DNA from: Brachyspira murdochii
Lineage (GTDB): Bacteria; Spirochaetota; JAAYUW01
Assembly: GCA_020722965.1 (NCBI GenBank)
Contig: DYJT01000011.1
Span: forward strand, 4,554-68,553
Length of the DNA stretch: 64,000 bases
Direction of reading: 5' to 3'
In this document: positions 1 through 64,000 of the stretch, in pieces
Layout: each line of letters starts with the position of its first letter
Position numbering within the stretch: the stretch's first letter is position 1
Made by a program: the position numbers and the translations under genes
The notes under the pieces: model-generated
Seen by the model: the letters and a program-made list of their open reading frames with translations, nothing else
The model's database searches: none
What the model was told of the DNA's origin: nothing

Positions 1-80
1 ATTCTTTATTAATATGATACAAGCAAATTTTAAAAATATCAAGAATTAAAAAAATAAAAATTATCCTAAAAATACCAATA

Positions 81-166
81 CGGAGAGGAAGGGATTCGAA
101 CCCTTGATACCAAAAAGGTATACTGGTTTTCGAGACCAGCCGATTCAACCACTCTCGCACCTCTCC
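81..166 (-). tRNA. tRNA-Ser (anticodon CGA)
   Basis: The reverse complement reads GGAGAGGTGCGAGAGTGGTTGAATCGGCTGGTCTCGAAAACCAGTATACCTTTTTGGTATCAAGGGTTCGAATCCCTTCCTCTCCG. It has a 7-bp acceptor stem and an anticodon stem CTGGT/ACCAG with loop CTCGAAA. The long variable arm (TATACC..GGTATC) is typical of class II Ser tRNA. The T arm is AAGGG-TTCGAAT-CCCTT. CCA is not encoded. Confidence 0.9.
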
Positions 167-421
167 TTCTGCTAATATAATTAATTAAATTTAAAAAAAT
201 TAAAGAGATTTTTTTAATTTATCAATGAAATATGTTAAAATTAGCAATAGCAATATTCAACTACTAATTTTAATGGTTCAAATTATCAACCAATTATTGA
301 AGAGGTATATTTTAAAGCAATTTTAACAAAGACTCAAAAGATTAATTTAATTTACTAATTGTCTTTATTTTAATTTTTATTATTTTTTTATCAGGTTTTT
401 ATTTTGATTAAAATTTAGCAA

Positions 422-1606
422 ATGAAACTTAAAAACGATTATTCTTTCTATATTTTCTTCATGGCTATTATCTTTACATATCTTGGTTCTACATTGCAAA
501 GCGGAATTTTTAACAATTTTGCAGTTGAAAAACTGAAGATATTACCATCGCAATTAGGCATTTATGAATCTCTAAGGGAAACTCCAGGTATTATTGCCGT
601 TTTTATAGTTTATTTATTTATGTTCTGGCAAGAACAATACCTCGCAGCAATATCAACATTAATGATGGCAATTGGTTACTTTTTCTATGGTTTTGTCGCA
701 AAATGGGATCAACTTCTTTTTATCGGTTTTTTCGCAAGTGTTGGCCTTCATATTCATCTTCCTCTTTCAAATACATTGGCATTATATCTTGCTAAAAAGA
801 ATCATGAAGGTAGAATGCTCGGTTCGGTTCAAAGAATGAGCTTTGTCGGACAATTTTTAGCGATGGGATTTATAATTATCTTTGGTAAAATAATACCTTA
901 CTCTTATATTTTCATAGCATCCAGTATTTCACTGGTAATAGCATCTTTTTTTTATTTTTCTCTTCCTAAAACTATAGGAATAAAAGAAAAACCAAGAATT
1001 ATATTAAAAAAAGAATATTGGGTCTATTATGTATTGACTTTTCTTGAGGGTTGTAGAAAACAGATCTTCATCACATTTGCGATTTTTGTACTTGTCAAAG
1101 TTTACAATGTTTCAGTACAGTTAACCGCATTACTTTTATTTTTTAATGCTATTGTAGTTATAATAATAGGTCCTACAATAGGAAAATTGATAGATAGATT
1201 TTCTGAAAAAAAAGTTTTATTTTTAAGCTATTTTTTAGTATTTTTTGTTTTTTTAGGTTATGCATATATTCATAATCTATTTTTATTAATAATATGTTAT
1301 ACTCTTGATAATATATTATACCTTGGAAGTGTAGGTTTAACATCTTATATCAATAAAATTGCACCAAAAAGTGATTTAAGACCAACATTATCGACAGGTG
1401 TTGCCATGAATCATATCGCAGCTGTAATAATGCCTGTTGTAGGTGGTATAATATGGATCAAGGTAGGATATGAGATTGTATTTATAATTGGTTCATTGGT
1501 TGTTCTTGTTTCTCTTTTCTTTATAAGATATTTAAAAGACAATCGCACCCGGGGTGACTCGAACACCCAGCCCTCAGATCCGCAATCTGATGCTCTATCC
1601 ACTTGA
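422..1606 (+). CDS. MFS-type multi-pass membrane transporter, substrate unknown
   Basis: 394-aa ORF with about 11-12 hydrophobic spans. It has an MFS motif-A-like loop, GKLIDRFSEKK. The last 63 nt run antisense through tRNA-Arg. Confidence 0.65.
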   Translation: MKLKNDYSFYIFFMAIIFTYLGSTLQSGIFNNFAVEKLKILPSQLGIYESLRETPGIIAVFIVYLFMFWQEQYLAAISTLMMAIGYFFYGFVAKWDQLLFIGFFASVGLHIHLPLSNTLALYLAKKNHEGRMLGSVQRMSFVGQFLAMGFIIIFGKIIPYSYIFIASSISLVIASFFYFSLPKTIGIKEKPRIILKKEYWVYYVLTFLEGCRKQIFITFAIFVLVKVYNVSVQLTALLLFFNAIVVIIIGPTIGKLIDRFSEKKVLFLSYFLVFFVFLGYAYIHNLFLLIICYTLDNILYLGSVGLTSYINKIAPKSDLRPTLSTGVAMNHIAAVIMPVVGGIIWIKVGYEIVFIIGSLVVLVSLFFIRYLKDNRTRGDSNTQPSDPQSDALST

Positions 1607-1617
1607 GCTACGGGTGC
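1544..1617 (-). tRNA. tRNA-Arg (anticodon GCG)
   Basis: The reverse complement is GCACCCGTAGCTCAAGTGGATAGAGCATCAGATTGCGGATCTGAGGGCTGGGTGTTCGAGTCACCCCGGGTGCG. It folds as a 74-nt cloverleaf: acceptor GCACCCG/CGGGTGC, D stem GCTC/GAGC, anticodon stem TCAGA/TCTGA with loop TTGCGGA, and T arm GGGTG-TTCGAGT-CACCC. Confidence 0.85.
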
Positions 1618-1634
1618 AACGAAAAAAAGATAGA

Positions 1635-3458
1635 CTATATCAATTTTTTTGCAATAAGGCTTGCAACTTTATATCCATCAACACAAGAAGTTGTTATCCC
1701 TCCACAATATCCCGAACCTTCACCAATCATATATATACCATTTAAAATCATACCGGATTCATCTCTTAATACCTTTATTACCGATGATGTTCTTGTTTCA
1801 TATCCTATTGCGATTCCATTGCTTATAAAACCCGGAAGTATTTTATCAAAATAATTAAATGCATTTAAGAAATCTTTTTCAATCTGATCATTAAATAATT
1901 TCAGTAACTTAGCGCCATAAAGATCAAATGGATATGTTGTACAGATTTTAGTTTTTAAACTTTGTTTTTGTTCAAAAAAATCTTCAATATTTTCAAATGG
2001 CGCATTTAATCTTTGATTTGACATAAAAAAGGAGATTTTTTCAAAAAATTGCTGAACAATTAAATTTGCCTCCCAATTTAAAAACTCTATCTTGTTGGTT
2101 TTTTTAAAATTTATTATTTCAAAATCATCTATTCTATTATTTTCAGTTAAATTCAAATTGATTTTATTCTTACTTATCAATCCAAGTTCAATTTCTAATT
2201 TTTTCTTTATTTCTAATTTTTTATTTACTGAAAGACAGCCTGGGCAAAATACATTAATCATATTCTTTAAATCATTATTTAACTGATCAATATACATAAG
2301 AGCTTGCTTATTACTTATTGATGCGACAATTGCTGAATTTGAATTTATTCCATCTCGGGAATATCTTGAAGCTCCATTTGTTACTATCTCTTCTTCATTA
2401 CTATTAGATGGAAGGACTACACCTCCAGGGCACATACAAAAGGAATATATGTTTGAATAATTTCCCTTATAGAGAAGTTTATAGTTTGCAGAAGGTAAAG
2501 TTTTATAAAATTTACCATATTGGTTTTTATCAATAAAATCTCTTGGGTGTTCTACTCTAAAACCCAATGCAAATGGCTTGGCTTCAAGTTTTGCGCCTAG
2601 TTCGTATAGAATCCTGTAAATTTCCCTTGAACTATGACCTGTGGCTAGAATCAGATTGTCAGTTTCCAGATATTTTAAATCATCACTTTTTATATCATAT
2701 AATTTTAAAACCCAACTATTTCTTTTCTCTTCCCTTTTTAAATCTATAAGAGCGGTATTAAAAATAATCTGCACACTATGTTGAATTAAGTATTCTCTAA
2801 TATTTACTATTAGCTTGATAAGATTGTCACTACCAATATGAGGGTTGGCATCATACATTATAGAATTTGGCGCCCCAAAATAGTTAAATATAGAAAAAAT
2901 CCTATTATTTAATTCATCTCTGCTTCTTGTTAGTAATTTACCATCTGAATAGGTTCCTGCTCCACCTTCTCCAAAATTTATATTTGAATATTGATTAAAA
3001 ATTCTGTCTTTGAAAAATCTTTCAATTGTCTTATTTCTATTCTCAATCTCCTCACCCATCTCTATAATTATGGGAATTATCCCATTTTCAAGGAATGAAA
3101 AAGCTGCAAATATTGCTGAAGGTCCAAAACCTATTATTATAGGTTTATAAAGATTCTTTGTTTTATTTATACCTTCAATCTTTTGAAGATAATTTTCTAT
3201 ATCAAAAGTTTTTTTCTTGCCCTCAATTTCTTTTATTGATTGAATTTTATTTTTATTTAATAAGGCTTGATTTCGATTTAGCGTTATTTTATCTGGTATC
3301 TTTAAATGATATTCTGCTACTATCCTTTCTTTTTCCCTTGCATCAATGGATTTTCTCAATATTAAATAATTGGATACATTCAAATGAGAGAGTATATTTT
3401 TTAGTTGTAAATCCGGTTCTTCTTTTTCTGAAAGATAAAATCTTAATGCTATATTCAT
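1635..3458 (-). CDS. FAD-dependent dehydrogenase of the COG2509 type
   Basis: 607-aa ORF with dinucleotide fold IIIGFGPSAIFAA and motifs GEGGAGTYSDGKL and CMCPGG. The C-terminal GEGSGYCGGITTSCVDG and the N-terminal ..SIDAREKE.. leader are typical of this family. Confidence 0.7.
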   Translation of the reverse strand: MNIALRFYLSEKEEPDLQLKNILSHLNVSNYLILRKSIDAREKERIVAEYHLKIPDKITLNRNQALLNKNKIQSIKEIEGKKKTFDIENYLQKIEGINKTKNLYKPIIIGFGPSAIFAAFSFLENGIIPIIIEMGEEIENRNKTIERFFKDRIFNQYSNINFGEGGAGTYSDGKLLTRSRDELNNRIFSIFNYFGAPNSIMYDANPHIGSDNLIKLIVNIREYLIQHSVQIIFNTALIDLKREEKRNSWVLKLYDIKSDDLKYLETDNLILATGHSSREIYRILYELGAKLEAKPFALGFRVEHPRDFIDKNQYGKFYKTLPSANYKLLYKGNYSNIYSFCMCPGGVVLPSNSNEEEIVTNGASRYSRDGINSNSAIVASISNKQALMYIDQLNNDLKNMINVFCPGCLSVNKKLEIKKKLEIELGLISKNKINLNLTENNRIDDFEIINFKKTNKIEFLNWEANLIVQQFFEKISFFMSNQRLNAPFENIEDFFEQKQSLKTKICTTYPFDLYGAKLLKLFNDQIEKDFLNAFNYFDKILPGFISNGIAIGYETRTSSVIKVLRDESGMILNGIYMIGEGSGYCGGITTSCVDGYKVASLIAKKLI

Positions 3459-3549
3459 AAAAATAAAATTAACTTTCTATAAAAAATAAAAAACAAAAAA
3501 ATACAAAATACAAAATATAAATTATAAAATATAACTAATAATTAATAAT

Positions 3550-4197
3550 TTAAAATTTATAATTGGAGAAATTTAAAATTACATTTTCTTTCTTGTTTCC
3601 ATTTTCATCAAAATTAATAATATTAATCATCTTTACAAGTTTATATTTTTTATAAGTAAAATATGTTATGTTTATCTCCATCTTTTTTACATTGTCCTGA
3701 AAAAATATTATTGTGTTAAGTAAATTATCTATAAAGATAAAGTTGTAAGAAATAAGTTCGGCATCATCGCTGAGTATAAAAATATCTTTATCAAATTCAA
3801 TAGTATAACTTTCTAACCTTTTAGAAAGTTCCTCTGAAGACAAAAAGACATACTCTAATAATTGTGAATATATAGTAAAATAAGAAAGAGCAAAATCCAT
3901 GTAATCCTGTTTTATTCCTTCTATTTTTATAGAGATTTTACCATTTTCGGCAATTAAAAATAGATTAACATCACTTATCCCATTTATAAAAGCATCTTCA
4001 GGTAACTGCTTAAAAAACTCTGTAAAAACATCTGATGAGATTTTGCATTTAAAATTTTTAGGAATTAAATCTTGTTGTTTTCTTATTGCATCTATAAACT
4101 TAGATTCGGCATCCTGTGAAAAAATGTTGAAACAAAAACTTACAATTAAAAAAGCAAATATTGAAATAAGAAAAATATTTTTTATTATAGTTTTCAC
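3550..4197 (-). CDS. Hypothetical exported protein
   Basis: 215-aa ORF with an N-terminal signal-like hydrophobic segment (IFLISIFAFLIVSFCFNIFSQ). It is co-directional with and 34 nt downstream of recN. No family recognised. Confidence 0.5.
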   Translation of the reverse strand: MKTIIKNIFLISIFAFLIVSFCFNIFSQDAESKFIDAIRKQQDLIPKNFKCKISSDVFTEFFKQLPEDAFINGISDVNLFLIAENGKISIKIEGIKQDYMDFALSYFTIYSQLLEYVFLSSEELSKRLESYTIEFDKDIFILSDDAELISYNFIFIDNLLNTIIFFQDNVKKMEINITYFTYKKYKLVKMINIINFDENGNKKENVILNFSNYKF

Positions 4198-4230
4198 AAC
4201 TTTATCCTTAAAATTTATATTTATATCAAT

Positions 4231-5928
4231 TCAATTATTTTTACCTAACAATTCCTTAGCATGTTCAAGAGCAGATTCTGAATCCGGTTGCCCACTCAGC
4301 ATCCTTGCTATCTCGGAAATTCTACCTTTTTGATCAAGTTTTTGAATTGTTATAAAGACATCTTTACCAACTAGATTTTTAGCTACATTAAAATGATGAA
4401 CCCCATATGAAGCTATCTGAGGTAGATGAGTTATGCAGATTGTTTGTCTTTCCTTTGCTATCTGCGATATTTCATTCCCAACAAGATCTGCTGTTTTTCC
4501 ACCTATTCCAGTATCAATTTCATCAAATATTATCGTATTTGCCTGCTCGTATTCTATCAATGCTTTTTTAATGGCAAGCATTATCCTGGAAATCTCACCA
4601 CCTGAGGCAATTTTCTTCAGACTTTTCACCGGAAGAGAAGGGCTTGAGGACAAACCAAACTCAACTAAATCTATCCCATTTGAGCTAATTTTATACCCCT
4701 GCTGGTTTACCTTACAAAATGATTCATCGTCTTGCTTATATTCTAATGAAACCGAAAATCTTGAAGCTTCCATCCCTATCTTTTTTAAATTTTCATTAAC
4801 TATTAATTCTAACTGTTTTGCACTAACCCTTCTTTTTTGAGATATCGTTAAGGCATCATGTGCTAATTTTTGCTTCAAACCCTTTATCTGTTCCTGCAGT
4901 TTTGAAATCTTTTCATCCATGCTTTCAAAATTTGAAAGCTCTTCTTCAAATGCAGCTTTTGTCTTTAAAATCTCTTCAATCGAATTCCCATATTTTCTCT
5001 TCAAATGTTCTAATTGGTCCAATCTATTGTCGAGAAAATTCACATGCTCTTGCGAGTAATCCATTTTCTCAAGATAATTTGATATTATCTGCTCGGTATC
5101 TTGTAGAATAAGGTAGCTATCTCCAAGATTTTGAGAAATATTTGAAAGAGATTGATCGTAGCTTATTAACTCATCTATCGATCTTTTTAAATAAAATATT
5201 CTATTTATCCCACAATTCTGATTTTTTAAATAATCTAAGGCAGAACTCAAGTTAGAAACTATTTTTTCTGCATGTGCAAGTTTTTTTCTTTCATCATATA
5301 ATGCTTCTTCTTCTATCTTTGGGTTTATTTTATTAATTTCATCGATGGCATATGTAAGATAATCTATCTTCTTATTCTGCTTTTCTTTTAACTTTAAAAG
5401 GCTATCTAATTCTTTTTCTTTCTCCTGCAATTGATTAAAGTATGCTGAAAATTCATTTACCTCTTCTTTAATTTTAGCAAACAAATCCAGAAATACTATA
5501 TGTGAAGAAATGTTTAGCAGTTTTGAATTTTCATGCTGCCCAACAAGTTCGATTGAATTTTTAAATATATTTAAAAGATATGTTCTTGGAACAGGTATAT
5601 CATCTATAAGATATGAATTTTTAAGAGTTTTAGGATTATAAATTCTTCTAATCGTTATATCATCTTTTGTAAAATCCAAACCAAATTCTTTCCCTGCTTC
5701 TTTTATCTCTTCATCTATTTCATCCAAATCTACCTCAACTATTATAGGCTCTTCTTTATTCAAAAGAAATGTTGTATCTATCGACTCACCAAAAGCCAAA
5801 TACAAAGAATTTATCAATATAGATTTTCCTGCTCCAGTTTCACCGGAAATAATAGTAAATTCCTTATCAAAATTGACTTCAATCTCTTTGATTAAAGCAT
5901 AGTTTTTAATATATATTCTCTTTAACAC
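4231..5928 (-). CDS. recN: DNA repair protein RecN
   Basis: 565 aa with N-terminal Walker A GETGAGKS and a long coiled-coil centre. The C terminus has signature ASGGEISR and Walker B IIFDEIDTGIGG. Confidence 0.9.
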   Translation of the reverse strand: MLKRIYIKNYALIKEIEVNFDKEFTIISGETGAGKSILINSLYLAFGESIDTTFLLNKEEPIIVEVDLDEIDEEIKEAGKEFGLDFTKDDITIRRIYNPKTLKNSYLIDDIPVPRTYLLNIFKNSIELVGQHENSKLLNISSHIVFLDLFAKIKEEVNEFSAYFNQLQEKEKELDSLLKLKEKQNKKIDYLTYAIDEINKINPKIEEEALYDERKKLAHAEKIVSNLSSALDYLKNQNCGINRIFYLKRSIDELISYDQSLSNISQNLGDSYLILQDTEQIISNYLEKMDYSQEHVNFLDNRLDQLEHLKRKYGNSIEEILKTKAAFEEELSNFESMDEKISKLQEQIKGLKQKLAHDALTISQKRRVSAKQLELIVNENLKKIGMEASRFSVSLEYKQDDESFCKVNQQGYKISSNGIDLVEFGLSSSPSLPVKSLKKIASGGEISRIMLAIKKALIEYEQANTIIFDEIDTGIGGKTADLVGNEISQIAKERQTICITHLPQIASYGVHHFNVAKNLVGKDVFITIQKLDQKGRISEIARMLSGQPDSESALEHAKELLGKNN

Positions 5929-5931
5929 AAT

Positions 5932-6807
5932 CTATAAACCCCAGTTTAATTTTTTAGATATAATATCAAAAAAAGTTACTTTTTTAAATCTTATTATAGT
6001 TATTTCATTATCTGCTTTTGTAACATCTATTGAATGCTTTGTTCCTCCAATAAATGAAATTCCTCTTTGCCCGTCTGCTGTTATTGTTATCTTTCTTTTG
6101 TTTCGAATAGTTATATTTAAATGATGACTACTTTTAATTACAATCGGTTTTACTGTAAAGGAATGTGGGCATATAGGTGTTATTATTATAGATTCTAAAG
6201 ATGGGCAAATAATAGGTCCCCCAGCAGATAAAGAATACCCTGTCGAACCTGTAGGAGTTGAGACAATTATTCCATCTCCCCAGAAATGCAAAAGTTTTTT
6301 TTGATCTAACTTCACCAATACTTCCAGTGGGGTTGAAAATTCAAATTTCGAAATGGCAATTTCATTTAAACTATAATATTCTACTTTTTTATTTTCCGAT
6401 AAATCCTCAATATTTACTGTGGTTTTTAAAAGCATTCTCTTGTCTTCAAAATAATTTTTATTTAAATATTTTTCCAATTCTTTTGTTATTTCATCAAGGT
6501 AATTCCAGGTTAAGAACCCTAATCTACCATTATTGACTGGCAAAAAAGGGATCTTTTTATCATAAAAAAAAGATACGGTAAACAAGAAAGTACCATCTCC
6601 GCCAACAGACACAGCAAGATCATAATCCTTGGAATCAGAAGGTGGTTTATCTATAAAATGAAACCCATTATTATCTCTTCTCAATGGATAATATTCTGCT
6701 TCAACCCTTTTCAACCTTGAAACAATAGACTTAATGTTTCGAGTAAGAACTAAAGAATTATGATCATTTTCATAGATAAAAAATACAATTTTACTTTTTT
6801 CTGCCAT
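5932..6807 (-). CDS. nadK: NAD kinase
   Basis: 291 aa with the GGDGT motif (VSVGGDGTFLF) and the TPTGSTGYSLSAGGPI motif. It lies 4 nt upstream of recN. Confidence 0.9.
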   Translation of the reverse strand: MAEKSKIVFFIYENDHNSLVLTRNIKSIVSRLKRVEAEYYPLRRDNNGFHFIDKPPSDSKDYDLAVSVGGDGTFLFTVSFFYDKKIPFLPVNNGRLGFLTWNYLDEITKELEKYLNKNYFEDKRMLLKTTVNIEDLSENKKVEYYSLNEIAISKFEFSTPLEVLVKLDQKKLLHFWGDGIIVSTPTGSTGYSLSAGGPIICPSLESIIITPICPHSFTVKPIVIKSSHHLNITIRNKRKITITADGQRGISFIGGTKHSIDVTKADNEITIIRFKKVTFFDIISKKLNWGL

Positions 6808-7138
6808 CTATCTCAAGTAAAGCAACTTCTACAGATTCTACAATATTTAAAATTTTATCTAATTCAACCAATTTTAGTACAACCTGCACAGATTCAGCAA
6901 CACTTGTAAGATAAAGTGCCCCACCCCTTTTTTCAAGTTTTTTATGAGTAGCAACCAAAACTCTAATCCCTGAAGAAGAGATATACTGAGTATTCTTAAA
7001 ATCAAAAATTATATATTTTACCTCATCTTCCAATTTTTCAGATAGATCTTCTTCAATTTCAAGGCTGGCATTAATATCCAATTTTTCCTGTAAATAAATA
7101 ATAATTAGATCATCTCTTTGTTCAAAAAGGTATTTCAT
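6791..7138 (-). CDS. STAS-domain anti-sigma-factor antagonist (SpoIIAA/RsbV-like)
   Basis: 115 aa with STAS length and pattern. The conserved phospho-Ser context is FKNTQYISSSGIRVLV. It overlaps the nadK start by 17 nt. Confidence 0.8.
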   Translation of the reverse strand: MKYLFEQRDDLIIIYLQEKLDINASLEIEEDLSEKLEDEVKYIIFDFKNTQYISSSGIRVLVATHKKLEKRGGALYLTSVAESVQVVLKLVELDKILNIVESVEVALLEIDGRKK

Positions 7139-7152
7139 ATTTACCCCACTTT

Positions 7153-7551
7153 TTAATAAATTCTTTTTTTAATCTCATTTATATTTTTATCGCCCTGTCT
7201 ATAATAATCGAATGAATCAGAAAGTTTGCTAACAAGATACAACCCAAGACCACCAACTTTCCCCTTAATCTGAAACAAAGATTGGGGTATCTCGATTTTA
7301 TTAAAAATTTTACCATCATCAACAAATTTCAAATTAAAGATATTTCCTATCATAAACATTTTAATATAAATTATCTTCTGGCACTCACCACCATAGGCAT
7401 GCTTTATAATATTTGTAAAAATTTCTTCGGCAATGATAAAAATCTCCGATCTAGTTTCATTGGGGCAATTATGACTATCTAGAAAGTAAAAAAGATTCTC
7501 TCTTAGTTTAATAAAATTGTCAAATTTAGCCTCTAATTCTATTTCTACCAT
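7153..7551 (-). CDS. Anti-sigma regulatory Ser/Thr kinase (RsbW/SpoIIAB-like GHKL ATPase)
   Basis: 132 aa with N-box EEIFTNIIKHAY, a DDG G1-like motif and G2-like GGLGLYLV. It lies directly upstream of the STAS gene. Confidence 0.75.
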   Translation of the reverse strand: MVEIELEAKFDNFIKLRENLFYFLDSHNCPNETRSEIFIIAEEIFTNIIKHAYGGECQKIIYIKMFMIGNIFNLKFVDDGKIFNKIEIPQSLFQIKGKVGGLGLYLVSKLSDSFDYYRQGDKNINEIKKRIY

Positions 7552-7596
7552 CTTTATATCTATTTTTATTAGATAATATTATAGAATACTTTTTTT

Positions 7597-8658
7597 TCAA
7601 TAATTATTGACCTTTTTAATAAAGTAAGAAATTTTATCAAGATCTTGTTCATTCAAAAGAGGATAAAAAGGGATAAATACTGCGTGTTTAGCGACTTTTT
7701 CTGTATTTGGAAATGAATTTGATAGTTTTAATTCTAGTGATAATGGTATCTTTATCGAAGGTGAAATCTCCAAACCTATTTGAATTGCTATTTTTTCTGC
7801 TATTGATATATCTTCAACATCTATTGTAAAAGTTGTAAATGTGGCATCTTTTATTAATTGATCTTCGGAGTATTTTTCCAGAATCTTCCTTGAGTCAAAC
7901 CAGGAGACATTAGTTGAGTATTCTTTTGTTTCATTAAATAATTTAAAAAAGATTTTATTCCTTGATAAAACAATTTTATCTTTTTTCATTATCTGGCTTA
8001 AAAGCAGTGAAGAATTAAAATCAGATAAAAATAGATTATTATATAAAGCATATTGATATATTTTTTCATATATTTTCCTATCTTTTACAAATATTAGAGC
8101 TCCATCTCCTGAAGTTATGATCTCTTCATCCTTCAACGAACAGATTGCAAAATCAACACTGTCAATTAGATACTTATTCTGAAATTTCGTAAATAATGAA
8201 CCAGAAAGATCTGCTATCGAAAGAATATCTATATTGCTTATAAATTCAATATCAACAGGATATCCGAGATTATAAGAAAAAAACAAGATTGATTTATTAA
8301 GCTCACTCAATATAACTGGATTGAAATATAATGAATATTGATTTATATCTATAGGAATTATTTTTGTAAAAAAGCCCTTGAACTGATTGAAATAAAAAGA
8401 ATTTATATCATTTGAGCTATAAAGTGTTTGATATTTATCTTGAATATTTTGTAATATTAACTGTATTGCTATATACTTAGAGGAAACAAGAAGTATGTTG
8501 TTAATTTCGAGAATCTGTTTTAAATTGTTTAATACCTGTTCATAAATTTCTTTTGGGAAAATCTTTCTTTGAGCCAATGCTTCAAGCACTGAAAGAAGAT
8601 CATCTCTTTTTAAAGAAGGTTCCTTAAGAGAAATTAGTCGACTCAAAAGTGCCTCCAT
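7597..8658 (-). CDS. Divergent DegT/DnrJ/EryC1-like (fold-type I PLP) protein
   Basis: 353 aa. The only clear landmark is AICSLKDEEIITSGDGALIF, which resembles the S-x-H-x-x-K...tGEGG active-site block. The rest is very diverged. Confidence 0.4.
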   Translation of the reverse strand: MEALLSRLISLKEPSLKRDDLLSVLEALAQRKIFPKEIYEQVLNNLKQILEINNILLVSSKYIAIQLILQNIQDKYQTLYSSNDINSFYFNQFKGFFTKIIPIDINQYSLYFNPVILSELNKSILFFSYNLGYPVDIEFISNIDILSIADLSGSLFTKFQNKYLIDSVDFAICSLKDEEIITSGDGALIFVKDRKIYEKIYQYALYNNLFLSDFNSSLLLSQIMKKDKIVLSRNKIFFKLFNETKEYSTNVSWFDSRKILEKYSEDQLIKDATFTTFTIDVEDISIAEKIAIQIGLEISPSIKIPLSLELKLSNSFPNTEKVAKHAVFIPFYPLLNEQDLDKISYFIKKVNNY

Positions 8659-9754
8659 CGACTAAATTCTTCATTCTTTTCAATTCCAATAAATTTATCT
8701 TGCCTCTTAAAACACAGTTTTTACCAATATTTATTGCACCAGGCAGTAAGATATTATTCCCCAATAATGTATAGCCAACAGGTAATTCTTGTTCGTAAAC
8801 TATATTTTTTAAATTACTAGCAGAAGAATATCCAATTTTTGTATTTGGCCCAATGGTGATATCTTTCATAGGGTTTTTATTTAAACCAATTATAGAATTC
8901 TTTATTTTTACACCTTTAGATATGACATTTCCTGGTAGTATGATTGAATTTTGCACATGCACATCTTGTAAGATTATAACATCATTAAAGATAAGCGAAT
9001 CTTCTATTTTCCCTTTTATAATGGAGTTATAACCCAAATAAGAATTAATTATTTCTGCCTCTTTTGAAATGTATGTCTCGTCTATTTTAGAATAAAAATT
9101 AGTTAAACTATTTATGATTATGAGTATTTCCTGACTCTGAAAAAGTTTCAAATGATATTCAAGGTATTCTTTAAGATTAGATAGATGAAAGGAAAAATAA
9201 TTTTCAATACCTAATATATTCTTATTGGTATTCGTTATTATTTGATAAAATTGATCAAAATGATCTATTGTATTTCTTTTAATCAATTCTTTCAAAAATC
9301 TTACCTTTATTATAATCCCTTTGGTATCGGAATTTTCAAAGGCTATCTGGTAAAAGTTTTCTATTAAATTAATATCTTTATGGTTCCATAAATAATCTAT
9401 ATTACAGGGGATGAAGAAGATATAATCATCATCATCAAATTTTTTAAAGTTTATATAATCAATAATTGCTGTTGAAAAGAATCTAAATTGATCATTTGGG
9501 GAAATATTAATCTGCTCAATCCTTTCAGAAAAACCCTGGTTAGAAAAATTCTCCAGAACTGTCTTATCGTCAAAATCAACGATTACAGCATAACTTGAGT
9601 ATTTATTTTTTATACTATTAATTATATTTAATGAAAAAAGATTAAAATTTAAAAGCAATGGTAGAAAAGAAAAATTTAAATCATCCGTCAAACCGAGTAT
9701 TTTCCTATTATCCTGTGGTAAAAATCCGACAAAATGGTTATTCGATAGTTCCAT
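8624..9754 (-). CDS. GlgC/GlgD-family nucleotidyltransferase-like protein with C-terminal left-handed beta-helix; N-terminal G-loop degenerate
   Basis: 376 aa. The C-terminal hexapeptide-repeat region (..IEDSLIFNDVIILQDVHVQNSIILPGNVISKGVKIKNSIIG..) resembles glucose-1-phosphate adenylyltransferases. At the N terminus, VGFLPQDNRKILGLTDD replaces the GGxGxRLxPLT loop. Confidence 0.45.
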   Translation of the reverse strand: MELSNNHFVGFLPQDNRKILGLTDDLNFSFLPLLLNFNLFSLNIINSIKNKYSSYAVIVDFDDKTVLENFSNQGFSERIEQINISPNDQFRFFSTAIIDYINFKKFDDDDYIFFIPCNIDYLWNHKDINLIENFYQIAFENSDTKGIIIKVRFLKELIKRNTIDHFDQFYQIITNTNKNILGIENYFSFHLSNLKEYLEYHLKLFQSQEILIIINSLTNFYSKIDETYISKEAEIINSYLGYNSIIKGKIEDSLIFNDVIILQDVHVQNSIILPGNVISKGVKIKNSIIGLNKNPMKDITIGPNTKIGYSSASNLKNIVYEQELPVGYTLLGNNILLPGAINIGKNCVLRGKINLLELKRMKNLVDGGTFESTNFS

Positions 9755-9897
9755 TTTTTGCCCTAATTAAAATATATTTGTTATAAATTTTAAATCTCAA
9801 GTAAAAATAAACTTTTACTCAAAATAGTCAATTTAACTTGTGATTTGATATTTTTATGATAAAATTTTTGTGTAATTCAATAAACAAAGGTAAAAAT

Positions 9898-10434
9898 ATG
9901 AATAATCTTGAAAAAATTCTAGATGATTCAATAGCAAAAGTCAAAGACTTCCCAAAAAAGGGGATCCTGTTTTATGATATTACATCAATTCTCTTAAAAC
10001 CTTCTGTTTTTAATCTTGTAATTGAAAATTTATTTAATTATTATTCCAATTCTTCTATCGACGGAATAATTGCAGTAGAATCTCGTGGTTTTATTTTCGC
10101 CTCCCCTCTTTGCTTAAAGTTTAATGTACCCTTAATTCTTGCAAGAAAAAAAGGGAAACTTCCAAGGCAGACAATCTCCGAAAGTTATTCTCTTGAATAC
10201 GGACAAGAAACCATAGAAATACATAAAGACGATATTATCAAAGATAAAAATTATCTACTTATAGATGACCTTATTGCTACAGGTGGCACCTTAAAGGCGA
10301 TTGCTAATCTTGTAGAAAGATCTGGAGCAAAGGTTTGCGGTATAGCAGCAGTTATAGGTTTACCATTTTTAAATTATGACAGATTAATTGGCAAATACAA
10401 TGTTAAAACTTTAATAAATTACCATACTGAGTAA
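9898..10434 (+). CDS. apt: Adenine phosphoribosyltransferase
   Basis: PRPP loop LLIDDLIATGGT and the N-terminal FPKKGILFYDIT motif. I moved the start from the ORF-track 9856 to ATG 9898, which has AAAGG about 8 nt upstream. Confidence 0.9.
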   Translation: MNNLEKILDDSIAKVKDFPKKGILFYDITSILLKPSVFNLVIENLFNYYSNSSIDGIIAVESRGFIFASPLCLKFNVPLILARKKGKLPRQTISESYSLEYGQETIEIHKDDIIKDKNYLLIDDLIATGGTLKAIANLVERSGAKVCGIAAVIGLPFLNYDRLIGKYNVKTLINYHTE

Positions 10435-11095
10435 AGAAATTTAATAATCTTTGTATCTTTTTTTGTGAACCTAGACTCTTTATCTGGTTTTGATTGAAAA
10501 TTGAGTTAATTATATTTACATATCGATCGGTGTTTTCACCTTCTATTTCCAATTCATAGTCTTCAAAATTTTTACTTTTATCATTACTATAATGTTTAAC
10601 AAGATCTAAATCGAAAGGCATATTGTAAAATTGTAAAATTCCGTGAAATCTTTCAATTTCATTTTGCCCTAAAAGTTCAAGATAATCTTGATTTATTGAT
10701 AGATCATTTTTAAGTTCCTGTATAAATGAAATTGTTTGTTGATTTATTCCTAATTCATTTAATTCTTTTACATTAAGCGGAAATTTATCTTTGATCCTTT
10801 CTATATTAATATCATCAATTATGAAATCGAATTCTTTCGCCACCTGTAACTCTGGACTTTGTTCATTAGGTAATCTGCCTATTAGATTTGCCTTTACATT
10901 TAAGTGATAATGATCAAATCCTTCCCATCTTCTTATTCTAAAAGCCATTGAAGGCAAAAAAGTAAAAGGAATTGTGTCATAATAATATGTATAAATAATA
11001 GAAAGCTTTTTGTTTTCACCATAAAGATCAAAATATTGTTTTAATTTTAAATAATCCTGTTTTGATAATGAATATTTTAATTCTTTTTCGATCAT
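10403..11095 (-). CDS. CYTH-domain (triphosphate tunnel metalloenzyme) protein
   Basis: 230 aa with an N-terminal ExExK signature (IEKELKY). The alternating charged beta-strand pattern is typical of CYTH. Its 3' end overlaps apt convergently by 32 nt. Confidence 0.55.
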   Translation of the reverse strand: MIEKELKYSLSKQDYLKLKQYFDLYGENKKLSIIYTYYYDTIPFTFLPSMAFRIRRWEGFDHYHLNVKANLIGRLPNEQSPELQVAKEFDFIIDDINIERIKDKFPLNVKELNELGINQQTISFIQELKNDLSINQDYLELLGQNEIERFHGILQFYNMPFDLDLVKHYSNDKSKNFEDYELEIEGENTDRYVNIINSIFNQNQIKSLGSQKKIQRLLNFFTQYGNLLKF

Positions 11096-11133
11096 ACATA
11101 ATCCTTATCTTTTTTTGAAAAATTTTACTAAAA

Positions 11134-11694
11134 TTAAGTAAATTTATTTAAAAATCTATATCTAATCTCTTTTACCACTTTTTCCCCAAATGAACTATCC
11201 TTCTTATAAGGTAAATTTTGTAATTTAATATAATTCAACATCTTTTGTTTCCAGGATTTATCTGAAGAATCTATGATAAAATCACAGTAATTGAAATAGA
11301 TAGGAAGCCTTTGAAAATAAAGTCTTTCAAACTGATCAAAATTTGTAACCTTAGGTCTACCGCTACTACGAACTCTTTCCCATAAAATATTTAAAGGAGT
11401 ATATAAAAATATAATTTTGTTTTTATTTTTTAGTTCAATCAAACTGTTAACAGAAGATAGAGTCCCGCCTCCTAAGGATATTATAATGTTATCATTAAAA
11501 AGTAAATTTTGAAAAATAAAAATTTCAAATTCTCTGAATGACCTCTCTTTATATAGAGTAAAGATTTGGTCTATTCTTTTACCTGTGATTATTTGAATTA
11601 ATTGATCTAGATCAAAGCAATTGTAATATTTACTAAGAAATTTAAATGCAGAGGTTTTACCACAGCCCATATAACCAGAAATTAGTATATTCAC
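11134..11694 (-). CDS. aroK: Shikimate kinase
   Basis: 186 aa with Walker A GYMGCGKTS, a DLD shikimate-binding motif and LGGGT. The GTG start forms a GTGA overlap with the stop of the upstream MBL gene. Confidence 0.75.
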   Translation of the reverse strand: MNILISGYMGCGKTSAFKFLSKYYNCFDLDQLIQIITGKRIDQIFTLYKERSFREFEIFIFQNLLFNDNIIISLGGGTLSSVNSLIELKNKNKIIFLYTPLNILWERVRSSGRPKVTNFDQFERLYFQRLPIYFNYCDFIIDSSDKSWKQKMLNYIKLQNLPYKKDSSFGEKVVKEIRYRFLNKFT

Positions 11695-12593
11695 AGGTTT
11701 AAAACTAGTCCTTCTCTCGCTAAAATTACCTTCAAATTTAAATTGTTTTGAAATAGATATTTTTGTATAATACCATCAATGTAATCAAGTTGATTATCTG
11801 TTCTAACAGGATCATGATGAAACAATACGACAGTCTTAACATTTGCTTTTAAACCAAGGCTTAATGCATATTCATAATATGAATGGCCATATCCTTTTTT
11901 TGATTCATTATACTCCTTTTTCGTATACTGACCATCGATAATAGCATAATCAGCATTTTTGCAAAATTCAATTAGTTTATTGTTTAGCTTAACAATTTCT
12001 TCAAAAGACAATTTGCCCTGTAAATTTTTTGCTTGATTATCATCGGCAAAAAAATTGTCATATGGTTCATGATCATATACTGTTACAAGAACTTTGTTCA
12101 TATATTCTATTCTATAACCCAATGTAATACAAGGATGATTTAACCTTATAGTCTTAATTTTTACATCATATATAGAAAAAGTAGTTTCAGTGAGTTGTAA
12201 TTCTCTAATCTTAGCTTCTATTTCATGCACGCTCACAGGAAAATATTTATGTTCAAGCTGAGAAAGAATGATCTCTTTTAGTGTCTGCTCAGTCGATGAT
12301 TCGGGTCCATACATTGAAATAGTATTTTTACCCTGGTAAATTGGTGCAAAAAAAGGGATTCCCATTATATGATCCCAATGAGTATGGGTAAATATAATAT
12401 TTATATCTAAAGGTGTCCTTTTATTATTTAATAGATAATTTCCTAAAGACCTTATCCCTGTTCCAGCATCAATAATAATATACTTCTGCTCATCAAACTC
12501 AACCAGTATAGAGCTTGTATTCCCGCCATATTTAATGGTGAAAGGACCTGGTACGGGAAAAGACCCACGAACCCCAAAAAGAGTTATCTTCAT
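11691..12593 (-). CDS. MBL-fold metallo-hydrolase
   Basis: 300 aa with HxHxDH as HTHWDH and an N-terminal LFGVRGSFPVPG...YGGNTSS...IIDAGTG pattern. An ATGA overlap joins it to the rhomboid stop. Confidence 0.7.
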   Translation of the reverse strand: MKITLFGVRGSFPVPGPFTIKYGGNTSSILVEFDEQKYIIIDAGTGIRSLGNYLLNNKRTPLDINIIFTHTHWDHIMGIPFFAPIYQGKNTISMYGPESSTEQTLKEIILSQLEHKYFPVSVHEIEAKIRELQLTETTFSIYDVKIKTIRLNHPCITLGYRIEYMNKVLVTVYDHEPYDNFFADDNQAKNLQGKLSFEEIVKLNNKLIEFCKNADYAIIDGQYTKKEYNESKKGYGHSYYEYALSLGLKANVKTVVLFHHDPVRTDNQLDYIDGIIQKYLFQNNLNLKVILAREGLVLNL

Positions 12594-13537
12594 CTACCTA
12601 AATCCTGTTTTTTTAATACATCCCTAAGTATACAATGTAAAAGTTCTTTACAATTCAGGCACTTCTGGTCATCATACTTAAATTCGGAAGGCTCACATAG
12701 GACAATAGTATTTCTTTTATCCATCTCTACCAATTTCATAAGTGTAGAAATTTCCTGTTGCGAAAATCTAATATTATTTTTAAGCTTATAAAGGCACATA
12801 TTAATGAAAAAAGCCAGTTCTTGTGGGGACATCTTTACTTTATTGCCAAATCTTGAAAACCCAGAATTCTGATTCTTTCTTGCGTCCCTTGTAACGGTTA
12901 TATCTATCTTAATTAACTTGAACATAATTGCGAAAAGTATAAATCCTACCAGTAAACCAGACAAATGAGCCCAATGCGCTACATTCCCGCCACTACCTGA
13001 AAATTCAGCCATTAAATCTCCTGCAAGAAAAAATAAAGGTAAATACTTCGCCTTTAGTGGAATTATAAAGAAAAGCATTATTATTGCATTAGGGAAAGTA
13101 AAGGCAAAACCAACTGTTAAAGCATAAATGACTCCTGAAGCACCAATCATGGGTGAAAGTAAACCTGTTCGTAGGTAAATTGAAGTATAGATAAGAGAGG
13201 AAACCACCCCTGTTAAAATACCTGATAAAAAGTAAAAAACCAAAAATCTTTTTTTACCCCATATTCTCTCGAGCGGAATTCCAAACATTAATAATGCAAA
13301 CATATTAAAAAATATATGACCAATTCCATTAATATCATGAAGAAAAAAATGAGTTAAAAACTGCCAAAGATAAAGTTTAGTAAAAACATAATATGGGACC
13401 AGGGAAAATTTTTGAAGGATATAATTCCATGGTAGTATTTGCAAGTTACAAAAAAAATAAATTACTACATTAATCCCAATAAGAATATAAGTAATAGGTA
13501 AAGTCTGATTTTTTCTTTGATATCCAAAATTCATCAA
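12590..13537 (-). CDS. Rhomboid-family intramembrane serine protease with Cys-rich cytoplasmic tail
   Basis: 315 aa with HFFLHDINGIGHIFFNMF (the HxxxxHxxxN region), catalytic GASGVIYA and the AHLSG histidine. The C-terminal roughly 100 aa are soluble and contain C-x11-C-x2-C-x5-C. Confidence 0.8.
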   Translation of the reverse strand: MMNFGYQRKNQTLPITYILIGINVVIYFFCNLQILPWNYILQKFSLVPYYVFTKLYLWQFLTHFFLHDINGIGHIFFNMFALLMFGIPLERIWGKKRFLVFYFLSGILTGVVSSLIYTSIYLRTGLLSPMIGASGVIYALTVGFAFTFPNAIIMLFFIIPLKAKYLPLFFLAGDLMAEFSGSGGNVAHWAHLSGLLVGFILFAIMFKLIKIDITVTRDARKNQNSGFSRFGNKVKMSPQELAFFINMCLYKLKNNIRFSQQEISTLMKLVEMDKRNTIVLCEPSEFKYDDQKCLNCKELLHCILRDVLKKQDLGR

Positions 13538-13597
13538 TAATTCCTTTATGAATACAATCTGGATTTAAATTATCATAAAATCTTCTGTTGTAAAATA

Positions 13598-16585
13598 TTA
13601 AACCAAAGATTCTGCCAGTTTTGAGGAAATATGATAATATTCCTCTTTTTCTTTCTCATTCCCCTGTCTTGAAAAGATAAATATGACTCCTAACAGCTGA
13701 CCTTCATCGAAAATACCATGTACATACATAGAATTCATTTCAGAAAAAAGCTCTGAATTTTTCTGAAGTAAAGGCTCGAATCGATTTATCCCTTCTGGAA
13801 TATAAATATCTTTTCTTAGTGTGGCTAATTTTTCAATAATAGGCTCATCTTTATCAAATTGGATCTCATAAAAATTACTATCAGAAGTACCACTACATGT
13901 AAAAAAATCTGGTTCTGCTTTATAAAAGGCAATTGCATCTATGTTATACTTTAAAGCAAAAGAGGAACATATGTCATCAAATGGTAATTTCTTTTCAATT
14001 GCTACCTCAGTATTTAAATCCTTAAATTCATCTTCAGAAATTTCTGGGAAATTTAAATCCTCCAAATTTTCAACATTTAAATCTTGTGATTCTTCATTTG
14101 TATTTAAAGATTCTGGAACTATATCTTCAATAGCAGCGTTTTCCATATCATTTTCTTTACCGGCAATTGTTTCATTTTCCAGTCCTGTCTGTTGGTAAGT
14201 TTCTTCTAATTCTTGTTTTTCTACTTCTTTAGTAACATTTTCAAGTTCTTCGGTTGATAGAGCTATTTCATCCGATGAAATATCACCAAAAAATTCACTT
14301 TCTTCTTCTTTTAGGTCTTCAACCATTTCATTACTAATTTCTTCGCTTTTTTCTTCCATTTTTTCTTCGTTTTGAATCTCTTGTATTTGTTCACCTTGTT
14401 GTTTGTCTTCGATTTCTAATTCTTCAGATAAGCTTCCAATAGGTTCTATATCAGAAAATTCGTCCAATGATGAAGGCATTTCTTGCAGATTTTTTTCAAT
14501 CTGTTCATCTGGTAATTTTTCTTCCAGCTCTTCTATTGGTGGAATTTCGAATTCTTCTGTTTTTTGTTCAGCTTGCTCAATTTCTTCTAATTCTTCAACT
14601 GTCTCTTTACCCGTGATTTCTGCTGAAATTGATTCTTCATAAGGTTTTTCAATGTTAAACTCTTCATTTGCCTCTAGTTCTTCTATTTTAGGTAATTCCG
14701 TGAAAGAAGATTCTTCTTCGGCAAATGTTTCGGCAGTAGTTTTTGGTTTTTCTTCGGTAAGAGAAGAAAAATCTTCTAAAGGTGGAATTTCTTCACTAAT
14801 TTCAACCGATGGTATTTCATTATTTTCTTCTGCAACCAGCTCTTCCAAAGTTGGTAGTTCTTCCTCTGAACTTTTTAATTTGTTAAAATTCAAATCTTCA
14901 TTTTCTTTGCTTTCTTCTAAAATAGTTTGATCCTCTAAATCTGGTAATGAAATTTCCTCAGGATTTATTTCTGGCATCGTTTCATGAATTGATTCCACTT
15001 CTTCCAATTTTTCTTCAACTTTTTCTGCTACTTGCGGTATCTGATTGCTTTGATTTTCTTCGACTTCTTCCTCAACCTGGACGGGCTGTTCTATTTGCTC
15101 TTCTAGTTTCTCCTCACCAATTTCAGGTAATTCCATGGATTCAAGTTCTTTAATCTCTTCCTTTATTGAAACTACCTCCTCTGGAAGTTCAAATTCCTGG
15201 TTTTCTGTGGGTTTTTCAAAGGATTCTTCTTGTTTATACTCCTCTTTAGATGCTTCCAGCTCTTCAAGACTTGGTAACTCACTTCCTTTAAGCTCGAATT
15301 CTTTTCCCTCTTGTATCTGCTCTATATTTTCTTCAAAACCTGTCTCCGAAAGAGAAAGCTCTTCTTGAGTTTTTTCTGTCGAAAATTCTGGTAATTCTGT
15401 GGACTCTGTTACAGGAACTTCAGGTGGATTAAATAAATACTCTTCTTCTAATGTAACTTCTAATGGTGATTTTTTTTGTGTTACATCCTCGACAAGAGAT
15501 TTAAATGATTTATCTAACGTTTTTTCTGTATTGACTTCTTCGAAAAAGAAATCTTTTTTCTTTTCATCACTTGAAACAGCAGATAAAAATTCCTCTTCTT
15601 CCTGCTCATTTTTTAATTCTTCATATTGCTCAGGCTTTTTATAATACTTATTACCCTGAACATCGATTTGTTCTTCTTTTGGTGAAAAGAAAAATGCTAA
15701 AAGCACATAAATAATTAAAATTATGATTGTAAGTAAATAAAATGATATAACTACCTGAACTATTAAAGGTGTTCCTACCTTATTATATGGTAATACAACA
15801 ACATGCTTTCCAGATTTCCCAACCTGACTTGAAAAAAAGTAATATTTAGTTTCTCCAATTTTCACAGGTCCTAATGTCTTATTTGATTCTTCTATAGAGG
15901 TAAGGACATCGGAAAACCTAGTTTTTTGTTCTAGAAGTTCTTTTTCTACATTATAAATAATCATATTGTATTGTCTTACGAAGACAAATTTTTTTATACT
16001 TAGAGGACTTTTTTTGATAGGCTCAGCCAATAGTGAAGTACCGGAATAATGAAAGAGAGCCAAACCAAGTACTTTACCATTTTTTTGAACTGGATACCCT
16101 AAAACGACTTCATCTGTTTCTTGAATCTCTTTTGAAGTTTGAAAAGGTAAAATAGAATATTCTTTAGTTAAAAAATTGTTAAAATAATCCGATGCGATGA
16201 CCATCCCTTTTCTTTTAGATGCATAAGGGGGATAGACAAAAAAGATTGTTTTTTCGTTATTGACAAAGGTTATGCCATAGCAGTTTTTGTTTCTGATAGT
16301 ATATTCATAAACTTCACTGTAAACTTTATCAGTTATAATCTGATTCTCGAAACTATCTACTATAAAAGAGTTTTCTGTCAAATCCTTCATCTTGGCTCTT
16401 TCAATCTGTAATTGACCCAAAAACTCTATGCCTATTTGATCTACCTGTTTTTGTATTGATTGTATAGTATTAGAAACATTAATAGAAATAGGTATAATTT
16501 TTAAATTATAACCAATTGCTAATATTAAAAACAAAATTAAACCTAGAAAAATTGAAATTAGAATGTTTTTAGCGCTCTGGCTCAT
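13598..16585 (-). CDS. Bitopic membrane protein: Cache-like ectodomain, TM, about 570-aa poly-acidic linker, GAF-like C-terminal domain
   Basis: 995-aa ORF with TM1 ILISIFLGLILFLILAIGY and TM2 VVISFYLLTIIILIIYVLLAFFF. A Glu-dominated region with repeated ELPxLEEL-type motifs follows. The last roughly 140 aa have ordinary composition and a GAF-like pattern (..NIDAIAFYKAE.., ..GQLLGVIFIFS..). Confidence 0.5.
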   Translation of the reverse strand: MSQSAKNILISIFLGLILFLILAIGYNLKIIPISINVSNTIQSIQKQVDQIGIEFLGQLQIERAKMKDLTENSFIVDSFENQIITDKVYSEVYEYTIRNKNCYGITFVNNEKTIFFVYPPYASKRKGMVIASDYFNNFLTKEYSILPFQTSKEIQETDEVVLGYPVQKNGKVLGLALFHYSGTSLLAEPIKKSPLSIKKFVFVRQYNMIIYNVEKELLEQKTRFSDVLTSIEESNKTLGPVKIGETKYYFFSSQVGKSGKHVVVLPYNKVGTPLIVQVVISFYLLTIIILIIYVLLAFFFSPKEEQIDVQGNKYYKKPEQYEELKNEQEEEEFLSAVSSDEKKKDFFFEEVNTEKTLDKSFKSLVEDVTQKKSPLEVTLEEEYLFNPPEVPVTESTELPEFSTEKTQEELSLSETGFEENIEQIQEGKEFELKGSELPSLEELEASKEEYKQEESFEKPTENQEFELPEEVVSIKEEIKELESMELPEIGEEKLEEQIEQPVQVEEEVEENQSNQIPQVAEKVEEKLEEVESIHETMPEINPEEISLPDLEDQTILEESKENEDLNFNKLKSSEEELPTLEELVAEENNEIPSVEISEEIPPLEDFSSLTEEKPKTTAETFAEEESSFTELPKIEELEANEEFNIEKPYEESISAEITGKETVEELEEIEQAEQKTEEFEIPPIEELEEKLPDEQIEKNLQEMPSSLDEFSDIEPIGSLSEELEIEDKQQGEQIQEIQNEEKMEEKSEEISNEMVEDLKEEESEFFGDISSDEIALSTEELENVTKEVEKQELEETYQQTGLENETIAGKENDMENAAIEDIVPESLNTNEESQDLNVENLEDLNFPEISEDEFKDLNTEVAIEKKLPFDDICSSFALKYNIDAIAFYKAEPDFFTCSGTSDSNFYEIQFDKDEPIIEKLATLRKDIYIPEGINRFEPLLQKNSELFSEMNSMYVHGIFDEGQLLGVIFIFSRQGNEKEKEEYYHISSKLAESLV

Positions 16586-16612
16586 AATTGCCTCACTTTA
16601 TTTTAGTTTATC

Positions 16613-17800
16613 TTAAAAATCTTTAAAATCTGGTATATCATCAATATTTATTGGTTTACCGACTACATTCTTTTCTTCCTTTTTTTCTTCTTGATATCCT
16701 TCTTTATTTTTATCTTTTTCAATTATATTATTGTTCACTTTTTCAATTTTTTCCATTTTTTTTGTTTCATCTGTAAAATTATTTTCAATTTTTTTATCTT
16801 TAAATTTTATATTTTCCCCTTTATATTCATCGAACAGATATTGTTTAAGTAGCAAATAACCAAATACAAGCAACAATATAACAATAATAAAAATAATTGC
16901 AAAAAAGCTAAAAAATTTCATCGGGCTTATTGGGTAGTAAAAACCTACAACTACTTCCATTAAAGATTGTGAAAGAGGATAATAATAAAAAGAATGATAT
17001 TGAATTTTGGGGTAGGAACCTTTATAAAACAATTTAAAATCATCTTTTAAATTCGTTATTTCACCACTGAAGTTTTCGATTAATGAATAATAGTAAATTC
17101 CATCATCATCCATTAACATTGCAATAATAACGGGTTTTGAGCCTTTTAAAGATAGTTTATATTTTGTTACATAAAGTTTTTTTTCTGTCTTTTGATCCCT
17201 TTTTTCATTATTTTCTTTTATTTGTTTATCTTTATTATTTATTAGATTAGAATTTTTTTCGATTTCATTGTATTTTTGTTTTTTTAATTTTTCATATTCA
17301 TCATTTTTAATCATTTGAATTTTAAAATGATATTTTATAAATTTTTCAAGATTTAATTTTTTTGACTCATCTACGGTATAAATATTAATTATAAGATCTT
17401 TATTTGATGGAATTCCAGAAGTAGAATATAAAAGCATAGTATTTAAAACAATTTCATCATAATTTTTAGCATAATCTTTTAATTCTCTTATCTTGATATC
17501 AAGCTCGGTATTTTTATTCCTTTTATTAGAATCTTTTTGTTTTTCAGAATTTAATAAATTAGCAAAATTGTTAATAGAACTAAATATTTTATTATATATG
17601 ACTTTTAAGGCATAAACTGTTTTCCCTGTTAATTTTTTTAAATCATATATAATTATACTTATTGAATTTTTTACAAGAAATTTAATTTGATTACTCTTTT
17701 GAATAATCCCATCATTAGAATAAGCAGAACAACTAAAAAGGAAAATACAAACTATAAAAAAAATTATAGATAATATAATATTAAATTTATTAATACCCAT
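16613..17800 (-). CDS. Lipoprotein-like bitopic membrane protein with K/E-rich cytoplasmic tail
   Basis: 395 aa. The N-terminal hydrophobic segment ends in a relaxed lipobox-like LFSC. A second TM (FSFFAIIFIIVILLLVFGYLLL) lies near aa 300. The charged tail ends in DDIPDFKDF. Confidence 0.5.
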   Translation of the reverse strand: MGINKFNIILSIIFFIVCIFLFSCSAYSNDGIIQKSNQIKFLVKNSISIIIYDLKKLTGKTVYALKVIYNKIFSSINNFANLLNSEKQKDSNKRNKNTELDIKIRELKDYAKNYDEIVLNTMLLYSTSGIPSNKDLIINIYTVDESKKLNLEKFIKYHFKIQMIKNDEYEKLKKQKYNEIEKNSNLINNKDKQIKENNEKRDQKTEKKLYVTKYKLSLKGSKPVIIAMLMDDDGIYYYSLIENFSGEITNLKDDFKLFYKGSYPKIQYHSFYYYPLSQSLMEVVVGFYYPISPMKFFSFFAIIFIIVILLLVFGYLLLKQYLFDEYKGENIKFKDKKIENNFTDETKKMEKIEKVNNNIIEKDKNKEGYQEEKKEEKNVVGKPINIDDIPDFKDF

Positions 17801-17961
17801 ATCTTTACTTTTCGGAATGTTTTAAATTTCTTTTACCAATATATGATATAAAACTAATATCTGCTTTTGAACCAAAATGCCTGGTTTGAAACTGGTCAAA
17901 ATTCTACTTTTGAACTGATAATTTATTAGGTTTAAATTTATAAATTAATTATAAAATTGTG

Positions 17962-17990
17962 TTGACAGATTTCAATAAGTATACCAAAAT
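17962..17990 (+). promoter_or_regulatory. Candidate sigma70-type promoter for the NhaC-family gene
   Basis: TTGACA at 17962-17967, a 17-nt spacer, then CAAAAT at 17985-17990. The GGAGG RBS is at 18018-18022. Chance matches are common in AT-rich DNA. Confidence 0.3.
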
Positions 17991-18027
17991 CAATATAACG
18001 TGAATATACAAAATTCAGGAGGATTAA

Positions 18028-19677
18028 ATGGAAGTTACATCTTTCGGCTGGCTATCTTTATTACCAGCATTAATTGCAATTACGCTTTGCATTATCACCA
18101 GGAATGTTATTCCTTCACTACTTCTTGGTATCTTTAGCGGGGTCTTTATCATTAATAATTATAATCCTATCACTGCTTTAGTGGACACCTCTTCAAAATA
18201 TATTGTGGGTAAAGGCGTTGCTGACAGCTGGAATGCGGGATTATTGGTATTTTGTCTTATCATCGGTGGTATGGTTGGAGTAATGAATAAATCTGGTGGA
18301 ATCCAGGCAATTGCCTTACAAATAGCAAAAAAAGCAAAAAACAAGGTTTCTGCTCAAATAGCCACAACTAGTTTGGGAATTTTAGTCTTTATAGATGATT
18401 ATGCAAGCTGCCTTATAACAGGAAATACGATGAGACCTATTACAGATGCTCAAAGAATTTCAAGGGAAAAACTTTCTTTCATCGTTGATGCAACAGCAGC
18501 TGCAATTTCTTCTGTAATACCTATATCAACATGGATTGCCATGGAACTGGGTCTTATCCAGGATGGCCTTGCTAGTGTTGGTATAAAGGCTAATGCAATC
18601 GTAGTTTTCTTTCAATCTATTCCTTATAGATTCTATGTTTTATTCCTTGTTGTATTTATGTATGCTACGTTTTTGATGAAAAGAGATTTTGGTTCAATGC
18701 TAAAAGCAGAGATAAGGGCTAGAAAGACTGGAGAAGTTTATGCAAAAGATTCTCATCCTATGTATCAGGAAGATAAAGATATCTTACCGGATGAAGGTGT
18801 AAAAGGGAATATATTTGATTTTCTACTTCCTATAATTACATTTATTGTAGTTACTCTAGTTGGTTTAAGATACAATGGCCAGGCGGCCATGATTACCGAG
18901 GAAACCAAGATAATATCATCGGGATTTTTCAATATTGTTGCAACAGTCGATGGACAGCAGGTTATATATACCTTTAGAGATATACTTGGTAATGCCGATA
19001 GTTCTGTTGTTTTAACCTGGGCTTCATTTATTGCCTCAATAGAAATAATCCTTCAGGTATTAATCGAAAGAAGGATGTCATTTACCAAAGCCATTGATTC
19101 ATGGATAAGTGGTGTTAAATCTATGATACTTGCCGTAATAATATTAGCACTAGCATTAACATTAAAATCAGTAATCGACGAAATGGGAACGGCAAATTAT
19201 ATCGTAGAGTTAACAAAGCCTATTCTTAATGGCTCCTGGATACCTTTAGTTGTATTTTTAACAGCCTGTATTCTTTCATTTGCAACAGGTACTTCTTGGG
19301 GAACTATGGCTATATTGATGCCAATTGCAATACCTCTTGCTGCAGCTGCTTCTAATGCAAACGGTGTATTGACAACTTCAATTATAGCAACCATTGGTTC
19401 TGTCCTTGTTGGTGCTATCTATGGTGATCATTGCTCACCTATTTCAGATACGACAATTTTAGCTTCCACTGCTTCTGGGTCAGATCACATCGCCCATGTA
19501 AATACCCAATTACCTTATGCAACTACAGTTGCTCTTGCAAGTGGAATCTTTGGTTATCTACCATTTGCGATAGGTATATCTGTTTGGTTGTCTTTAATAA
19601 TTGGTAGTGCTGGTATTATTTTATTCCTGTACTTTTTTGCTAAAAAACTTGATAATGAAGGTAACATAGTTAAATAA
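18028..19677 (+). CDS. NhaC-family Na+/H+ antiporter-like membrane transporter
   Basis: 549-aa polytopic ORF. The N terminus GWLSLLPALIAITLCIITRNVIPSLLLGIF is typical of the NhaC family. A strong GGAGG lies 6 nt upstream of the ATG. Confidence 0.65.
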   Translation: MEVTSFGWLSLLPALIAITLCIITRNVIPSLLLGIFSGVFIINNYNPITALVDTSSKYIVGKGVADSWNAGLLVFCLIIGGMVGVMNKSGGIQAIALQIAKKAKNKVSAQIATTSLGILVFIDDYASCLITGNTMRPITDAQRISREKLSFIVDATAAAISSVIPISTWIAMELGLIQDGLASVGIKANAIVVFFQSIPYRFYVLFLVVFMYATFLMKRDFGSMLKAEIRARKTGEVYAKDSHPMYQEDKDILPDEGVKGNIFDFLLPIITFIVVTLVGLRYNGQAAMITEETKIISSGFFNIVATVDGQQVIYTFRDILGNADSSVVLTWASFIASIEIILQVLIERRMSFTKAIDSWISGVKSMILAVIILALALTLKSVIDEMGTANYIVELTKPILNGSWIPLVVFLTACILSFATGTSWGTMAILMPIAIPLAAAASNANGVLTTSIIATIGSVLVGAIYGDHCSPISDTTILASTASGSDHIAHVNTQLPYATTVALASGIFGYLPFAIGISVWLSLIIGSAGIILFLYFFAKKLDNEGNIVK

Positions 19678-19711
19678 TCTATAGCCTAAAATTTTCAAAA
19701 ACCCTATCAAG

Positions 19712-19745
19712 AAAAAAGCGAGGTCATTAAACCTCGCTTTTTTTA
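19712..19745. terminator. Bidirectional intrinsic terminator between convergent transporter genes
   Basis: Perfect 8-bp stem AGCGAGGT (19717-19724) / ACCTCGCT (19731-19738) with a 6-nt loop. An A-run lies upstream and a T-run downstream, so it works on both strands. Confidence 0.8.
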
Positions 19746-19798
19746 TTTAACCTCATTTATTTAACCTTTTTTATTTAACTCTACTTATTGAACCAATT
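19743..19798. repeat. 14-bp tandem repeat, 4 copies (TTATTTAACC-nnnn)
   Basis: Copies start at 19743, 19757, 19771 and 19785: TTATTTAACCTCAT / TTATTTAACCTTTT / TTATTTAACTCTAC / TTATTGAACCAATT. Confidence 0.8.
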
Positions 19799-19814
19799 TT
19801 TTTGAGCCTTAGTT

Positions 19815-21116
19815 TTATTGGTTTTTCATCTGCATTGCAATCTGCTCTAACCTTTCTTTTTGTTTTGCAATATCAAGAGGGAAAATGGCTGCTGTCAAAA
19901 ACAAAACAAAAGCACATCCATACCAGAATGCACTGGAGATTGATATGGATGCTGTTAATCCGATTGCTACCGATAATATTCCGGTAAACCATTTTCCAAA
20001 GCCTGTTCCAAGGTTATCCGTTAGATTAAATATTGAAAAAATAGCACCTCTATTTTCGGGTACATTTGTATCCAAAAGCATCGTTCTCATGTTTGGACCG
20101 GTCATTGAAATGAAAAATCCCGCAAAAAAACCTGTAATTGAAAGAAGCAAAAGATTATTTGGAATAAATAAAAATGTTACCAATGCCATTGAAGCCCCAA
20201 TAATAGTAGTTATAGAACAAAATTTAGGTAGATTTTTTGGGTTCTTTCTGGCGATATCACCCCCCCATTTACCTCCTAATATTGTCCCTAAAATAGCTCC
20301 AAAGGCAAAAATCATATATATATTAGTTGCAGCAGTCTTTGAAAGCTTTTTATTATCCTCCAAAAATTTATTTAAGAAAGCGGTCGCTCCCCATGGTATT
20401 GTTCCAATAATACCCTGAATAAATAGATACACATTTGTCTTTATCAATACCAATTTTTTATAATCTGAAAATTGAATCGTTCTTGGGTATAATACACCTT
20501 CTTCTATTAACTTAGCAGTAGCTTCTTCGGATGCACCTCTTTTGGGTTCTGGTATAATAAAGAAAAACAATATTGCCAGGGGGATGTTTGGAGCGCTTGC
20601 AAGAATAAACGCCAAACGCCAACCTGATAGAGAGCCAGCAGAAATAGATGTTGTGTATCCACCTAAAGCTGTTCCAATAACATTACCCAAAGAAAAAGCA
20701 GTAGTCAGAGTTGCAGTAGCCAAAGGTCTTGATTTTTCTCCATAAATATCGCCAATCATCGAAAATACAAGTGGGAATGCTGCCCCAACCCCAATTCCGG
20801 TTAAGATTCTTAAAATAAAAAAGATAGTATAATTTGGAGCAAAGGCAGTTAAAATGCAGGGGATTTCACCTACTAAAACAGATAGGACAAAGAGCTTTTT
20901 TCTGCTTGTTTTATCTGCAAAATATCCCCAAAAAATCGATATAATTGCTCCAAAAATCGAAAATACACCCATCATAAAACCAAGATCCGCATCTGAAACC
21001 TTAAACTCTTTCTCTATGAGATTCAAATTTGGATTCATTACATTTGAATCTGCATTAAGCATGATTAAAACAAGACTCATGAATGCAAGCATTAGAACTT
21101 TTTGTAAATTTGTCAT
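19815..21116 (-). CDS. MFS transporter
   Basis: About 12 hydrophobic spans, with MFS motif A as GYFADKTSRKKLFV. I moved the start from 21182 to ATG 21116, which has GGAGG 6 nt upstream; this removes the overlap with recD. Confidence 0.7.
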   Translation of the reverse strand: MTNLQKVLMLAFMSLVLIMLNADSNVMNPNLNLIEKEFKVSDADLGFMMGVFSIFGAIISIFWGYFADKTSRKKLFVLSVLVGEIPCILTAFAPNYTIFFILRILTGIGVGAAFPLVFSMIGDIYGEKSRPLATATLTTAFSLGNVIGTALGGYTTSISAGSLSGWRLAFILASAPNIPLAILFFFIIPEPKRGASEEATAKLIEEGVLYPRTIQFSDYKKLVLIKTNVYLFIQGIIGTIPWGATAFLNKFLEDNKKLSKTAATNIYMIFAFGAILGTILGGKWGGDIARKNPKNLPKFCSITTIIGASMALVTFLFIPNNLLLLSITGFFAGFFISMTGPNMRTMLLDTNVPENRGAIFSIFNLTDNLGTGFGKWFTGILSVAIGLTASISISSAFWYGCAFVLFLTAAIFPLDIAKQKERLEQIAMQMKNQ

Positions 21117-21147
21117 TTTGCCTCCATTTATTACAGTAATACCTTTT

Positions 21148-23268
21148 TTATAATTTATCTTTATATTTTTGCAACTTATCAAAAAGGCCAGTATCTCTTT
21201 TAGTCCTATTTTTTAATGCCGATTTTAAATTATCTTTTGAGCCTAAAATTATAAAATCCTTTTTTGCCCTTGTTATTGCAGTGTAGATAAGCTCTAAAGA
21301 AATAAATTGGTATTTTTCGATATCATCTGGAATTATAAGGATAATTATATCGAATTCAGAACCCTGACCCTTATGAACTGTTATAGAATATGCAGGTTCC
21401 CAGTTTGATAATGCAGTCAATGGAAATTTTCTGATATTTTCATTGGAATCCTCTTCAAAATATGCATAGGCCTTTTCATCTTCAGAATATAAGAATCCAA
21501 TATCACCATTAAATAGATTCAGCTGATAGTTATTTTTCATTATGATTATTGGAACAAATGAAGAATAATTTTTAGTCCTTAAAAAATTCGCAAATATATT
21601 ATTTAAATTGTATGTACCAAAGGTTGTAAATTTCAAAGGTGTCAATATCTTAAATTTTTTATTTAACTTTTGAAATTGATTAAATTCTTTTTTATCAACA
21701 ATGCTTTTATCGTCTTTATGACTATCGTTTAAATTTATTGGCGTCTCAAAGTCAAATATATCGTTATAACCTAATTCATTTAGTCTATTAATTATTTTAT
21801 TAAATATCTCATTTTTAAAAAAATCATTTGATTGAAGTAGTCTATTATTTCTTTCAACAAAATCGATAAATTCATCTATGATATAATCCTTTTTTTGCTT
21901 ATCTTTTTCTATAAAGATATTGTCCAATTTTTCTCTTACCTTTTCTACAAAAGAATCTTTTTCATATCTATAAGATTTTTTAAGCTCAATGAGATTTTTT
22001 CCTGTATAACCCTTTTCAGACAAAAACTCTTTAATATCTGCAAATACTCTGCCGGCTTCAACTGATGAAAGTTGATTGGAATCACCACTTAAAAAAATCT
22101 TGGAATGATCATCTATAGCATCTAAAAGTTTAGCCATTAGAGGGATATCTATCATGGATGCCTCATCTACAATTATGAGTTTTTGAGATGCCGGGTTTTC
22201 CCTGTTATGCTTCAATGATAATTTGAATTCCGAACTACCAAGAAATCTATGAATAGTCATAGAATCTATTAAAAGTTGATCGGAACTTAAATTTATACCA
22301 AATTTTTCTTTTTGATTATCCGGTATTTTGTCATTCAAATAGACAATTTTTTCTTTTAATACCTCTAATATTCTGTTTGCTGCCTTCCCTGTAGGTGCTA
22401 TTGCTATTATCTGTTTTTTATTTAATCCATAAAGATACATATGAGCGAGTATAATCAAAGAGAGGATAAAAGTCTTCCCTGTACCGGGACCTCCAGTAAT
22501 AAGAATGAAATTACTCAAGACTGAGCACTTTAAGGCTTCAAGTTGTAAAGGATCAAGCTCTTTTTCAAAGATAGATAAAAAGATATTTAGTTTTTGTTGT
22601 AATTTATTATCATCAATTAATGAGCTTGACTTATCCATAAACAATCTTTTGCCTATATTCTGGGCTATCAGCATTTCATATATATAAAACCTTCTAAAAT
22701 AAACTTTGTCATTATTTTCAATTATAAAAATCAAAGGGATATAAAACTCAGAAGTCGTTACCTTCTCATCAAATAAATATCTTCTCCCAATACTTTCATT
22801 ATTTTTATTCGTATCATTTATTTCTTTATTTTCATTGTATTCATCACTTTCATCAACAGCATTAATCTTGAGAGAATTTATAATTGACAAAATATTTTCA
22901 ATTGTATCGAATTTATAAAAATACCTTTTGTTATTTAAATTATTACCTAAACTATCGAGGCGATCAGAAAGTTTATCTAATAAAACCTCGGCAAAATCGG
23001 TTAATTTGCCTGCAATAAAAATATTTTCAGACTCTGCAATTTCTTTTAACGAAACATAAGTATTTCCATCGTCTAACGATACATTACAAACAATAAGAAG
23101 AAAAAATAGTAGTTTTAACTCTTTTTCATTAATATTTTCAAAAGAAAATTTATTAGCATCGATAATATTCTTTAATTCATAAGCACTTTTGTCATAAAAA
23201 TAGCTTAAGATATTGAATGAAAGTAAAATATCTGAATTCTGAATTTCAAAACAAAGATTCTTGCCCAT
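21148..23268 (-). CDS. recD: Exodeoxyribonuclease V alpha subunit RecD, with a long N-terminal extension
   Basis: 706 aa with Walker A ITGGPGTGKTF, Walker B IIVDEASMID, LSGDSNQLSSVEAG and TVHKGQGSEFD. About 240 aa precede the helicase core. Confidence 0.85.
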   Translation of the reverse strand: MGKNLCFEIQNSDILLSFNILSYFYDKSAYELKNIIDANKFSFENINEKELKLLFFLLIVCNVSLDDGNTYVSLKEIAESENIFIAGKLTDFAEVLLDKLSDRLDSLGNNLNNKRYFYKFDTIENILSIINSLKINAVDESDEYNENKEINDTNKNNESIGRRYLFDEKVTTSEFYIPLIFIIENNDKVYFRRFYIYEMLIAQNIGKRLFMDKSSSLIDDNKLQQKLNIFLSIFEKELDPLQLEALKCSVLSNFILITGGPGTGKTFILSLIILAHMYLYGLNKKQIIAIAPTGKAANRILEVLKEKIVYLNDKIPDNQKEKFGINLSSDQLLIDSMTIHRFLGSSEFKLSLKHNRENPASQKLIIVDEASMIDIPLMAKLLDAIDDHSKIFLSGDSNQLSSVEAGRVFADIKEFLSEKGYTGKNLIELKKSYRYEKDSFVEKVREKLDNIFIEKDKQKKDYIIDEFIDFVERNNRLLQSNDFFKNEIFNKIINRLNELGYNDIFDFETPINLNDSHKDDKSIVDKKEFNQFQKLNKKFKILTPLKFTTFGTYNLNNIFANFLRTKNYSSFVPIIIMKNNYQLNLFNGDIGFLYSEDEKAYAYFEEDSNENIRKFPLTALSNWEPAYSITVHKGQGSEFDIIILIIPDDIEKYQFISLELIYTAITRAKKDFIILGSKDNLKSALKNRTKRDTGLFDKLQKYKDKL

Positions 23269-23356
23269 AATTAAAAAATCCTTAAAATTAAAAAATTTTT
23301 AAAAAATTAAAATTAAATAAATTAAAAATAAAACTAAACTAAAAAATATTAAAATA

Positions 23357-26300
23357 TCATTCTAATAATATTTTACTAAGTTCTTCCAGCTGATCTTTAT
23401 CTATTTTTTTTGAATAAACACCATTGTTATTTTTTTCATCCACATATCTCACAAAAAAGTAATAAATATTAATGAAATCATATGGTAATTTATTGACCTT
23501 TATATATTTGTAAACTGCTGCTGAATATAGATAATATTGAATATCATAATTATTTTTAATCATTGCCCTATCTATAATATTTTTATCAATAACATTTCCT
23601 TGAAAATCTTCTTGTGTTAAATCGGAGAGATTATTTGTTTTCCAATCAATTATATTTATTGTATTGTTTTCAATGAATAAAAGGTCAATAAAACCTCTAT
23701 AATACCCATTTATAAAAACTTCTTTTAGCTCCTTTTCGCTAACCTTTCTGTTGCAAGCTTTGTAAAAACTTAATAGATTATTTTTTCTGGCTTTAGCAAA
23801 AAATTCGACTTCACTTAGGGCATTATCAATATCGATTATCCTCTTTTTTAATAATGGTATTTCTGCTTTTAGGGTGTTAATCACAAGATTTGTATTTTCA
23901 TCTACAAAATTTTTAATTATATCCTTACTTCTATAATATTTAATGATTATCTTTTCACTTATATTCTTTATCTTTTCAATAAATTCTTGATTTATCTCTT
24001 CTTTTATATCTTGTTTGTTATTAAATATATTTTGCATGGTTTCATGGAATATATTCCCGGCAATTTTCCCCATAAAACTAGAATATCTTTCTTCAAAATC
24101 ATAAGAATTTTCTTGTGTAAAAGGCTTAAAATCAATGACATATTCTAATGCAATTTTCCTGGTTTTTTCAGATTCTTTTGGCAAATTATGAATATGAACT
24201 ATGGAAGAATAAGAATAAGAATTTTCGATTTTTTCATTAAAAATACCTGTATCTAATTCTTCAGCCTTTTTGATATTACTAATTTTACTTAAATTGTTTT
24301 CTTTAATGTCAATTTCTAATTTTTTTTCTTCAAATGAATCATAATCTATAGGATAAATTCTTTTTAAATTTTTTATTAATTTATTAATATTATTTTTATT
24401 TTTTTCGCTATTTTCATCTTCTTTTTCTTCATCTTTTTCAATAAAAATATAAAGATTGTTTTTTGCCCTGGTTGTTGCGACATAGAAAGTATTATAATTT
24501 TGTAAATTTAGTGTGTCCCTTATTTTTTTATTTATTTTATTTTTTAAATCTTTCTTAGTGTCTTTATTCGTTTTAATGTTGCTGCTTAATCTAAATTTTT
24601 TAATCCAATAACCATTATCCTCTTCATAGTATATGTAAGTACCTTTATTTATAGATGCGTTAACAAATAATTTTGGACAAAAAACTGTATTATATTCAAG
24701 ACCTTTTGCACTATGTATAGTAGAGATTATGACTGCGTTTTCTTCATTTTCTAATCGCATAGATGAAAGATCCATTTGATCTTCATCAAAATTCTGTGAA
24801 ATTAAATTTTTAAGAAAATCCAATTGATTATTTAAAGAAATGTCTTGATCACTAAAATTAATAGCCAGAAACTCGAAAATTTGACGGATATTGGTTAATC
24901 TTCTCTCATAATCTTTGATAGTAAAAGGATTAAAATATTTTATAGGGAAAATTGAGTTTAAAAATATATTTTCAAATACTGAAAATATTCCATGTTTTTC
25001 CCAATCTTGATGTAGAGTTTCAAGGGGTAAAATCAGCTCGGAATAGATACTGGCGATATTTCTGTTAATATAATCAAAACTAAATGTAAAGTAATTTGTC
25101 GAAACCAACCTTTTAACTTCTGTTATTCTATTTTTATAAATAATTGCTGATAGTAAATAATAGATAAAAATTGCCTCATCTGTTTTGAAAACAGATTTAA
25201 ATATCTTCAATGCAACAGGGAATTTTTTTTCTGTAAAAATCCTGTAATAAGTTTCTATATCAACTTTGTTTTTTATTAATATTGCGATATCACCAAGATT
25301 TAAATTTTCATCTTTTCTTTTTAACTCTTCTATCTTTTGGATAATTCTTGTTGCTATTTTTTTGTAGAAACTATATTTGTTCTCCTTTTCAGCGGGAATT
25401 TCATAGATATTAACTTCGCTAAAAATATTATCACTATCTTGTCTGGCGCTTTCAACTTCCTTATATTTTATTTGTAAACTCTTATCCTCAGAATCCGTTT
25501 TATAATCTTCATAAACATATAATAATTCAGAAAATCTGTTAATAAAATATGTAACCACTTTAGTAGAGCGATATGTTTTAAAAAGTTTAATTTTATTTTC
25601 TTCTGGTATTGTATTTTCTATATTTAAATAATTATATAGATCTCCACCTCTAAAACCATAGATCGACTGTTTCGGATCACCTATATAGAAAACCTTTTTC
25701 CCTGAAAATATCTTCTGAAAAAGCTCAACCTGCATTTTATCCGTATCCTGAAACTCATCAACAATTAGAACCTCAAATCTTTTAGATATCTTTTCCTTTA
25801 TAGATGAATTACTAGACAGATTTTTTAAAAGCAATTCAATCGAATCATTAAATGAAAAATCTTTTAATTCCATTTTCAGATTAAATGAGTTTTGGGTATA
25901 AAATTTGAAAAATTGATTAAAATATTTTTCTTCAATGTCTACACTATAGTTAGCATCTGCTGATGAAAGCCTTTGATTTTCTATAAATTTTTGTAATTCC
26001 AAAAATTGCTTTATAAAATTATAATCATAAGTTTTAATTTTAATCTCATTATTTTTAAGTTCATTAGCTTTATCTTCATTAATAATATTGTTAAAATCTT
26101 TAATTAAATATTGATTATCATATAAAAACCTTTTTAATATTTCAAAATTCAATCTTTTATAATCTTTAGCAAACTCATAGTTAAAGCCAAGTCCTAATTC
26201 ACTTTCAAATTCTTTGCATAATCTTATAGTAAAAGAGTGTATTGTTGAGCTTATTATCTTATCAAAATCAAAAATTGCTTTTTCCAAATTTAAAATATAA

Positions 26301-26638
26301 TGACCAATTTCCTGAGGATTTTTTTCTTTTAACGAATCTATATAACCCAATAATAATTTATCATCTTTAATCTTTCTCAATAAGCTTACATCTTTTTTTT
26401 CAAAATAAGCTTTTACCTCGAATAAAAAGATCAAGATTCTGTCTTTTATCTCCTGCGCAGCTGCATTTGTAAATGTTACCAATATTATCTTGTCCGCTGG
26501 AATTCCATCCAGGATAAACTTTATGAAAAGCTGAGCTAAACAATGAGTCTTCCCTGTTCCGGCACTGGCTTCTATAAGATATTCTTTATTGTCAAAATTT
26601 GATTCAAAAATAAATTCAACACTATTCGCTTTCCCCAT
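23357..26638 (-). CDS. recB: Exodeoxyribonuclease V beta subunit RecB (UvrD-like helicase plus PD-(D/E)xK nuclease)
   Basis: Motifs EASAGTGKTH and VDEFQDTD, with C-terminal nuclease motifs GFIDLLF...IIDWKTN and QYYLYS. I prefer the ATG at 26638 (purine-rich AAGGGA upstream) over the ORF-track start at 26668. Confidence 0.85.
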   Translation of the reverse strand: MGKANSVEFIFESNFDNKEYLIEASAGTGKTHCLAQLFIKFILDGIPADKIILVTFTNAAAQEIKDRILIFLFEVKAYFEKKDVSLLRKIKDDKLLLGYIDSLKEKNPQEIGHYILNLEKAIFDFDKIISSTIHSFTIRLCKEFESELGLGFNYEFAKDYKRLNFEILKRFLYDNQYLIKDFNNIINEDKANELKNNEIKIKTYDYNFIKQFLELQKFIENQRLSSADANYSVDIEEKYFNQFFKFYTQNSFNLKMELKDFSFNDSIELLLKNLSSNSSIKEKISKRFEVLIVDEFQDTDKMQVELFQKIFSGKKVFYIGDPKQSIYGFRGGDLYNYLNIENTIPEENKIKLFKTYRSTKVVTYFINRFSELLYVYEDYKTDSEDKSLQIKYKEVESARQDSDNIFSEVNIYEIPAEKENKYSFYKKIATRIIQKIEELKRKDENLNLGDIAILIKNKVDIETYYRIFTEKKFPVALKIFKSVFKTDEAIFIYYLLSAIIYKNRITEVKRLVSTNYFTFSFDYINRNIASIYSELILPLETLHQDWEKHGIFSVFENIFLNSIFPIKYFNPFTIKDYERRLTNIRQIFEFLAINFSDQDISLNNQLDFLKNLISQNFDEDQMDLSSMRLENEENAVIISTIHSAKGLEYNTVFCPKLFVNASINKGTYIYYEEDNGYWIKKFRLSSNIKTNKDTKKDLKNKINKKIRDTLNLQNYNTFYVATTRAKNNLYIFIEKDEEKEDENSEKNKNNINKLIKNLKRIYPIDYDSFEEKKLEIDIKENNLSKISNIKKAEELDTGIFNEKIENSYSYSSIVHIHNLPKESEKTRKIALEYVIDFKPFTQENSYDFEERYSSFMGKIAGNIFHETMQNIFNNKQDIKEEINQEFIEKIKNISEKIIIKYYRSKDIIKNFVDENTNLVINTLKAEIPLLKKRIIDIDNALSEVEFFAKARKNNLLSFYKACNRKVSEKELKEVFINGYYRGFIDLLFIENNTINIIDWKTNNLSDLTQEDFQGNVIDKNIIDRAMIKNNYDIQYYLYSAAVYKYIKVNKLPYDFINIYYFFVRYVDEKNNNGVYSKKIDKDQLEELSKILLE

Positions 26639-29600
26639 TCTTTTTCCCTTTTTTATTGGATAAATCATATAGTTCTATAATTTTTTTTTCAAATTTTTCT
26701 ATATTTTCATAATTTTCTTTAAACATATTATTTTTGATTGCTCTATCAAAGATCCATTTTTTAAAATAAGAAAAAATATTGAAATTTTCGCTATAATTAT
26801 AGTCGCTAACAAAAATAGAATTCTCCCAATGGGCAACAATCTTATCCAAATTAATTCTCCCAAACTCTAAATATGATTCTTTATTATAATCTATTTCAAA
26901 TATTGGTATAAAATTTTTAAAAAAGATCATCAATTTATAAATTTCAAGAATATCTAATAATAAACAATCTTGCGATTCTTCCTTAATATTTTCAGATTTC
27001 CCATTTATTTTCAAAAGTTTTAAATTTTTATATGTTTCAGTAATAGCTTCCCTTTTTATATCAAAATCTTCCAATTGATAAAATTTCCCCAATAAACATT
27101 TATAAAGATAATTTTTAATTTTGTCATTTGGATTTTTTTTACTATCTTTTGAGTTTTTTGAATAATAGATTATTGCTTTTTCAGTTTCATTTTCTAAAAT
27201 TAACCAATATTTGATTTTTAATTTGAGATCTAACTTTTCAATTGGGATTATTCTTGTTTCTTCTTTTATCTCTAACTGATCGATATCAAAATTTAAACTA
27301 TTTGCTCTATTTACTAAATTTTCATCTATAACATTTATAAAGCTTGTTACATCGGATTGGAATAATTGGCTTTCTATTTCGGCTAAAGAGCCACGATGAT
27401 TCAAATATTTAATTTTTAAACAATCGGAATGTTCTTCAAACAATGGGTAATTATTTCTTCTTTTTTTTAATATTAATTTTAATAGTTCTATAAAATATCT
27501 TTGATATTTAATTTTTGAAACATATTTATCGAATTCTGATTCAACTTTTTGATTATTTATGTATTTTTGAATATTCAAAACCTTTTTTAAATAATGTTCG
27601 ACAGGTGAAATTATGAATTCAACAAGATCCTCAAAATCAATGGTATTAGTTTGATCTATTATTTCTGCCTTAAAATCTTTTGAATCTATAAATTTATCTG
27701 AATTATCTTTGAAAATCTTCTCTAAAAGATTTTCCCACCCTTTATTAAAAGTCACAAATTTATAATTTTCTTCATCAAAATATTTTTTGCTAAATGGTTG
27801 AAGTGGCATCAGATTTTTTTCTAACTTTATTTCTTTTTTCAAGATATCTGAAATCAAGTTTATATCCTGTTCCAACATCGTTATTAAAATTGATGGAGAT
27901 ATATCCTTATTACTAATAGGATCTTTACCAACATAACTTAATATTAAAAAATCTTTTGCAGATAAAATTGTCTGTAAAAATAGATATTTATCTGATTCCC
28001 TTAAATCCCTATCCCAGCTTTTCTTCTTATTAACAAGTAAATCATAGGAAAGATTAATTGAACTGCGAGGATAATTATCGTCACTTAGTCCCAATATTAC
28101 TATTACCCTTGCCGGGATATTTCTCAAGGTTATTAAATTTGAAAATAAAATTTTACCTTTGGTATAACCATAACTATATGGATAGGATTTCAAATATAAG
28201 ATTAAAAGATCTACCAATCTATTAAATGGGATTTGAATATCTTTTTTCCCAAAGTTCTGTTCAAAATTATTATAACCTAGTTCAATATCATTTAAAAAAT
28301 TTATAATTTTATTTCTATAGTATATGATTTCATCATGATACTCTTGTATATCTATAAAAAAAGTAGATAATAAATTTTCAAAAAAATTTCTGTATTCCTC
28401 TATATTATGAGTACTTTTTGCGAATTTATAAAAATATAAAATGTTAAGATAAATTGAATAAATTTTTTCGATTATCGTTAAAAATTCACCCTCAATTTCT
28501 GAATTTAAATTAATTATCTTATCTTTATATTTATTATAGACATTATTATCATAATATGAATTAGAAGATAAATATCCGATATAATATGTTAAAAAATTAG
28601 ATTCAATATCAAATTGAAATGAATTCGATTTATTAATATAATAACTACCTTTTATTTGTTTATAATAATTTGTTATATCTTCATAATCTACTCCCCATAC
28701 ATAATCTGAAAAAAGATCAGAAAATGAATCTATATCTTCATAATCAATTTCAAATTTTTTCATTATCATTTCATTTGAAATAAAATTTAAAAAATCTTTT
28801 TTGCTAAAATTAGATCTTAAAACTTCAAATAAAAGATTTAATAAATTAAATATATCAGAATTCTTAAAATTATCTTTATCCACTAACATATAAGGAAGGG
28901 AAGGACTCTGTAAATCAAAAACATTTTCTATAAAAGGCTGATATTTTGAAATATCGGGAGCCATCACAAAAATATCTTCATAGTTAAGGCTCTGATCCTT
29001 ACTTAAAATATAGCAAATCTTGTCTTTAACAGTCTCAATTTCCCTTAGTTTAGTATAATTTATCAAAATCTCTATGGAATTATCATCTACTAGATTAATA
29101 TTGGAAAGATCGTTTCCCTTGATAAAGTTTTGATATACATTTAGTAGAGTTTTGTCATCAGACTTTGCCTCATTTTTTCTACTTTTAAAATTTAATTTTT
29201 CAATTATATTATTATTTGTATAAGTAAAATATTTTAAAAAATCATTTATAAATTCTTTTTGATTATCAAAGCAAAATTTTAGTAATAATGAGGTTTTTTC
29301 TTCAGAATGGGTATTCTTTTCATTTTTATTTAAAATAGATAAAGGAACCCAAAAATAAAAATTTATATCTACAAATTTGGAGATAGTTTTTAAAAAATCG
29401 ATATAAAAATATGGAATATTGTCAAATCCTATAATAAATAAAGGGTTTGATGGGAAATTGGATTTAAAATTTTTATCTTTTAATCTTTTACCAATATTAA
29501 ATTTAATATTTTCAAAATTACTATTTATGATAAGTTTTATCAATTCTATCTGAAATTGGTTCTGGTAAATTTTACCTTCTTCTATTAATTCACCAAGGTT

Positions 29601-30086
29601 GCTAAAATAATCGGTATTTACACTATTTAAATCTTGCCATTGAAGAATTTCCCATTCATCAAAATTTCTATATGTTTCATATTGCTCGTAAAGATCTGAA
29701 AATTTATATAAAAAAACAACAAAATTATCAAATTTTTCTGTTTGCTCTATTTCTTCTTCCTTTGCTTTATCGTAAAAAAATGAATATAAATACCAAAACA
29801 CAATATTCTTGTTTTCAAGTTTTAACTCGGGATTTAAAAAGAATTTTGAATATTCGTTAAATAAAGATTGAAGATTAAAAGTTTTAATATTAAGCAAGAC
29901 AGATCTTTTCTCTATGAATTTGTAATATAGATATTTGCTTATACCTTGAGTTTGAGTAATGATTATAGGATTATTCGATATATTTTGAATACCTTCTTTC
30001 TTATTTTCAATTATGTTTATATAATCCTCGATAACTTTTGATATCATTTTATCAAATGAATCATAAAACAAGATTTTATACGACAT
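26622..30086 (-). CDS. recC: Exodeoxyribonuclease V gamma subunit RecC
   Basis: 1154 aa, directly upstream of and overlapping recB. It has no intact Walker A. The size, the N-terminal pattern (..IIITQTQGISKYL..) and the recC-recB-recD gene order fit RecC rather than AddB. Confidence 0.7.
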   Translation of the reverse strand: MSYKILFYDSFDKMISKVIEDYINIIENKKEGIQNISNNPIIITQTQGISKYLYYKFIEKRSVLLNIKTFNLQSLFNEYSKFFLNPELKLENKNIVFWYLYSFFYDKAKEEEIEQTEKFDNFVVFLYKFSDLYEQYETYRNFDEWEILQWQDLNSVNTDYFSNLGELIEEGKIYQNQFQIELIKLIINSNFENIKFNIGKRLKDKNFKSNFPSNPLFIIGFDNIPYFYIDFLKTISKFVDINFYFWVPLSILNKNEKNTHSEEKTSLLLKFCFDNQKEFINDFLKYFTYTNNNIIEKLNFKSRKNEAKSDDKTLLNVYQNFIKGNDLSNINLVDDNSIEILINYTKLREIETVKDKICYILSKDQSLNYEDIFVMAPDISKYQPFIENVFDLQSPSLPYMLVDKDNFKNSDIFNLLNLLFEVLRSNFSKKDFLNFISNEMIMKKFEIDYEDIDSFSDLFSDYVWGVDYEDITNYYKQIKGSYYINKSNSFQFDIESNFLTYYIGYLSSNSYYDNNVYNKYKDKIINLNSEIEGEFLTIIEKIYSIYLNILYFYKFAKSTHNIEEYRNFFENLLSTFFIDIQEYHDEIIYYRNKIINFLNDIELGYNNFEQNFGKKDIQIPFNRLVDLLILYLKSYPYSYGYTKGKILFSNLITLRNIPARVIVILGLSDDNYPRSSINLSYDLLVNKKKSWDRDLRESDKYLFLQTILSAKDFLILSYVGKDPISNKDISPSILITMLEQDINLISDILKKEIKLEKNLMPLQPFSKKYFDEENYKFVTFNKGWENLLEKIFKDNSDKFIDSKDFKAEIIDQTNTIDFEDLVEFIISPVEHYLKKVLNIQKYINNQKVESEFDKYVSKIKYQRYFIELLKLILKKRRNNYPLFEEHSDCLKIKYLNHRGSLAEIESQLFQSDVTSFINVIDENLVNRANSLNFDIDQLEIKEETRIIPIEKLDLKLKIKYWLILENETEKAIIYYSKNSKDSKKNPNDKIKNYLYKCLLGKFYQLEDFDIKREAITETYKNLKLLKINGKSENIKEESQDCLLLDILEIYKLMIFFKNFIPIFEIDYNKESYLEFGRINLDKIVAHWENSIFVSDYNYSENFNIFSYFKKWIFDRAIKNNMFKENYENIEKFEKKIIELYDLSNKKGKKNGESE

Positions 30087-30261
30087 CTTATAAAACCCTT
30101 TAATATATTTTAAAATTACAATAATATTTGCCCATTATTTGTCAATTTTTATTTTATTGACACTACTTTCATTTTATATAAATTTATATAAATTTTTTAT
30201 ATCTTTAGTTTTAATTTATTATTAACTTATTCTTATTTTATCTCAAAATTTTAATAATTAA

Positions 30262-31398
30262 ATGAGGAGATTAAAATTGAAAGAACTTTTTATAGGTTTT
30301 GTAAATTTGAATTGGCAATCTTCTGTCATGATTTTAGTTGGTCTTATCTTAATCTGGCTTGCCATAAAAAAAGAATATGAACCTTTACTTCTTTTACCTA
30401 TAGGTTTTGGAACTATACTCGTAAATCTCCCATTATCCGTCGCTCTTGAACATGAAGGAGTTACTGGATTTTTAAAAATACTTTTCGATGCCGGGATTGC
30501 AACTGAGCTTTTCCCTATACTAATATTCATAGCTGTTGGGGCGATGTGTGATTTTACCCCAATGTTCAAGCAACCTGTGATGATGTTTTTTGGCGCTGCT
30601 GCTCAATTTGGTGTTTTTGCCACGATTTTGTTCGCCTCAACACTTGGATTTGATTTTAAAGTTGCAAGCGCAATAGGGATAATAGGTGCTGCTGATGGTC
30701 CTACAGCAATATATGTAGCATCAAGATTTGCAAAAGAATATTTGGGTCCCATTTCTGTCGCTGCTTATTCTTATATGTCTTTAGTTCCATTGATACAACC
30801 GGTTGTAATTAAGTTATTGACAACAAGAAAAGAAAGAATGACAAAGATGAAAAAGATAGATAAATCTATACCTGCTAGTTTAAGAATCGGCTTTCCTATT
30901 GTCGTCACCATAACTACTGGTTTAATTGCCCCAATGAGTGTTCCTTTAATTGGTTCATTGATGTTTGGTAATCTTTTAAAAGAATCTGGTGTGGTAGAAA
31001 GATTATCTAAAACAGCACAAAATGAGCTTGGTTCAATAGTTACTCTTCTTCTTGGTATAAGCATTGGCTCAACAATGGAAGCACATCGATTTTTGACTTT
31101 AGCCACACTAAAAATAATTGGCCTCGGTCTTATTGCTTTTATTTTTGATACTGCAGGAGGAGTATTGTTCGCAAAATTTATCAATCTTTTTATAAAGGTT
31201 AAAATAAATCCTATGATTGGAGCCGCTGGTATTTCGGCATTTCCAATGAGTGCCAGGGTAATTCAAAAAATAGCTTCAGATGAAAGTCCAGACAACTTCT
31301 TAATAATGCAGGCTGTAAGCGCAAATGTATCTGGACAACTTGGTTCTGTTATAGCTGGAGGACTTGTTCTCGCACTTGTCCCAATTTTATTTGGTTAA
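30262..31398 (+). CDS. Na+-translocating decarboxylase beta subunit (OadB/GcdB/MmdB family)
   Basis: 378 aa, polytopic, with family motifs EPLLLLPIGFG, GAADGPTAIYVASRFA and GAAGISAFPMSARV. The TTG at 30277 is an alternative start. Confidence 0.85.
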   Translation: MRRLKLKELFIGFVNLNWQSSVMILVGLILIWLAIKKEYEPLLLLPIGFGTILVNLPLSVALEHEGVTGFLKILFDAGIATELFPILIFIAVGAMCDFTPMFKQPVMMFFGAAAQFGVFATILFASTLGFDFKVASAIGIIGAADGPTAIYVASRFAKEYLGPISVAAYSYMSLVPLIQPVVIKLLTTRKERMTKMKKIDKSIPASLRIGFPIVVTITTGLIAPMSVPLIGSLMFGNLLKESGVVERLSKTAQNELGSIVTLLLGISIGSTMEAHRFLTLATLKIIGLGLIAFIFDTAGGVLFAKFINLFIKVKINPMIGAAGISAFPMSARVIQKIASDESPDNFLIMQAVSANVSGQLGSVIAGGLVLALVPILFG

Positions 31399-31412
31399 AA
31401 TGGAGTGTGTTT

Positions 31413-31583
31413 ATGAATGAAATTATTCGAATAGCTCAAAATGGAAATAATCTTGTTAAAAGCTTGATCTTGATGATCCTTGCAGTACCCGTAACCTTCT
31501 TTGTCCAACTTCTATTCTATTTGATTATTCATATATGGATTAAGACAGATAAAAGTGAAAAGAAAGATAATATCAAAAAATGA
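31413..31583 (+). CDS. 56-aa single-TM mini-protein, possibly an OadG-like gamma subunit (absent from the ORF track)
   Basis: ATG at 31413, 15 nt after the oadB-like stop, with GGAG at 31402-31405. Translation: MNEIIRIAQNGNNLVKSLILMILAVPVTFFVQLLFYLIIHIWIKTDKSEKKDNIKK. It has one central TM and a basic tail; the stop is TGA at 31581-31583. Confidence 0.45.
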   Translation: MNEIIRIAQNGNNLVKSLILMILAVPVTFFVQLLFYLIIHIWIKTDKSEKKDNIKK

Positions 31584-31850
31584 AAATATATTTTTGAATA
31601 TTTCTTCATAATATCTTTTCCCCCAACCTTCATCTAACTTTCACCTTTGGTCATTACTTAAAAATGTTGAGTAAAAGTCAAAAAGTAAATTCTCTTTATG
31701 TTTGTTATTTCCTCTAAACATCTTTCATCCCATTTATTTATTGAAGAAATATTAGATTTTTATTTATTTTTTTCAAGTTTAATATACCTTTTTTCAGGTG
31801 AGCTATAATTTATTATTAATCATAATTTTCGCTTTAAAAAGGAGGTGATC

Positions 31851-32831
31851 TTGGGAAAAGCAGATACCCGTATTTGGTCTATAGATCATTTTAGGGGTTT
31901 TGCTATCATCATGATGATACTGGCCAATTACATGAATCCTATCAAAGCTATTCCTTCCTGGCTCAAACACGCCCCTGACATTGGCCTAACCTTTATAGAC
32001 TTAATTGCTCCTTTTTTTATTTTCGCTATAGGCTTGACATTAGGGCTATCATTTAAACATCACTGTGAACGAGATGGATTAAAAACTACCGTTAGCCATT
32101 TTGTCAAAAGGTGGTTTAGTCTTATTGGAATTGGGGCGATAATCACCGCAGGAGAATTTCAATTTGGAATATCTAAAAGCATCGTCCCCTGGGGAGTCCT
32201 TCAAGCCATTGGATTTTCTGGCTTGGTCGTAATGGGTTTCGTCTTAAGAAAAACATGGATAAGGTTTGTAGTAGGAACAGGGATATTAATAGCATACCAA
32301 ATTCTTCTCAACAAGTTCTGGTTAAAGGAAGTTTTGGGTTCCAACCATGGCGGACTTCTGGGGGCTTTTTCCTGGGCTGGAATGTTGATGCTCAGTACTG
32401 TTATAGCAGATCTTTTTCATGACAAAAAATTAAAGTATAGTCTATACCTAATTTTTTCAATATTCACTCTAACCATAGGAGTTTGCCTGCATATCTTTTC
32501 CCCGGTTTATTTCCCAATAAGCAAAAACCGGGTTAGTATATCCTACGACCTTGTAAGTTTGGGTATAGCGGCTCTTATCTTTTTTCTTTTTCATATTGTA
32601 AATGATATCGCCAAAATCAAATCTGGCTTTCTTACAAGTTTTGGGAAAAATCCATTGCTACTATATATCGCACATTATTTTTTACTGGCTATTTTTTATC
32701 TACCCAACATCCCGCTCTGGTATAAAGATACCACATTATGGCTAGCCTCTTTGCAAATGGCTTTTCTAATATCTATACTATGGCTTTTGGCTTGGTGGTT
32801 GGATAAAAAAAAGATTGTAGTGGCGCTTTAA
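31851..32831 (+). CDS. Polytopic membrane protein, HGSNAT/DUF1624-like acyltransferase family
   Basis: The N terminus RIWSIDHFRGFAIIMMILANY is typical of this family, and there are about 10 TM spans. GGAGG at 31841-31845 overlaps the ORF-track GTG at 31845, so TTG at 31851 (5-nt spacing) is the likelier start. Confidence 0.55.
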   Translation: MGKADTRIWSIDHFRGFAIIMMILANYMNPIKAIPSWLKHAPDIGLTFIDLIAPFFIFAIGLTLGLSFKHHCERDGLKTTVSHFVKRWFSLIGIGAIITAGEFQFGISKSIVPWGVLQAIGFSGLVVMGFVLRKTWIRFVVGTGILIAYQILLNKFWLKEVLGSNHGGLLGAFSWAGMLMLSTVIADLFHDKKLKYSLYLIFSIFTLTIGVCLHIFSPVYFPISKNRVSISYDLVSLGIAALIFFLFHIVNDIAKIKSGFLTSFGKNPLLLYIAHYFLLAIFYLPNIPLWYKDTTLWLASLQMAFLISILWLLAWWLDKKKIVVAL

Positions 32832-33152
32832 AAATTTAAAAACATAAGTTAAAATCATTAAAATAGTTGATAAAATTATAATTAGATCTATTAATTAACT
32901 ATAATTAACAAATTTAATAAAACATTTTATTTTCATAATAGTTTAATTTAATTAGGCTTAAATTGTTTTTCTTGTTTGTTTTAATTTAAGTTTAAATTTT
33001 TTATTTAATTTCGAATTAAATAAAATGAAGAAGAAGTAGTATTTTTTAATTTGAATTTAAGAAATTTGAAATAAAAAATTAAAAAAGATAGGATAGTTTT
33101 TTATTAAGAATAAACAATTTTATAAATTCAAAAAGTTTTAATGGAGTTATTC

Positions 33153-34394
33153 ATGAAAAAATTAATATTTTCGATGATAGTTTTTTTATTTCTTTTATCT
33201 TTTTTTCAGATTAATCTTCTTGCCAATGAAAATCCTAACAAATTTATCTTTTCTCCATTTCCCGGGATTAACTATCCATTTCAAGTAGATACAATAAGTT
33301 GTGGTATAGGCCTTTTCGGTCTGGTAATTCCATCTTATGATGGTTTTGTTTTTTCATTTATTTTTAATGATGTTAAAGACTATTCAGAGGGGCTTGGTAT
33401 AGCATTTTTATTTCAAACCTATAAGAATGGCTATTCTGGTATAATTTTAAGTGGTGGTTTTAATTTAGTTTTGAAAGATTACAAGGGTTTTGAGTTTGGC
33501 TTCTTTTCGAATATGAACTTTGGTAAATTTTCAGGTATCCAATTAGGCATGCTTAACTTTAACTCTGATGATTACAATGGGCTACAAATTGGTTTTATCA
33601 ATATTAACATGAAACAGGTAGATGGCTTTTCATTTTCACTTGTATCTTTCAATAGAAATTTTAATAATTCTCTTATTTTTTCACTTTTTGCAAACTTCAA
33701 TTTTGGTGATTCTTCCGGAATCAAATTAGGATTTTTAAATTACAACAGTAAAAGTTTTGAAGGTATCCAAATTGGGATTATCAACATTGCATCGGAATTT
33801 AGTGGTTTTCAAATAGGTATTATCAACATAGCAAAAAATGCCGAAGGATTATCTTTAGGATTGTTTAATTTTTTCAAAAATGGATACAACAGAATTGAAT
33901 TAACATTCAATGAATTAGGATTTATAAAGTTAAATTTTAAATGGGGTGATAGAAAATTTTACAATATAGTTGGCTACGGTATGGATGATACTCAGGAGAA
34001 ATTTCAAAGTACCTTTGGTTTTGGCACAAACTTAAAGCTCTTTTTCTTTAATTTTGATGTTGAATTTCTATTAATTGGTAATTCTAACATTAATAGCTTC
34101 GATCAAAACCTCTATTTTTTAAACTATAATGATTTGGACTTTTTTTTAGGTGGTCTATTTTATCTAATCCTGGGTGATACAAGTTCATTTTCTTTAAGAT
34201 TTAATCTTTCAGTTCCTCTTGGATTTGTTGAGATATTTGCGGGCATATCTTATCACCTGGGGTTCAAGCTTGATCCAGAAACTGCGACTTTTTCATGGTA
34301 CAAGCCATCTGAAGCACCTTCATTATTTTCTGATTTCGCATTTTTCCAATATTCCTGGTTTGGCTTTTCCTTAGGTATTCAATTTCGTTTATAG
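33153..34394 (+). CDS. Secreted repeat protein built from G-x-Q/K/S-[LI]-G-x-x-N units, probably an all-beta surface or outer-membrane protein
   Basis: The signal peptide is MKKLIFSMIVFLFLLSFFQINLLANE. The start is set to ATG 33153, with GGAG 6 nt upstream. There are at least 7 repeat units of about 14-16 aa, e.g. GIQLGMLNF, GLQIGFINI, GIKLGFLNY, GIQIGIINI, GFQIGIINI and GLSLGLFNF. Confidence 0.55.
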   Translation: MKKLIFSMIVFLFLLSFFQINLLANENPNKFIFSPFPGINYPFQVDTISCGIGLFGLVIPSYDGFVFSFIFNDVKDYSEGLGIAFLFQTYKNGYSGIILSGGFNLVLKDYKGFEFGFFSNMNFGKFSGIQLGMLNFNSDDYNGLQIGFININMKQVDGFSFSLVSFNRNFNNSLIFSLFANFNFGDSSGIKLGFLNYNSKSFEGIQIGIINIASEFSGFQIGIINIAKNAEGLSLGLFNFFKNGYNRIELTFNELGFIKLNFKWGDRKFYNIVGYGMDDTQEKFQSTFGFGTNLKLFFFNFDVEFLLIGNSNINSFDQNLYFLNYNDLDFFLGGLFYLILGDTSSFSLRFNLSVPLGFVEIFAGISYHLGFKLDPETATFSWYKPSEAPSLFSDFAFFQYSWFGFSLGIQFRL

Positions 34395-34407
34395 GAGAAA
34401 TAAAATA

Positions 34408-34680
34408 ATGGCAGAAATTATTGTCGAAAAACCCGATCAAGAAAAGCTACAAAAACTTAAAGTAAAATCCTGGCCTATATGGGAAAAAGAACCCAGTAAC
34501 TTCCCGTGGGAATATGATGAAATCGAAACTTGCTACTTTTTAGAGGGAAAGGTTTATATTCAAACCGAAGATGGTAAAGAAATACAAATTGGCAAAGGCG
34601 ATCTTGTTACCTTTCCAAAGGGTTTGAAATGTAGATGGAAAATTGTTGAAAAGGTTAAAAAGCATTATTCTTTTGGCTAA
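34408..34680 (+). CDS. Small cupin (DUF861/cupin_3-like) protein
   Basis: 90 aa with the pattern WPIWEKEPSNFPWEYDEIETCYFLEGKV...GDLVTFPKGLKCRWKI. GGAGA lies 8 nt upstream. Confidence 0.65.
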   Translation: MAEIIVEKPDQEKLQKLKVKSWPIWEKEPSNFPWEYDEIETCYFLEGKVYIQTEDGKEIQIGKGDLVTFPKGLKCRWKIVEKVKKHYSFG

Positions 34681-35617
34681 ATGATTTTGCATAACAGTAA
34701 ACACAGTTAAACTTGCATGTATTATACTGTCCTATATCTTTACTAATTATACAACGACAATCTTTTCTTTGCCCTTTATCTTTTAAATTTTTTGTATTTT
34801 TTAAAAATTCCATCAGTAGTTTATCTTCATAAAATAGTTTGCTCATCAGCTTATCATCGATGCAGCTGTTATGCGAGATTCCAAAATCGAAAAGATTAAT
34901 ATTTTCAGAACAGGTAGAGACAGAAAATTCAGGATTTATTTTTTTATATTCACTGTAATATTTATAAAACCTTTTAGCAAATTCTATTTTTTGGATATCG
35001 CTAAATTCAAGATTTGAAATATTTTCTTTATTAAATCTTTCTCGATTAAAATTTATAAAATTCCTTTGAACTTTCTTATATTGCATTATATCGACAAAAC
35101 TTATGACAAGTTTATCCGTATAATCTATTAATATTTTCAATATCGAGTTTATCTTATTTATAAGTCTATCTATATAATCTTCTTCGTATAATATAAGAGG
35201 ATCAAATCTTAATATTACCTTTTCTTTACCAATTTTTAAAGACAACTTCTTAAAAAGCTCAACTCTTTTATTTAGCGAAGGAAGATCTGGTTCAATGCCT
35301 TCATCTTCATAATCATTAATGGTAAATTGAAAGTAATAATTTATCTTCTTTTTATCTAGAATTTCAAGATAAGGTAAAATCCTGTAAGGGTATTTACTCC
35401 AAAAAACAATAACCCTCGTATTTTTAACAGAAACATATTGAATCTTTCTATTAAAGGGATTGATCCATTTAAAATATCCTTTTTCAAAATTATTGAAAAA
35501 CCAATCTGAATAAAAAGCCGGTATATCTGTGGCTCGGCTTGCAGATAAGATTATTGGATAAACTGCCTGTACAACTTCTTTATTTTCTAAAATTAGATCT
35601 TTTTTTTCTAAAATCAT
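34655..35617 (-). CDS. DUF1848-family protein with a C-terminal Cys cluster
   Basis: 320 aa with N-terminal SASRATDIPAFYSDWF. The C-terminal sequence is CRCIISKDIGQYNTCKFNCVYCYA (CxC-x11-C-x3-C-x2-C). Confidence 0.65.
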   Translation of the reverse strand: MILEKKDLILENKEVVQAVYPIILSASRATDIPAFYSDWFFNNFEKGYFKWINPFNRKIQYVSVKNTRVIVFWSKYPYRILPYLEILDKKKINYYFQFTINDYEDEGIEPDLPSLNKRVELFKKLSLKIGKEKVILRFDPLILYEEDYIDRLINKINSILKILIDYTDKLVISFVDIMQYKKVQRNFINFNRERFNKENISNLEFSDIQKIEFAKRFYKYYSEYKKINPEFSVSTCSENINLFDFGISHNSCIDDKLMSKLFYEDKLLMEFLKNTKNLKDKGQRKDCRCIISKDIGQYNTCKFNCVYCYAKSFSQKNNAF

Positions 35618-35648
35618 TAGAATCTTCTTTTTATTTTTTCCTTAATAC

Positions 35649-35677
35649 TTGACTAAATTTATTATAAAGATTATTTT
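35649..35677 (+). promoter_or_regulatory. Candidate sigma70-type promoter for the TrxR-like/PDO pair
   Basis: TTGACT at 35649-35654, a 17-nt spacer, then TATTTT at 35672-35677. It lies 50 nt upstream of the preferred ATG. This is a weak call in an AT-rich context. Confidence 0.3.
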
Positions 35678-35726
35678 TACTATATCCATATATTATTATC
35701 TTAATAAAATATTCTTGGAGTTTATT

Positions 35727-36722
35727 ATGGATTTTAATTTAAATTTTTCATCTTATAAAAATGATAAAAAAACAGCTCAAATAAAGGAAGATATACTATA
35801 CGATGTGATAATCTTAGGTGGTGGTCCATCGGCGCTAACTTCTGCCATTTATTCAATGAGAAAGGGGATGAAAACCGCATTAATTTCAAAAGATATCGGG
35901 GGGCAAGTTGTTGAAACATCGACTATCGAAAATTATCTTGGATATACATCTGTTGAGGGCATTTCTCTTGTCCAGAAATTCAGAGAGCATGTTGAACAAT
36001 TTGAATTAGATATATTATTGGATTATTATGTTACAAAGATAAACGACGGGAAAATAAAAGAGATATTTTGTTCCAATGAAAAAGTTTACAAGTCTAAATC
36101 GATTATTATTTCGACAGGTAAAAGATGGAGAAAACTGGGCGTCGAAGGAGAAGATGAATTTTTAGGTAAAGGGGTTGCTTACTGTGCTATCTGCGATGCG
36201 CCGCTTTTCAAAAACAAAGAGGTTGCTGTTGTTGGAGGTGGAAATTCTGCGATCGAAGCTGTGATAGATTTGGCAAAAATCGCAAAGAATGTTACTATAA
36301 TTCAGAATTTAAAAAACTTGACAGCAGATAAAATACTTTTAGATAAGCTCGAAAAATTTCAAAATATAAGAATTATCACTGGACATGTTGTTAAAAGTAT
36401 AAAGGGTAGTGAATTTGTTGAAGAAGTAGAAATAGTTAATCTTGATGATAACACTATCCAAACCATTAAAGCTGATGGTATCTTTATAGAAATCGGATTG
36501 ATACCAAATTCTGAATTTGTAAAAGATATTGTTTCATTAAATCAATATTCAGAAATAATTGTAGATTGTTTTTGTAAAACATCTGCAAAAGGTATTTTTG
36601 CAGCGGGAGATGTTACTTCCGTACCATATAAACAGATAATTATCGCTTCTGGAGAAGGTGCTAAAGCTGCTTTATCCGCATATGATTATGTTTTAACCGA
36701 ATTCGATCAATATGATAAATAA
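35727..36722 (+). CDS. Thioredoxin-reductase-like flavoprotein (AhpF C-terminal-half type)
   Basis: FAD fold [17 protein letters not shown], redox-active CAIC, NAD(P)H fold [13 protein letters not shown], and GIFAAGDV. The start is set to ATG 35727, with GGAG 6 nt upstream. Confidence 0.8.
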
Positions 36723-36802
36723 ATTTATATGATATATAAAAATTATAAAATAGATGATTAATTAATTTTAATTAAATTTAAAAATAATTCAGGAGGTTTC
36801 AC

Positions 36803-37444
36803 ATGGCATTATTTGATCAAGAAATTAAAGACCAACTAAAAAGCATCTTATCGTCTTTGAACAACACTATTAAGATTCTTTTTTTTACTCAAGAGATAGA
36901 ATGCCCATCTTGTAGTATGACTCACGAATTTTTGTCTGAGATAGTAGAATTAAGCGATAAGATGCACCTTTCTACTTATGAATTTAAAAAAGATAAGGAA
37001 ATCGCTGACAAATTTAAGATAGACAAAATACCGGCGATAATAGTTACAGATGAAAAAGAGACCATTCAGGGTGTTAGGTTTTTTGGAATGCCTGCAGGGT
37101 ATGAGATAAATTCGTTTTTATCCGCATGTCTTGAGGTTTCGGGGCATAAAGAAAATATTGATTCAAAGATTCTAGAAGAAATAAAAAAGATAGACAAAGA
37201 AATTCATATTCAAGTATTTATAACTTTATCCTGCCCTTACTGTCCATCGGCTGTTGCTACAGCTCATAAACTTGCAATTGAGAATAAAAATATTATTTCA
37301 GATATGGTAGAAAGCTCGACTTTCACCCCTATGGCCATTAAATACAATGTGTCCTCTGTGCCAAAAATAGTGATAAATGAAAAAAATGAATTTATTGGAG
37401 CACAACCGATAGAAAAATTTTTAGAGGTAATCAAAAATATTTAA
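36803..37444 (+). CDS. Glutaredoxin-like protein disulfide oxidoreductase with two thioredoxin folds
   Basis: 213 aa with two CxxC sites (CPSC and CPYC) in tandem thioredoxin-like halves, as in the AhpF N-terminal domain and archaeal/Thermotoga PDO. AGGAGG lies upstream. Confidence 0.75.
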   Translation: MALFDQEIKDQLKSILSSLNNTIKILFFTQEIECPSCSMTHEFLSEIVELSDKMHLSTYEFKKDKEIADKFKIDKIPAIIVTDEKETIQGVRFFGMPAGYEINSFLSACLEVSGHKENIDSKILEEIKKIDKEIHIQVFITLSCPYCPSAVATAHKLAIENKNIISDMVESSTFTPMAIKYNVSSVPKIVINEKNEFIGAQPIEKFLEVIKNI

Positions 37445-40230
37445 CTCATATTTTCTAAATTAATTTCAAATAAATCTATCTTCTTTTTAGCTATCATAGA
37501 TTGAATAGCGGCTCTTATATGATCATCCATTGTAAAATAAAATATCTGCCATCCTTCAAATGAAAGATCGGTTATGAAATCTATGAGATTTTCTCTTCTG
37601 AAATAATCAGAATGCTGGAAAGCATCATCAAGTATTAAAAAAGCAGTCTTATCCTGTAAAAGATATTTCAAAATACCGATTCTTAAAGCTATCAATACCT
37701 GCTCTTTTGCACCGGTGCTTAAATCTTTTATTTGAAATTTATTATAGTCATCTAGTATTACTATTTCACTACTTTCGTTATTACTATATTTTTTGCGTTT
37801 ACCATCTTCAAAATTTTGAAATTCAAGTTTTTTATATTTATTTGTAGTTTTTACCAGGATATTTTTGAATTTGTCTGAACTTAAAATATTTTCAATCTCA
37901 GTATCTTCTTCATTCTTAAAATCTTTTATTATATCTTTTAGCAGATCACTTGCCAGTATTATTGATTCAGCCTTTATCTTTTTGGCTTTTTGCTGATCTT
38001 TTGTCTGATAAAGTTTTTCGATTAAATCTTCAATATCATTACCTGGACCAGAGTTTGTAAGAGATATTAATTTATTTTTTAATTCTTGCTCATCTGTTTC
38101 TTTTTGCTTTATCTTTTCATTAATCTCCATTATCTTGTTTTCTAATTCATCCAATCTTTCTTGTGAAAATTCTACACCTGGATCATTTTCTTCGTAATCT
38201 TTTTCTGCAACAGAAAGACCTTTTAATATACCTTCAGCCTCGCTTTTTTCGTTTTCAATTTTCTTTTCTAGTTTTATTAATTCTCCATAAATTTCCCCAA
38301 AATTCTCGATATTATCAATTTCTCTATTGATAAATTCGGAAAAATGATTTGAAATTATATTTTTTATTCGATTTAAGATTTCTTTTAATTCGTCTTCTTT
38401 GATTTTTACATTAGTTTTATGATCTTTTAACTCCTCTAGTTTTGATTCAAGTTTTGTCATTTTATCCTTTACTTTTTCAAATTCTTCTTCATTGTATTTA
38501 TTAGCATAACTATTACAATCTATTATATTGTCAGTTGAAATAAAAGGCTCTATATTTAACCTGTCAAATTTCTTTTGAAAATCATCTTTTTCATTTTGAA
38601 TTTTAGCTCTTTTAGCTTTAATTTCACTATAAACTTCATTCCATTTTACTTCTTCAAGATTTTCATAGGATAAACTTTTAAAAATATCATTTATTCTTTT
38701 TCTATTATTAACATCATCAGTAGAAAATATTTCATATTGTTCTTTTATAAAATTATATTTTGTCTCTTTACTCTCTGTTTTTCTTATTAATTCATCCAAC
38801 TGAGTTAAACTTTCAAGATTTATATTAAAATATTCTTTGAATTTTTGTTTTATCTTTTCTAATTCTTTTTCTATATTTTGGTTTTTAGCTTTGCCTAAAA
38901 ATTTTAAAATAGAAAAAAGAAAAAATATGAAATTAATTAAAGATGAAGCAAAAAATATTATTTTAAAAAGATTTTTAGTCAAAAAACCTGCTAAAAAACT
39001 AGAAAAAATCATTAATATTGAAAAGATTATCAAACTTTTTGAAGAAGAAAAAAAACCTTTTTCATTCTTTGAAGAAATTAAATATTTTGAGTAATTTTCT
39101 TTTGCGGATCTTAAAAAATCAATATTTTTAATATCTTCTTCTAATTCGTTTTTTTGCCTTTCTAGTTTTTCTAATTTTGATTTTCCCACAGAAGTTTTAT
39201 CTAATAAATTATACAACTCATTTAATTTATCTTCTGAATAATCTAGTAGTTCTTTGTTAAGATCTTGAATTTTTTTATCAATCAATGCGGCTTTACATTT
39301 TTTAGCATATAATAAATCATCATATGTATCTTTTAAAGATTCAATTTCTTTTTCAGATTCTTTTAAAATTTCAATCTGTTGATTCAAATTATTTAAATCT
39401 TTGTTTTTATCATCATAATCCTTAATTAAACTTTCTAATTTATTAATATTATCTTTATCTAATTTGCTCAATTTTTGTTCTAATTCCTTTAAATTTTTAG
39501 ACAGCTTATATGCTTGATACCTTTTGGCTTTTATTATGCGCTCTTTTTCAGTTTTAAGTTCTTCTTGCATCTGTTTAAGCTCTATCTCTGAAATTTTTTC
39601 ATAATTTTTAATAATCTCTTCCTCTGTAGCCTCTATCTTTTTAAATTTTCCAAGTATTTCCTCATAGTTATTTATTTTCCCTTTTTTATCATATTTTAAG
39701 TTATTTAAATCTTCTTTATCTATTTTTTTCTCATTATTAGAAATTGTTTCTAATATTTTTTCATTTAAAATCTGATCAAATATTTTATCTGGGAAAAAAA
39801 TCTTCTTAATAAATTCTTTATCAATCCCGGCTTCCACATTTTGTACTAAGGATGCTTCCCCTTCCTTTATTATAAATAGTTTAGCTATATCCAATGGAAA
39901 ATTCATACCCTTTTCACTCAAGTATACATCCAGTTTTATTTCTTTATCATTTTCAGAATTAAATGTAATTTCTGATTTTCCATTATCTGTAAATTTATCT
40001 AACCCATTTATTACAACATTTCCTTCTCCCAATCTTCTTAGATGACCCCAATCACTTTCATTGGTATTTTTAAAAATTGTTTTAATAATAAATTCTACAA
40101 TTAATGATTTACCTCTTTCATTTTTCCCATAAATAAGGTTAAAGTTTTTAAATTCTTTATTTAATGTACTTATTGGACCTAAATTCTTTACACTAATCCT
40201 CGAAATTCTCATATCTATATCCTTTACCAA
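37441..40230 (-). CDS. Rad50/SbcC-like coiled-coil ATPase (YhaN/SbcE-like) with a central membrane hairpin
   Basis: N-terminal ISVKNLGPIS...GKNERGKS (Walker A). C-terminal signature DLSTGAKEQ and Walker B FLILDDAF. Long heptad-rich arms. Two hydrophobic spans lie near aa 390-450 (SLIIFSILMIFSSFLAGFL and IIFFASSLINFIFFLFSILKFLG). The ATG at 40212 is an alternative start. Confidence 0.6.
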   Translation of the reverse strand: MVKDIDMRISRISVKNLGPISTLNKEFKNFNLIYGKNERGKSLIVEFIIKTIFKNTNESDWGHLRRLGEGNVVINGLDKFTDNGKSEITFNSENDKEIKLDVYLSEKGMNFPLDIAKLFIIKEGEASLVQNVEAGIDKEFIKKIFFPDKIFDQILNEKILETISNNEKKIDKEDLNNLKYDKKGKINNYEEILGKFKKIEATEEEIIKNYEKISEIELKQMQEELKTEKERIIKAKRYQAYKLSKNLKELEQKLSKLDKDNINKLESLIKDYDDKNKDLNNLNQQIEILKESEKEIESLKDTYDDLLYAKKCKAALIDKKIQDLNKELLDYSEDKLNELYNLLDKTSVGKSKLEKLERQKNELEEDIKNIDFLRSAKENYSKYLISSKNEKGFFSSSKSLIIFSILMIFSSFLAGFLTKNLFKIIFFASSLINFIFFLFSILKFLGKAKNQNIEKELEKIKQKFKEYFNINLESLTQLDELIRKTESKETKYNFIKEQYEIFSTDDVNNRKRINDIFKSLSYENLEEVKWNEVYSEIKAKRAKIQNEKDDFQKKFDRLNIEPFISTDNIIDCNSYANKYNEEEFEKVKDKMTKLESKLEELKDHKTNVKIKEDELKEILNRIKNIISNHFSEFINREIDNIENFGEIYGELIKLEKKIENEKSEAEGILKGLSVAEKDYEENDPGVEFSQERLDELENKIMEINEKIKQKETDEQELKNKLISLTNSGPGNDIEDLIEKLYQTKDQQKAKKIKAESIILASDLLKDIIKDFKNEEDTEIENILSSDKFKNILVKTTNKYKKLEFQNFEDGKRKKYSNNESSEIVILDDYNKFQIKDLSTGAKEQVLIALRIGILKYLLQDKTAFLILDDAFQHSDYFRRENLIDFITDLSFEGWQIFYFTMDDHIRAAIQSMIAKKKIDLFEINLENMS

Positions 40231-41326
40231 ATAATATATCTAATGCTTTTACCAAAATATCTTCCTTTGAACACTCGACTTTTTCACCATTTATTTTTTG
40301 ATTATCTATATCTAATTGCTCAACTTTTTCTTTTAAATTTTTTAAAATTGTAAAAAGAATTTCATTTCTTGAAGGATTTGAATTCATCTCTTTACTATCA
40401 ATGTTTTTATTATCATCCTCATTAAAAAATTTAATAGATTTTTGATCCACATATCTTTTAATTTCGGCTATAAGCCGTTTTTTATCTGTCGTAAAACCAT
40501 TTAATCTTAACCTCAATCTTACCTTCTTCAGTTGATCATTACTTAAGTTCCAACTCGAAATTTTTTCGTCTAACTGTTTTTTTAAAAGTTCTATCTCATT
40601 TTCTACTGGATAAATGGTTAATTGTTCATCATAAAATAGATACTCGGAATCTACCTCGATCATATTTATTTTGTCATATGATGTATCGTATACTATACAA
40701 TTTCTTTTCCCAGTCTCGGTTATATCTATTCCACAAGGTGAGCCGGGATAATAAACTATTCCATAATTATATGCTTTATGAATATGCCCAAGAATCACAT
40801 ATTTAGGTTTAAATTTATTTATAGATGAGGTGGAAATTGGCATATATAAACCTGATTCATAGTAATTTATCGAAATATTATTAGTCAAGTAATCCCCATG
40901 TGAAATTATAATACTATTTTCAAATGATTCTGAAGACTCATATTCTGCGAGTATTTCATCCATAGTCTTACCTATTTTAAATGGAATGAAAAAAATCTTT
41001 TGGTTATCTATTAACTTTGATTTTGGTTTTTCTATTACTTCAATATTACTGGATTTAAAAGATACCTGACTAATTTTTGGGTCATGATTGCCTGGTATAA
41101 TTATTATATTAATTTTTTTGTTTGAACAAAGATCATCAAACTCTGAATAATTATAATAATCTTTGTTGAATGTATCACCCGCAAATATAAAATACTCAAT
41201 TTTATTTTCAGGATTGTTTGAATTCTCCTTCTCAATATATGAAAAGATTTTATTTAAAGTATTAAATCTTTCAGGATTTTCTCCTTTTTCTTTCAAATGT
41301 AAATCTGCAGTAATTAAAATTCTCAT
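40193..41326 (-). CDS. SbcD/Mre11-like metallophosphoesterase (YhaO/SbcF-like)
   Basis: 377 aa with calcineurin-fold motifs ADLH, AGDTF, GNHD, SHGD and GHIH. It overlaps the downstream ATPase gene. Confidence 0.7.
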   Translation of the reverse strand: MRILITADLHLKEKGENPERFNTLNKIFSYIEKENSNNPENKIEYFIFAGDTFNKDYYNYSEFDDLCSNKKINIIIIPGNHDPKISQVSFKSSNIEVIEKPKSKLIDNQKIFFIPFKIGKTMDEILAEYESSESFENSIIISHGDYLTNNISINYYESGLYMPISTSSINKFKPKYVILGHIHKAYNYGIVYYPGSPCGIDITETGKRNCIVYDTSYDKINMIEVDSEYLFYDEQLTIYPVENEIELLKKQLDEKISSWNLSNDQLKKVRLRLRLNGFTTDKKRLIAEIKRYVDQKSIKFFNEDDNKNIDSKEMNSNPSRNEILFTILKNLKEKVEQLDIDNQKINGEKVECSKEDILVKALDILFGKGYRYENFED

Positions 41327-41486
41327 AAGATTACCTTAATTTTATTATAAAAAATTCAAAGTTTTTACTACTTTTTATATCATTACATTTTATTATTAAT
41401 GATAATATATTATAAATTATCTTCAAATATTTTTTACTTTACACTTTCTTAAAATATTTAATAAATATCTTAAAAAGGATAACAGA

Positions 41487-42890
41487 ATGAAAAAATCTTT
41501 TTTCTGTATAATCCTTGTTCTTCTGATTTTTTCTTTTATTTCAGGTTCATATCAGGATACAATCCCTTCATATTTTAATAAGATTGAAGGTGCTTTTATT
41601 GGAAATTTAAGTGTTGGATCTACCGATTTACGGATTGTCTTAATTATTTCCAAAGATCTCTTTCAAGAGAACCAACTAAACGCAATATTAATTTCTTTGG
41701 ATCAAAGTTCATCTTTAATCCCTTCAACTTCATTTAGCCATGATAAGGATAAATTAACTTTTTCTTTTTCAAATATAAAAGCAAGAATAGATATAATATC
41801 TTTTAAAGATGAAAAGATCAAATCATATTTTATTCAAAATAAAAATAAATTCGAAATAGAAATGGTAAGAATTCCAAGACCTCAGGAGCCAAGACATCCT
41901 TTTAATTATGAACATAGAGAAATCCAGATAAATAATAAAGAAATAGTATTAAATGGGACACTAACTATTCCTCAAAATAAAGAGTTTCAAAAAAATGGTT
42001 TGTTCCCTGCAGTAATCTTAATTACAGGATCTGGAGCTCAAAATAGAGATGAAGAATTATTTGGACATAAACCATTTTTAGTATTATCCGATTTTTTGAC
42101 AAATCTTGGTATTGTAGTTTTAAGAGTCGATGACAGAGGAGTAGGAAAAGATATAAATTTATTCTCAAACGCCGATTCTTTTGATTTTTTAACAGATTGC
42201 ATCGCACAATTAAATTTTTTGAAAACACTTGATTTTGTTGACAAAAATAGGATTGGAATAATAGGGCATTCTGAAGGCGGTCTAATATCTTTTCTTGCTG
42301 CATCGAAATTTTCCAGTGATTTTTCATTTATTATCTCATTAGCAGGTCCATCTCAAAGAGGCGATAAACTTTTACTTACTCAACAAGAATTAATAGCTAA
42401 AGCTTTATCCATGAAAGAAAGTGATATTAAGAAGATGCTTCAAATTAATTCGTCTTTTTTTGAACTTATAATTAAATATAAAGATGATCCTTCTACAGAA
42501 GAACTCGAAAAAGAAATTAAAGAATTAGCAAAGAAATTTAAATTAACTAAAAATGAAACCCAGCAAGTAATAGCACAATTAACTTCAAAATGGATGCGAA
42601 CTTATATTCTGCTTGACCCTGCTGAATATTTAAAAGATATAAAATGCCCGGTTCTTGCTTTATTCGGTGAAAAGGATTTACAGGTTAGTGCCAATATAAA
42701 TTCAGAAATAATGAAATCAGTTTTTGATTCAATGGGAAAGACAAACTATGAAATTTTAATTTTAAAGTCTCATAACCACCTTTTTCAAAATGCAAAAACT
42801 GGCAATATATATGAATATTGCTTGATAAACGAGACTATATCGAACTTAACACTTGAAAAGATTAAAGAATTTTTATTTAAAAACTTATAA
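41487..42890 (+). CDS. Secreted alpha/beta-hydrolase
   Basis: 467 aa with a signal peptide. It has the nucleophile elbow GHSEGG and a late HNH..Q region consistent with a Ser-Asp-His triad. The N-terminal roughly 140-aa beta domain is unassigned. Confidence 0.6.
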   Translation: MKKSFFCIILVLLIFSFISGSYQDTIPSYFNKIEGAFIGNLSVGSTDLRIVLIISKDLFQENQLNAILISLDQSSSLIPSTSFSHDKDKLTFSFSNIKARIDIISFKDEKIKSYFIQNKNKFEIEMVRIPRPQEPRHPFNYEHREIQINNKEIVLNGTLTIPQNKEFQKNGLFPAVILITGSGAQNRDEELFGHKPFLVLSDFLTNLGIVVLRVDDRGVGKDINLFSNADSFDFLTDCIAQLNFLKTLDFVDKNRIGIIGHSEGGLISFLAASKFSSDFSFIISLAGPSQRGDKLLLTQQELIAKALSMKESDIKKMLQINSSFFELIIKYKDDPSTEELEKEIKELAKKFKLTKNETQQVIAQLTSKWMRTYILLDPAEYLKDIKCPVLALFGEKDLQVSANINSEIMKSVFDSMGKTNYEILILKSHNHLFQNAKTGNIYEYCLINETISNLTLEKIKEFLFKNL

Positions 42891-42977
42891 TTGAAATTAT
42901 AATTTTAAATCATATACTCTTTTTTGTATTAAATTTAGCTATTTCATTTTATTTTATACTACAATATTGGAGGAAAA

Positions 42978-43514
42978 ATGATTAAAGGTTATTCAATGTT
43001 TAACGCGATTTTTTGGGGCTTAGTTCTTGTTGTCGCTGGAATACTAATGATACTTAATTATGTTTTTAAACTTAATATCCCCGTTTTCAAGATTCTAGTA
43101 GGTTTAGTCTTGATTTATATCGGTTTATACATAATCTTTGGATTTAAATATTGGAAAGTTGGTTCCTATAATGATGGGAAAACAGCGGTTTTTGCAGAAA
43201 TGTCGGTTAAACCTGAAAAAATTGATAATGAATATAATGTCATTTTTTCTAAAGGTGAAATTGATTTAACAGCCATTACAAATAGTGATCTTGGTAAAAA
43301 CATTGGTATTTCCGCTGTTTTCGGTAGCCTCGTCGTTAAATTACCTGCCGATGTTCCAGTAAAGGTTGAAAGTTCTGCTGTTTTTGGTACTATTACACTT
43401 CCAGATAAACAAAATATGTTTTTCGGTGAGTCAGATTATAAAACATCAGATTCAGATCAATTTATTTTTATTGAAGCGAGTGCTGTATTTGGTACCATTG
43501 TTTTTGTTAAATAA
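42978..43514 (+). CDS. Membrane protein with a LiaF-like C-terminal domain (tentative)
   Basis: 178 aa with two N-terminal TM spans. Three SAVFG[ST] beta-repeat segments follow (SAVFGSLVV, SAVFGTITL, SAVFGTIVF). GGAGG lies 5 nt upstream. A TAATG overlap joins it to era. Confidence 0.4.
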   Translation: MIKGYSMFNAIFWGLVLVVAGILMILNYVFKLNIPVFKILVGLVLIYIGLYIIFGFKYWKVGSYNDGKTAVFAEMSVKPEKIDNEYNVIFSKGEIDLTAITNSDLGKNIGISAVFGSLVVKLPADVPVKVESSAVFGTITLPDKQNMFFGESDYKTSDSDQFIFIEASAVFGTIVFVK

Positions 43515-44425
43515 TGGATAAAAAACCTAAAAGTGGTTTTATACTTGTATGTGGTATTCCTAATGCTGGTAAATCAACTTTTTTAAATAGTATTATAGAG
43601 GATAAGATAGCGGGAGTTACCGACAAGCCGCAGACTACAAGGAAAAGAATAACAGGTGTATTGACAGATAAAAAAATAAATCTACAGCTCGTGTTTATAG
43701 ATACACCTGGTTTTCATACAAGTAATAAAATTATAAATCAATTGATGAACGAGCAGATCTTTGAATCGATTAAAGAGATAGACTTGATTCTATTTATAAC
43801 CGATATCTCTTCTTCTTTTAATGATGATGAAAGAAATCTAATAGCAAAATTAGAAGAGATAAGCATAAAATTTAATAAACCTATTATTTCCCTTTTAAAT
43901 AAGATAGACAAAGGGAAAATTGAGGAAAAATCAAGATATTTTGAAAAAGGGAACTTATTTAAAACAGCTATAGAAATCTCTGCGATTAATCTTGATAGAA
44001 ATCTTATTATTGAAAAAATTCTTCCATATATACCAGAAAATCCTTTTTATTATCCTGATGACATTATCTCGACAATGTATGACAAAGATCAGGTAATAGA
44101 AATAGTTCAGGAAAAGATATTTTTTATGCTTTTTGAGGAAATCCCTTATTCAACATATGTTGAAGTCATCCAGTTTAAAGAGTCAAAAGATTCTATTGAA
44201 GTTGAAGCAAATATTTGTTGTGAAAAAGAATCCCAAAAACCTATTATTATTGGTAAGAATGCGCAAATTATAAAAAAAATAAGGATGATGTCAGAAAAAG
44301 ATTTAAAATTTATTTTTAACAAAAAGGTAAAGTTAAATCTTTATGTAAAAGTAGTCAAAAACTGGACAAAAAAAGCTTATATTTTAAAAGATTTAGGCTT
44401 CAATATTTCAAAAATAAAGACTTAA
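43514..44425 (+). CDS. era: GTPase Era
   Basis: 303 aa with G1 GIPNAGKST, G3 DTPG and G4 NKID. The C-terminal KH domain contains IIIGKNAQIIKKI. Confidence 0.9.
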   Translation: MDKKPKSGFILVCGIPNAGKSTFLNSIIEDKIAGVTDKPQTTRKRITGVLTDKKINLQLVFIDTPGFHTSNKIINQLMNEQIFESIKEIDLILFITDISSSFNDDERNLIAKLEEISIKFNKPIISLLNKIDKGKIEEKSRYFEKGNLFKTAIEISAINLDRNLIIEKILPYIPENPFYYPDDIISTMYDKDQVIEIVQEKIFFMLFEEIPYSTYVEVIQFKESKDSIEVEANICCEKESQKPIIIGKNAQIIKKIRMMSEKDLKFIFNKKVKLNLYVKVVKNWTKKAYILKDLGFNISKIKT

Positions 44426-44439
44426 GTTTTGCTCCTTTA

Positions 44440-45183
44440 CTAATTTCTTACAAGAAGCATTATAAAATTTATTAATCCAATTAACGAATATGCAATAAGT
44501 TTATTAATATCTAATTTCTTGTAATGAAATACTACTCTATCTTCTGAAAAACCTTTTGATAATAGAGATATTGCGACAAGTTCTGAGTATCTTATTCCAA
44601 AAACCAATATTGGTAAAAAACCTTTATAAAAAGGTCTTATTTCTCTATTTTTCATAAGGAAATTAATTCTTTTAATCTCATCAGATATTGTTGATATTGA
44701 ATTCAATGCGATTGAAAAAGCATAACCATACTTAAAGCTTAGTATTCTTTTTACCATTAAATATTTGAACAAAACTGGAATATCGATCATAAAAGTCGAT
44801 GTAAATGAAAGGATTGAAAGAAAAAATATTCTTAAGCTTGCTGCTACAGCATAAATTAAATGATTATAAAAAAGATTGAAGCTTGTACCTTTATTCATTA
44901 TGTTAAAAGATATCTCAATTAATTTCCCTGTTTTGATATCGCTTTCAGAAAAAAAAGAAAACATTATAAAATAGGAAAAAGCAGGAATTATTGAAAACAA
45001 AGATGATTTAATAAAATCTTTAAACCTCAATCCATTATAAAAGAAGAATAAAATAGGGATAGAACAGTAAATAAGATTAAAATAAATTTTAGGTGGAAGA
45101 AAAATCGGTATTACACTTGTAAAATATAATATCAGGATATATACCGGATGAATATCTAGCTTTATTTTTTCATCAAAATTCAT
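44440..45183 (-). CDS. ykoC: ECF transporter transmembrane (T) component, YkoC-like
   Basis: 247 aa, polytopic, CbiQ/EcfT size. It is the last gene of a TPP-riboswitch-controlled S-AA'-T operon, and its start overlaps the ATPase stop by 4 nt. Confidence 0.65.
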   Translation of the reverse strand: MNFDEKIKLDIHPVYILILYFTSVIPIFLPPKIYFNLIYCSIPILFFFYNGLRFKDFIKSSLFSIIPAFSYFIMFSFFSESDIKTGKLIEISFNIMNKGTSFNLFYNHLIYAVAASLRIFFLSILSFTSTFMIDIPVLFKYLMVKRILSFKYGYAFSIALNSISTISDEIKRINFLMKNREIRPFYKGFLPILVFGIRYSELVAISLLSKGFSEDRVVFHYKKLDINKLIAYSLIGLINFIMLLVRN

Positions 45184-46688
45184 AGACTAACAAGCTTTTT
45201 ATCTTTAATAATGTATATTTCATCTGATACAGAATTCAAAAATTCCATATCATGAGATACTATAATTTGAAGATTATTTTTCTTTTTAAATTTGTTAATT
45301 ACATCTTCCATCATCTTGGTTCTATAATAATCCTGGGCATAAGTTGGCTCATCATATAGCTTTATACTTTTATTGTTTAAACAGCAGATTATAAAACCCA
45401 GTCTTCTTTTTTCACCTTCGGAAAGCATAAACCCTGATTTATCTATGTATTCACTAAAAGGAAAAAAATCTGATTCAAGTAGCGTGCCCAATATTTCTTC
45501 GTCAATTTCCATATTTTTTATATTTTTTAATTGATAGTAGATTTCATCTTTAATCAACGGGAAAAAAAATAAAGATTCACTGTTTTGAAACAAAATCGAA
45601 ATAAATTTATATAACTTTTTTATCTTGTTGTCATCATAAAAAAGTTCAATCCTACCTTTTTGTGGTCTTAATATCCCTGTCATCAACTGAAGTAAAGTCG
45701 TTTTCCCGCAACCATTTGAACCTACAATTCCTATCACCTGACCTTGCATAAAATTAAAAGAAAGATTTTCAAACAAATTTGTTATTTCATTATATCTGAA
45801 AAAAAGATCTTTAGCCAAAAAATTTATTTTTGTTTTTGATGAAAAAAGATTTTTCTTTTCTTTTAAAATATTATTTGAATTACTATCTTTTTTAATATAC
45901 AGGTCACCATTGTTTTTCTTGTCTATCAGATCTTGATTTTTTACTTTACATATTTTAATTTCTTTATCTATAGAATCTTTCAAATATTTAAATTTAATAT
46001 TATCCGCATTTTTTTGATCATCTTCAAAAATCAATATCTTATCTACCATTGGCAGAACATACTCGAAATTATGCTCGATTATAAATATCGTTTTTTTGCC
46101 TTTGAAAGACATCAGTATCTGGTAAAATGATTTTGCTGTATCATTATCTAAAAATGAAACTGGTTCATCGAGCAATAGTATGTCTGGTTCATAGGATATT
46201 ATAGATGCGAGATTTAATCTTTGGCATAAGCCTCCTGATAAAATCTTTGTTTTGCTTTGTAATTTATCGCTTAGTTCAAATATATTAGAATATTTTATTA
46301 TATTTTTATTTATCTTTTCCTTCGAATATTTATAATTTTCCATTCCAAATGCAAGTTCATCTAAAACATATGAATTCATTATCTGGGTATATGGATTTTG
46401 ACCTAAATATCCAATTATTTTATCTAGGAATTCAGGATAATTTTCAATGATATTATAATCTTTGTATTTGATTTTTCCATTTAATTTACAATTATATATT
46501 TTAAGAAGAATCCCTTTTAATACTAAGAATAGAGTGGATTTCCCTATCCCGGATATTCCTGTAATCAAAATTACTTCATTTTTGTAAACAGGGAAATCCA
46601 TCTTAAAAATTAGCTTTTTGTTACTTAAAGGATATTCAACTTCAAAATCATTAATTTGAAAGAGGACCTCGGGTTTATTTACTATCAT
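45180..46688 (-). CDS. ykoD: Fused double ATPase of an ECF transporter, YkoD-like
   Basis: 502 aa with two ABC cassettes. The first has GISGIGKST, LSGGLCQRL and ILLLDEP. The second has GSNGCGKTT, LSEGEKRRL and IKLYDEP. Confidence 0.8.
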   Translation of the reverse strand: MIVNKPEVLFQINDFEVEYPLSNKKLIFKMDFPVYKNEVILITGISGIGKSTLFLVLKGILLKIYNCKLNGKIKYKDYNIIENYPEFLDKIIGYLGQNPYTQIMNSYVLDELAFGMENYKYSKEKINKNIIKYSNIFELSDKLQSKTKILSGGLCQRLNLASIISYEPDILLLDEPVSFLDNDTAKSFYQILMSFKGKKTIFIIEHNFEYVLPMVDKILIFEDDQKNADNIKFKYLKDSIDKEIKICKVKNQDLIDKKNNGDLYIKKDSNSNNILKEKKNLFSSKTKINFLAKDLFFRYNEITNLFENLSFNFMQGQVIGIVGSNGCGKTTLLQLMTGILRPQKGRIELFYDDNKIKKLYKFISILFQNSESLFFFPLIKDEIYYQLKNIKNMEIDEEILGTLLESDFFPFSEYIDKSGFMLSEGEKRRLGFIICCLNNKSIKLYDEPTYAQDYYRTKMMEDVINKFKKKNNLQIIVSHDMEFLNSVSDEIYIIKDKKLVSL

Positions 46689-46762
46689 TATTTATCTTTA
46701 TTTATCTTTTGTTATCACTCAAATCTTCTATCCTTTCCTTCTTTGTCGTTAATTCACTATCA

Positions 46763-47332
46763 TTATTTGTCTTTTGAAATGGCAAATTGATTGAGTATCC
46801 CAGTCTTTTTAAGTGATTTACCTAAAAAATAGGATAATAAACCCGAAAGAAGAATGGATGAAACAATAAAGGATAAAAGCTGAAAAAGATTAAATTTTAA
46901 AGAAAGTTTATAATAAGGTTCATAAAAATAATCAAGGGCAAAACTTGCTATAGCAGAAAAGATAGATGCAATTATCAGATGGATTAGCTTCCATCTTTTG
47001 TATCCAAAAATAAGAAATACAACCTCACATGCTAATCCTTGAACCAAACCCCACAAACCAGCAGTCCATCCCCACCTTGTTATAAAACCCTCGATTAAAG
47101 CAGAAATTGATTCTGAAACCACTGCGACACCTGGTTTTCTTATTATAAAAGGTAAAAAAACACCAGAAAATAACCAGAAACCTGCTAGAAGATATTTAAA
47201 ACCGAATGGTTTTAAAAATGCTTTGAGCTGATCATAAACATATGTCCAACCCCAAAAAGCGATTCCGATAGTAACACTTAATACGGCAATTAGGACAATT
47301 TCAAAAATAGTGATTTTTTTAAGAGATTCCAT
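46763..47332 (-). CDS. ykoE: ECF transporter substrate-specific (S) component for thiamine or a precursor, YkoE-like
   Basis: 189 aa with about 6 TM spans. It lies immediately downstream of a TPP riboswitch and heads a dedicated ECF module. Confidence 0.65.
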   Translation of the reverse strand: MESLKKITIFEIVLIAVLSVTIGIAFWGWTYVYDQLKAFLKPFGFKYLLAGFWLFSGVFLPFIIRKPGVAVVSESISALIEGFITRWGWTAGLWGLVQGLACEVVFLIFGYKRWKLIHLIIASIFSAIASFALDYFYEPYYKLSLKFNLFQLLSFIVSSILLSGLLSYFLGKSLKKTGILNQFAISKDK

Positions 47333-47337
47333 CTTTT

Positions 47338-47453
47338 ACCTCCTTTTAAGATGCAAGGAGGTGTAGATTGTGTGCGTTTCCTACGCGGGTATAAACCCGA
47401 TCAGGTTCTGAGGGTATTTCTCAGTTGGGCACACTCCCAACACCCCTACGCTG
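47338..47453 (-). promoter_or_regulatory. TPP (THI-box) riboswitch with an SD-sequestering expression platform
   Basis: The minus-strand RNA reads GCGTAGGGGTGTTGGGAGTGTGCCCAACTGAGAAATACCCTCAGAACCTGATCGGGTTTATACCCGCGTAGGAAACGC. It has the CTGAGA, ACCCT, AACCTGATC and GCGTAGGAA hallmarks. P1 is GCGT/ACGC (47453-47450 / 47377-47374). Downstream, ACCTCCTT (47362-47355) is perfectly complementary to the SD AAGGAGGT (47345-47338). Confidence 0.9.
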
Positions 47454-47459
47454 GTAATT

Positions 47460-47487
47460 AAATTAGCACAATAATCTATAAAGTAAA
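47460..47487 (-). promoter_or_regulatory. Candidate extended -10 promoter driving the TPP riboswitch operon
   Basis: On the minus strand: TTTACT (47487-47482), a 16-nt spacer, then TGcTAATTT (-10 hexamer at 47465-47460). This places the transcript start a few nt before riboswitch P1. Confidence 0.4.
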
Positions 47488-47576
47488 GTTATTTAATAAA
47501 GCTACTTAATAATATTGTAAGTTTTAATTTTTATATTAAAATTAATTAGAAAATAAGAATATAATAGAGTAAAAAT

Positions 47577-49223
47577 ATGAAATCAATAGATATTGAAATT
47601 AATTCAAAAAAACTGACTATCTTAAAAGGCACCAAGATTAGAGATATTGTAGATCAAAAAGAAATTATTGATAACCAGTATTTAGCTGCACTTTTAAATT
47701 CAAAGGTTGTTTCCCTGAACTATTCTATTAAATCTTCCTGTAAAGTAAATTTCCTTACCCCAAAAGATAAACAGGGACATCAAATTTTTATGAGCTCCCT
47801 AACCTTCCTACTTTTTACAGCTTTTCACAAACTATACCCTGAAAAAAAATTGATAATCTCTCATTCTATTGGAGATTCATTCTTTTTCTATCTTGAAAAT
47901 GGCTCTATAACACCAAAGATGGTTGAAGAACTGAATACTAAAATGCTAGAATATATAGTTAGCAATCTATTTATAGATGTTGAATTTTGGGATAAGGATG
48001 AGGCTATCAATTATTTTAAAGATGATAAGGATATTTCTAATTTATTGATTTATTCCTCTTCTAACTCTTTTATTGTAGTATCTTTGGATGGTTATACATC
48101 AATATCTCTAACTCCAATTGCACAATACACAGGGGTTTTAAAGCCTTTCAATCTGCTATCCTTCAACGAAGGGATAGTTTTACATTTTCCTCCATATTTC
48201 CAATTCCCACAGTTCAGAGATTTTGATAATAAAAGTAGATTGTTTTCAATATATATAGAGCATAAGAAGGTATTAGGATCAATAGGTATCGATACCGTTG
48301 GCAAACTGAATGAAGCAATAATTAAAAGAGAAACAATAGATATAATTCTCATAGCCGAAACTATTCAGATGGCAAAGATAACTGAAATCGCGCAAGAAAT
48401 TATAAGTAGACCAAATGTCAAAATTGTTACAATAGCCGGTCCTTCCTCCTCTGGTAAAACGACTTTTTCAAAGAAACTTATGGTCGCCCTTCGTTCTTTA
48501 GGTATCGCTGCATTTGCTATTAGCCTTGATGATTATTTTGTTGAAAGAGAAAAAACCCCAAAAGATGAAAATGGGGAATTTGATTTTGAATGTATCGAAG
48601 CTTTAGATATAGAATATTTCAATCAAAACATGAATGATATATTGAATAAAAAAGAGGTTGAAATACCTTTGTTTGATTTTGTTACTGGTTCAAGAAAGAA
48701 AAATGGCATTTTACATAAACCAAAAGATAATGAGATAATAATTATAGAAGGAATTCATGGTTTAAATCCTAAGCTCACCTACAAAATAGATAAAAAATAT
48801 CTTTTCAAGATATATATTTCCCCTCTTACCCAGCTTAACATAAGCCCAGAGATTAGAATCCCGACTACAAGAGCAAGATTAATAAGAAGAATGGTTAGAG
48901 ATTTTAGATATAGAGGAGTATCTGCTATCAGCACTCTCGCTAGATGGAATTCTGTTATTAAGGGTGAAGAAAAAAATATTTTCCCATATCAGAATAATGC
49001 AGACATGTTTTTCGATTCTGCGCTAATATACGAACAATCAATTTTGAGAACATTTGCAGAACCATTATTAAAATCTGTTCCAATCGATTCTGAATATTAT
49101 ACAGAGGCATCTATTTTACTTGATTTTATTTTGCATTTTGTCCCAATTCCAGCCGATTATGTTCCAAATACTTCACTCTTAAGAGAATTTATAGGAAGTT
49201 CACTTTATATACAAAACTTTTAA
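47577..49223 (+). CDS. Uridine/nucleoside kinase-family protein with an N-terminal TGS/ThrRS-like extension
   Basis: 548 aa. The C-terminal half has P-loop AGPSSSGKTTFSKKL and IIIEGIHGLNP, typical of the Udk/PRK family. The N-terminal roughly 260 aa are a separate domain. Confidence 0.6.
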   Translation: MKSIDIEINSKKLTILKGTKIRDIVDQKEIIDNQYLAALLNSKVVSLNYSIKSSCKVNFLTPKDKQGHQIFMSSLTFLLFTAFHKLYPEKKLIISHSIGDSFFFYLENGSITPKMVEELNTKMLEYIVSNLFIDVEFWDKDEAINYFKDDKDISNLLIYSSSNSFIVVSLDGYTSISLTPIAQYTGVLKPFNLLSFNEGIVLHFPPYFQFPQFRDFDNKSRLFSIYIEHKKVLGSIGIDTVGKLNEAIIKRETIDIILIAETIQMAKITEIAQEIISRPNVKIVTIAGPSSSGKTTFSKKLMVALRSLGIAAFAISLDDYFVEREKTPKDENGEFDFECIEALDIEYFNQNMNDILNKKEVEIPLFDFVTGSRKKNGILHKPKDNEIIIIEGIHGLNPKLTYKIDKKYLFKIYISPLTQLNISPEIRIPTTRARLIRRMVRDFRYRGVSAISTLARWNSVIKGEEKNIFPYQNNADMFFDSALIYEQSILRTFAEPLLKSVPIDSEYYTEASILLDFILHFVPIPADYVPNTSLLREFIGSSLYIQNF

Positions 49224-49241
49224 TTAATAGGAGAATTTTTT

Positions 49242-49520
49242 ATGTTTTACTGGAAAGATACAATTCAAAATATAATTGACAATAAGACTATCCCTAGAAA
49301 TAAACTTAAAATATTGCCAAAACTCAGGACATGTTCAAACTGGCTTAAAGTTAAACCTCTTGGATATATAAGATTCCAATCATCTTTGATGAAATGGGAT
49401 GGTATTTTAGTCGAATTTCAAGAACAACTATACTATGTAGAAAATTCCACTTTTCAAAGCCTGGCAAAAGACTTAAAGTGGAAAATAAACGATGAAATTT
49501 CTGTAGTTGAAAATGAATAA
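49242..49520 (+). CDS. Hypothetical protein
   Basis: 92-aa ORF 18 nt after the kinase gene, with AGGAGA 8 nt upstream. No family recognised. Confidence 0.4.
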   Translation: MFYWKDTIQNIIDNKTIPRNKLKILPKLRTCSNWLKVKPLGYIRFQSSLMKWDGILVEFQEQLYYVENSTFQSLAKDLKWKINDEISVVENE

Positions 49521-49549
49521 ACTCTTTCTTTTGTCCAAAAAACTAACAG

Positions 49550-50251
49550 CTATGGGACAATAAAAAAAGAAATTGGTTCATTTTGATCATTCAATTTTAT
49601 ATTATCATTATGAGGATCTAAAATTTCTTTGTCAAAATCGATTATAAATCTATAGCCATATCTTCCACTTTCAAGATTTAATCTGATTGTCCAAAAATCA
49701 CCATCTCGTGTTAGTTTAAATTGAAAGGGATTCCAATTGTTAAAATCCCCGTATATGTATATTGTACAGGCATTTTTATTCTCTATCCAGAATAAACATT
49801 CCTTTGTTTTATTATTTATCACTGGCGATTTTTCATATATAGTAAGCTTTTTTTCTATCTTTAAAAGTGATAGAGATTGATCATAATCATCTCTGGCAAT
49901 CTCAGGATTCATTGGGTCTAAAATCCAGAAATTATCGACTTTGTATTTATACAGATATTGACCGGCATCTAGTGATTGCTTATGGAAATAATACCAGACC
50001 CCAAAATAAGATTGCATCATAGGTATAATTTTTTCCCAGTTTAAAAAAGAACCACTAACATAAACTGTCTTTGCATTACCTTTATAAGTGAATAATATCC
50101 CATTTTTATATATTAGCGGTGAATGACTTTCTCTTAGATGAATTAACTGATTTTCATCCAGATTCATCAGGGAGATGTTAGCCTCAAAAGAGATAAATAA
50201 AGATGCTAATATCAAATTTATTAAAACTAAAATTACCGTTTTTTTCATCAA
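49550..50251 (-). CDS. Secreted protein with two tandem CBM48/AMPK-beta-type glycogen-binding modules
   Basis: Signal peptide, then two modules: VYVSGSFLNWEK...GQYLYKYKVDNFWILDP and IYIYGDFNNWNP...GRYGYRFIIDFDKEILDP. There is no catalytic domain. Confidence 0.65.
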   Translation of the reverse strand: MMKKTVILVLINLILASLFISFEANISLMNLDENQLIHLRESHSPLIYKNGILFTYKGNAKTVYVSGSFLNWEKIIPMMQSYFGVWYYFHKQSLDAGQYLYKYKVDNFWILDPMNPEIARDDYDQSLSLLKIEKKLTIYEKSPVINNKTKECLFWIENKNACTIYIYGDFNNWNPFQFKLTRDGDFWTIRLNLESGRYGYRFIIDFDKEILDPHNDNIKLNDQNEPISFFIVP

Positions 50252-50336
50252 AGAGATCCTTATAAAGTTGTGTTTATAAAGAATATCGGAAAAATTATTA
50301 TTTTATAAAGATAAGATAATTTAATAAATATATTGC

Positions 50337-52652
50337 TTATTTTTTAATTAAGTATACAAAATCACCTATAGCAGGACCTTTACCATAGATCTTCAGTATT
50401 TTAGCATTTATTATTGTTGTGGCATATGATGTTATTTTAACAATAGCAACTGTTATAAAGACTCCATTTTCATTTTTATGCTTTACTATTAACTGATCCC
50501 CAATATTTATCTTAATAGAAAGGTTAGGATCTTTTAATATCTGAACAATTTCGGGGAAAATTTTAAATATATTTCCTACCCTTATTTCATCTGCTTCTTG
50601 ATTCTCTTCTATCTGTGCAATTGGCGATATTGAATTTTGTTTTACAGAAATATAAATATTTTGAAGTAATTCTGATGCTAATGTAGAATATGATGTGTTT
50701 CCATATTTACTAAATAATTCTAAGAGATATTTCATAGATAGATCATAGTCTTTTTCATTATATGCTTTTTTCGCCTTTTGAAAGATTGATGAGGCTAAAT
50801 CTTCCTGTTCCTTATTTTGCTGGTTGATTTCTGCTTTAATTTTGTATTCGACAACAGTTAGGGCATTTTTTGAATTTGAATATTGCGAAAGAAAATCATT
50901 CGAAAGTTGAATTACAAGACTATAATTTTTTTCCTTGAATGCAGTTAAAATAGAATTAAATAGAGGTAAAGCAGCTGCTTCGAGATTATTCACTCCCTCT
51001 TGATACTGCTTTTCAAAAACTAGATGAATAAAATCCTCAAAGTATATTTTTTCATTGTCAACTACTATATCATATTTTAAAAAAGCCTTATAATAATATT
51101 CATAAGCCGAAACCAGATTTCCTTTTTTGTGTTCATTATATGCTTTTTCAAGAAGATTGGTTTTTTCTTCCTTCTTTTGTTCATCTGTTTCTTTTTTGAC
51201 TAAATCACTTAAAATCATATCTATAATAAATTTATCGAACAATTTTTCATCTTCCGCTATTATCGCGGCTGATGGGTTTGTAAAGATAAATGAGTAAAAA
51301 TCGTTTAAAGCTTTTTTTAGCGCATCTTGGTTATTATTTTGATATGATTGAAGAATTGCCTTATAATAGAATAAAATAGTTTCTTTTAGTTTTATTTGAA
51401 GGGCAGAAGATTGTTTTAGTTGCTCATTTTCTTGCTCTATTTTTTTCTGTGCTTCTTCTGAAAGAGCTAATTTTTCTTCAGCAGCCTTAATTTCTTGTTT
51501 TGCTTGTTTGATCTGCTTTTCTTTTTCTGCAATAGCTTGCTTATATGAATTCTCTTTCGCCTTCAATTCATCTTCTTTTGCCTGCATTTGTTCTTGAAAT
51601 GCTTTTCTCTGTTCATCACTCTGCTGTCTTGCTTCTTTAAGCCTTTTATCTTTTTCGGCAAGCAATTCTTTTATTCTTTTATCGTATTCCGCTTTACTTA
51701 TTAATCCTCTATTTAACTTGTTTTTCTCTTCCTCAATCTTTTTCTCGAATTGATCTTCTATCAGCTTCGTCTTATTATTTAAAGCTATTATCTGATCTTT
51801 TTCAAACTGCTCCTTTTGTTTTTGTATCGATTCTAATTGAAGAGTTATCTCTTTTAATTGTTCATTCAATTGAGCCTTTTCTTGTTCCTGCTTTTTCTGC
51901 AATTCCCTTATTATTAAAGATTCCATATTGCCAATACTTTTTACATCCTGCGCCATTCTCGCTTGCTGTTGATTTGAAACTATATTTAATATAACAAAAA
52001 CTACAACGGCAAGAACCAATAGTATCGAATATAATGATATAATCTGTGGAGCAAATGATTTGCTCTGTTTCATGTATTTCTTTTGAACTTCATTAAAGTT
52101 CGAAATCTTTAATTTATCAATTTCATTTTCTATTTGATCAAATATCTCTTTCTTTTTTTCTTCGTCAAAATTACTATCAGAAGGTTTATTTTTTTTTATT
52201 TCTTCCATTTTATCCTCATATAGATTCTCTATGCTGATTTGTTCTATCTCAATTATATTATTGCTATAATTTTCATTATTTTCAATAATAAAATAATTAT
52301 TAAATATCCATTTTATAGATAGAATTATAACTTTTTTCCCATTAAATTCAATCTTTTCGCATATTAAATTTTTTCCATTATCTTCAATCTGTTTTTCAAT
52401 TGAAATTTTATAGAACTTCAAAGGTAAGATAATCTTATGATTTTCATATTCAATATAGTTATAACTTTCGCTTTTTTCATAATCACGAAAAGTAACTTTT
52501 AATTCATTTTTTAAAACTGATTTTATTGAGATAAGATCTTTCAATTTTAAATATTCTTTTTTTTCAATATTATAAATCTTGGTTTTTTCTTCTATTGGCA
52601 AAGCAAAAAATAAGTTATCTACCTTAAATATGAAATAATAATTTTTATTCAT
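50337..52652 (-). CDS. Large single-TM protein: N-terminal roughly 200-aa domain, TM, Q/K/E coiled coil, TPR-like helical repeats, small C-terminal beta domain
   Basis: The ORF track gives 786 aa from TTG 52697. I prefer ATG 52652, with AAGGG upstream. The TM is IISLYSILLVLAVVVFVILNIV. The heptad-rich region runs from about nt 51400 to 51950. Function unknown. Confidence 0.45.
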   Translation of the reverse strand: MNKNYYFIFKVDNLFFALPIEEKTKIYNIEKKEYLKLKDLISIKSVLKNELKVTFRDYEKSESYNYIEYENHKIILPLKFYKISIEKQIEDNGKNLICEKIEFNGKKVIILSIKWIFNNYFIIENNENYSNNIIEIEQISIENLYEDKMEEIKKNKPSDSNFDEEKKKEIFDQIENEIDKLKISNFNEVQKKYMKQSKSFAPQIISLYSILLVLAVVVFVILNIVSNQQQARMAQDVKSIGNMESLIIRELQKKQEQEKAQLNEQLKEITLQLESIQKQKEQFEKDQIIALNNKTKLIEDQFEKKIEEEKNKLNRGLISKAEYDKRIKELLAEKDKRLKEARQQSDEQRKAFQEQMQAKEDELKAKENSYKQAIAEKEKQIKQAKQEIKAAEEKLALSEEAQKKIEQENEQLKQSSALQIKLKETILFYYKAILQSYQNNNQDALKKALNDFYSFIFTNPSAAIIAEDEKLFDKFIIDMILSDLVKKETDEQKKEEKTNLLEKAYNEHKKGNLVSAYEYYYKAFLKYDIVVDNEKIYFEDFIHLVFEKQYQEGVNNLEAAALPLFNSILTAFKEKNYSLVIQLSNDFLSQYSNSKNALTVVEYKIKAEINQQNKEQEDLASSIFQKAKKAYNEKDYDLSMKYLLELFSKYGNTSYSTLASELLQNIYISVKQNSISPIAQIEENQEADEIRVGNIFKIFPEIVQILKDPNLSIKINIGDQLIVKHKNENGVFITVAIVKITSYATTIINAKILKIYGKGPAIGDFVYLIKK

Positions 52653-52726
52653 TATTCTTGCCCTTATAATTTTAATTAAAAATCTTGATTTTTCCAAATT
52701 ATCAACATTTAATTTTTTTGGTGATT

Positions 52727-53236
52727 ATGATGATAAATAAAACAAAAAAGCTTATATTTTTTTTGATTATCGGTTTGTTATTTTTATTATTAGTTGGTTG
52801 TAATATTAACAAGTTTTATACTATTGACTTACCATTTGTCCCTATTTCAACTGAACTAAAAATAATAAGTTCATCCCAAATCGCCTTTAAATTAAATACT
52901 TCATTACCCATAAAAATTACTGTTGACTCGAAAACTTTTAGTATTTACCCATTTATTATCCAGATGAATATTTATTCAGACTTTCAGTATGTAATAGATC
53001 CTTATACCTCTTTCATTCTGGCAATGGAAAACCAAATTTTTTTCCCAAAATACCCTTCTGAGATTCTTAAAACGATACTCAAAGACTTATTATTTGAAAA
53101 TAAAGAAAAATTATTGATTTTGTCACCAATACCACAAAAACGACAATTAATCTATTTTTTACCTTTTAATCCAGAAACAAAAATATTAAAATTAATTTTA
53201 AATATAAACGGTAAAATCTATCTATTAAAATTATAA
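52727..53236 (+). CDS. Lipoprotein, function unknown
   Basis: Canonical signal plus lipobox: MMINKTKKLIFFLIIGLLFLLLVGC. The start is set to ATG 52727 rather than the ORF-track TTG 52685. Confidence 0.6.
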   Translation: MMINKTKKLIFFLIIGLLFLLLVGCNINKFYTIDLPFVPISTELKIISSSQIAFKLNTSLPIKITVDSKTFSIYPFIIQMNIYSDFQYVIDPYTSFILAMENQIFFPKYPSEILKTILKDLLFENKEKLLILSPIPQKRQLIYFLPFNPETKILKLILNINGKIYLLKL

Positions 53237-54339
53237 ATCCTGGGTAATCCTGCTGGTTGTTTATTAAATCTTGGATGAATTAAAAGCCAATTTTCGGGAT
53301 ATTTTTTTATTACTTTTTCAAGTGATTTATGGAAAAAATATGTTATATAAAATGTTTTCTGATTAAAATCAAGATCCTTATACTCTTTTAAATTTTTTTC
53401 AAATTTCTTTAATTCTTCATCATATTGACCATTTTCCAGCTTTTTAAATCTATCTTCAATTGAAAAAAATTTAAAAAAATAATTTAGTCTTTCTTTATAA
53501 AGATCAATATCTTTCTCATTAAAAGTGGAATCGAAAAGATGCAAAAAAAATTTCTCGTCTATTGATAAATTATTGTATAAATTTTCAAAATTGTATTCTT
53601 TTTCGATAATTCCATATTGATTTAAATTCTCGTCAATATATGAGTAAACAAAAATAACAGGGGCATCGGTTTTCAAATGAAAAAATGAAAAACCTTTACT
53701 TGCTGCTGCAATTTTACCAAAAAAAGGAATATAAACGTGATTTTTAATAGTATTCTGATCCGATACAAAACCAAGTGCTTCTTTGTTCAATAAGGGACGA
53801 ATTATCTTAAGAGGAGATGAAAACTTTGAGATCAATTTGACCCCATACTTTGTTCTCGAATTTGCTAGATATTTATCTATTAACTTGTTATCTAAAGGTC
53901 TATACAAACCATTTATTACAACTTGATTCAAACTGGCGTAAGAACTGAAAACTTCCCAATTACCAAGATGAGCCGTGACTAGAATTATACCTTTGCCTTT
54001 ATCAATAAGGTTTTTTATATTTTCCAGGCCAGTTACCTTGATTTTATTTCGTATATCTTCTTTGCTAAATTTTGAAAATCTTATCTGATCAAACAAAATC
54101 TCGCTATAGATAAGACAAAAATTTTTAAATATTTTCTTTTTTTCTTCTAATGAATACGCTGGATCTATTATCTGTAGATTTGTAAAGGCTATATTTTTTT
54201 CTTTCTTTAATATATTAAATGCAAAAGCTAAAAGTTTTCGTAATAATAGTTTAAAGAATTTTTCTGGTATTATCCTGGCAAGACCATATAATAAGTATAC
54301 AAAAAAAAATTCGATTTTTTCAATGATTTTATTCTTCAT
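53218..54339 (-). CDS. Lipid A biosynthesis (LpxL/HtrB-family) acyltransferase with a C-terminal extension
   Basis: 373 aa with an N-terminal TM and the family motif VTAHLGNWEV (HxxxxE/D). About 80 extra residues follow the acyltransferase core. Confidence 0.65.
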   Translation of the reverse strand: MKNKIIEKIEFFFVYLLYGLARIIPEKFFKLLLRKLLAFAFNILKKEKNIAFTNLQIIDPAYSLEEKKKIFKNFCLIYSEILFDQIRFSKFSKEDIRNKIKVTGLENIKNLIDKGKGIILVTAHLGNWEVFSSYASLNQVVINGLYRPLDNKLIDKYLANSRTKYGVKLISKFSSPLKIIRPLLNKEALGFVSDQNTIKNHVYIPFFGKIAAASKGFSFFHLKTDAPVIFVYSYIDENLNQYGIIEKEYNFENLYNNLSIDEKFFLHLFDSTFNEKDIDLYKERLNYFFKFFSIEDRFKKLENGQYDEELKKFEKNLKEYKDLDFNQKTFYITYFFHKSLEKVIKKYPENWLLIHPRFNKQPAGLPRIYNFNR

Positions 54340-54377
54340 AAAATAAAATTTGAAATTTTATTAAAGAAACATAAAGA

Positions 54378-54830
54378 CTATTCTATTGGATAGATATTTT
54401 TTTCATTTTCATCAAGTACTAAAGATGTTTCAACCTTCTGAATTCCAGGTGCCTTTGAAATTTTTTCAGATATAATCTCGTTTAAATTATCCAATGAAGT
54501 TGCACTTGTTTTAACTATAAAATCAAACCTACCCGTAAGGTGGTATACTCCCATTAATTCAGGTATTTCAGAAAGATAATTTAATACACTGGTAATTGTC
54601 TCGGCAGAATTGTTTGAAAGAGTTATAAAAGTAAATGCGAGAATTAGCCTTCCTATAGCTTTTCTATTGAGTATAGCCTTATAACCGGAAATTATACCAT
54701 CATTTTCCATTTTTTTTACTCTTTCAAGGACAGAAGGAGGAGACAAATGGATTTTTTCTGCAATCTCTTTATTTGTAATTCTTCCATCCAGTTGTAAAAT
54801 TTCAAGAATCTTCTTGTTCCTTAAATCCAT
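54378..54830 (-). CDS. Lrp/AsnC-family transcriptional regulator
   Basis: 150 aa with an N-terminal HTH (ILEILQLDGRITNKEIAEKIHLSPPSVLERVKKME). The C terminus is an AsnC-type ligand-binding domain. Confidence 0.85.
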   Translation of the reverse strand: MDLRNKKILEILQLDGRITNKEIAEKIHLSPPSVLERVKKMENDGIISGYKAILNRKAIGRLILAFTFITLSNNSAETITSVLNYLSEIPELMGVYHLTGRFDFIVKTSATSLDNLNEIISEKISKAPGIQKVETSLVLDENEKNIYPIE

Positions 54831-54866
54831 TGCTCCTCCAAATATTGAAATTTAATTCAATTCAAA

Positions 54867-55907
54867 TTAGCCATATAATTCCTTGAAAAGGTTATAAAGT
54901 TCTTTTGATTCCTCAAACATGTGTAATGTAAAAGCTGCATGTCCTTTTGTATAGCCGTTACCTATTAACATCACTACATCTTTACCGACTCCCTCGGCTC
55001 CAAGAGCAGCCTTTGTAAAAGATGTCGCCATTGAGAAGAAATAGATAACACCATCATCTCGTGTAGTCAGTATTGATGCCATTTCGGTATTAGGAATATT
55101 TACGGTATTGATAGTTACATCTGCTAAATTACCATTTGAAGCCTTTGTAAATTCTTCTAAAACAGCCAATGGATTCGTAGCGTCAACACAGATAACTTCA
55201 TCGCAATATCCAAGTTTTTTAAGTCTTTCAACCTTATTTGGAGAATGACCAAGTCCTACTACTCTTCCATTTACTCCAGCTCTTTTTTTAGCTTCATATG
55301 CACATAAAATGCCAGATTTACCTGTAGCACCTATTATAAATACAGTGTCACCAGGTTTTACTAATTTTGCAACCTGTGGTGCTGCTCCAGCGACATCCAA
55401 AGCTGCCAACGCTACTGTTTCAGGAATATTATCTGGTATTTTAGCCCAAATTCCAGATTCAAATAGGATAGCTGTCCCATCAATATCTACCTGTTCTTTA
55501 TCTTTTTTAACTTTTAAGATTTTGTTTATCTTTAATGGGGTTGTAGATAGTGAGACTAAAGAAGCAATCTTATCACCAACTTTTAAATCAATTTTCCCCT
55601 GTAAATCAGAGCCGATTTCTTTAACTTTACCGATAAACATACCACCTGAACCAGTTACAGGGTTATGCTGCTTACCTCTTTTAGAAACCGTATCGATAAT
55701 GATCTCTCCTATTTTTTGTTCATCCTGATTTGCCTGCTCTTTTATTTGAGTAAATGAAGCAGAATCGACATTTAAAGTTATCACATCGCATAATATTTCA
55801 TTAGAGTATATTTCCATATCATTATCAATCTTCCATGCAGCCTGCGGTAAAACTCCTTTTGGCTCTATGACTCTATGAGAACCGTATTTATCACCCTTAC
55901 CTTTCAT
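54867..55907 (-). CDS. kdd: L-erythro-3,5-diaminohexanoate dehydrogenase
   Basis: 346 aa. The N terminus KYGSHRVIEPKGVLPQAAWKIDNDMEIYSNEILCDVITLNVDSASFTQIK and later blocks (NPVTGSGGMFIG, GNGYTKGHA) match my memory of Kdd from lysine-fermenting Fusobacterium and Clostridium. Confidence 0.75.
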   Translation of the reverse strand: MKGKGDKYGSHRVIEPKGVLPQAAWKIDNDMEIYSNEILCDVITLNVDSASFTQIKEQANQDEQKIGEIIIDTVSKRGKQHNPVTGSGGMFIGKVKEIGSDLQGKIDLKVGDKIASLVSLSTTPLKINKILKVKKDKEQVDIDGTAILFESGIWAKIPDNIPETVALAALDVAGAAPQVAKLVKPGDTVFIIGATGKSGILCAYEAKKRAGVNGRVVGLGHSPNKVERLKKLGYCDEVICVDATNPLAVLEEFTKASNGNLADVTINTVNIPNTEMASILTTRDDGVIYFFSMATSFTKAALGAEGVGKDVVMLIGNGYTKGHAAFTLHMFEESKELYNLFKELYG

Positions 55908-56034
55908 TTTTTACTCCTTTTCTTTATTAGTAATCAATTCTTGCTTTTTTTCAACAAAATTTTATTTTTGCTTAAGAATATTTGTTATTTTTGAATTTTT
56001 TTTAATTTTATATTACTAGTAAAAGGAATAATTT

Positions 56035-56472
56035 ATGGCAAAATTACAATTACCATTTGATATCAAAGACAAAATTTCCGAGTTAAAGCAGGAAATCTTA
56101 AAAAGAGTAGATTATTCTTATGCTCCATATTCCAATTTTAAAGTTGTTGCTGTACTTTTAACTAAAAAAAGCATCTACTATGGTGTAAATGTTGAAAATA
56201 GAAGCTTTGGACTTACAAACTGCGCCGAAAGAAGTGCGATTTTTTCTGCTATTTCGAATGGAGACAAAGATTTTGTAGCAATTATGATTTATTCCCCGGA
56301 TTATGATAAACCAATACCTCCATGTGGAGCATGCAGACAGGTAATATCTGAATTTTCAGATAATTTGCCTGTAATAATGCTTTCGAAGGATTTTTCATTC
56401 GAAATTAAAACAATTGATCAACTTCTACCATTAAATTCTCTGGAAAATTTGAAAGAAAATTTAAAAAAATAA
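56035..56472 (+). CDS. cdd: Cytidine deaminase
   Basis: 145 aa with zinc motifs CAERSAI and PCGACRQ. Confidence 0.9.
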   Translation: MAKLQLPFDIKDKISELKQEILKRVDYSYAPYSNFKVVAVLLTKKSIYYGVNVENRSFGLTNCAERSAIFSAISNGDKDFVAIMIYSPDYDKPIPPCGACRQVISEFSDNLPVIMLSKDFSFEIKTIDQLLPLNSLENLKENLKK

Positions 56473-56792
56473 CTGGATAGAAATAAGCCGAATTCTGTTT
56501 ATAGGTTCATTTCTCTTGACTATAAATCATTTTATAGTTCTTGCGTTATAACATGGGAGAAATGGGGATTATATTCCCATGCTTTACTTGCTCCAGGTAG
56601 GGTTTACCAGATACAATAATTGTACTGTAAGCTCTTACCTTACATTTTCACCTTAACCAGGAAAATCCTGGATGTATATTTTCTGTGGCACTTTCCATGA
56701 GGTTTCCCTCCAATAGCCGTTAGCTACTACCTTCCCCTTTGGAGTTCGGACTTTCCTCCTGTTAAAACAGGCGAACCTTTTTCTATCCAGCT
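56473..56792 (-). ncRNA. rnpB: RNase P RNA, bacterial type A
   Basis: The minus strand contains GGAGGAAAGTCCGAACTCC (P4 5' strand), GTGCCACAGAAAA, GGTTAAGGTGAAAATGTAAGGTAAGAGC, GGTAAACCCTACCTGGAGCAAG and ACAGAATTCGGCTTAT. P1 pairs CTGGATAGAAA with TTTCTATCCAG. The ends are approximate. Confidence 0.9.
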
Positions 56793-56823
56793 TTATTTAA
56801 CTTATCTTTAAATAATAAGTTTT

Positions 56824-57534
56824 TTACAATACCTCTTCTTCAGAATAATAAAGCATTCTTGAACAATAAGGGCAGAAAATTATTTCTTTTTGGGCCCTAA
56901 CTCTATTAATCAGGGAAAAGGGTAATATCATGTTACATCCTGAACAGTAATTTTTGTATACAGGAACTATTGCTAAATCACCTTTATTCTGGAAGATTCT
57001 ATCAAACTTTTCTATTATTTCATCATTTACATTAGATAAAGTTTCATTTTTTTCTCTCTTCAAATTTTCTAATTCAATTACTTTTTTTTCTTTATTTTTC
57101 GAGATATATTCATCTTCTTCTATTAAATCTTTCTTCAAACCTTCAAGACTGGCTTCATCACTTTTAATAGCTTTTGCCTTCTTATGTTTCTGTTCTTCTA
57201 AATCTTCTATCTTTTTCTTGTAGTTATCTATCTGTAAGACAAAATCTTTTCTTTTTTCTTCTTTCTCATTTCTTGAGCTTGTATTTGTATTCTCATCTTC
57301 ATCGAGAGATTCAATCTCTTTCTTCTTTTCTTGAATAGAAATTGTCAGATTTTCGATCTCTTTTTCTATTTCAGCTATTTCTTGAAGAGAAACATTAATA
57401 TTTTTCTTTGTTTTATCTATCTTGTTTGCTATTTCCTCTCTTTTTAATGGCATAAGTTGAATTTCTTTTTCAAGTTGATTAATATTTTTCTGGATTTCCT
57501 GAGCTTTTATAAGATTCTGTATCGTGCTTTCCAT
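56824..57534 (-). CDS. Coiled-coil protein with a C-terminal C4 zinc ribbon (COG1579-type)
   Basis: 236 aa. A long K/E coiled coil is followed by CSGC-x23-CPYC (CSGCNMILPFSLINRVRAQKEIIFCPYC). Confidence 0.6.
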   Translation of the reverse strand: MESTIQNLIKAQEIQKNINQLEKEIQLMPLKREEIANKIDKTKKNINVSLQEIAEIEKEIENLTISIQEKKKEIESLDEDENTNTSSRNEKEEKRKDFVLQIDNYKKKIEDLEEQKHKKAKAIKSDEASLEGLKKDLIEEDEYISKNKEKKVIELENLKREKNETLSNVNDEIIEKFDRIFQNKGDLAIVPVYKNYCSGCNMILPFSLINRVRAQKEIIFCPYCSRMLYYSEEEVL

Positions 57535-57599
57535 TAATTATCTCCTTTTCTATTGTATAACTAATTGTAATGGGTATTAAATATAACTAAAAATTTTGA

Positions 57600-59423
57600 T
57601 TAATCAATACTATCTTTGAATTCCGATATTTTACTCTTTCTGTTTGGGTGTTGTAATTTTTTTAATGCCTTTGCCTCAATCTGTCTTATTCTTTCTCTAG
57701 TAACATCAAAACGAAATCCTACTTCTTCCAATGTTAAACTTGCACCATCTCTTAGCCCAAAACGATATTCTATAACTTCCTTCTCTTTCTGAGGTAAATC
57801 TTGAAGAAGTTCATATATTTTCTCTTTTAACAACTTATATGTAAGATTTTTTTCAGGAGAATCACCTTTAGCATCGACAATAAAATCAGAAAGCTGTGAA
57901 TCCTCATCTTCTCCAATCGGGGTTTCCAGCGATATTGGATCTTTCATTATAGCTTGAACCTGTTTTAACTTGAATACAGGCATTTCTAATTTCTCTGAAA
58001 GTTCTTCTAATGTTGGTTCTCTCCCATATAATTGTAAAAGATTTTTGCTCTCCTTTAATACTCTATTCATCTGCTCAATCATATGAACAGGCACCCTTAT
58101 TGTTCTAGCTTGGTCCGAGATAGCCCTTGTGATTGCCTGCCTTATCCACCATGTAGCATATGTTGAAAATTTATAACCTTTTTTATATTCGAATTTCTCA
58201 ACTGCCTTAATTAAACCGATATTACCTTCCTGAATAAGATCAAAGAAGTGTAATCCTTTATTTGTATACTTTTTAGCTATGGAAACTACTAATCTTAAAT
58301 TAGCCTGAACAAGTTGTTCCCTTGCAGATTTTATTTTATGTTCACCTTCTTCTATTATCTTAAATTTCTGGATAAAATCATCTACATATTCACCGGTTTC
58401 GATCTGAATCTTATCGAAATCCTCTTTGTTTTTCTCTATTATTTTTTTTAATTGCAGCTGTTCTTCGAAACTTATTTTATATTTATCTGTAATATCCTTT
58501 ATAACCTTAACTTTTGTAATTATTCCACTAGAAGATTTATAACTATCTAGATTTACCTTTTCATAAACCTGCTCAATATATTTCCTAGTTCTTTTTCTAC
58601 AATCCCTATATAAATCATTATATACATTTAACTTCTCGATTATATTTGATAATTCTCTTTTTGAAATCTTTAACTTCCTAAACTTTCTCGCAAATTTATC
58701 ATAATTTCTCCTCAATTCATCCTGATCTTCCTCTGTGAATTCATTGGCATTTAATACTTTCTCTTCTACAAGCATTAAAATATCACCAAAACTTTGCTGA
58801 TAAAGCCTTGTGAGATCATAAAGATTTTTTTCAAATTCTTTCCTCTCCTTGTTCCCTTCTTCATTATCCAGTATCATATCGAAATCAAAAACAGAATATA
58901 TATCTATATTTCTACGGTTTTCAATGATGTTTTCTTTGAAGTATTTTAAGGTGTAAAACATGGTTAGAAGGACCTTAATGACCTGTTCTTTCCCTTCTTC
59001 TATCTGCTTGGCAAGTCTTATCTCTTCTTCTGGGTTTAATAGAGAGACTTTTCCTATCTCTTTTAAATATAAACGGATTGGATCATTTGGTAGAATTGCA
59101 AAATCTGTCTCAACATATTTTTCTTCAGGTTTGGTTTCTTCTTCAATTATTTCTTCTTCGTAAAAATCTTCAAATGCTTCCTCGTCAAGCTCAATATCAT
59201 ATTCTTTTCCCTGAATAAAAAAATCTAAATCTTCGGTTTTGGTTCTTTCATCAACTATTTCAATATTTTTAGAATTCAGGTAGGCTATTAAATTATCAAT
59301 CTCAGATTGGGAGATTATGTCATCTGGTAGATGATTATTAATTTCATCATAGGTTAATTGCCCAGTTTTTTCTCCTATTAAAATCAATTTTCTAAATTCT
59401 GGATAATTTTCTAAATCAAACAT
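57600..59423 (-). CDS. rpoD: RNA polymerase primary sigma factor RpoD
   Basis: 607 aa. Region 2 is [41 protein letters not shown], region 3 includes TIRVPVHM, and region 4.2 is [27 protein letters not shown]. Confidence 0.95.
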
Positions 59424-59553
59424 ATTAACTTATAACCCCTTGATTTATATATCTTCTTAAAATTTTTAACTGTTTTAAACTTAAAATCTGTTACTGTTTC
59501 AATAAAAATTATACATCAAATAAAATTAAATTTCAATATTTAAGAAAAATATT

Positions 59554-61329
59554 TCATTCGTTTTCTTCATTTTTATATATTTTTTTCCTGTATTCTTTAA
59601 GTTTCTGAATAGATGAAATTAAAAACTGCTTTTTCTCTAAATATTCATGAAGTTCTTTTTTTCTATCCTCGGCTTCCTTGATTTTTATGTTTAACTGATC
59701 TAATTGATTTTCAAGTTCTCTAAGCTTAAAAAATGATAGGTAATCCTCAAATATTGACTGTCTATTTTTAAATTCTTTCAAGTTATTCGAATACATAAAA
59801 TTTAATTCATCTTCGGATAATTCATTTCGCAAAAAAGCCTGCCTATCATTATAGTTTAGGCTGATAAGAGCCTTTTGATAAAATTCAGAAGCCTTTTTGG
59901 AATAAAATGAATCTGGTTTTATGTACTGCCGCGCAATATTAATAAAATCTTCTGAATTAATTATAAAGGCAACAAATTCCATTTCGAGTTTATAAACTCC
60001 ATCTGAATGTTGAGAATTAATTATCTTAATATTTTGAATATCTTTAAAATCCTTTTTAGATAAGTACATATTTAATATTTGGTATTCTGAAAACACACCA
60101 TCTAGATAAGCTGCTCTTTTAATTAATATAGATGGAATGATATCATCTTTTAAGCTATTTAAAAATACAAAGAAATCTTTGTATGCTTTATTTATATCTC
60201 TTCCTTTATAATTTAAATATAACTTATTTCTTATTAAAGTGTCAAGCCCTGAAATTGAATTTTCATCTAGATATCTTTCAAAAAATTCTTTATCAACATC
60301 TTTTTCTCTTATGAATTGATCTATATCTTTAACATTTGTAGGTAGTTTTATAATCTTTATGTCTGAAAAATATTTTACTGCAAGTTCAATAGAACTTAAT
60401 GTGGCTTTTTGTCCAGCTTGATCCATATCGAATAAAAGGAAAAGATGGGAAAATTTTCTGCCGAGAATCTGTAAATGATATTCTGTCAGTGCTGTACCGA
60501 GTGGAGCTACAACATAAGGGATACCTATTTGGACAAGACTTAATAGATCAAAATAACCTTCTACTACAATTATCTTTTCATTTTCTTTATCTAATCTTGC
60601 GTTTGAAAAATTAAATAGAAGAGTTCCTTTTTTAAATAATTGATGTTCTGGACTATTTATATATTTTGGCTTTACATCATCATTCAAAGTCCTCGCACCA
60701 AATGCGACATATTCCTGATAATGGTTTTGAATTGGAATAATTAACCTATCATAAAAAAATGGATAGATTCTATCATTATTCTTCGCTAATAAACCTAATT
60801 GAAATAAAATTTCAGGATTTAAATTATATTTTTTATTTAGTTTTTGAAAAAATTGATAATCATTTCTTGATGCCCATCCAATTTTGTATTTTTCGATTAT
60901 TGAATCATTTATTCTTCTATTACGTAAATATTCGATCGCCTGCTTTGAATATTTAAGGTTATTGTGATAATAAAAAGTCGTTTCAGAAAAGATCTTTTTT
61001 ATTAATTCTTGTTTTTCATCGTCAAAACTCTCTTTTTCGTACTCAACTGGTATCTTTGCAAGTTCTGCGACCTTCAATACTGCTTCATAAAAGCTACAAT
61101 TATCGATCTTCTGAACAAACGAAAAAACATCGCCTGATGCCTGGCATCCAAAACAATGAAAAAGCCCTTTATTATCATCTATGTAAAAAGATGGCGTTTT
61201 TTCATTGTGAAAAGGGCATAAAGCCCTAAACCTGCTGCCTACTTTTTGTATTTTAATATACATTGAGACAATATCTGAAAGATTAATCGAACTTCTTATT
61301 TTTTCTATAGAGTCTTTTGTTATTCTCAT
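59554..61329 (-). CDS. dnaG: DNA primase DnaG
   Basis: 591 aa with zinc finger CPFHNEKTPSFYIDDNKGLFHCFGC. TOPRIM motifs are VVEGYFDLLS and LFDMDQAGQKA. Confidence 0.95.
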   Translation of the reverse strand: MRITKDSIEKIRSSINLSDIVSMYIKIQKVGSRFRALCPFHNEKTPSFYIDDNKGLFHCFGCQASGDVFSFVQKIDNCSFYEAVLKVAELAKIPVEYEKESFDDEKQELIKKIFSETTFYYHNNLKYSKQAIEYLRNRRINDSIIEKYKIGWASRNDYQFFQKLNKKYNLNPEILFQLGLLAKNNDRIYPFFYDRLIIPIQNHYQEYVAFGARTLNDDVKPKYINSPEHQLFKKGTLLFNFSNARLDKENEKIIVVEGYFDLLSLVQIGIPYVVAPLGTALTEYHLQILGRKFSHLFLLFDMDQAGQKATLSSIELAVKYFSDIKIIKLPTNVKDIDQFIREKDVDKEFFERYLDENSISGLDTLIRNKLYLNYKGRDINKAYKDFFVFLNSLKDDIIPSILIKRAAYLDGVFSEYQILNMYLSKKDFKDIQNIKIINSQHSDGVYKLEMEFVAFIINSEDFINIARQYIKPDSFYSKKASEFYQKALISLNYNDRQAFLRNELSEDELNFMYSNNLKEFKNRQSIFEDYLSFFKLRELENQLDQLNIKIKEAEDRKKELHEYLEKKQFLISSIQKLKEYRKKIYKNEENE

Positions 61330-61405
61330 ATATTATTTATATGTTTAATTTAACAGATATTTCTATCTTTGACTATTTTAGCAAATTATAATTCAATTAT
61401 TAAAA

Positions 61406-61996
61406 TTATTCAATCGAATCATCGTTGAAGATACTTTCTTCGACAAATTTACAAAGTTGATGTAGTAAAAAACCATGCATTTCCTGGATCTGTTCCACAT
61501 TTTCTGAAGGGCAACGGATAATATAATCACAATATTGTTTCATAATCCCACCATTTGACCCTGAAAGACCGATGGTAATTGCTGAATATTCCTTAGCTTT
61601 TTTTAAAAGATTTACTATAGATCGAGAATTACCGGAAGTAGATATTCCAATAACTATATCCTTTTCTTTGCCAATCGATTCGAATTCCCTTGAAAAGATA
61701 TAATCATATCCGAAATCGTTCGAAATTGCCGTAGCAATAGCAGTATTGTTTCCTAAAGCAATAGAGGAAATAGATCTTCGATTTTTTTTAAATCTAACAA
61801 CAAGTTCTGCAGCCGCATGTTGTGAGTCTGCAGAGCTGCCCCCATTACCAGCAAAAAAAATAGTCCTACCATTTTTGGCAGCAAAGCTGCATATTTTGGA
61901 AATTTCATTAAATTCTTTTAATAAATTTTTATCTTCTTTTAGTTTTTTGAAATTTTCAATATGTTGATCTATTTCTTCTATTATCAAGTCATTCAT
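61406..61996 (-). CDS. gmhA: Phosphoheptose isomerase (SIS domain)
   Basis: 196 aa with GNGGSSADSQHAAAELV and GISTSGNS motifs. Confidence 0.8.
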   Translation of the reverse strand: MNDLIIEEIDQHIENFKKLKEDKNLLKEFNEISKICSFAAKNGRTIFFAGNGGSSADSQHAAAELVVRFKKNRRSISSIALGNNTAIATAISNDFGYDYIFSREFESIGKEKDIVIGISTSGNSRSIVNLLKKAKEYSAITIGLSGSNGGIMKQYCDYIIRCPSENVEQIQEMHGFLLHQLCKFVEESIFNDDSIE

Positions 61997-62175
61997 AGCA
62001 ATCTCCTAATAAATTACTTATGAAAATCAAATGTAAAGGGATTTGCTTTTAGGCATAAATTGAGGTAATTTCCTAAATAAATTACTCATGAAAATTCAAC
62101 TGCCATAAATATATTAACATAATTTTTTTTTTTGTTTATATGAAATAGGAAATATTATATTTTAAAGGTAAAAAG

Positions 62176-62979
62176 ATGAATGAATTTTTAAATCCTGAAG
62201 ATATTAATGAAACTATAATTAACTTCACAAAAGATTATTTTAAGCAAAATGGCTTTGAAAATGCTTTCATAGCGCTATCTGGTGGTGTAGATTCCGCAAC
62301 TTCGCTGTATCTAACATCTAAGATTTTAAATTCAAATAATATTTTTGTGGCATTCTTCCCTTCCTCCATAACTTCTCAAGATAGCAAGAATTTTTATTTT
62401 GAAATGACAGAAGATTTAAAGATAAAAAATCATTATGAAATTAATATAGATGAATTTATTGAACCATTTATTAGGCAAGATAAATCATTAAATTACAGTG
62501 ATTATAAAAGCAAATTAAGAAAAGGCAATATAATGGCTCGCATTAGAATGATACTTTCCTACGATATTGCCGCTAAAAATTCAGCACTTGTTGTTGGAAC
62601 AGAAAATAAAACGGAATATCTTTTAGGCTATTCCACTCAATGGGGTGATTCCGCCGCTGCCTTTCATCCCTTGGGAGATATTTATAAAACAGAAGTTTTT
62701 AAATATGCCGAATTTTTAGGTGTTCCCCCTAATGTAATAAAAAGAATCCCCTCTGCCGAATTATGGGAAGATCAAGAGGATGAAAAAGAGATTGGTTTAA
62801 AATATGAGATTATCGATAAAATATTATATTACCTTTTTGAGAAAAATTTCTCTAAACAACAGCTACTAAATAATGGATTTTCGGAAAAAGATATAGATAA
62901 AATTATTGAATTAAAAACAAAAAGCGAATATAAAAGAAGATTACCTTTATCCCCATCATTTAAAAATATTAGGAAATAA
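62176..62979 (+). CDS. nadE: NH3-dependent NAD+ synthetase
   Basis: 267 aa with PP-loop LSGGVDSA, plus GTENKTEYLLGYSTQWGD and the C-terminal KSEYKRR. Confidence 0.85.
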   Translation: MNEFLNPEDINETIINFTKDYFKQNGFENAFIALSGGVDSATSLYLTSKILNSNNIFVAFFPSSITSQDSKNFYFEMTEDLKIKNHYEINIDEFIEPFIRQDKSLNYSDYKSKLRKGNIMARIRMILSYDIAAKNSALVVGTENKTEYLLGYSTQWGDSAAAFHPLGDIYKTEVFKYAEFLGVPPNVIKRIPSAELWEDQEDEKEIGLKYEIIDKILYYLFEKNFSKQQLLNNGFSEKDIDKIIELKTKSEYKRRLPLSPSFKNIRK

Positions 62980-63304
62980 TATCAATCTTGACTTAACTTT
63001 AAATTTATTTATTTCGGGTGGGGAAAAGTTGGAAAAATATTAAAAATATATTTTACATTATAATTTTAAACTTTTATTTCATTTTTAAAAGTAAAAAAAG
63101 GAATATATTCGATGATATGTTTTGAATTTTTTTGGTTTTAAAAAAATTATAAATAATTTTGTAAAGATCTAAAATTATATCTATTATAAGTTTAAAAATC
63201 TTATAGTTATAATTTAATTCTTTGAGACTATTCCTTTACTATAGCATTGTTTCTAAAAACAAATTGTTACAATAATTTAACATAGTTTTAGAATTTAAAA
63301 AATT

Positions 63305-63847
63305 TTATTTTTTACTTAGCATCTCATAAAAATATCCTATTATTGGATAGCCTTTTTTTATCCCAAAAATTGAAATAAAACTCATAATTATAACAAATTC
63401 AATAGGGTAAAATGTTAATTCCTTATCCCAAAGAATTTTAAATTTTCCATTTTCTATAATAAAAAAAATATTAGGAATATCGATACTCCATATTGCAAGA
63501 ATATTTAAAATTAAAAAAAATAAATCTTTTTTAGTTCTACATTCTATATTGTTTCCATAATTTTTAGATAAGATAATAATTGCTTTCCCATTAGAAATCA
63601 ATGCAAAAAAAATAAAAATAATATAATATAGAAACTTAAAAAATAAACAAAAATCAAAATATGAATCAAAACTTAATCTTATAAATTTATGAAATATTAA
63701 CAACTCATAAAATTTATTTGGATCTGGAAACCTTGTTGAGATAGTTAATAATACAACTAGTAACGAAATATAATATGGCAAAAAATCTATAAAAGGATAA
63801 CTCATATATTTTAACATTTTTAATTTGAATGTCAATTCCTCTTTCAT
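63305..63847 (-). CDS. Hypothetical polytopic membrane protein
   Basis: 180-aa ORF with about 5 hydrophobic spans. No family recognised. Confidence 0.4.
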   Translation of the reverse strand: MKEELTFKLKMLKYMSYPFIDFLPYYISLLVVLLTISTRFPDPNKFYELLIFHKFIRLSFDSYFDFCLFFKFLYYIIFIFFALISNGKAIIILSKNYGNNIECRTKKDLFFLILNILAIWSIDIPNIFFIIENGKFKILWDKELTFYPIEFVIIMSFISIFGIKKGYPIIGYFYEMLSKK

Positions 63848-64000
63848 TTAATCTTCTGCTCAATATTTTATAAATATTTTATATTATATAATATTAAAAA
63901 TTCATAAAATTAAAGAAATTTGTTTCTAGATAATAAAAATATTTCTATAAAGGTAATTGCTTCTTTATAAATTTTAAATTAGAATTAATTTCCTGTAGTA

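Follow-up and report, generated by a model that had tools for sequence, protein, structure and literature searches.

A polyacidic spirochaete membrane protein with a conserved short-motif array, a candidate docking platform

The question raised by this locus is what a 995-residue membrane protein does when it joins a probably Cache-like ectodomain to a very long acidic cytoplasmic tail ending in a GAF domain, with no recognised output module. The gene lies in a 64-kb stretch of spirochaete DNA, hereafter the window. Its product is a real, uncharacterised inner-membrane protein belonging to a tiny family confined to Exilispira and related Spirochaetota MAGs, all members of which are annotated 'hypothetical'. 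The combination of a Cache-like ectodomain and a conserved-motif acidic tail with a terminal GAF domain looks like a docking platform and not an enzyme.

Architecture of the membrane protein

The gene starts with ATG, preceded approximately 6 nt upstream by a GAGG Shine-Dalgarno sequence. Its folded and membrane-spanning parts are as follows.

13598..16585 (-), complete CDS, 995 aa, ATG start, stop codon 13598-13600
16505..16564 (-), TM1, signal-anchor, aa ~8-27 (hydropathy; AF2 helix 5-27)
15770..16504 (-), extracytoplasmic domain, probably dCache-like, aa 28-272 (sub-threshold Pfam dCache_1; weak Foldseek)
15686..15769 (-), TM2, aa 273-300 (hydropathy and alignment)
13601..13984 (-), C-terminal GAF-fold domain, aa 868-995 (AF2 and Foldseek)

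Hydropathy analysis identified exactly two transmembrane segments (~aa 8-27 and 273-300), in agreement with the original prediction of two helices bracketing an ectodomain. The protein resides in the inner membrane with an N-in/C-in topology and a ~245-aa periplasmic domain between the helices. TM2 was unusually well conserved, with the pattern IIxLIIYxLLxxF retained even in the distant homologue P0010 (28 % identity in the ectodomain, 35 % in the GAF domain) and an invariant G-T-P at its periplasmic edge. Pfam and NCBIfam scans at E≤1 revealed no kinase, cyclase, HD, HD-GYP, GGDEF/EAL, MCP, HAMP or DNA-binding domain, bearing out the earlier claim that an output domain is absent, and no profile match to a characterised scaffold family was found for the whole protein. 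Whole-protein Pfam/NCBIfam matches on TM2 (DUF3377, PRK09609) were discarded as noise, and PDB sequence searches with whole-family, ectodomain and GAF profiles yielded nothing meaningful (TPC1 channels on TM2, a collagenase fragment and de novo helices).

For the ectodomain a dCache-like fold is probable. In isolation the domain matched Pfam dCache_1 (PF02743) at 19.8 bits (E=6e-4) across profile positions 8-230 of 240, and P0010 matched the same profile at 18.8 bits as a whole protein (E=1.3e-3) and with a best E of 1.4e-4 as an isolated ectodomain; both proteins scored under the gathering score of 45 bits, and scanning the target as a whole protein against Pfam gave no dCache_1 match. AF2 produced a poor model (pLDDT 36) with a long helix (37-71) followed by two strand groups, and Foldseek searches with this low-confidence model returned weak matches (E 4e-3 to 0.1, TM 0.1-0.3), nearly all to dCache/PDC sensors. 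The Cache-like ectodomain proposed at the outset is therefore favoured by full-length profile matches in two divergent members and by weak fold matches, although every profile match fell below the Pfam cut-off. An exhaustive HMM search with the ectodomain profile recovered one distant homologue and, from the close family of the Exilispira clade, three cluster representatives. Weak additional matches to GAF repeats of multi-GAF kinases, which aligned with the latter half of the first PDC module, were read as local similarity of PAS/GAF/PDC type and not as homology. The layout of a TM helix, a ~250-aa ectodomain and a second TM helix is common to dCache_1-type sensors, including the Tlp3, PctC and Mlp24 chemoreceptors, histidine kinases and GGDEF proteins; unlike these, the protein carries no HAMP, MCP signalling, kinase or cyclase module after TM2. 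No ligand-binding signature could be assigned in the ectodomain.

The GAF fold is a multi-stranded antiparallel beta-sheet, typically of six strands, flanked by helices. AF2 modelled the C-terminal ~128 aa with a mean pLDDT of 84.9 (core above 90), and Foldseek comparison of this domain to the PDB gave 162 matches at E<1e-3. Among the top 50 listed almost all were of GAF type, the best being fRMsr, PtsP-GAF, NreA and phytochrome/CBCR GAFs (probability 1.00, TM ~0.6). By this confident model the C-terminus is a GAF fold, as previously suggested from its residue pattern, and its known counterparts also take in cNMP- and bilin-binding GAFs. At the sequence level it matched none of Pfam GAF, GAF_2 or GAF_3 even at E≤10; the GAF-like family SpoVT_C was weakly matched by four of six family members (best E=0.012), and a word-indexed search with the C-terminal 136 aa recovered one partial orthologue only. 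Unlike usual GAF domains, this one is oddly placed, being terminal with nothing downstream to regulate. It is also acidic (pI 4.5) and therefore not an obvious reader of acidic peptides. A redox role for two GAF-domain Cys residues, invariant in the Exilispira clade, was set aside because they are not kept in P0010.

Gene neighbourhood

Two co-directional genes flank the target in an apparent operon.

17948..17975 (-), sigma-70-like promoter match, best in the region (11 of 12), 5' of the upstream gene; consensus match only
16613..17800 (-), upstream gene, 395 aa, separated from the target by a 27-nt gap
12590..13537 (-), rhomboid protease directly downstream of the target (Pfam Rhomboid E=6.7e-27)

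The spacing of the three genes is operon-like and no convincing terminator was found between them. The upstream protein comprises a lipobox signal (LFSC), a periplasmic domain, one TM helix directly preceded by an invariant G-F, and a Lys-rich cytoplasmic tail. Its periplasmic domain matched no family, also when searched in isolation against Pfam, and hhalign gave a probability of 0.6 % for its being a paralogue of the target ectodomain, an idea we rejected. The rhomboid retains its catalytic residues (GASG Ser, HxxxN and TM6 His) and carries a conserved, basic cytoplasmic C-terminal extension of ~110 aa with four invariant Cys. Searching Pfam with this tail and with the target juxtamembrane segment, each in isolation, yielded nothing, and the rhombosortase model scored 30 bits against a cut-off of 84.

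In close relatives, synteny extended over the entire RecD-to-hexapeptide-transferase block. At L005, a locus in a distant genome, the trio of upstream membrane protein, target and rhomboid was kept, including the invariant residues of the rhomboid tail, and the outer flanks consisted of different genes. Of the neighbourhood singled out in the original prediction, the trio thus held at a distance, whereas the MBL gene did not and was missing from L005 together with the CYTH gene. As all loci except L005 are close syntenic relatives, the neighbourhood evidence amounts to two lineages. Orthology of the L005 upstream protein with its counterpart in the window could not be demonstrated (hhalign probability 1.3 %), the two having architecture alone in common.

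Rhomboids and their substrates are encoded together in Providencia (AarA/TatA) and in rhombosortase/GlyGly-CTERM pairs, and rhomboid substrates typically present a TM helix in N-out/C-in orientation. As in such pairs, the intact rhomboid here adjoins membrane proteins with an N-out/C-in helix; unlike in these pairs, no recognised sorting signal is present and the rhomboid bears its own four-Cys tail. This arrangement could indicate regulated intramembrane proteolysis, whereby the target, the upstream lipoprotein or both are dedicated substrates, ligand binding by the Cache-like domain allows the protein to be cut within TM2 or close to it, and the released acidic tail and GAF domain constitute the output, which would explain the lack of a conventional output domain. 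Consistent with this, the conservation of TM2 greatly exceeds what a passive anchor would require, the G-T-P at its periplasmic edge and the G-F before the upstream TM helix are invariant, and the catalytically intact rhomboid directly follows the target in the Exilispira clade as well as in L005. However, we could not confidently assign a cleavage-site motif, bacterial rhomboids often adjoin unrelated genes, and adjacency in two lineages is a weak argument. Release would also leave the conserved motif array on the tail unexplained and is compatible with docking, not an alternative to it. We consider this reading unlikely. A literature search on rhomboid neighbourhoods returned nothing useful.

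The acidic linker and its motif array

Between TM2 and the GAF domain the sequence is dominated by Glu, over a length close to the ~570 aa originally estimated. The linker proper (aa 302-869, 568 aa) contains 29 % Glu and 33 % D+E, with 45 K+R against 189 D+E, giving a net charge of -144 and a pI of 4.05, and is presumably disordered.

15401..15685 (-), conserved acidic juxtamembrane segment, EEEEEFLSAVSSEEKKKDFFFEE...KSLVEEVSQKKSPLEV..EEYVF, aa 301-395 (alignment)
14006..15400 (-), poly-acidic, indel-rich linker with motif array, aa 396-860 (composition and alignment)
15257..15280 (-), motif copy 1, ELPSLEEL, aa 436-443
14837..14860 (-), motif copy 2, ELPTLEEL, aa 576-583
14768..14791 (-), motif copy 3, EIPPLEDF, aa 599-606
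14675..14698 (-), motif copy 4, ELPKIEEL, aa 630-637
14525..14548 (-), motif copy 5, EIPPIEEL, aa 680-687
14231..14314 (-), second conserved linker island, EEESEFFGDISSDEIALSTEELENV, aa 758-785 (alignment)
16616..16651 (-), C-terminal peptide of the upstream protein, INIDDIPDFKDF, conserved in orthologues

The juxtamembrane segment was as conserved as the folded domains, with a mean column identity of 0.83 against 0.64 in the remaining linker. The second island, EEESEFFGDISSDEIALSTEELENV, resembles the juxtamembrane EEEEFLSAVSSDE, and P0010 retains a DIALSDKEISDIF stretch.

All five strict copies of the motif reported in the original prediction were recovered (at aa 436, 576, 599, 630 and 680), as were its nine looser copies in the translated sequence. 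The resulting logo reads hydrophobic (-3), E (-2), [LI] (-1), P (0), x, [LI] (+2), E, [ED], [LF/E]. Although the linker is rich in indels, the motif is conserved at orthologous positions in the homologue alignment; it also occurs in P0010, the homologue of 28-35 % identity in the folded domains. The outcome named beforehand as refuting the original prediction, a hypervariable linker lacking the motif, is thus not what the homologues display. Copy 1 retains its L-P-x-L-E-[ED]-L-E core at the same position in 7/7 homologues, with a variable leading E, and copy 5 is kept in orthologues as EEFEIPPIE[DE]L. Synonymous codons differ between copies and DNA tandem repeats in the gene are limited to 2-3 copies or fewer of 12-15 nt units, indicating that the repetition exists at the peptide level.

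To assess chance occurrence, the linker was shuffled 5000 times with its composition preserved. The strict pattern, which was defined post hoc, was observed five times against 0.0034 expected, and 0/5000 shuffles reached five. An independent, looser core, [LIM]P.[LIMFV][EDS][ED], was observed six times against 0.16 expected, again in 0/5000 shuffles. Every homologue contained five to eight core copies against 0.16-0.29 expected, and the P0010 linker seven copies of ELP[SKE]L[EDSA][ED] against 0.11, counts that are inflated by recent internal duplications of some copies in P0003 and P0010. Since enrichment recurs in every homologue, the array is not an accident of one sequence despite the post hoc definition of the strict pattern. 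It is not a composition artefact.

Within the window, the motif was carried by the target and the upstream protein only. The C-terminal core of the latter, [DE]-I-P-[DH]-F-x-[DE], was kept in 5/5 orthologues, the remaining tail being variable. The L005 upstream protein ends in ...EKEILDL, without Pro, and is not detectably homologous, and the argument from a shared motif is therefore limited to the Exilispira clade.

These data bear on a simpler reading, in which the linker is a polyanionic spacer, acting as an entropic bristle or a cation-binding polyelectrolyte that distances the GAF domain or buffers Mg2+, Ca2+ or polyamines, with the Pro motif having a structural role such as helix N-capping instead of docking. 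The extreme composition would suit such a role, as would the range in linker length across homologues, from 265 to 568 aa, with a 132-aa gap between the near-identical P0003 and P0004; the acidic regions of the hub proteins HubP and FimV are likewise poorly conserved (PMC12918733). Composition, however, predicts 0.1-0.3 motif copies where five to eight are seen, the Pro and the exact hydrophobic positions (-1, +2 and +5) are kept across a large evolutionary distance, and a related peptide also ends the basic, non-acidic tail of a second protein. A pure spacer consequently appears decidedly unlikely.

A candidate membrane docking platform

HubP and FimV of Vibrio, Shewanella and Pseudomonas, polar landmark proteins that recruit clients, provide a precedent for a hub built from a membrane anchor, a long acidic repeat region and a C-terminal binding domain. 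In them a periplasmic domain and an anchor are followed by an acidic, unstructured cytoplasmic stretch of great length and then by a small folded domain at the C-terminus; in HubP the acidic stretch contains imperfect repeats whose number, like the length of the stretch, varies even among close species (PMC12918733). The target follows the same general plan, with a long, acidic, length-variable cytoplasmic region containing repeats. It differs in having two TM helices and a Cache-like ectodomain where HubP/FimV have a signal peptide and LysM, a C-terminal GAF instead of TPR domain, a repeat unit of 8-9 residues instead of 46 aa, and a spirochaete instead of a proteobacterial host. No LysM, FimV or TPR match was found in Pfam or NCBIfam, and we regard the resemblance as analogy without homology.

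Our tentative preference, which we hold at somewhat short of an even chance, is that the target acts as a membrane-anchored multivalent docking platform, or hub. Each motif would be a low-affinity candidate site for one common cytoplasmic reader, and if all copies bind the same reader, the array would concentrate or cross-link it at the membrane. The terminal GAF domain might offer another surface for binding or act as a switch gated by a small molecule, and the periplasmic domain might position the platform or gate it upon ligand binding. The closely related [DE]-I-P-D-F-x-[DE] peptide at the end of its cytoplasmic tail suggests that the upstream lipoprotein probably recruits the same reader. 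The rhomboid may belong to the same module, either as the reader, through its basic four-Cys tail, or as a protease processing one of the two membrane proteins. A bolder version, improbable enough that we offer it as speculation, is that Exilispira-like spirochaetes invented a HubP-like hub independently. Its short linear motif (SLiM) code, hydrophobic-E-[LI]-P-x-[LI/F]-acidic-acidic, would be displayed in many copies on the target and as a single C-terminal copy on its operon partner and be read by a dedicated reader (the GAF domain in trans or the rhomboid four-Cys tail), forming a membrane cluster or condensate with release or turnover under rhomboid control.

The GAF domain could alternatively mark a small-molecule node, for example one of cyclic-nucleotide signalling, with a nucleotide or metabolite as its ligand and the protein acting alongside the CYTH (CyaB-like) and MBL-fold (phosphodiesterase-like) genes close by. 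The GAF fold itself is confident and both genes lie in the same co-directional run in the Exilispira clade; the MBL hydrolase also matched a cyclic-nucleotide-degrading phosphodiesterase model, weakly and far under the cut-off (E=3.5e-11). We consider this quite improbable, as the MBL protein fits RNase Z models better, L005 contains neither gene, the clade-invariant GAF cysteines are absent from P0010, and the motif array is left unexplained.

Short terminal peptides offer a further comparison for the motif. The acidic tip of SSB is DDDIPF. The tail of E. coli FtsZ, DYLDIPAFLRKQAD, is read by many partners, and its residues I374 and L378 are crucial to ZipA, FtsA and MinC (PMC4117426). Like the target motif, both peptides are displayed on a disordered tether and run from acidic residues into [IL]-P and then an aliphatic or aromatic side chain, whereas the target has many internal copies in place of one terminal copy, acidic residues in place of L-R-K after the Pro-x-hydrophobic core of FtsZ, and IPxF spacing in place of the IPF of SSB. 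That the array is a decoy or tether imitating the FtsZ tail, with FtsA, ZipA or a different reader of that tail bound at the membrane, is highly improbable, for although the logo agrees with E. coli FtsZ at -3 (hydrophobic), -2 (acidic), -1 (I/L), P and +2 (F/L/I) and the upstream protein ends in [DE]-I-P-D-F, Glu occupies the position equivalent to L378, the following basic R/K are replaced by acidic residues, no ftsZ lies within the 64-kb window, the comparison is with the FtsZ of E. coli, and the resemblance is a lead from one short pattern. A literature search for the motif peptide strings found nothing relevant.

The very narrow taxonomic range of the family limits its general importance. 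Even if the linker is merely a spacer, the order dCache - TM - polyacidic disordered region - GAF would be an addition to the catalogue of domain architectures. For the docking platform that we prefer, the wider interest lies in the motif. Conserved SLiM arrays on disordered tails are characteristic of eukaryotic scaffolds and rarely documented in bacteria, where the best-known cases, the FtsZ tail and SSB tip, each consist of one peptide at the terminus. In this family the motif has stayed conserved as the folded domains drifted apart to ~30 % identity, and it is apparently common to two adjacent membrane proteins. If a reader is found, a new bacterial docking code would be defined, together with the first candidate for a HubP-type organiser in spirochaetes, and a natural substrate or partner might be supplied for one of the bacterial rhomboids, for which few physiological substrates are known.

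On the opposite strand, three + strand ORFs of 85, 92 and 81 aa lie within the target gene; they are Ser/Phe-rich and apparently mirror the GAA-rich coding strand.

Architecture of the 995-aa membrane protein

The protein under study is encoded by a single minus-strand ORF (13598-16585) with an ATG start preceded by a GAGG ribosome-binding site. Hydropathy analysis identified exactly two transmembrane (TM) segments, at approximately aa 8-27 and 273-300. These were followed by a linker of 568 residues that was 29 % Glu (net charge -144, pI 4.05) and a final segment of ~128 residues with ordinary composition. We infer that both ends face the cytoplasm (N-in/C-in topology) and that the Cache-type domain lies between the helices; the positive-inside signal is only modest, deriving from four Lys after TM2. 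Pfam and NCBIfam scans detected no HAMP after TM2 and, as the original prediction had held, no output domain, and its description of the ORF, TM segments, acidic linker and motif copies, including every looser copy, was likewise borne out. The full arrangement of dCache-like domain, TM helix, polyacidic motif array and GAF domain was undescribed in every library searched. Three antisense Ser/Phe-rich ORFs of 81-92 aa overlie the gene on the plus strand (13941-14198, 14652-14930 and 15399-15644) and look like by-products of its GAA-rich coding strand rather than genes.

The C-terminal region had been proposed to be GAF-like, and AlphaFold2 modelling on a seven-sequence alignment gave a confident structure (mean pLDDT 84.9, core >90) that backs this assignment. 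When the model was compared with the PDB by Foldseek, 162 matches had E<1e-3; at the top of the list, with probability 1.00 and TM ~0.6, stood free-Met-sulfoxide reductase together with PtsP-GAF, NreA, NifA-like and phytochrome/cyanobacteriochrome GAF domains. Pfam GAF models nevertheless did not match the domain sequence, indicating a divergent GAF fold. The GAF-like family SpoVT_C gave a weak sequence match in four of six family members. Two Cys residues in this region were invariant across the Exilispira clade of close homologues and absent from the distant homologue P0010.

The proposed Cache-like ectodomain held up in part. Its AlphaFold2 model was poor (pLDDT 36), yet three weak lines of evidence agree that it is probably dCache-like, short of proof. 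The isolated domain matched Pfam dCache_1 over profile positions 8-230 of 240 (E=6e-4), scoring 19.8 bits against a 45-bit cut-off. P0010 matched the same profile at E=1.4e-4 to 1.3e-3. The poor model comprised a long helix and then two strand clusters, and Foldseek searches with it gave weak matches (E of at least 4e-3), nearly all to dCache/PDC sensors (Tlp3, PctC, Mlp24, HK1S-Z8/Z3, LuxQ, WalK and TlpC).

A small spirochaete family

A search of 5.8 billion proteins recovered only six homologues besides the protein itself, all of 831-992 aa, and HMMER, run exhaustively with an ectodomain profile over 1.84 billion cluster representatives, added one more, P0010. Judged by genome matches and source names, the family occurs in Exilispira sp., in an 'uncultured Brachyspira' MAG and in unclassified Spirochaetales/Spirochaetota MAGs, and all named records were annotated as 'hypothetical protein'; it is uncharacterized and confined to a small clade of spirochaetes. 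Among the close homologues, column identity averaged 0.84 in the ectodomain, 0.83 in the juxtamembrane region (aa 301-395) and 0.82 in the GAF region, against 0.64 in the remainder of the linker, where indels were many. P0010 (MCX8059029.1, from a Spirochaetota MAG; 701 aa) had the same architecture with a shorter linker of 265 aa, and shared 28 % identity in the ectodomain and 35 % in the C-terminal domain.

The motif array

The strict motif E-[LI]-P-x-[LI]-E-[ED]-[LF] was present in five copies (aa 436, 576, 599, 630 and 680), exemplified by EEFEIPPIEELEE and SELPSLEELEA. Shuffling the linker 5000 times with its composition preserved gave an expectation of 0.0034 copies, and no shuffle reached five; a looser core that was written independently, [LIM]P.[LIMFV][EDS][ED], was observed six times against 0.16 expected, a count that no shuffle reached (0/5000). 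Synonymous codons differed between motif copies (TTA/CTT/CTA/TTG, CCA/CCT and GAA/GAG) and the gene contained no DNA tandem array past 2-3 copies of 12-15-nt units, so that the repetition is one maintained in the peptide.

All homologues carried the array, with 5-8 core copies each (0.16-0.29 expected), and the linker is thus not of the hypervariable, motif-free kind that would have refuted the original prediction. P0010 had seven copies of ELP[SKE]L[EDSA][ED] against 0.11 expected. A logo built from 73 instances across the family displayed a hydrophobic residue at -3 in about half of instances, E at -2, L/I at -1 and P at 0, then a variable position +1, I/L at +2, E at +3, E/D at +4 and E/L/F at +5. 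Conserved islands in the linker were mostly motif copies (ELPSLEELE, ELPEEV, LPPLEDFS, FTELP..EE and EEFEIPPIEDL), accompanied by a further conserved element, EEESEFFGDISSDEI.LS.EELENV. Some copies are recent duplications: P0003 differed from the near-identical homologue P0004 by a 132-aa linker insertion, apparently two tandem ~66-aa units (columns ~646-782 of the homologue alignment A1), and P0010 contained an exact internal duplication. The array thus grows and shrinks whilst the motif is kept, and the 132-aa difference indicates that linker length is polymorphic over short time scales.

A related peptide on the upstream protein

The gene immediately upstream encodes a 395-aa membrane protein with the following features:

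16613-17800, minus strand, upstream protein: lipobox, periplasmic domain, single TM helix and a cytoplasmic tail rich in Lys
16616-16651, minus strand, its C-terminal peptide, INIDDIPDFKDF

Its periplasmic domain had no family match. The tail, which includes PINIDDIPDFKDF, drifted in length and sequence among the four orthologues; the end kept in all five proteins, including that of the window, was G-x-x-I-x-[IL]-x-[DE]-I-P-[DH]-F-x-[DE]. This terminal peptide resembles the motif of the array and is of the same kind, and the tail surrounding it is Lys-rich, not acidic. When ORFs of 100 aa or more across the 64-kb window were screened, the pattern turned up in the 995-aa protein and this neighbour and in no others. 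Composition does not explain the sharing, which hints more strongly than any other result that the peptide is a recognition element. Two observations temper this hint. At L005, the distant genome locus encoding P0010, the upstream protein lacked detectable homology to that of the window, and it ended in ...EKEILDL, a similar acidic/hydrophobic pattern with the Pro absent.

The rhomboid and gene neighbourhood

The gene is part of a co-directional run ordered as upstream gene, the 995-aa protein, rhomboid, MBL-fold hydrolase, shikimate-kinase-like protein and CYTH protein. Gaps of 27 nt and 60 nt separate it from the upstream gene and the rhomboid, respectively, and the final pairs have 4-nt overlaps. 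The strongest promoter-like site preceded the 395-aa gene, and no credible terminator separated the genes of the run. Features of the run and of its counterpart at L005 were as follows:

10403-12593, minus strand, CYTH protein, shikimate-kinase-like P-loop protein and MBL-fold hydrolase
12593-12922, minus strand, basic (pI 9.4) cytoplasmic C-terminal extension of ~110 aa within the rhomboid (12590-13537)
L005 13165-14367, plus strand, 400-aa cytoplasmic protein past the rhomboid, with HisKA, HATPase and a receiver-like N-terminus, in the place of the MBL gene

Among close relatives, synteny covered the entire block running from recD to a hexapeptide transferase, which is of little use as evidence on functional linkage given how close these genomes are. 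L005 had different flanks, with UvrB upstream and the REC-HisKA-HATPase protein downstream, yet retained a trio of a membrane protein with signal and TM segments, the P0010 gene and a rhomboid. At this distance only the trio is kept; the MBL and CYTH genes were absent there. The rhomboid tail had no Pfam match and was conserved even at L005; the residues invariant across all five loci included four Cys (C-x11-C-x2-C-x5-C), which look like a zinc ribbon-type arrangement.

Possible functions

Tentatively, we favour the reading that the tail is a disordered, multivalent platform for docking. Each motif would form a short strand, the Pro and an amphipathic turn, presenting hydrophobic residues at -1, +2 and +5 to a hydrophobic groove of a reader protein. 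Binding at each would be of low affinity, with the array lifting avidity so that the reader is concentrated or cross-linked at the membrane. The upstream protein would contribute one extra docking site, and the GAF domain could either offer another interface or act as a switch gated by a ligand. The rhomboid might serve as the reader by means of its basic Zn-ribbon-like tail, or it might act as a protease on the platform, releasing it or turning it over. Seen directly are the related peptide on the neighbour and the adjacency to a specialized rhomboid kept in two lineages; array, matching peptide and persistent rhomboid together form a coherent, testable module of putative function.

Release of the tail by the rhomboid as the signalling output is compatible with docking, and the catalytic residues are present (GASG, HxxxN and the TM6 His), yet we consider it unlikely. 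A mere polyanionic spacer would fit the charge of the linker but is unlikely. The CYTH and MBL neighbours could tie the GAF domain to nucleotide signalling, and the MBL-fold hydrolase weakly matched RNase Z and cyclic-nucleotide phosphodiesterase models, all far under cut-off; a small-molecule GAF node tied to genes missing at L005 is very doubtful. An FtsZ-tail-like decoy is highly improbable, as the FtsZ C-terminal peptide DYLDIPAFLRKQAD is alike at five positions but unlike at L378, which is critical (PMC4117426), and at the basic residues after it.

The closest functional analogue is HubP/FimV, in which a periplasmic domain and membrane anchor are followed by a long acidic region, unstructured and carrying imperfect repeats that vary, and by a small binding domain at the C-terminus (PMC12918733). 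Two defining features of HubP/FimV, LysM and the FimV TPR domain, are absent here, and the likeness is therefore convergence at most. Sensors with dCache_1 have a similar ectodomain, but their transducing modules are absent from our protein. The SSB tip DDDIPF, which is obligatorily C-terminal, is of similar flavour to the motif but differs in spacing.

Other genes in the window

The window is chromosomal DNA of ~27 % GC. Its housekeeping genes include recD, recB and recC homologues, probably a RecBCD operon given their consecutive arrangement, and rpoD and dnaG, which confirm an ordinary chromosomal context:

21151-30134, minus strand, three consecutive genes, RecD-like (AAA_19/AAA_30/UvrD_C_2), RecB-like (UvrD helicase) and RecC (Exonuc_V_gamma)
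57603-59429, rpoD
59557-61332, dnaG
37444-40239, minus strand, large ORF of 932 aa
50340-52724, minus strand, large ORF of 795 aa

Neither large ORF matched Pfam at E<=1e-5. A 192-aa gene (9856-10434, plus strand) is convergent with the CYTH gene (10403-11095, minus strand), their 3' ends overlapping by 32 nt. The 932-aa ORF is adjoined and overlapped by a calcineurin-like phosphoesterase ORF (40196-41335), a pairing that makes them candidates for SbcC/SbcD.

Follow-up and report, generated by a model that had tools for sequence, protein, structure and literature searches.

Gene pair at the locus

The window, the whole stretch of 64,000 nt that was analysed, carries a gene for a Mre11/SbcD-type phosphoesterase that overlaps a gene for a Rad50-like ATPase, both placed between genes of the opposite strand (Table 1). 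The open reading frames and the isolation of the pair were thus as given in a preliminary description of this DNA. The two frames share 38 nt when the ATPase is read from TTG and 20 nt when it is read from the ATG at 40212. The latter is likely the real start and gives a protein of 923 aa. The sequence AAGGA is located 7 nt 5′ of this ATG, and the 923-aa form agrees with the database copy (P0001) and with the N-terminus of the family. Of 80 related loci, 74 had a homologue of the nuclease gene immediately 5′ of the ATPase gene, and the other 6 end at a contig edge, so all 74 loci with upstream DNA have it.

Table 1 Features of the nuclease–ATPase pair and its flanking genes (positions in the window).
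Feature	Position	Strand	Description
Thioredoxin-fold protein gene	36803-37444	+	Flanks the pair
ATPase gene	37441-40230	-	Rad50-like ABC ATPase, SbcE/YhaN kind; 929 aa from TTG at 40230
Walker B (atypical), FLILDD then A-F-Q-H, residues 864-873	37612-37641	-	D868, D869, Q872, H873 in 36/36
ABC signature LSTGAKEQ, residues 837-844	37699-37722	-	L837, S838, T839, G840, E843, Q844 in 36/36
C-terminal coiled-coil arm, residues ~443-796	37843-38904	-	AF2 helices 422-796 with breaks; conservation
Hydrophobic helix 2, residues 421-442	38905-38970	-	KD19 peak 2.45; AF2 helix 422-450
Polar turn T418-K-N420	38971-38979	-	Chain reversal; AF2 non-helical break 415-421
Hydrophobic helix 1, residues 399-417	38980-39036	-	KD19 peak 2.35; no charge; in AF2 helix 370-414
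N-terminal coiled-coil arm, residues ~185-398	39037-39678	-	AF2 helices 185-414 with short breaks; 47% charged
Walker A GKNERGKS, residues 35-42	40105-40128	-	N37, E38, G40, K41 in 36/36
Nuclease stop/ATPase start overlap	40193-40212	-	Translational coupling, read from sequence
Nuclease gene	40193-41326	-	377-aa Mre11/SbcD/SbcF(YhaO)-type metallophosphoesterase
Nuclease motifs V/VI, G180-H-I-H183	40778-40789	-	G180, H181, H183 in 69/69
Nuclease motif III, G79-N-H-D82	41081-41092	-	Four residues conserved, 69/69
Nuclease motif I, D8-L-H10	41297-41305	-	D8 and H10 in 69/69 family nucleases
Alpha/beta hydrolase gene	41487-42890	+	Flanks the pair

Nuclease and ATPase head

The nuclease matched Pfam Metallophos (E 1.1e-15) and, at 36.3 bits under a cut-off of 77.65, the sbcd model TIGR00619 (E 4.9e-9). 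It was the only SbcD-like match in the genome. Residues D8, H10, D51, N80, H81, H143, H181, and H183 were each conserved in 69/69 aligned family nucleases; all metal-ligand motifs are present, as had been claimed.

Walker A, the signature, and Walker B (FLILDDAF, 864-871) were all located in the ATPase where the preliminary description had recognised them. The family form of Walker A was [GS]-x-N-E-x-G-K-[ST]. In Walker B, Asp-Asp replaces Asp-Glu, followed at +4 by an invariant His. The AF2 model of the ATPase (mean pLDDT 79.2) consisted of helices 185-414 and 422-796, which a single turn in mid-chain (415-421) separates, between two beta/alpha halves of the head. Its best PDB match by Foldseek was Rad50 in 7zr1, the C. 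thermophilum MRN complex (E 4e-12, full-length alignment), followed by SMC, MukB, and JetC proteins, and a profile search of PDB sequences returned the heads of P. furiosus Rad50 only. The Rad50 match and the metal-ligand motifs of the nuclease together bore out the Mre11/Rad50-like nature of the pair. The N-terminal arm ends in a conserved juxtamembrane motif, W372/Y380, in which this protein has F372, and the C-terminal arm starts with the invariant E456 and an F464/F468 motif.

Hydrophobic hairpin in the middle of the coiled coil

Two 19-residue charge-free hydrophobic stretches were found mid-ATPase, within residues 399-417 and 421-442, and a 3-residue polar loop separates them; the helices quoted previously correspond to residues 399-417 and 424-446. 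On the Kyte-Doolittle scale with 19-residue windows and a threshold of 1.6, the only windows of the ATPase above the threshold were those starting at 396-401 and 420-430. In the hairpin, 60% of the residues are ILVFM and 10% are charged; in the arms, the shares are 26-27% and 45-47%. AF2 confidence, as means of 10-residue blocks, was 56-72 in the hairpin and higher, 84-91, in the adjoining parts of the arms. The turn region of this protein holds two Lys, K419 and K423, and so does not agree well with the positive-inside rule, although the family average does. No CxxC occurs anywhere in the ATPase, whose only Cys are C312 and C572, so that the absence of a zinc hook, noted earlier, was confirmed.

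The central hydrophobic block was present in 120/120 homologues, 114 of which had two separate 17-residue windows above 1.6. Among further representatives at 50% identity (n=134), at least one window was found in 134 and two in 127. The hairpin centre was located at 0.454 ± 0.017 of protein length (120 homologues) in the ~875-aa and ~700-aa forms alike, between which the arms shorten jointly (N part from 380 to 300 residues, C part from 465 to 361). All 251 family proteins of at least 600 aa contained an uncharged stretch of 18 or more residues, at 0.44 ± 0.04 of length, and 12/12 distant homologues of the same phylum had the central block. Since it occupies the same relative position in 120/120 homologues and is missing from E. 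coli SbcC, the block is not due to chance. CxxC was found at the apex in 0/120 and 0/134 family members, three proteins having it elsewhere. The preliminary description had regarded orthologues with a canonical hook at this position as evidence against its reading; none was found among these 254 relatives, the 12 distant homologues, and two YhaN proteins of Bacillota. The hydrophobic hairpin is thus a trait of the whole family and not peculiar to this gene. The earlier proposal of a membrane hairpin in place of the hook held as regards its presence, but not as a speciality of this locus, since it belongs to the named SbcE/YhaN family.

In silico, hydropathy scales, composition, and conservation give good support to a membrane hairpin. 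The hairpin columns of the family were hydrophobic on all faces while their sequence varied, the median loop was 4 residues (120 homologues), and K+R per 12 residues amounted to 2.05 and 2.92 in the flanks and 0.68 in the loop. A Tyr belt at 436/437 follows helix 2, with Lys/Arg at 440-443. Small residues were conserved at 404 and 411 of helix 1 and at 423 and 430 of helix 2, a spacing of 7. As had been suspected, the segments thus resemble a transmembrane hairpin rather than coiled-coil packing.

The centre of such an end processor could instead be a buried oily dimerisation domain, a soluble four-helix bundle in the place of the hook, or could bind the membrane only peripherally or transiently. 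This alternative, which we consider improbable though the best of those weighed, is favoured by the 7-residue spacing of the small residues, which suggests helix-helix packing, by the modest AF2 confidence, and by the conserved soluble motifs on both sides of the block. The available text of the 2009 paper on B. subtilis SbcE (PMC2811018) calls the segment a "central domain" and describes SbcE-YFP foci that are usually on the nucleoid and move between the poles within a minute; no membrane pattern of the foci is reported in that text. However, a soluble bundle needs polar outer faces, and here all faces except one of small residues are hydrophobic over 2 × 19 residues. Uncharged runs of at least 18 residues are present in all 251 relatives, and Lys/Arg-rich flanks and a Tyr belt are marks of membrane interfaces. 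Sequence that varies while hydrophobicity is kept is usual in helices that face lipid but not in the core of a protein. The isolated B. subtilis domain, according to the same text, was completely insoluble in E. coli.

Family placement

Using hhalign, the family profile matched YhaN of two Bacillota yhaO-yhaN-yhaM loci with probabilities of 98.4% and 97.9% (E 1e-14 and 5.5e-13), the reported alignment covering the C-terminal head only, whereas the match to E. coli SbcC had a probability of 11.9% (E 0.0025). Both YhaN proteins matched AAA_27 (1e-20 and 4e-25) and had two central hydrophobic helices without CxxC. A single-sequence phmmer search of the ATPase against these two proteins was not significant, and its single-sequence scores were under the curated cut-offs for AAA_27 (16.6 vs 22 bits) and AAA_23 (20.4 vs 27). 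The Atlas look-alikes of one homologue (P0009) were all AAA_27 clusters. By profile, the kinship with YhaO/YhaN that had been suggested was upheld, and the locus is a member of the known, little-studied SbcE/SbcF (YhaN/YhaO) family.

Proposed role of the pair

We propose, with a probability of about 0.6, that the pair is an SbcEF-type end processor with a membrane-inserted apex hairpin replacing the zinc hook. SbcF is a two-metal phosphoesterase nuclease. In SbcE, an ABC ATPase, the N and C halves make one head, and a long antiparallel coiled coil connects them. The hairpin would insert into the cytoplasmic membrane from its inner side, leaving the head-nuclease module and both arms cytoplasmic. 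With a standard rise of ~0.15 nm per residue, the head would be able to reach ~30 nm inward on arms of some 215 residues. The small-residue faces (S/A404, G411; G/A423, S/G430) may pack hairpin on hairpin, which would supply the apex-to-apex link given elsewhere by the hook. Binding of DNA ends or hairpins by the head and their trimming by the nuclease would depend on ATP and take place near the membrane. The genome (95.9% complete) has a RecBCD-type operon but no TIGR00618 match for canonical SbcC, which probably leaves the pair as the sole end processor of Mre11/Rad50 type in it.

The preliminary description also named defence as one possible role of a membrane-tethered machine. In this reading, the pair would cut phage or plasmid DNA crossing the membrane instead of repairing the chromosome. 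Pairs of a nuclease and an SMC-like ATPase are frequent in defence, and weak PADLOC matches were obtained for the ATPase (AriA 8.5e-5, LmuB 0.0037) and the nuclease (PDC-S10 3.7e-6). Moreover, distribution was patchy: 85/201 genomes of the phylum matched at E <= 0.001 and 48 at E <= 2e-8, and the pair had a match in 4/6 other genomes of the genus. Nevertheless, the survey of homologous loci revealed no consistent defence context. A clear defence-type gene (e.g., AbiEi, AbiEii, CARF-RelE, or HEC-05) adjoined ~8 of 74 nuclease-bearing loci, 85/117 nearest neighbours had no PADLOC match, and 17 of the 32 matches were to generic domains (14 partial "mad2", 3 "REase_II"). The "mad2" matches lay mostly on one ~250-aa neighbour gene recurring in related loci, and those of "REase_II" on 210-230-aa ORFs. 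No third gene was conserved, the largest neighbour clusters (10-15 of 80 loci; e.g., Rnf, Nth-like, PolX-like) reflecting lineage synteny. Within the window, the pair lies among housekeeping genes (thioredoxin-fold protein, pyridine nucleotide-disulphide oxidoreductase, DUF1848, hydrolase, Era), the GC content of the pair is similar to that of the surrounding DNA, and no full-length relative was found on 72,556 plasmids or in 50,697 phage records. The B. subtilis homologue contributes to double-strand break repair and transformation, as stated in the available text of PMC2811018. A defence role is accordingly unlikely, somewhat more so than a soluble apex.

Very improbable is a role outside DNA, in membrane or surface organisation or adhesion with the phosphoesterase acting on another substrate: although the consulted part of a review (PMC10786197) cites a 2022 study in which B. 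velezensis YhaN, "a putative ABC transporter", acts as an adhesin, a nanoRNA-degradation screen, in its available text, also found YhaO, and the Asp-Asp ATPase site is atypical, the best structural matches and the head/arm architecture are those of Rad50/SMC and not of transporters, the partner keeps all Mre11-type metal ligands, and the B. subtilis genetics just cited concern DNA.

Comparison with SbcE, SbcC, and Rad50

The membrane-inserted end processor proposed here can be compared with B. subtilis SbcE, which, in the accessible text of PMC2811018, lacks CxxC, has a "unique" hydrophobic central domain, has SbcF as its partner by interaction, and depends on ComK for its gathering at the poles in competent cells. 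Neither that text nor the other searchable literature, as far as accessible, names this domain a membrane anchor.

LFLDEG of E. coli SbcC aligned to FLILDD of the ATPase, and the H-loop His of SbcC is Met in the ATPase; because of the Asp-Asp and this Met, a Rad50-like ATP cycle is only assumed here. As a control, SbcC had CPLC at 506 and lacked such a hydrophobic block, its maximum window (1.54) being in the head. Rad50 and SbcC carry a CxxC zinc hook where the chain turns back, and at this chain reversal the SbcE-type family has two transmembrane-type helices of ~19 residues joined by a turn of 3-4 residues.

Organization of the gene pair

Two overlapping minus-strand open reading frames (ORFs) filled 37441-41326, the phosphoesterase ORF being the upstream one. 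An alternative start of the ATPase, the ATG at 40212 with AAGGA 7 nt before it, yields a 923-aa form, which is the entry in the protein database and agrees with the N-terminus of the family. With this start, the nuclease stop and the ATPase start overlap by 20 nt, suggesting translational coupling. Residue numbers of the ATPase refer to the 929-aa ORF. A promoter and terminator scan of this AT-rich DNA returned 45 promoter-like sites versus 32.7 expected. The reading of the pair as a pseudogene or artefact was dropped because neither frame is interrupted, both are conserved, and many genomes encode relatives of 709-960 aa.

The nuclease matched the SbcD model TIGR00619 with an E value of 4.9e-9, its 36.3 bits lying under the cut-off of 77.65. 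We aligned it with 68 homologues translated from related loci (69 sequences in total). D8, H10, D51, N80, H81, H143, H181, and H183 were each conserved in 69/69. The protein thus carries the calcineurin-fold motifs of Mre11/SbcD, and these residues constitute the complete Mre11-type metal-ligand set.

Coordinates and strands of the features assigned in the window
Feature	Coordinates	Strand	Evidence
tRNA gene	81-166	-	
tRNA gene	1544-1617	-	
RecD-like gene, 706 aa	21148-23268	-	AAA_30 / RecD SH3
RecB-like gene, 1103 aa	23357-26668	-	UvrD-helicase
RecC-like gene, 1154 aa	26622-30086	-	Exonuc_V_gamma
DUF1848 protein gene, Cys-rich C-terminus	34655-35617	-	E 2.3e-82
Rad50-like ATPase gene, 929 aa from TTG	37441-40230	-	ORF
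Met at H-loop place, ATPase residues 896-901	37528-37545	-	
Atypical Walker B and Gln-His, ATPase residues 864-873	37612-37641	-	
Calcineurin-fold phosphoesterase gene, 377 aa	40193-41326	-	ORF; Pfam Metallophos E 1.1e-15
TPP riboswitch	47361-47457	-	69 bits
RNase P RNA class A	56469-56790	-	221 bits

Active site of the ATPase

The Walker A (GKNERGKS, residues 35-42), signature (LSTGAKEQ, 837-844), and Walker B (FLILDDAF, 864-871) motifs were all present as listed in a preliminary description of this locus. The acidic pair of Walker B is Asp-Asp, and D868 and D869 were each found in 36/36 sequences of the family alignment (A1). Gln872-His873, immediately past Walker B, was also invariant there, as was Met901 (36/36), which stands at the place of the SbcC H-loop His, a residue that comes right after the aligned block. 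The window ATPase accordingly lacks the Walker B Asp-Glu and H-loop His of the SbcC/Rad50 type, and a hydrophobic run combined with Asp-Glu within the last 150 residues occurred in only 2 of 251 family proteins. The Asp-Asp Walker B and a His at +4 were also observed in both Bacillota YhaN proteins used as comparators. Considering the Asp-Asp pair, Met901, and the invariant Gln-His, the ATP cycle may differ from that of Rad50.

In the A1 consensus of the C-terminal arm (approximately residues 560-700), there seem to be two look-alike modules, each closing in an acidic D-P-G break. This pattern hints at a possible internal duplication in the longer (~875-aa) family forms; self-BLAST of the window ATPase detected no internal repeat. 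In the helix map of the AlphaFold2 (AF2) model, the C-terminal arm exceeded the N-terminal one by about 140 residues.

Hydrophobic centre of the ATPase

Kyte-Doolittle values of 19-residue windows exceeded 1.6 only at starts 396-401 and 420-430, with peaks of 2.35 and 2.45, and the best window in a Wimley-White octanol sum reached -16.9 kcal/mol. Residues 396-447 consisted of 60% I/L/V/F/M and 10% charged residues, against 26-27% and 45-47% in the two arms. The absence of a CxxC zinc hook, noted in the preliminary description, was confirmed: Cys occurs only at residues 312 and 572, and no CxxC is present.

The AF2 model was built from the 36-sequence alignment (mean pLDDT 79.2, pTM 0.46) and was read as secondary structure and confidence values. 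It comprised a split beta/alpha head, helices over 185-414, a single mid-chain turn at 415-421, and returning helices over 422-796. The pLDDT was 56-72 within the hairpin versus 84-91 in the adjacent arm regions. The top Foldseek match in the PDB was Rad50 of the Chaetomium thermophilum MRN complex (7zr1_C, E 4e-12, full-length alignment), followed by SMC, Smc5/6, MukB, and JetC chains. The low TM-scores (0.28-0.33) are expected for long flexible rods.

Columns 399-417 and 421-439 of A1 were hydrophobic on all faces except one, which is lined at a spacing of seven by small residues (in the first helix, S/A at 404 and G at 411; in the second, G/A/S at 423 and S/G at 430). The hairpin columns were variable (entropies of 2-3 bits), and the conserved soluble motifs on both sides, W372, Y380, E456, F464, and F468, had entropies of 0-0.6 bits. 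The turn consists of three polar residues; columns 436-437 are mainly Tyr and 440-443 mainly Lys/Arg. From the hydrophobic faces, the variable sequence, the Tyr columns, and the Lys/Arg flank, we infer that the helices face lipid, with a belt at the interface and flanks in the cytoplasm. Tight packing of helix against helix, either inside one hairpin or between two, is suggested by the small-residue faces.

As judged from hydropathy, column variability, and the Tyr/Lys/Arg pattern, the central segments would form a membrane hairpin, as first proposed, rather than buried coiled-coil packing. The same features make it unlikely that the hydrophobic centre is a non-membrane dimerisation domain, which is one of the two main rival readings, the other being a defence role. 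An 85-aa plus-strand ORF at 38837-39094, within the hairpin-coding DNA, is most likely a mirror-strand artefact of an AT-rich coding sequence rich in Phe, Ile, and Leu.

Conservation of the central hairpin

A word-indexed search yielded 136 relatives at E ≤ 0.001, and the best 120 of these 136 were examined. The central hydrophobic block was present in 120/120, and two separate 17-residue windows above 1.6 were found in 114/120. The loop between the windows had a median of 4 residues (range 1-16). Lys plus Arg per 12 residues amounted to 2.05 and 2.92 in the flanks and 0.68 in the loop, and the centre of the hairpin lay at 0.454 ± 0.017 of protein length. CxxC was wholly absent from 118 of the 120, and the remaining two have it away from the apex, at residues 273 and 565. 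These proteins fell into two length forms, ~875 aa (46 proteins) and ~700 aa (74 proteins), and the hairpin position holds in both: the N part shortens from 380 to 300 residues jointly with the C part, from 465 to 361, as predicted for an apex between paired arms.

When 1.84 billion representatives were searched exhaustively with the profile, 565 clusters matched at E ≤ 1e-30, a number that rose to 1779 at E ≤ 1e-10. Among the matches listed, a further 134 representatives were inspected: at least one window was found in 134/134 and two in 127/134, and the seven single-window representatives comprised six with a second window at 1.35-1.51 and one fragment. CxxC occurred in one of these 134, distant from the centre. 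All 251 family proteins of at least 600 aa contained 18 or more consecutive uncharged residues, at 0.44 ± 0.04 of their length. Distant homologues from the same phylum (709-807 aa) had the block in 12/12 and CxxC in 0/12, with a GNH[DE] phosphoesterase ORF directly upstream in eight of the 12. In the negative control, E. coli SbcC, CPLC was located at 506 and the highest window (1.54) lay in the head. A zinc hook at the apex was found in none of the 120, 134, or 12 relatives, and the hydrophobic, hookless centre described earlier is real; it is not particular to this locus, being a trait of the already named SbcEF family.

Assignment to the SbcE/SbcF family

B. subtilis SbcE is stated to be closest to SbcC, with CxxC absent, and to have heptad regions flanking a "unique central domain", the first half of which is rich in hydrophobic residues and holds a conserved proline; the overproduced domain was fully insoluble (Krishnamurthy et al. 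2009/2010, PMC2811018). In the passages of that paper covered here, the terms "membrane anchor" and "transmembrane" are not applied to this domain. Deletion of sbcE caused sensitivity to double-strand breaks (DSBs) and a mild drop in transformation, and was synthetic with recN or sbcC; SbcE-YFP was polar in competent cells in a ComK-dependent manner, whereas growing cells showed foci that moved and lay "usually on the nucleoids", and SbcF behaved similarly (PMC2811018). The physical interaction of SbcE with SbcF and the role in DSB repair and transformation are known for B. subtilis only (PMC2811018). Passages of later papers mentioning SbcE or SbcEF added no further structural point, and a review cites a 2022 study in which B. 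velezensis YhaN is reported to be a "putative ABC transporter" serving as an adhesin (PMC10786197). In the literature searched for SbcE, YhaN, SMC-like, SbcC, and Rad50-like proteins together with membranes, a membrane-anchored SbcE was not described.

The window ATPase alone scored under all curated cut-offs (AAA_23, 20.4 bits; AAA_27, 16.6 bits; Rad50_Sulf, 43.8 bits with a cut-off of 1000). Its match to Pfam AAA_27 (PF13514, gathering cut-off 22) spanned residues 7-53 only. PF13514 is present in some close homologues, and the Atlas look-alikes of a stored homologue (P0009) were all AAA_27-bearing clusters, including Bacillota ones of 891-994 aa; hence, we read the shortfall as divergence, not exclusion. 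The AAA_27 search of genomes was unspecific, being positive in 12/14 control genomes.

As stand-ins for B. subtilis YhaN, we used Listeria-type and Staphylococcus-type loci from two unannotated "UNVERIFIED_ORG" records, L082 (OR848140.1, labelled Listeria phage) and L083 (OR845005.1, labelled Staphylococcus phage), to which tblastn against phage records gave partial matches. Both have genes in a row for a phosphoesterase (406 and 398 aa), an ATPase (905 and 981 aa), and an HD/OB-fold protein (314 and 313 aa), and look like Bacillota chromosomal (host) DNA rather than phage DNA. This yhaO-yhaN-yhaM order is the one given for B. subtilis in PMC2811018. The two ATPases matched AAA_27 with E values of 1e-20 and 4e-25 (74.6 and 89 bits), and each has a Walker A of the type x-N-E-A-G-K-S-T, two central hydrophobic helices (Kyte-Doolittle maxima 2.6 and 3.0), and no CxxC.

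The likeness to YhaO/YhaN that had been suggested at the outset was borne out by hhalign of A1, with probabilities of 98.4% (E 1e-14) for the Listeria-type and 97.9% (E 5.5e-13) for the Staphylococcus-type YhaN, only the C-terminal head being reported as aligned in each; the control, E. coli SbcC, gave 11.9% (E 0.0025). Single-sequence phmmer of the window ATPase against the two YhaN proteins and SbcC gave nothing significant, and that of the window nuclease matched Staphylococcus-type YhaO at 1.3e-9 and Listeria-type YhaO at 6.7e-6. The SbcC model TIGR00618 had no match in the genome at E ≤ 0.001. The window ATPase thus has neither the apex CxxC hook of SbcC/Rad50 proper nor a score reaching their curated cut-offs, and it shares with SbcE/YhaN the profile kinship, a central hydrophobic domain between heptad regions without CxxC, and a phosphoesterase directly upstream. 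Based on the profile match, the shared layout, and the AAA_27 look-alikes, we assign the pair to SbcE/SbcF (YhaN/YhaO), of which it would be a divergent homologue outside Bacillota.

Genomic neighbourhood and distribution

Among GTDB species genomes, 304 stretches contained a relative, and 80 loci were retained. Their labels include Bacteroidales, Ignavibacteriaceae, Aminicenantes, Thermodesulfovibrio, Omnitrophota, Actinomycetota, Chloroflexota, Planctomycetes, Elusimicrobia, and Fermentibacteria; the closest were metagenome-assembled genomes (MAGs) labelled Brachyspira or Exilispira, at 34-36% identity. A same-strand nuclease gene lay directly upstream in 74/80 loci; the six exceptions are cut off by a contig edge at the ATPase gene or within it. 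No third conserved gene was found across the 80 loci, the biggest neighbour clusters covering 10-15 loci and reflecting lineage synteny. Within the phylum, the distribution was patchy (matches in 85/201 genomes at E ≤ 0.001, and 48 by table count at E ≤ 2e-8), with a strong match in 4/6 other genomes of the genus.

A role in defence had been considered, with homologues possibly sitting in defence islands. PADLOC was run on the 117 nearest flanking ORFs of at least 150 aa from the 74 nuclease-bearing loci, and 85 had no match. Partial "mad2" matches were obtained for 14/117, mostly from one recurring ~250-aa neighbour gene, and "REase_II" matches for 3/117, on neighbour ORFs of 210-230 aa. A clear defence-type neighbour was present at about eight of the 74 loci. 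As these flanking ORFs and the neighbour clusters of the 80 loci indicate, the surroundings are mostly non-defence, and the island setting did not hold. The pair itself gave weak PADLOC matches to AriA (20.5 bits), LmuB (14 bits), and PDC-S10 (24.3 bits); partner genes of these systems were absent near it, so it showed neither a significant model match nor the partner genes of a known anti-phage system. The plasmid and phage collections contained no full-length relative, just partial head matches. That the pair is a defence system is thus improbable.

The genes flanking the pair encode a thioredoxin-fold protein, a pyridine nucleotide-disulphide oxidoreductase, a DUF1848 protein, a cupin, an alpha/beta hydrolase, a LiaF-like protein, and Era, and the GC content of the pair is similar to that of the surrounding DNA. 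The DUF1848 gene sits between the cupin and oxidoreductase genes. A 417-aa plus-strand ORF at 33141-34394, without a Pfam match, has a hydrophobic signal-peptide-like N-terminus and many short Gly/Asn-rich repeats of the kind G-[IL]-Q-[IL]-G-x-[IL]-N. Two large minus-strand ORFs, 13598-16585 (995 aa) and 50337-52697 (786 aa), matched no Pfam family at E ≤ 1e-5.

In the host genome (2.07 Mb, 95.9% complete), the window nuclease gene was the sole SbcD-like match, and no Mre11/Rad50-type system other than this pair is apparent. A RecBCD-type three-gene operon at 21148-30086 on the minus strand lies 7-16 kb from the pair, and thus provides the genome with an end-resection machine distinct from the SbcEF-like pair but encoded close to it.

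Proposed model and implications

Rad50, SbcC, and SMC proteins are thought to close a long coiled-coil ring or rod round DNA, and the link at the apex, a hook or hinge, is essential. We propose that the pair is a membrane-tethered Mre11/Rad50-like DNA-end processor, with a probability of roughly 0.6; the original observation is real and its reading is upheld overall. An Mre11/Rad50-like DNA-end clamp would be suspended from the inner face of the cytoplasmic membrane. Replacing the hook with a membrane hairpin, as in a large and widespread branch of the family, would hold the apex in two dimensions and move DNA-end processing to the cell envelope. More tentatively, with slightly less than even odds, all SbcE/YhaN-type Rad50 relatives could be integral membrane machines with a dimerising transmembrane hairpin in place of the zinc hook. 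Clustered at 50% identity, the SbcE/YhaN family forms at least 565 clusters; it spans more than ten bacterial phyla and probably extends to archaea.

If true, this would account for three published traits of B. subtilis SbcE: the insolubility of its unique central domain, its ComK-dependent placement at the poles, and its effect on transformation. The hairpin could also explain the part that SbcEF plays in transformation at the pole where DNA is taken up. DNA-end processing would moreover gain a membrane-proximal branch that is absent from the literature searched. The idea is directly testable in B. subtilis, in which strains and phenotypes exist, and the atypical ATPase site, with its Asp-Asp Walker B and without the canonical H-loop His, offers a second testable difference. 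For annotation, these pairs, called "hypothetical" or "AAA family ATPase" beyond Bacillota, are SbcEF homologues. The SbcEF family itself is already named, and its family-wide hairpin architecture seems unstated in print so far; UniProt may already carry predicted transmembrane segments for YhaN.

Comparison with known systems

The pair resembles SbcE/SbcF (YhaN/YhaO) in having the nuclease gene directly before the SMC-like ATPase gene, a Walker A of the form x-N-E-x-G-K-[ST], an Asp-Asp Walker B with a His four residues on, two central hydrophobic helices without CxxC, and a 98% profile match of the C-terminal head. It differs in that identity is beneath single-sequence detection and the ATPase is under the AAA_27 cut-off. 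Unlike the two Bacillota loci, it has no downstream yhaM-type HD/OB exoribonuclease gene. Furthermore, the host is not Gram-positive, and the nearest named relatives are Brachyspira- or Exilispira-labelled MAGs, Bacteroidales, Thermodesulfovibrio, and others.

With E. coli SbcCD and Mre11-Rad50, it shares an operon of one nuclease and one ATPase gene, a nuclease of the calcineurin fold that keeps every metal ligand, and an ABC head whose halves are separated by a long antiparallel coiled coil, and these systems were the top structural matches of the AF2 model. However, the apex is a hydrophobic hairpin in the window protein and a CxxC zinc hook in theirs, and SbcC has D-E and the H-loop His where the window protein has D-D and Met. 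The SbcC profile probability was only 11.9%, and TIGR00618 is blind to the window protein.

Lamassu LmuB, PARIS AriA, and Wadjet JetC likewise combine an ABC/SMC-like ATPase with a nuclease effector and showed weak PADLOC or Foldseek similarity, but the scores were marginal, and the window pair lacks defence-island context, accessory genes, and presence on plasmids or phages. None of these three systems is known to place a membrane hairpin at the apex of its coiled coil. Mitofusins and bacterial dynamin-like proteins have an unrelated fold (GTPase, not ABC ATPase) and act on membranes, not DNA; they nevertheless combine an NTPase head and a long helical stalk with a membrane-seated hydrophobic hairpin or paddle at the tip, and the window ATPase may be analogous to them in this design principle only.
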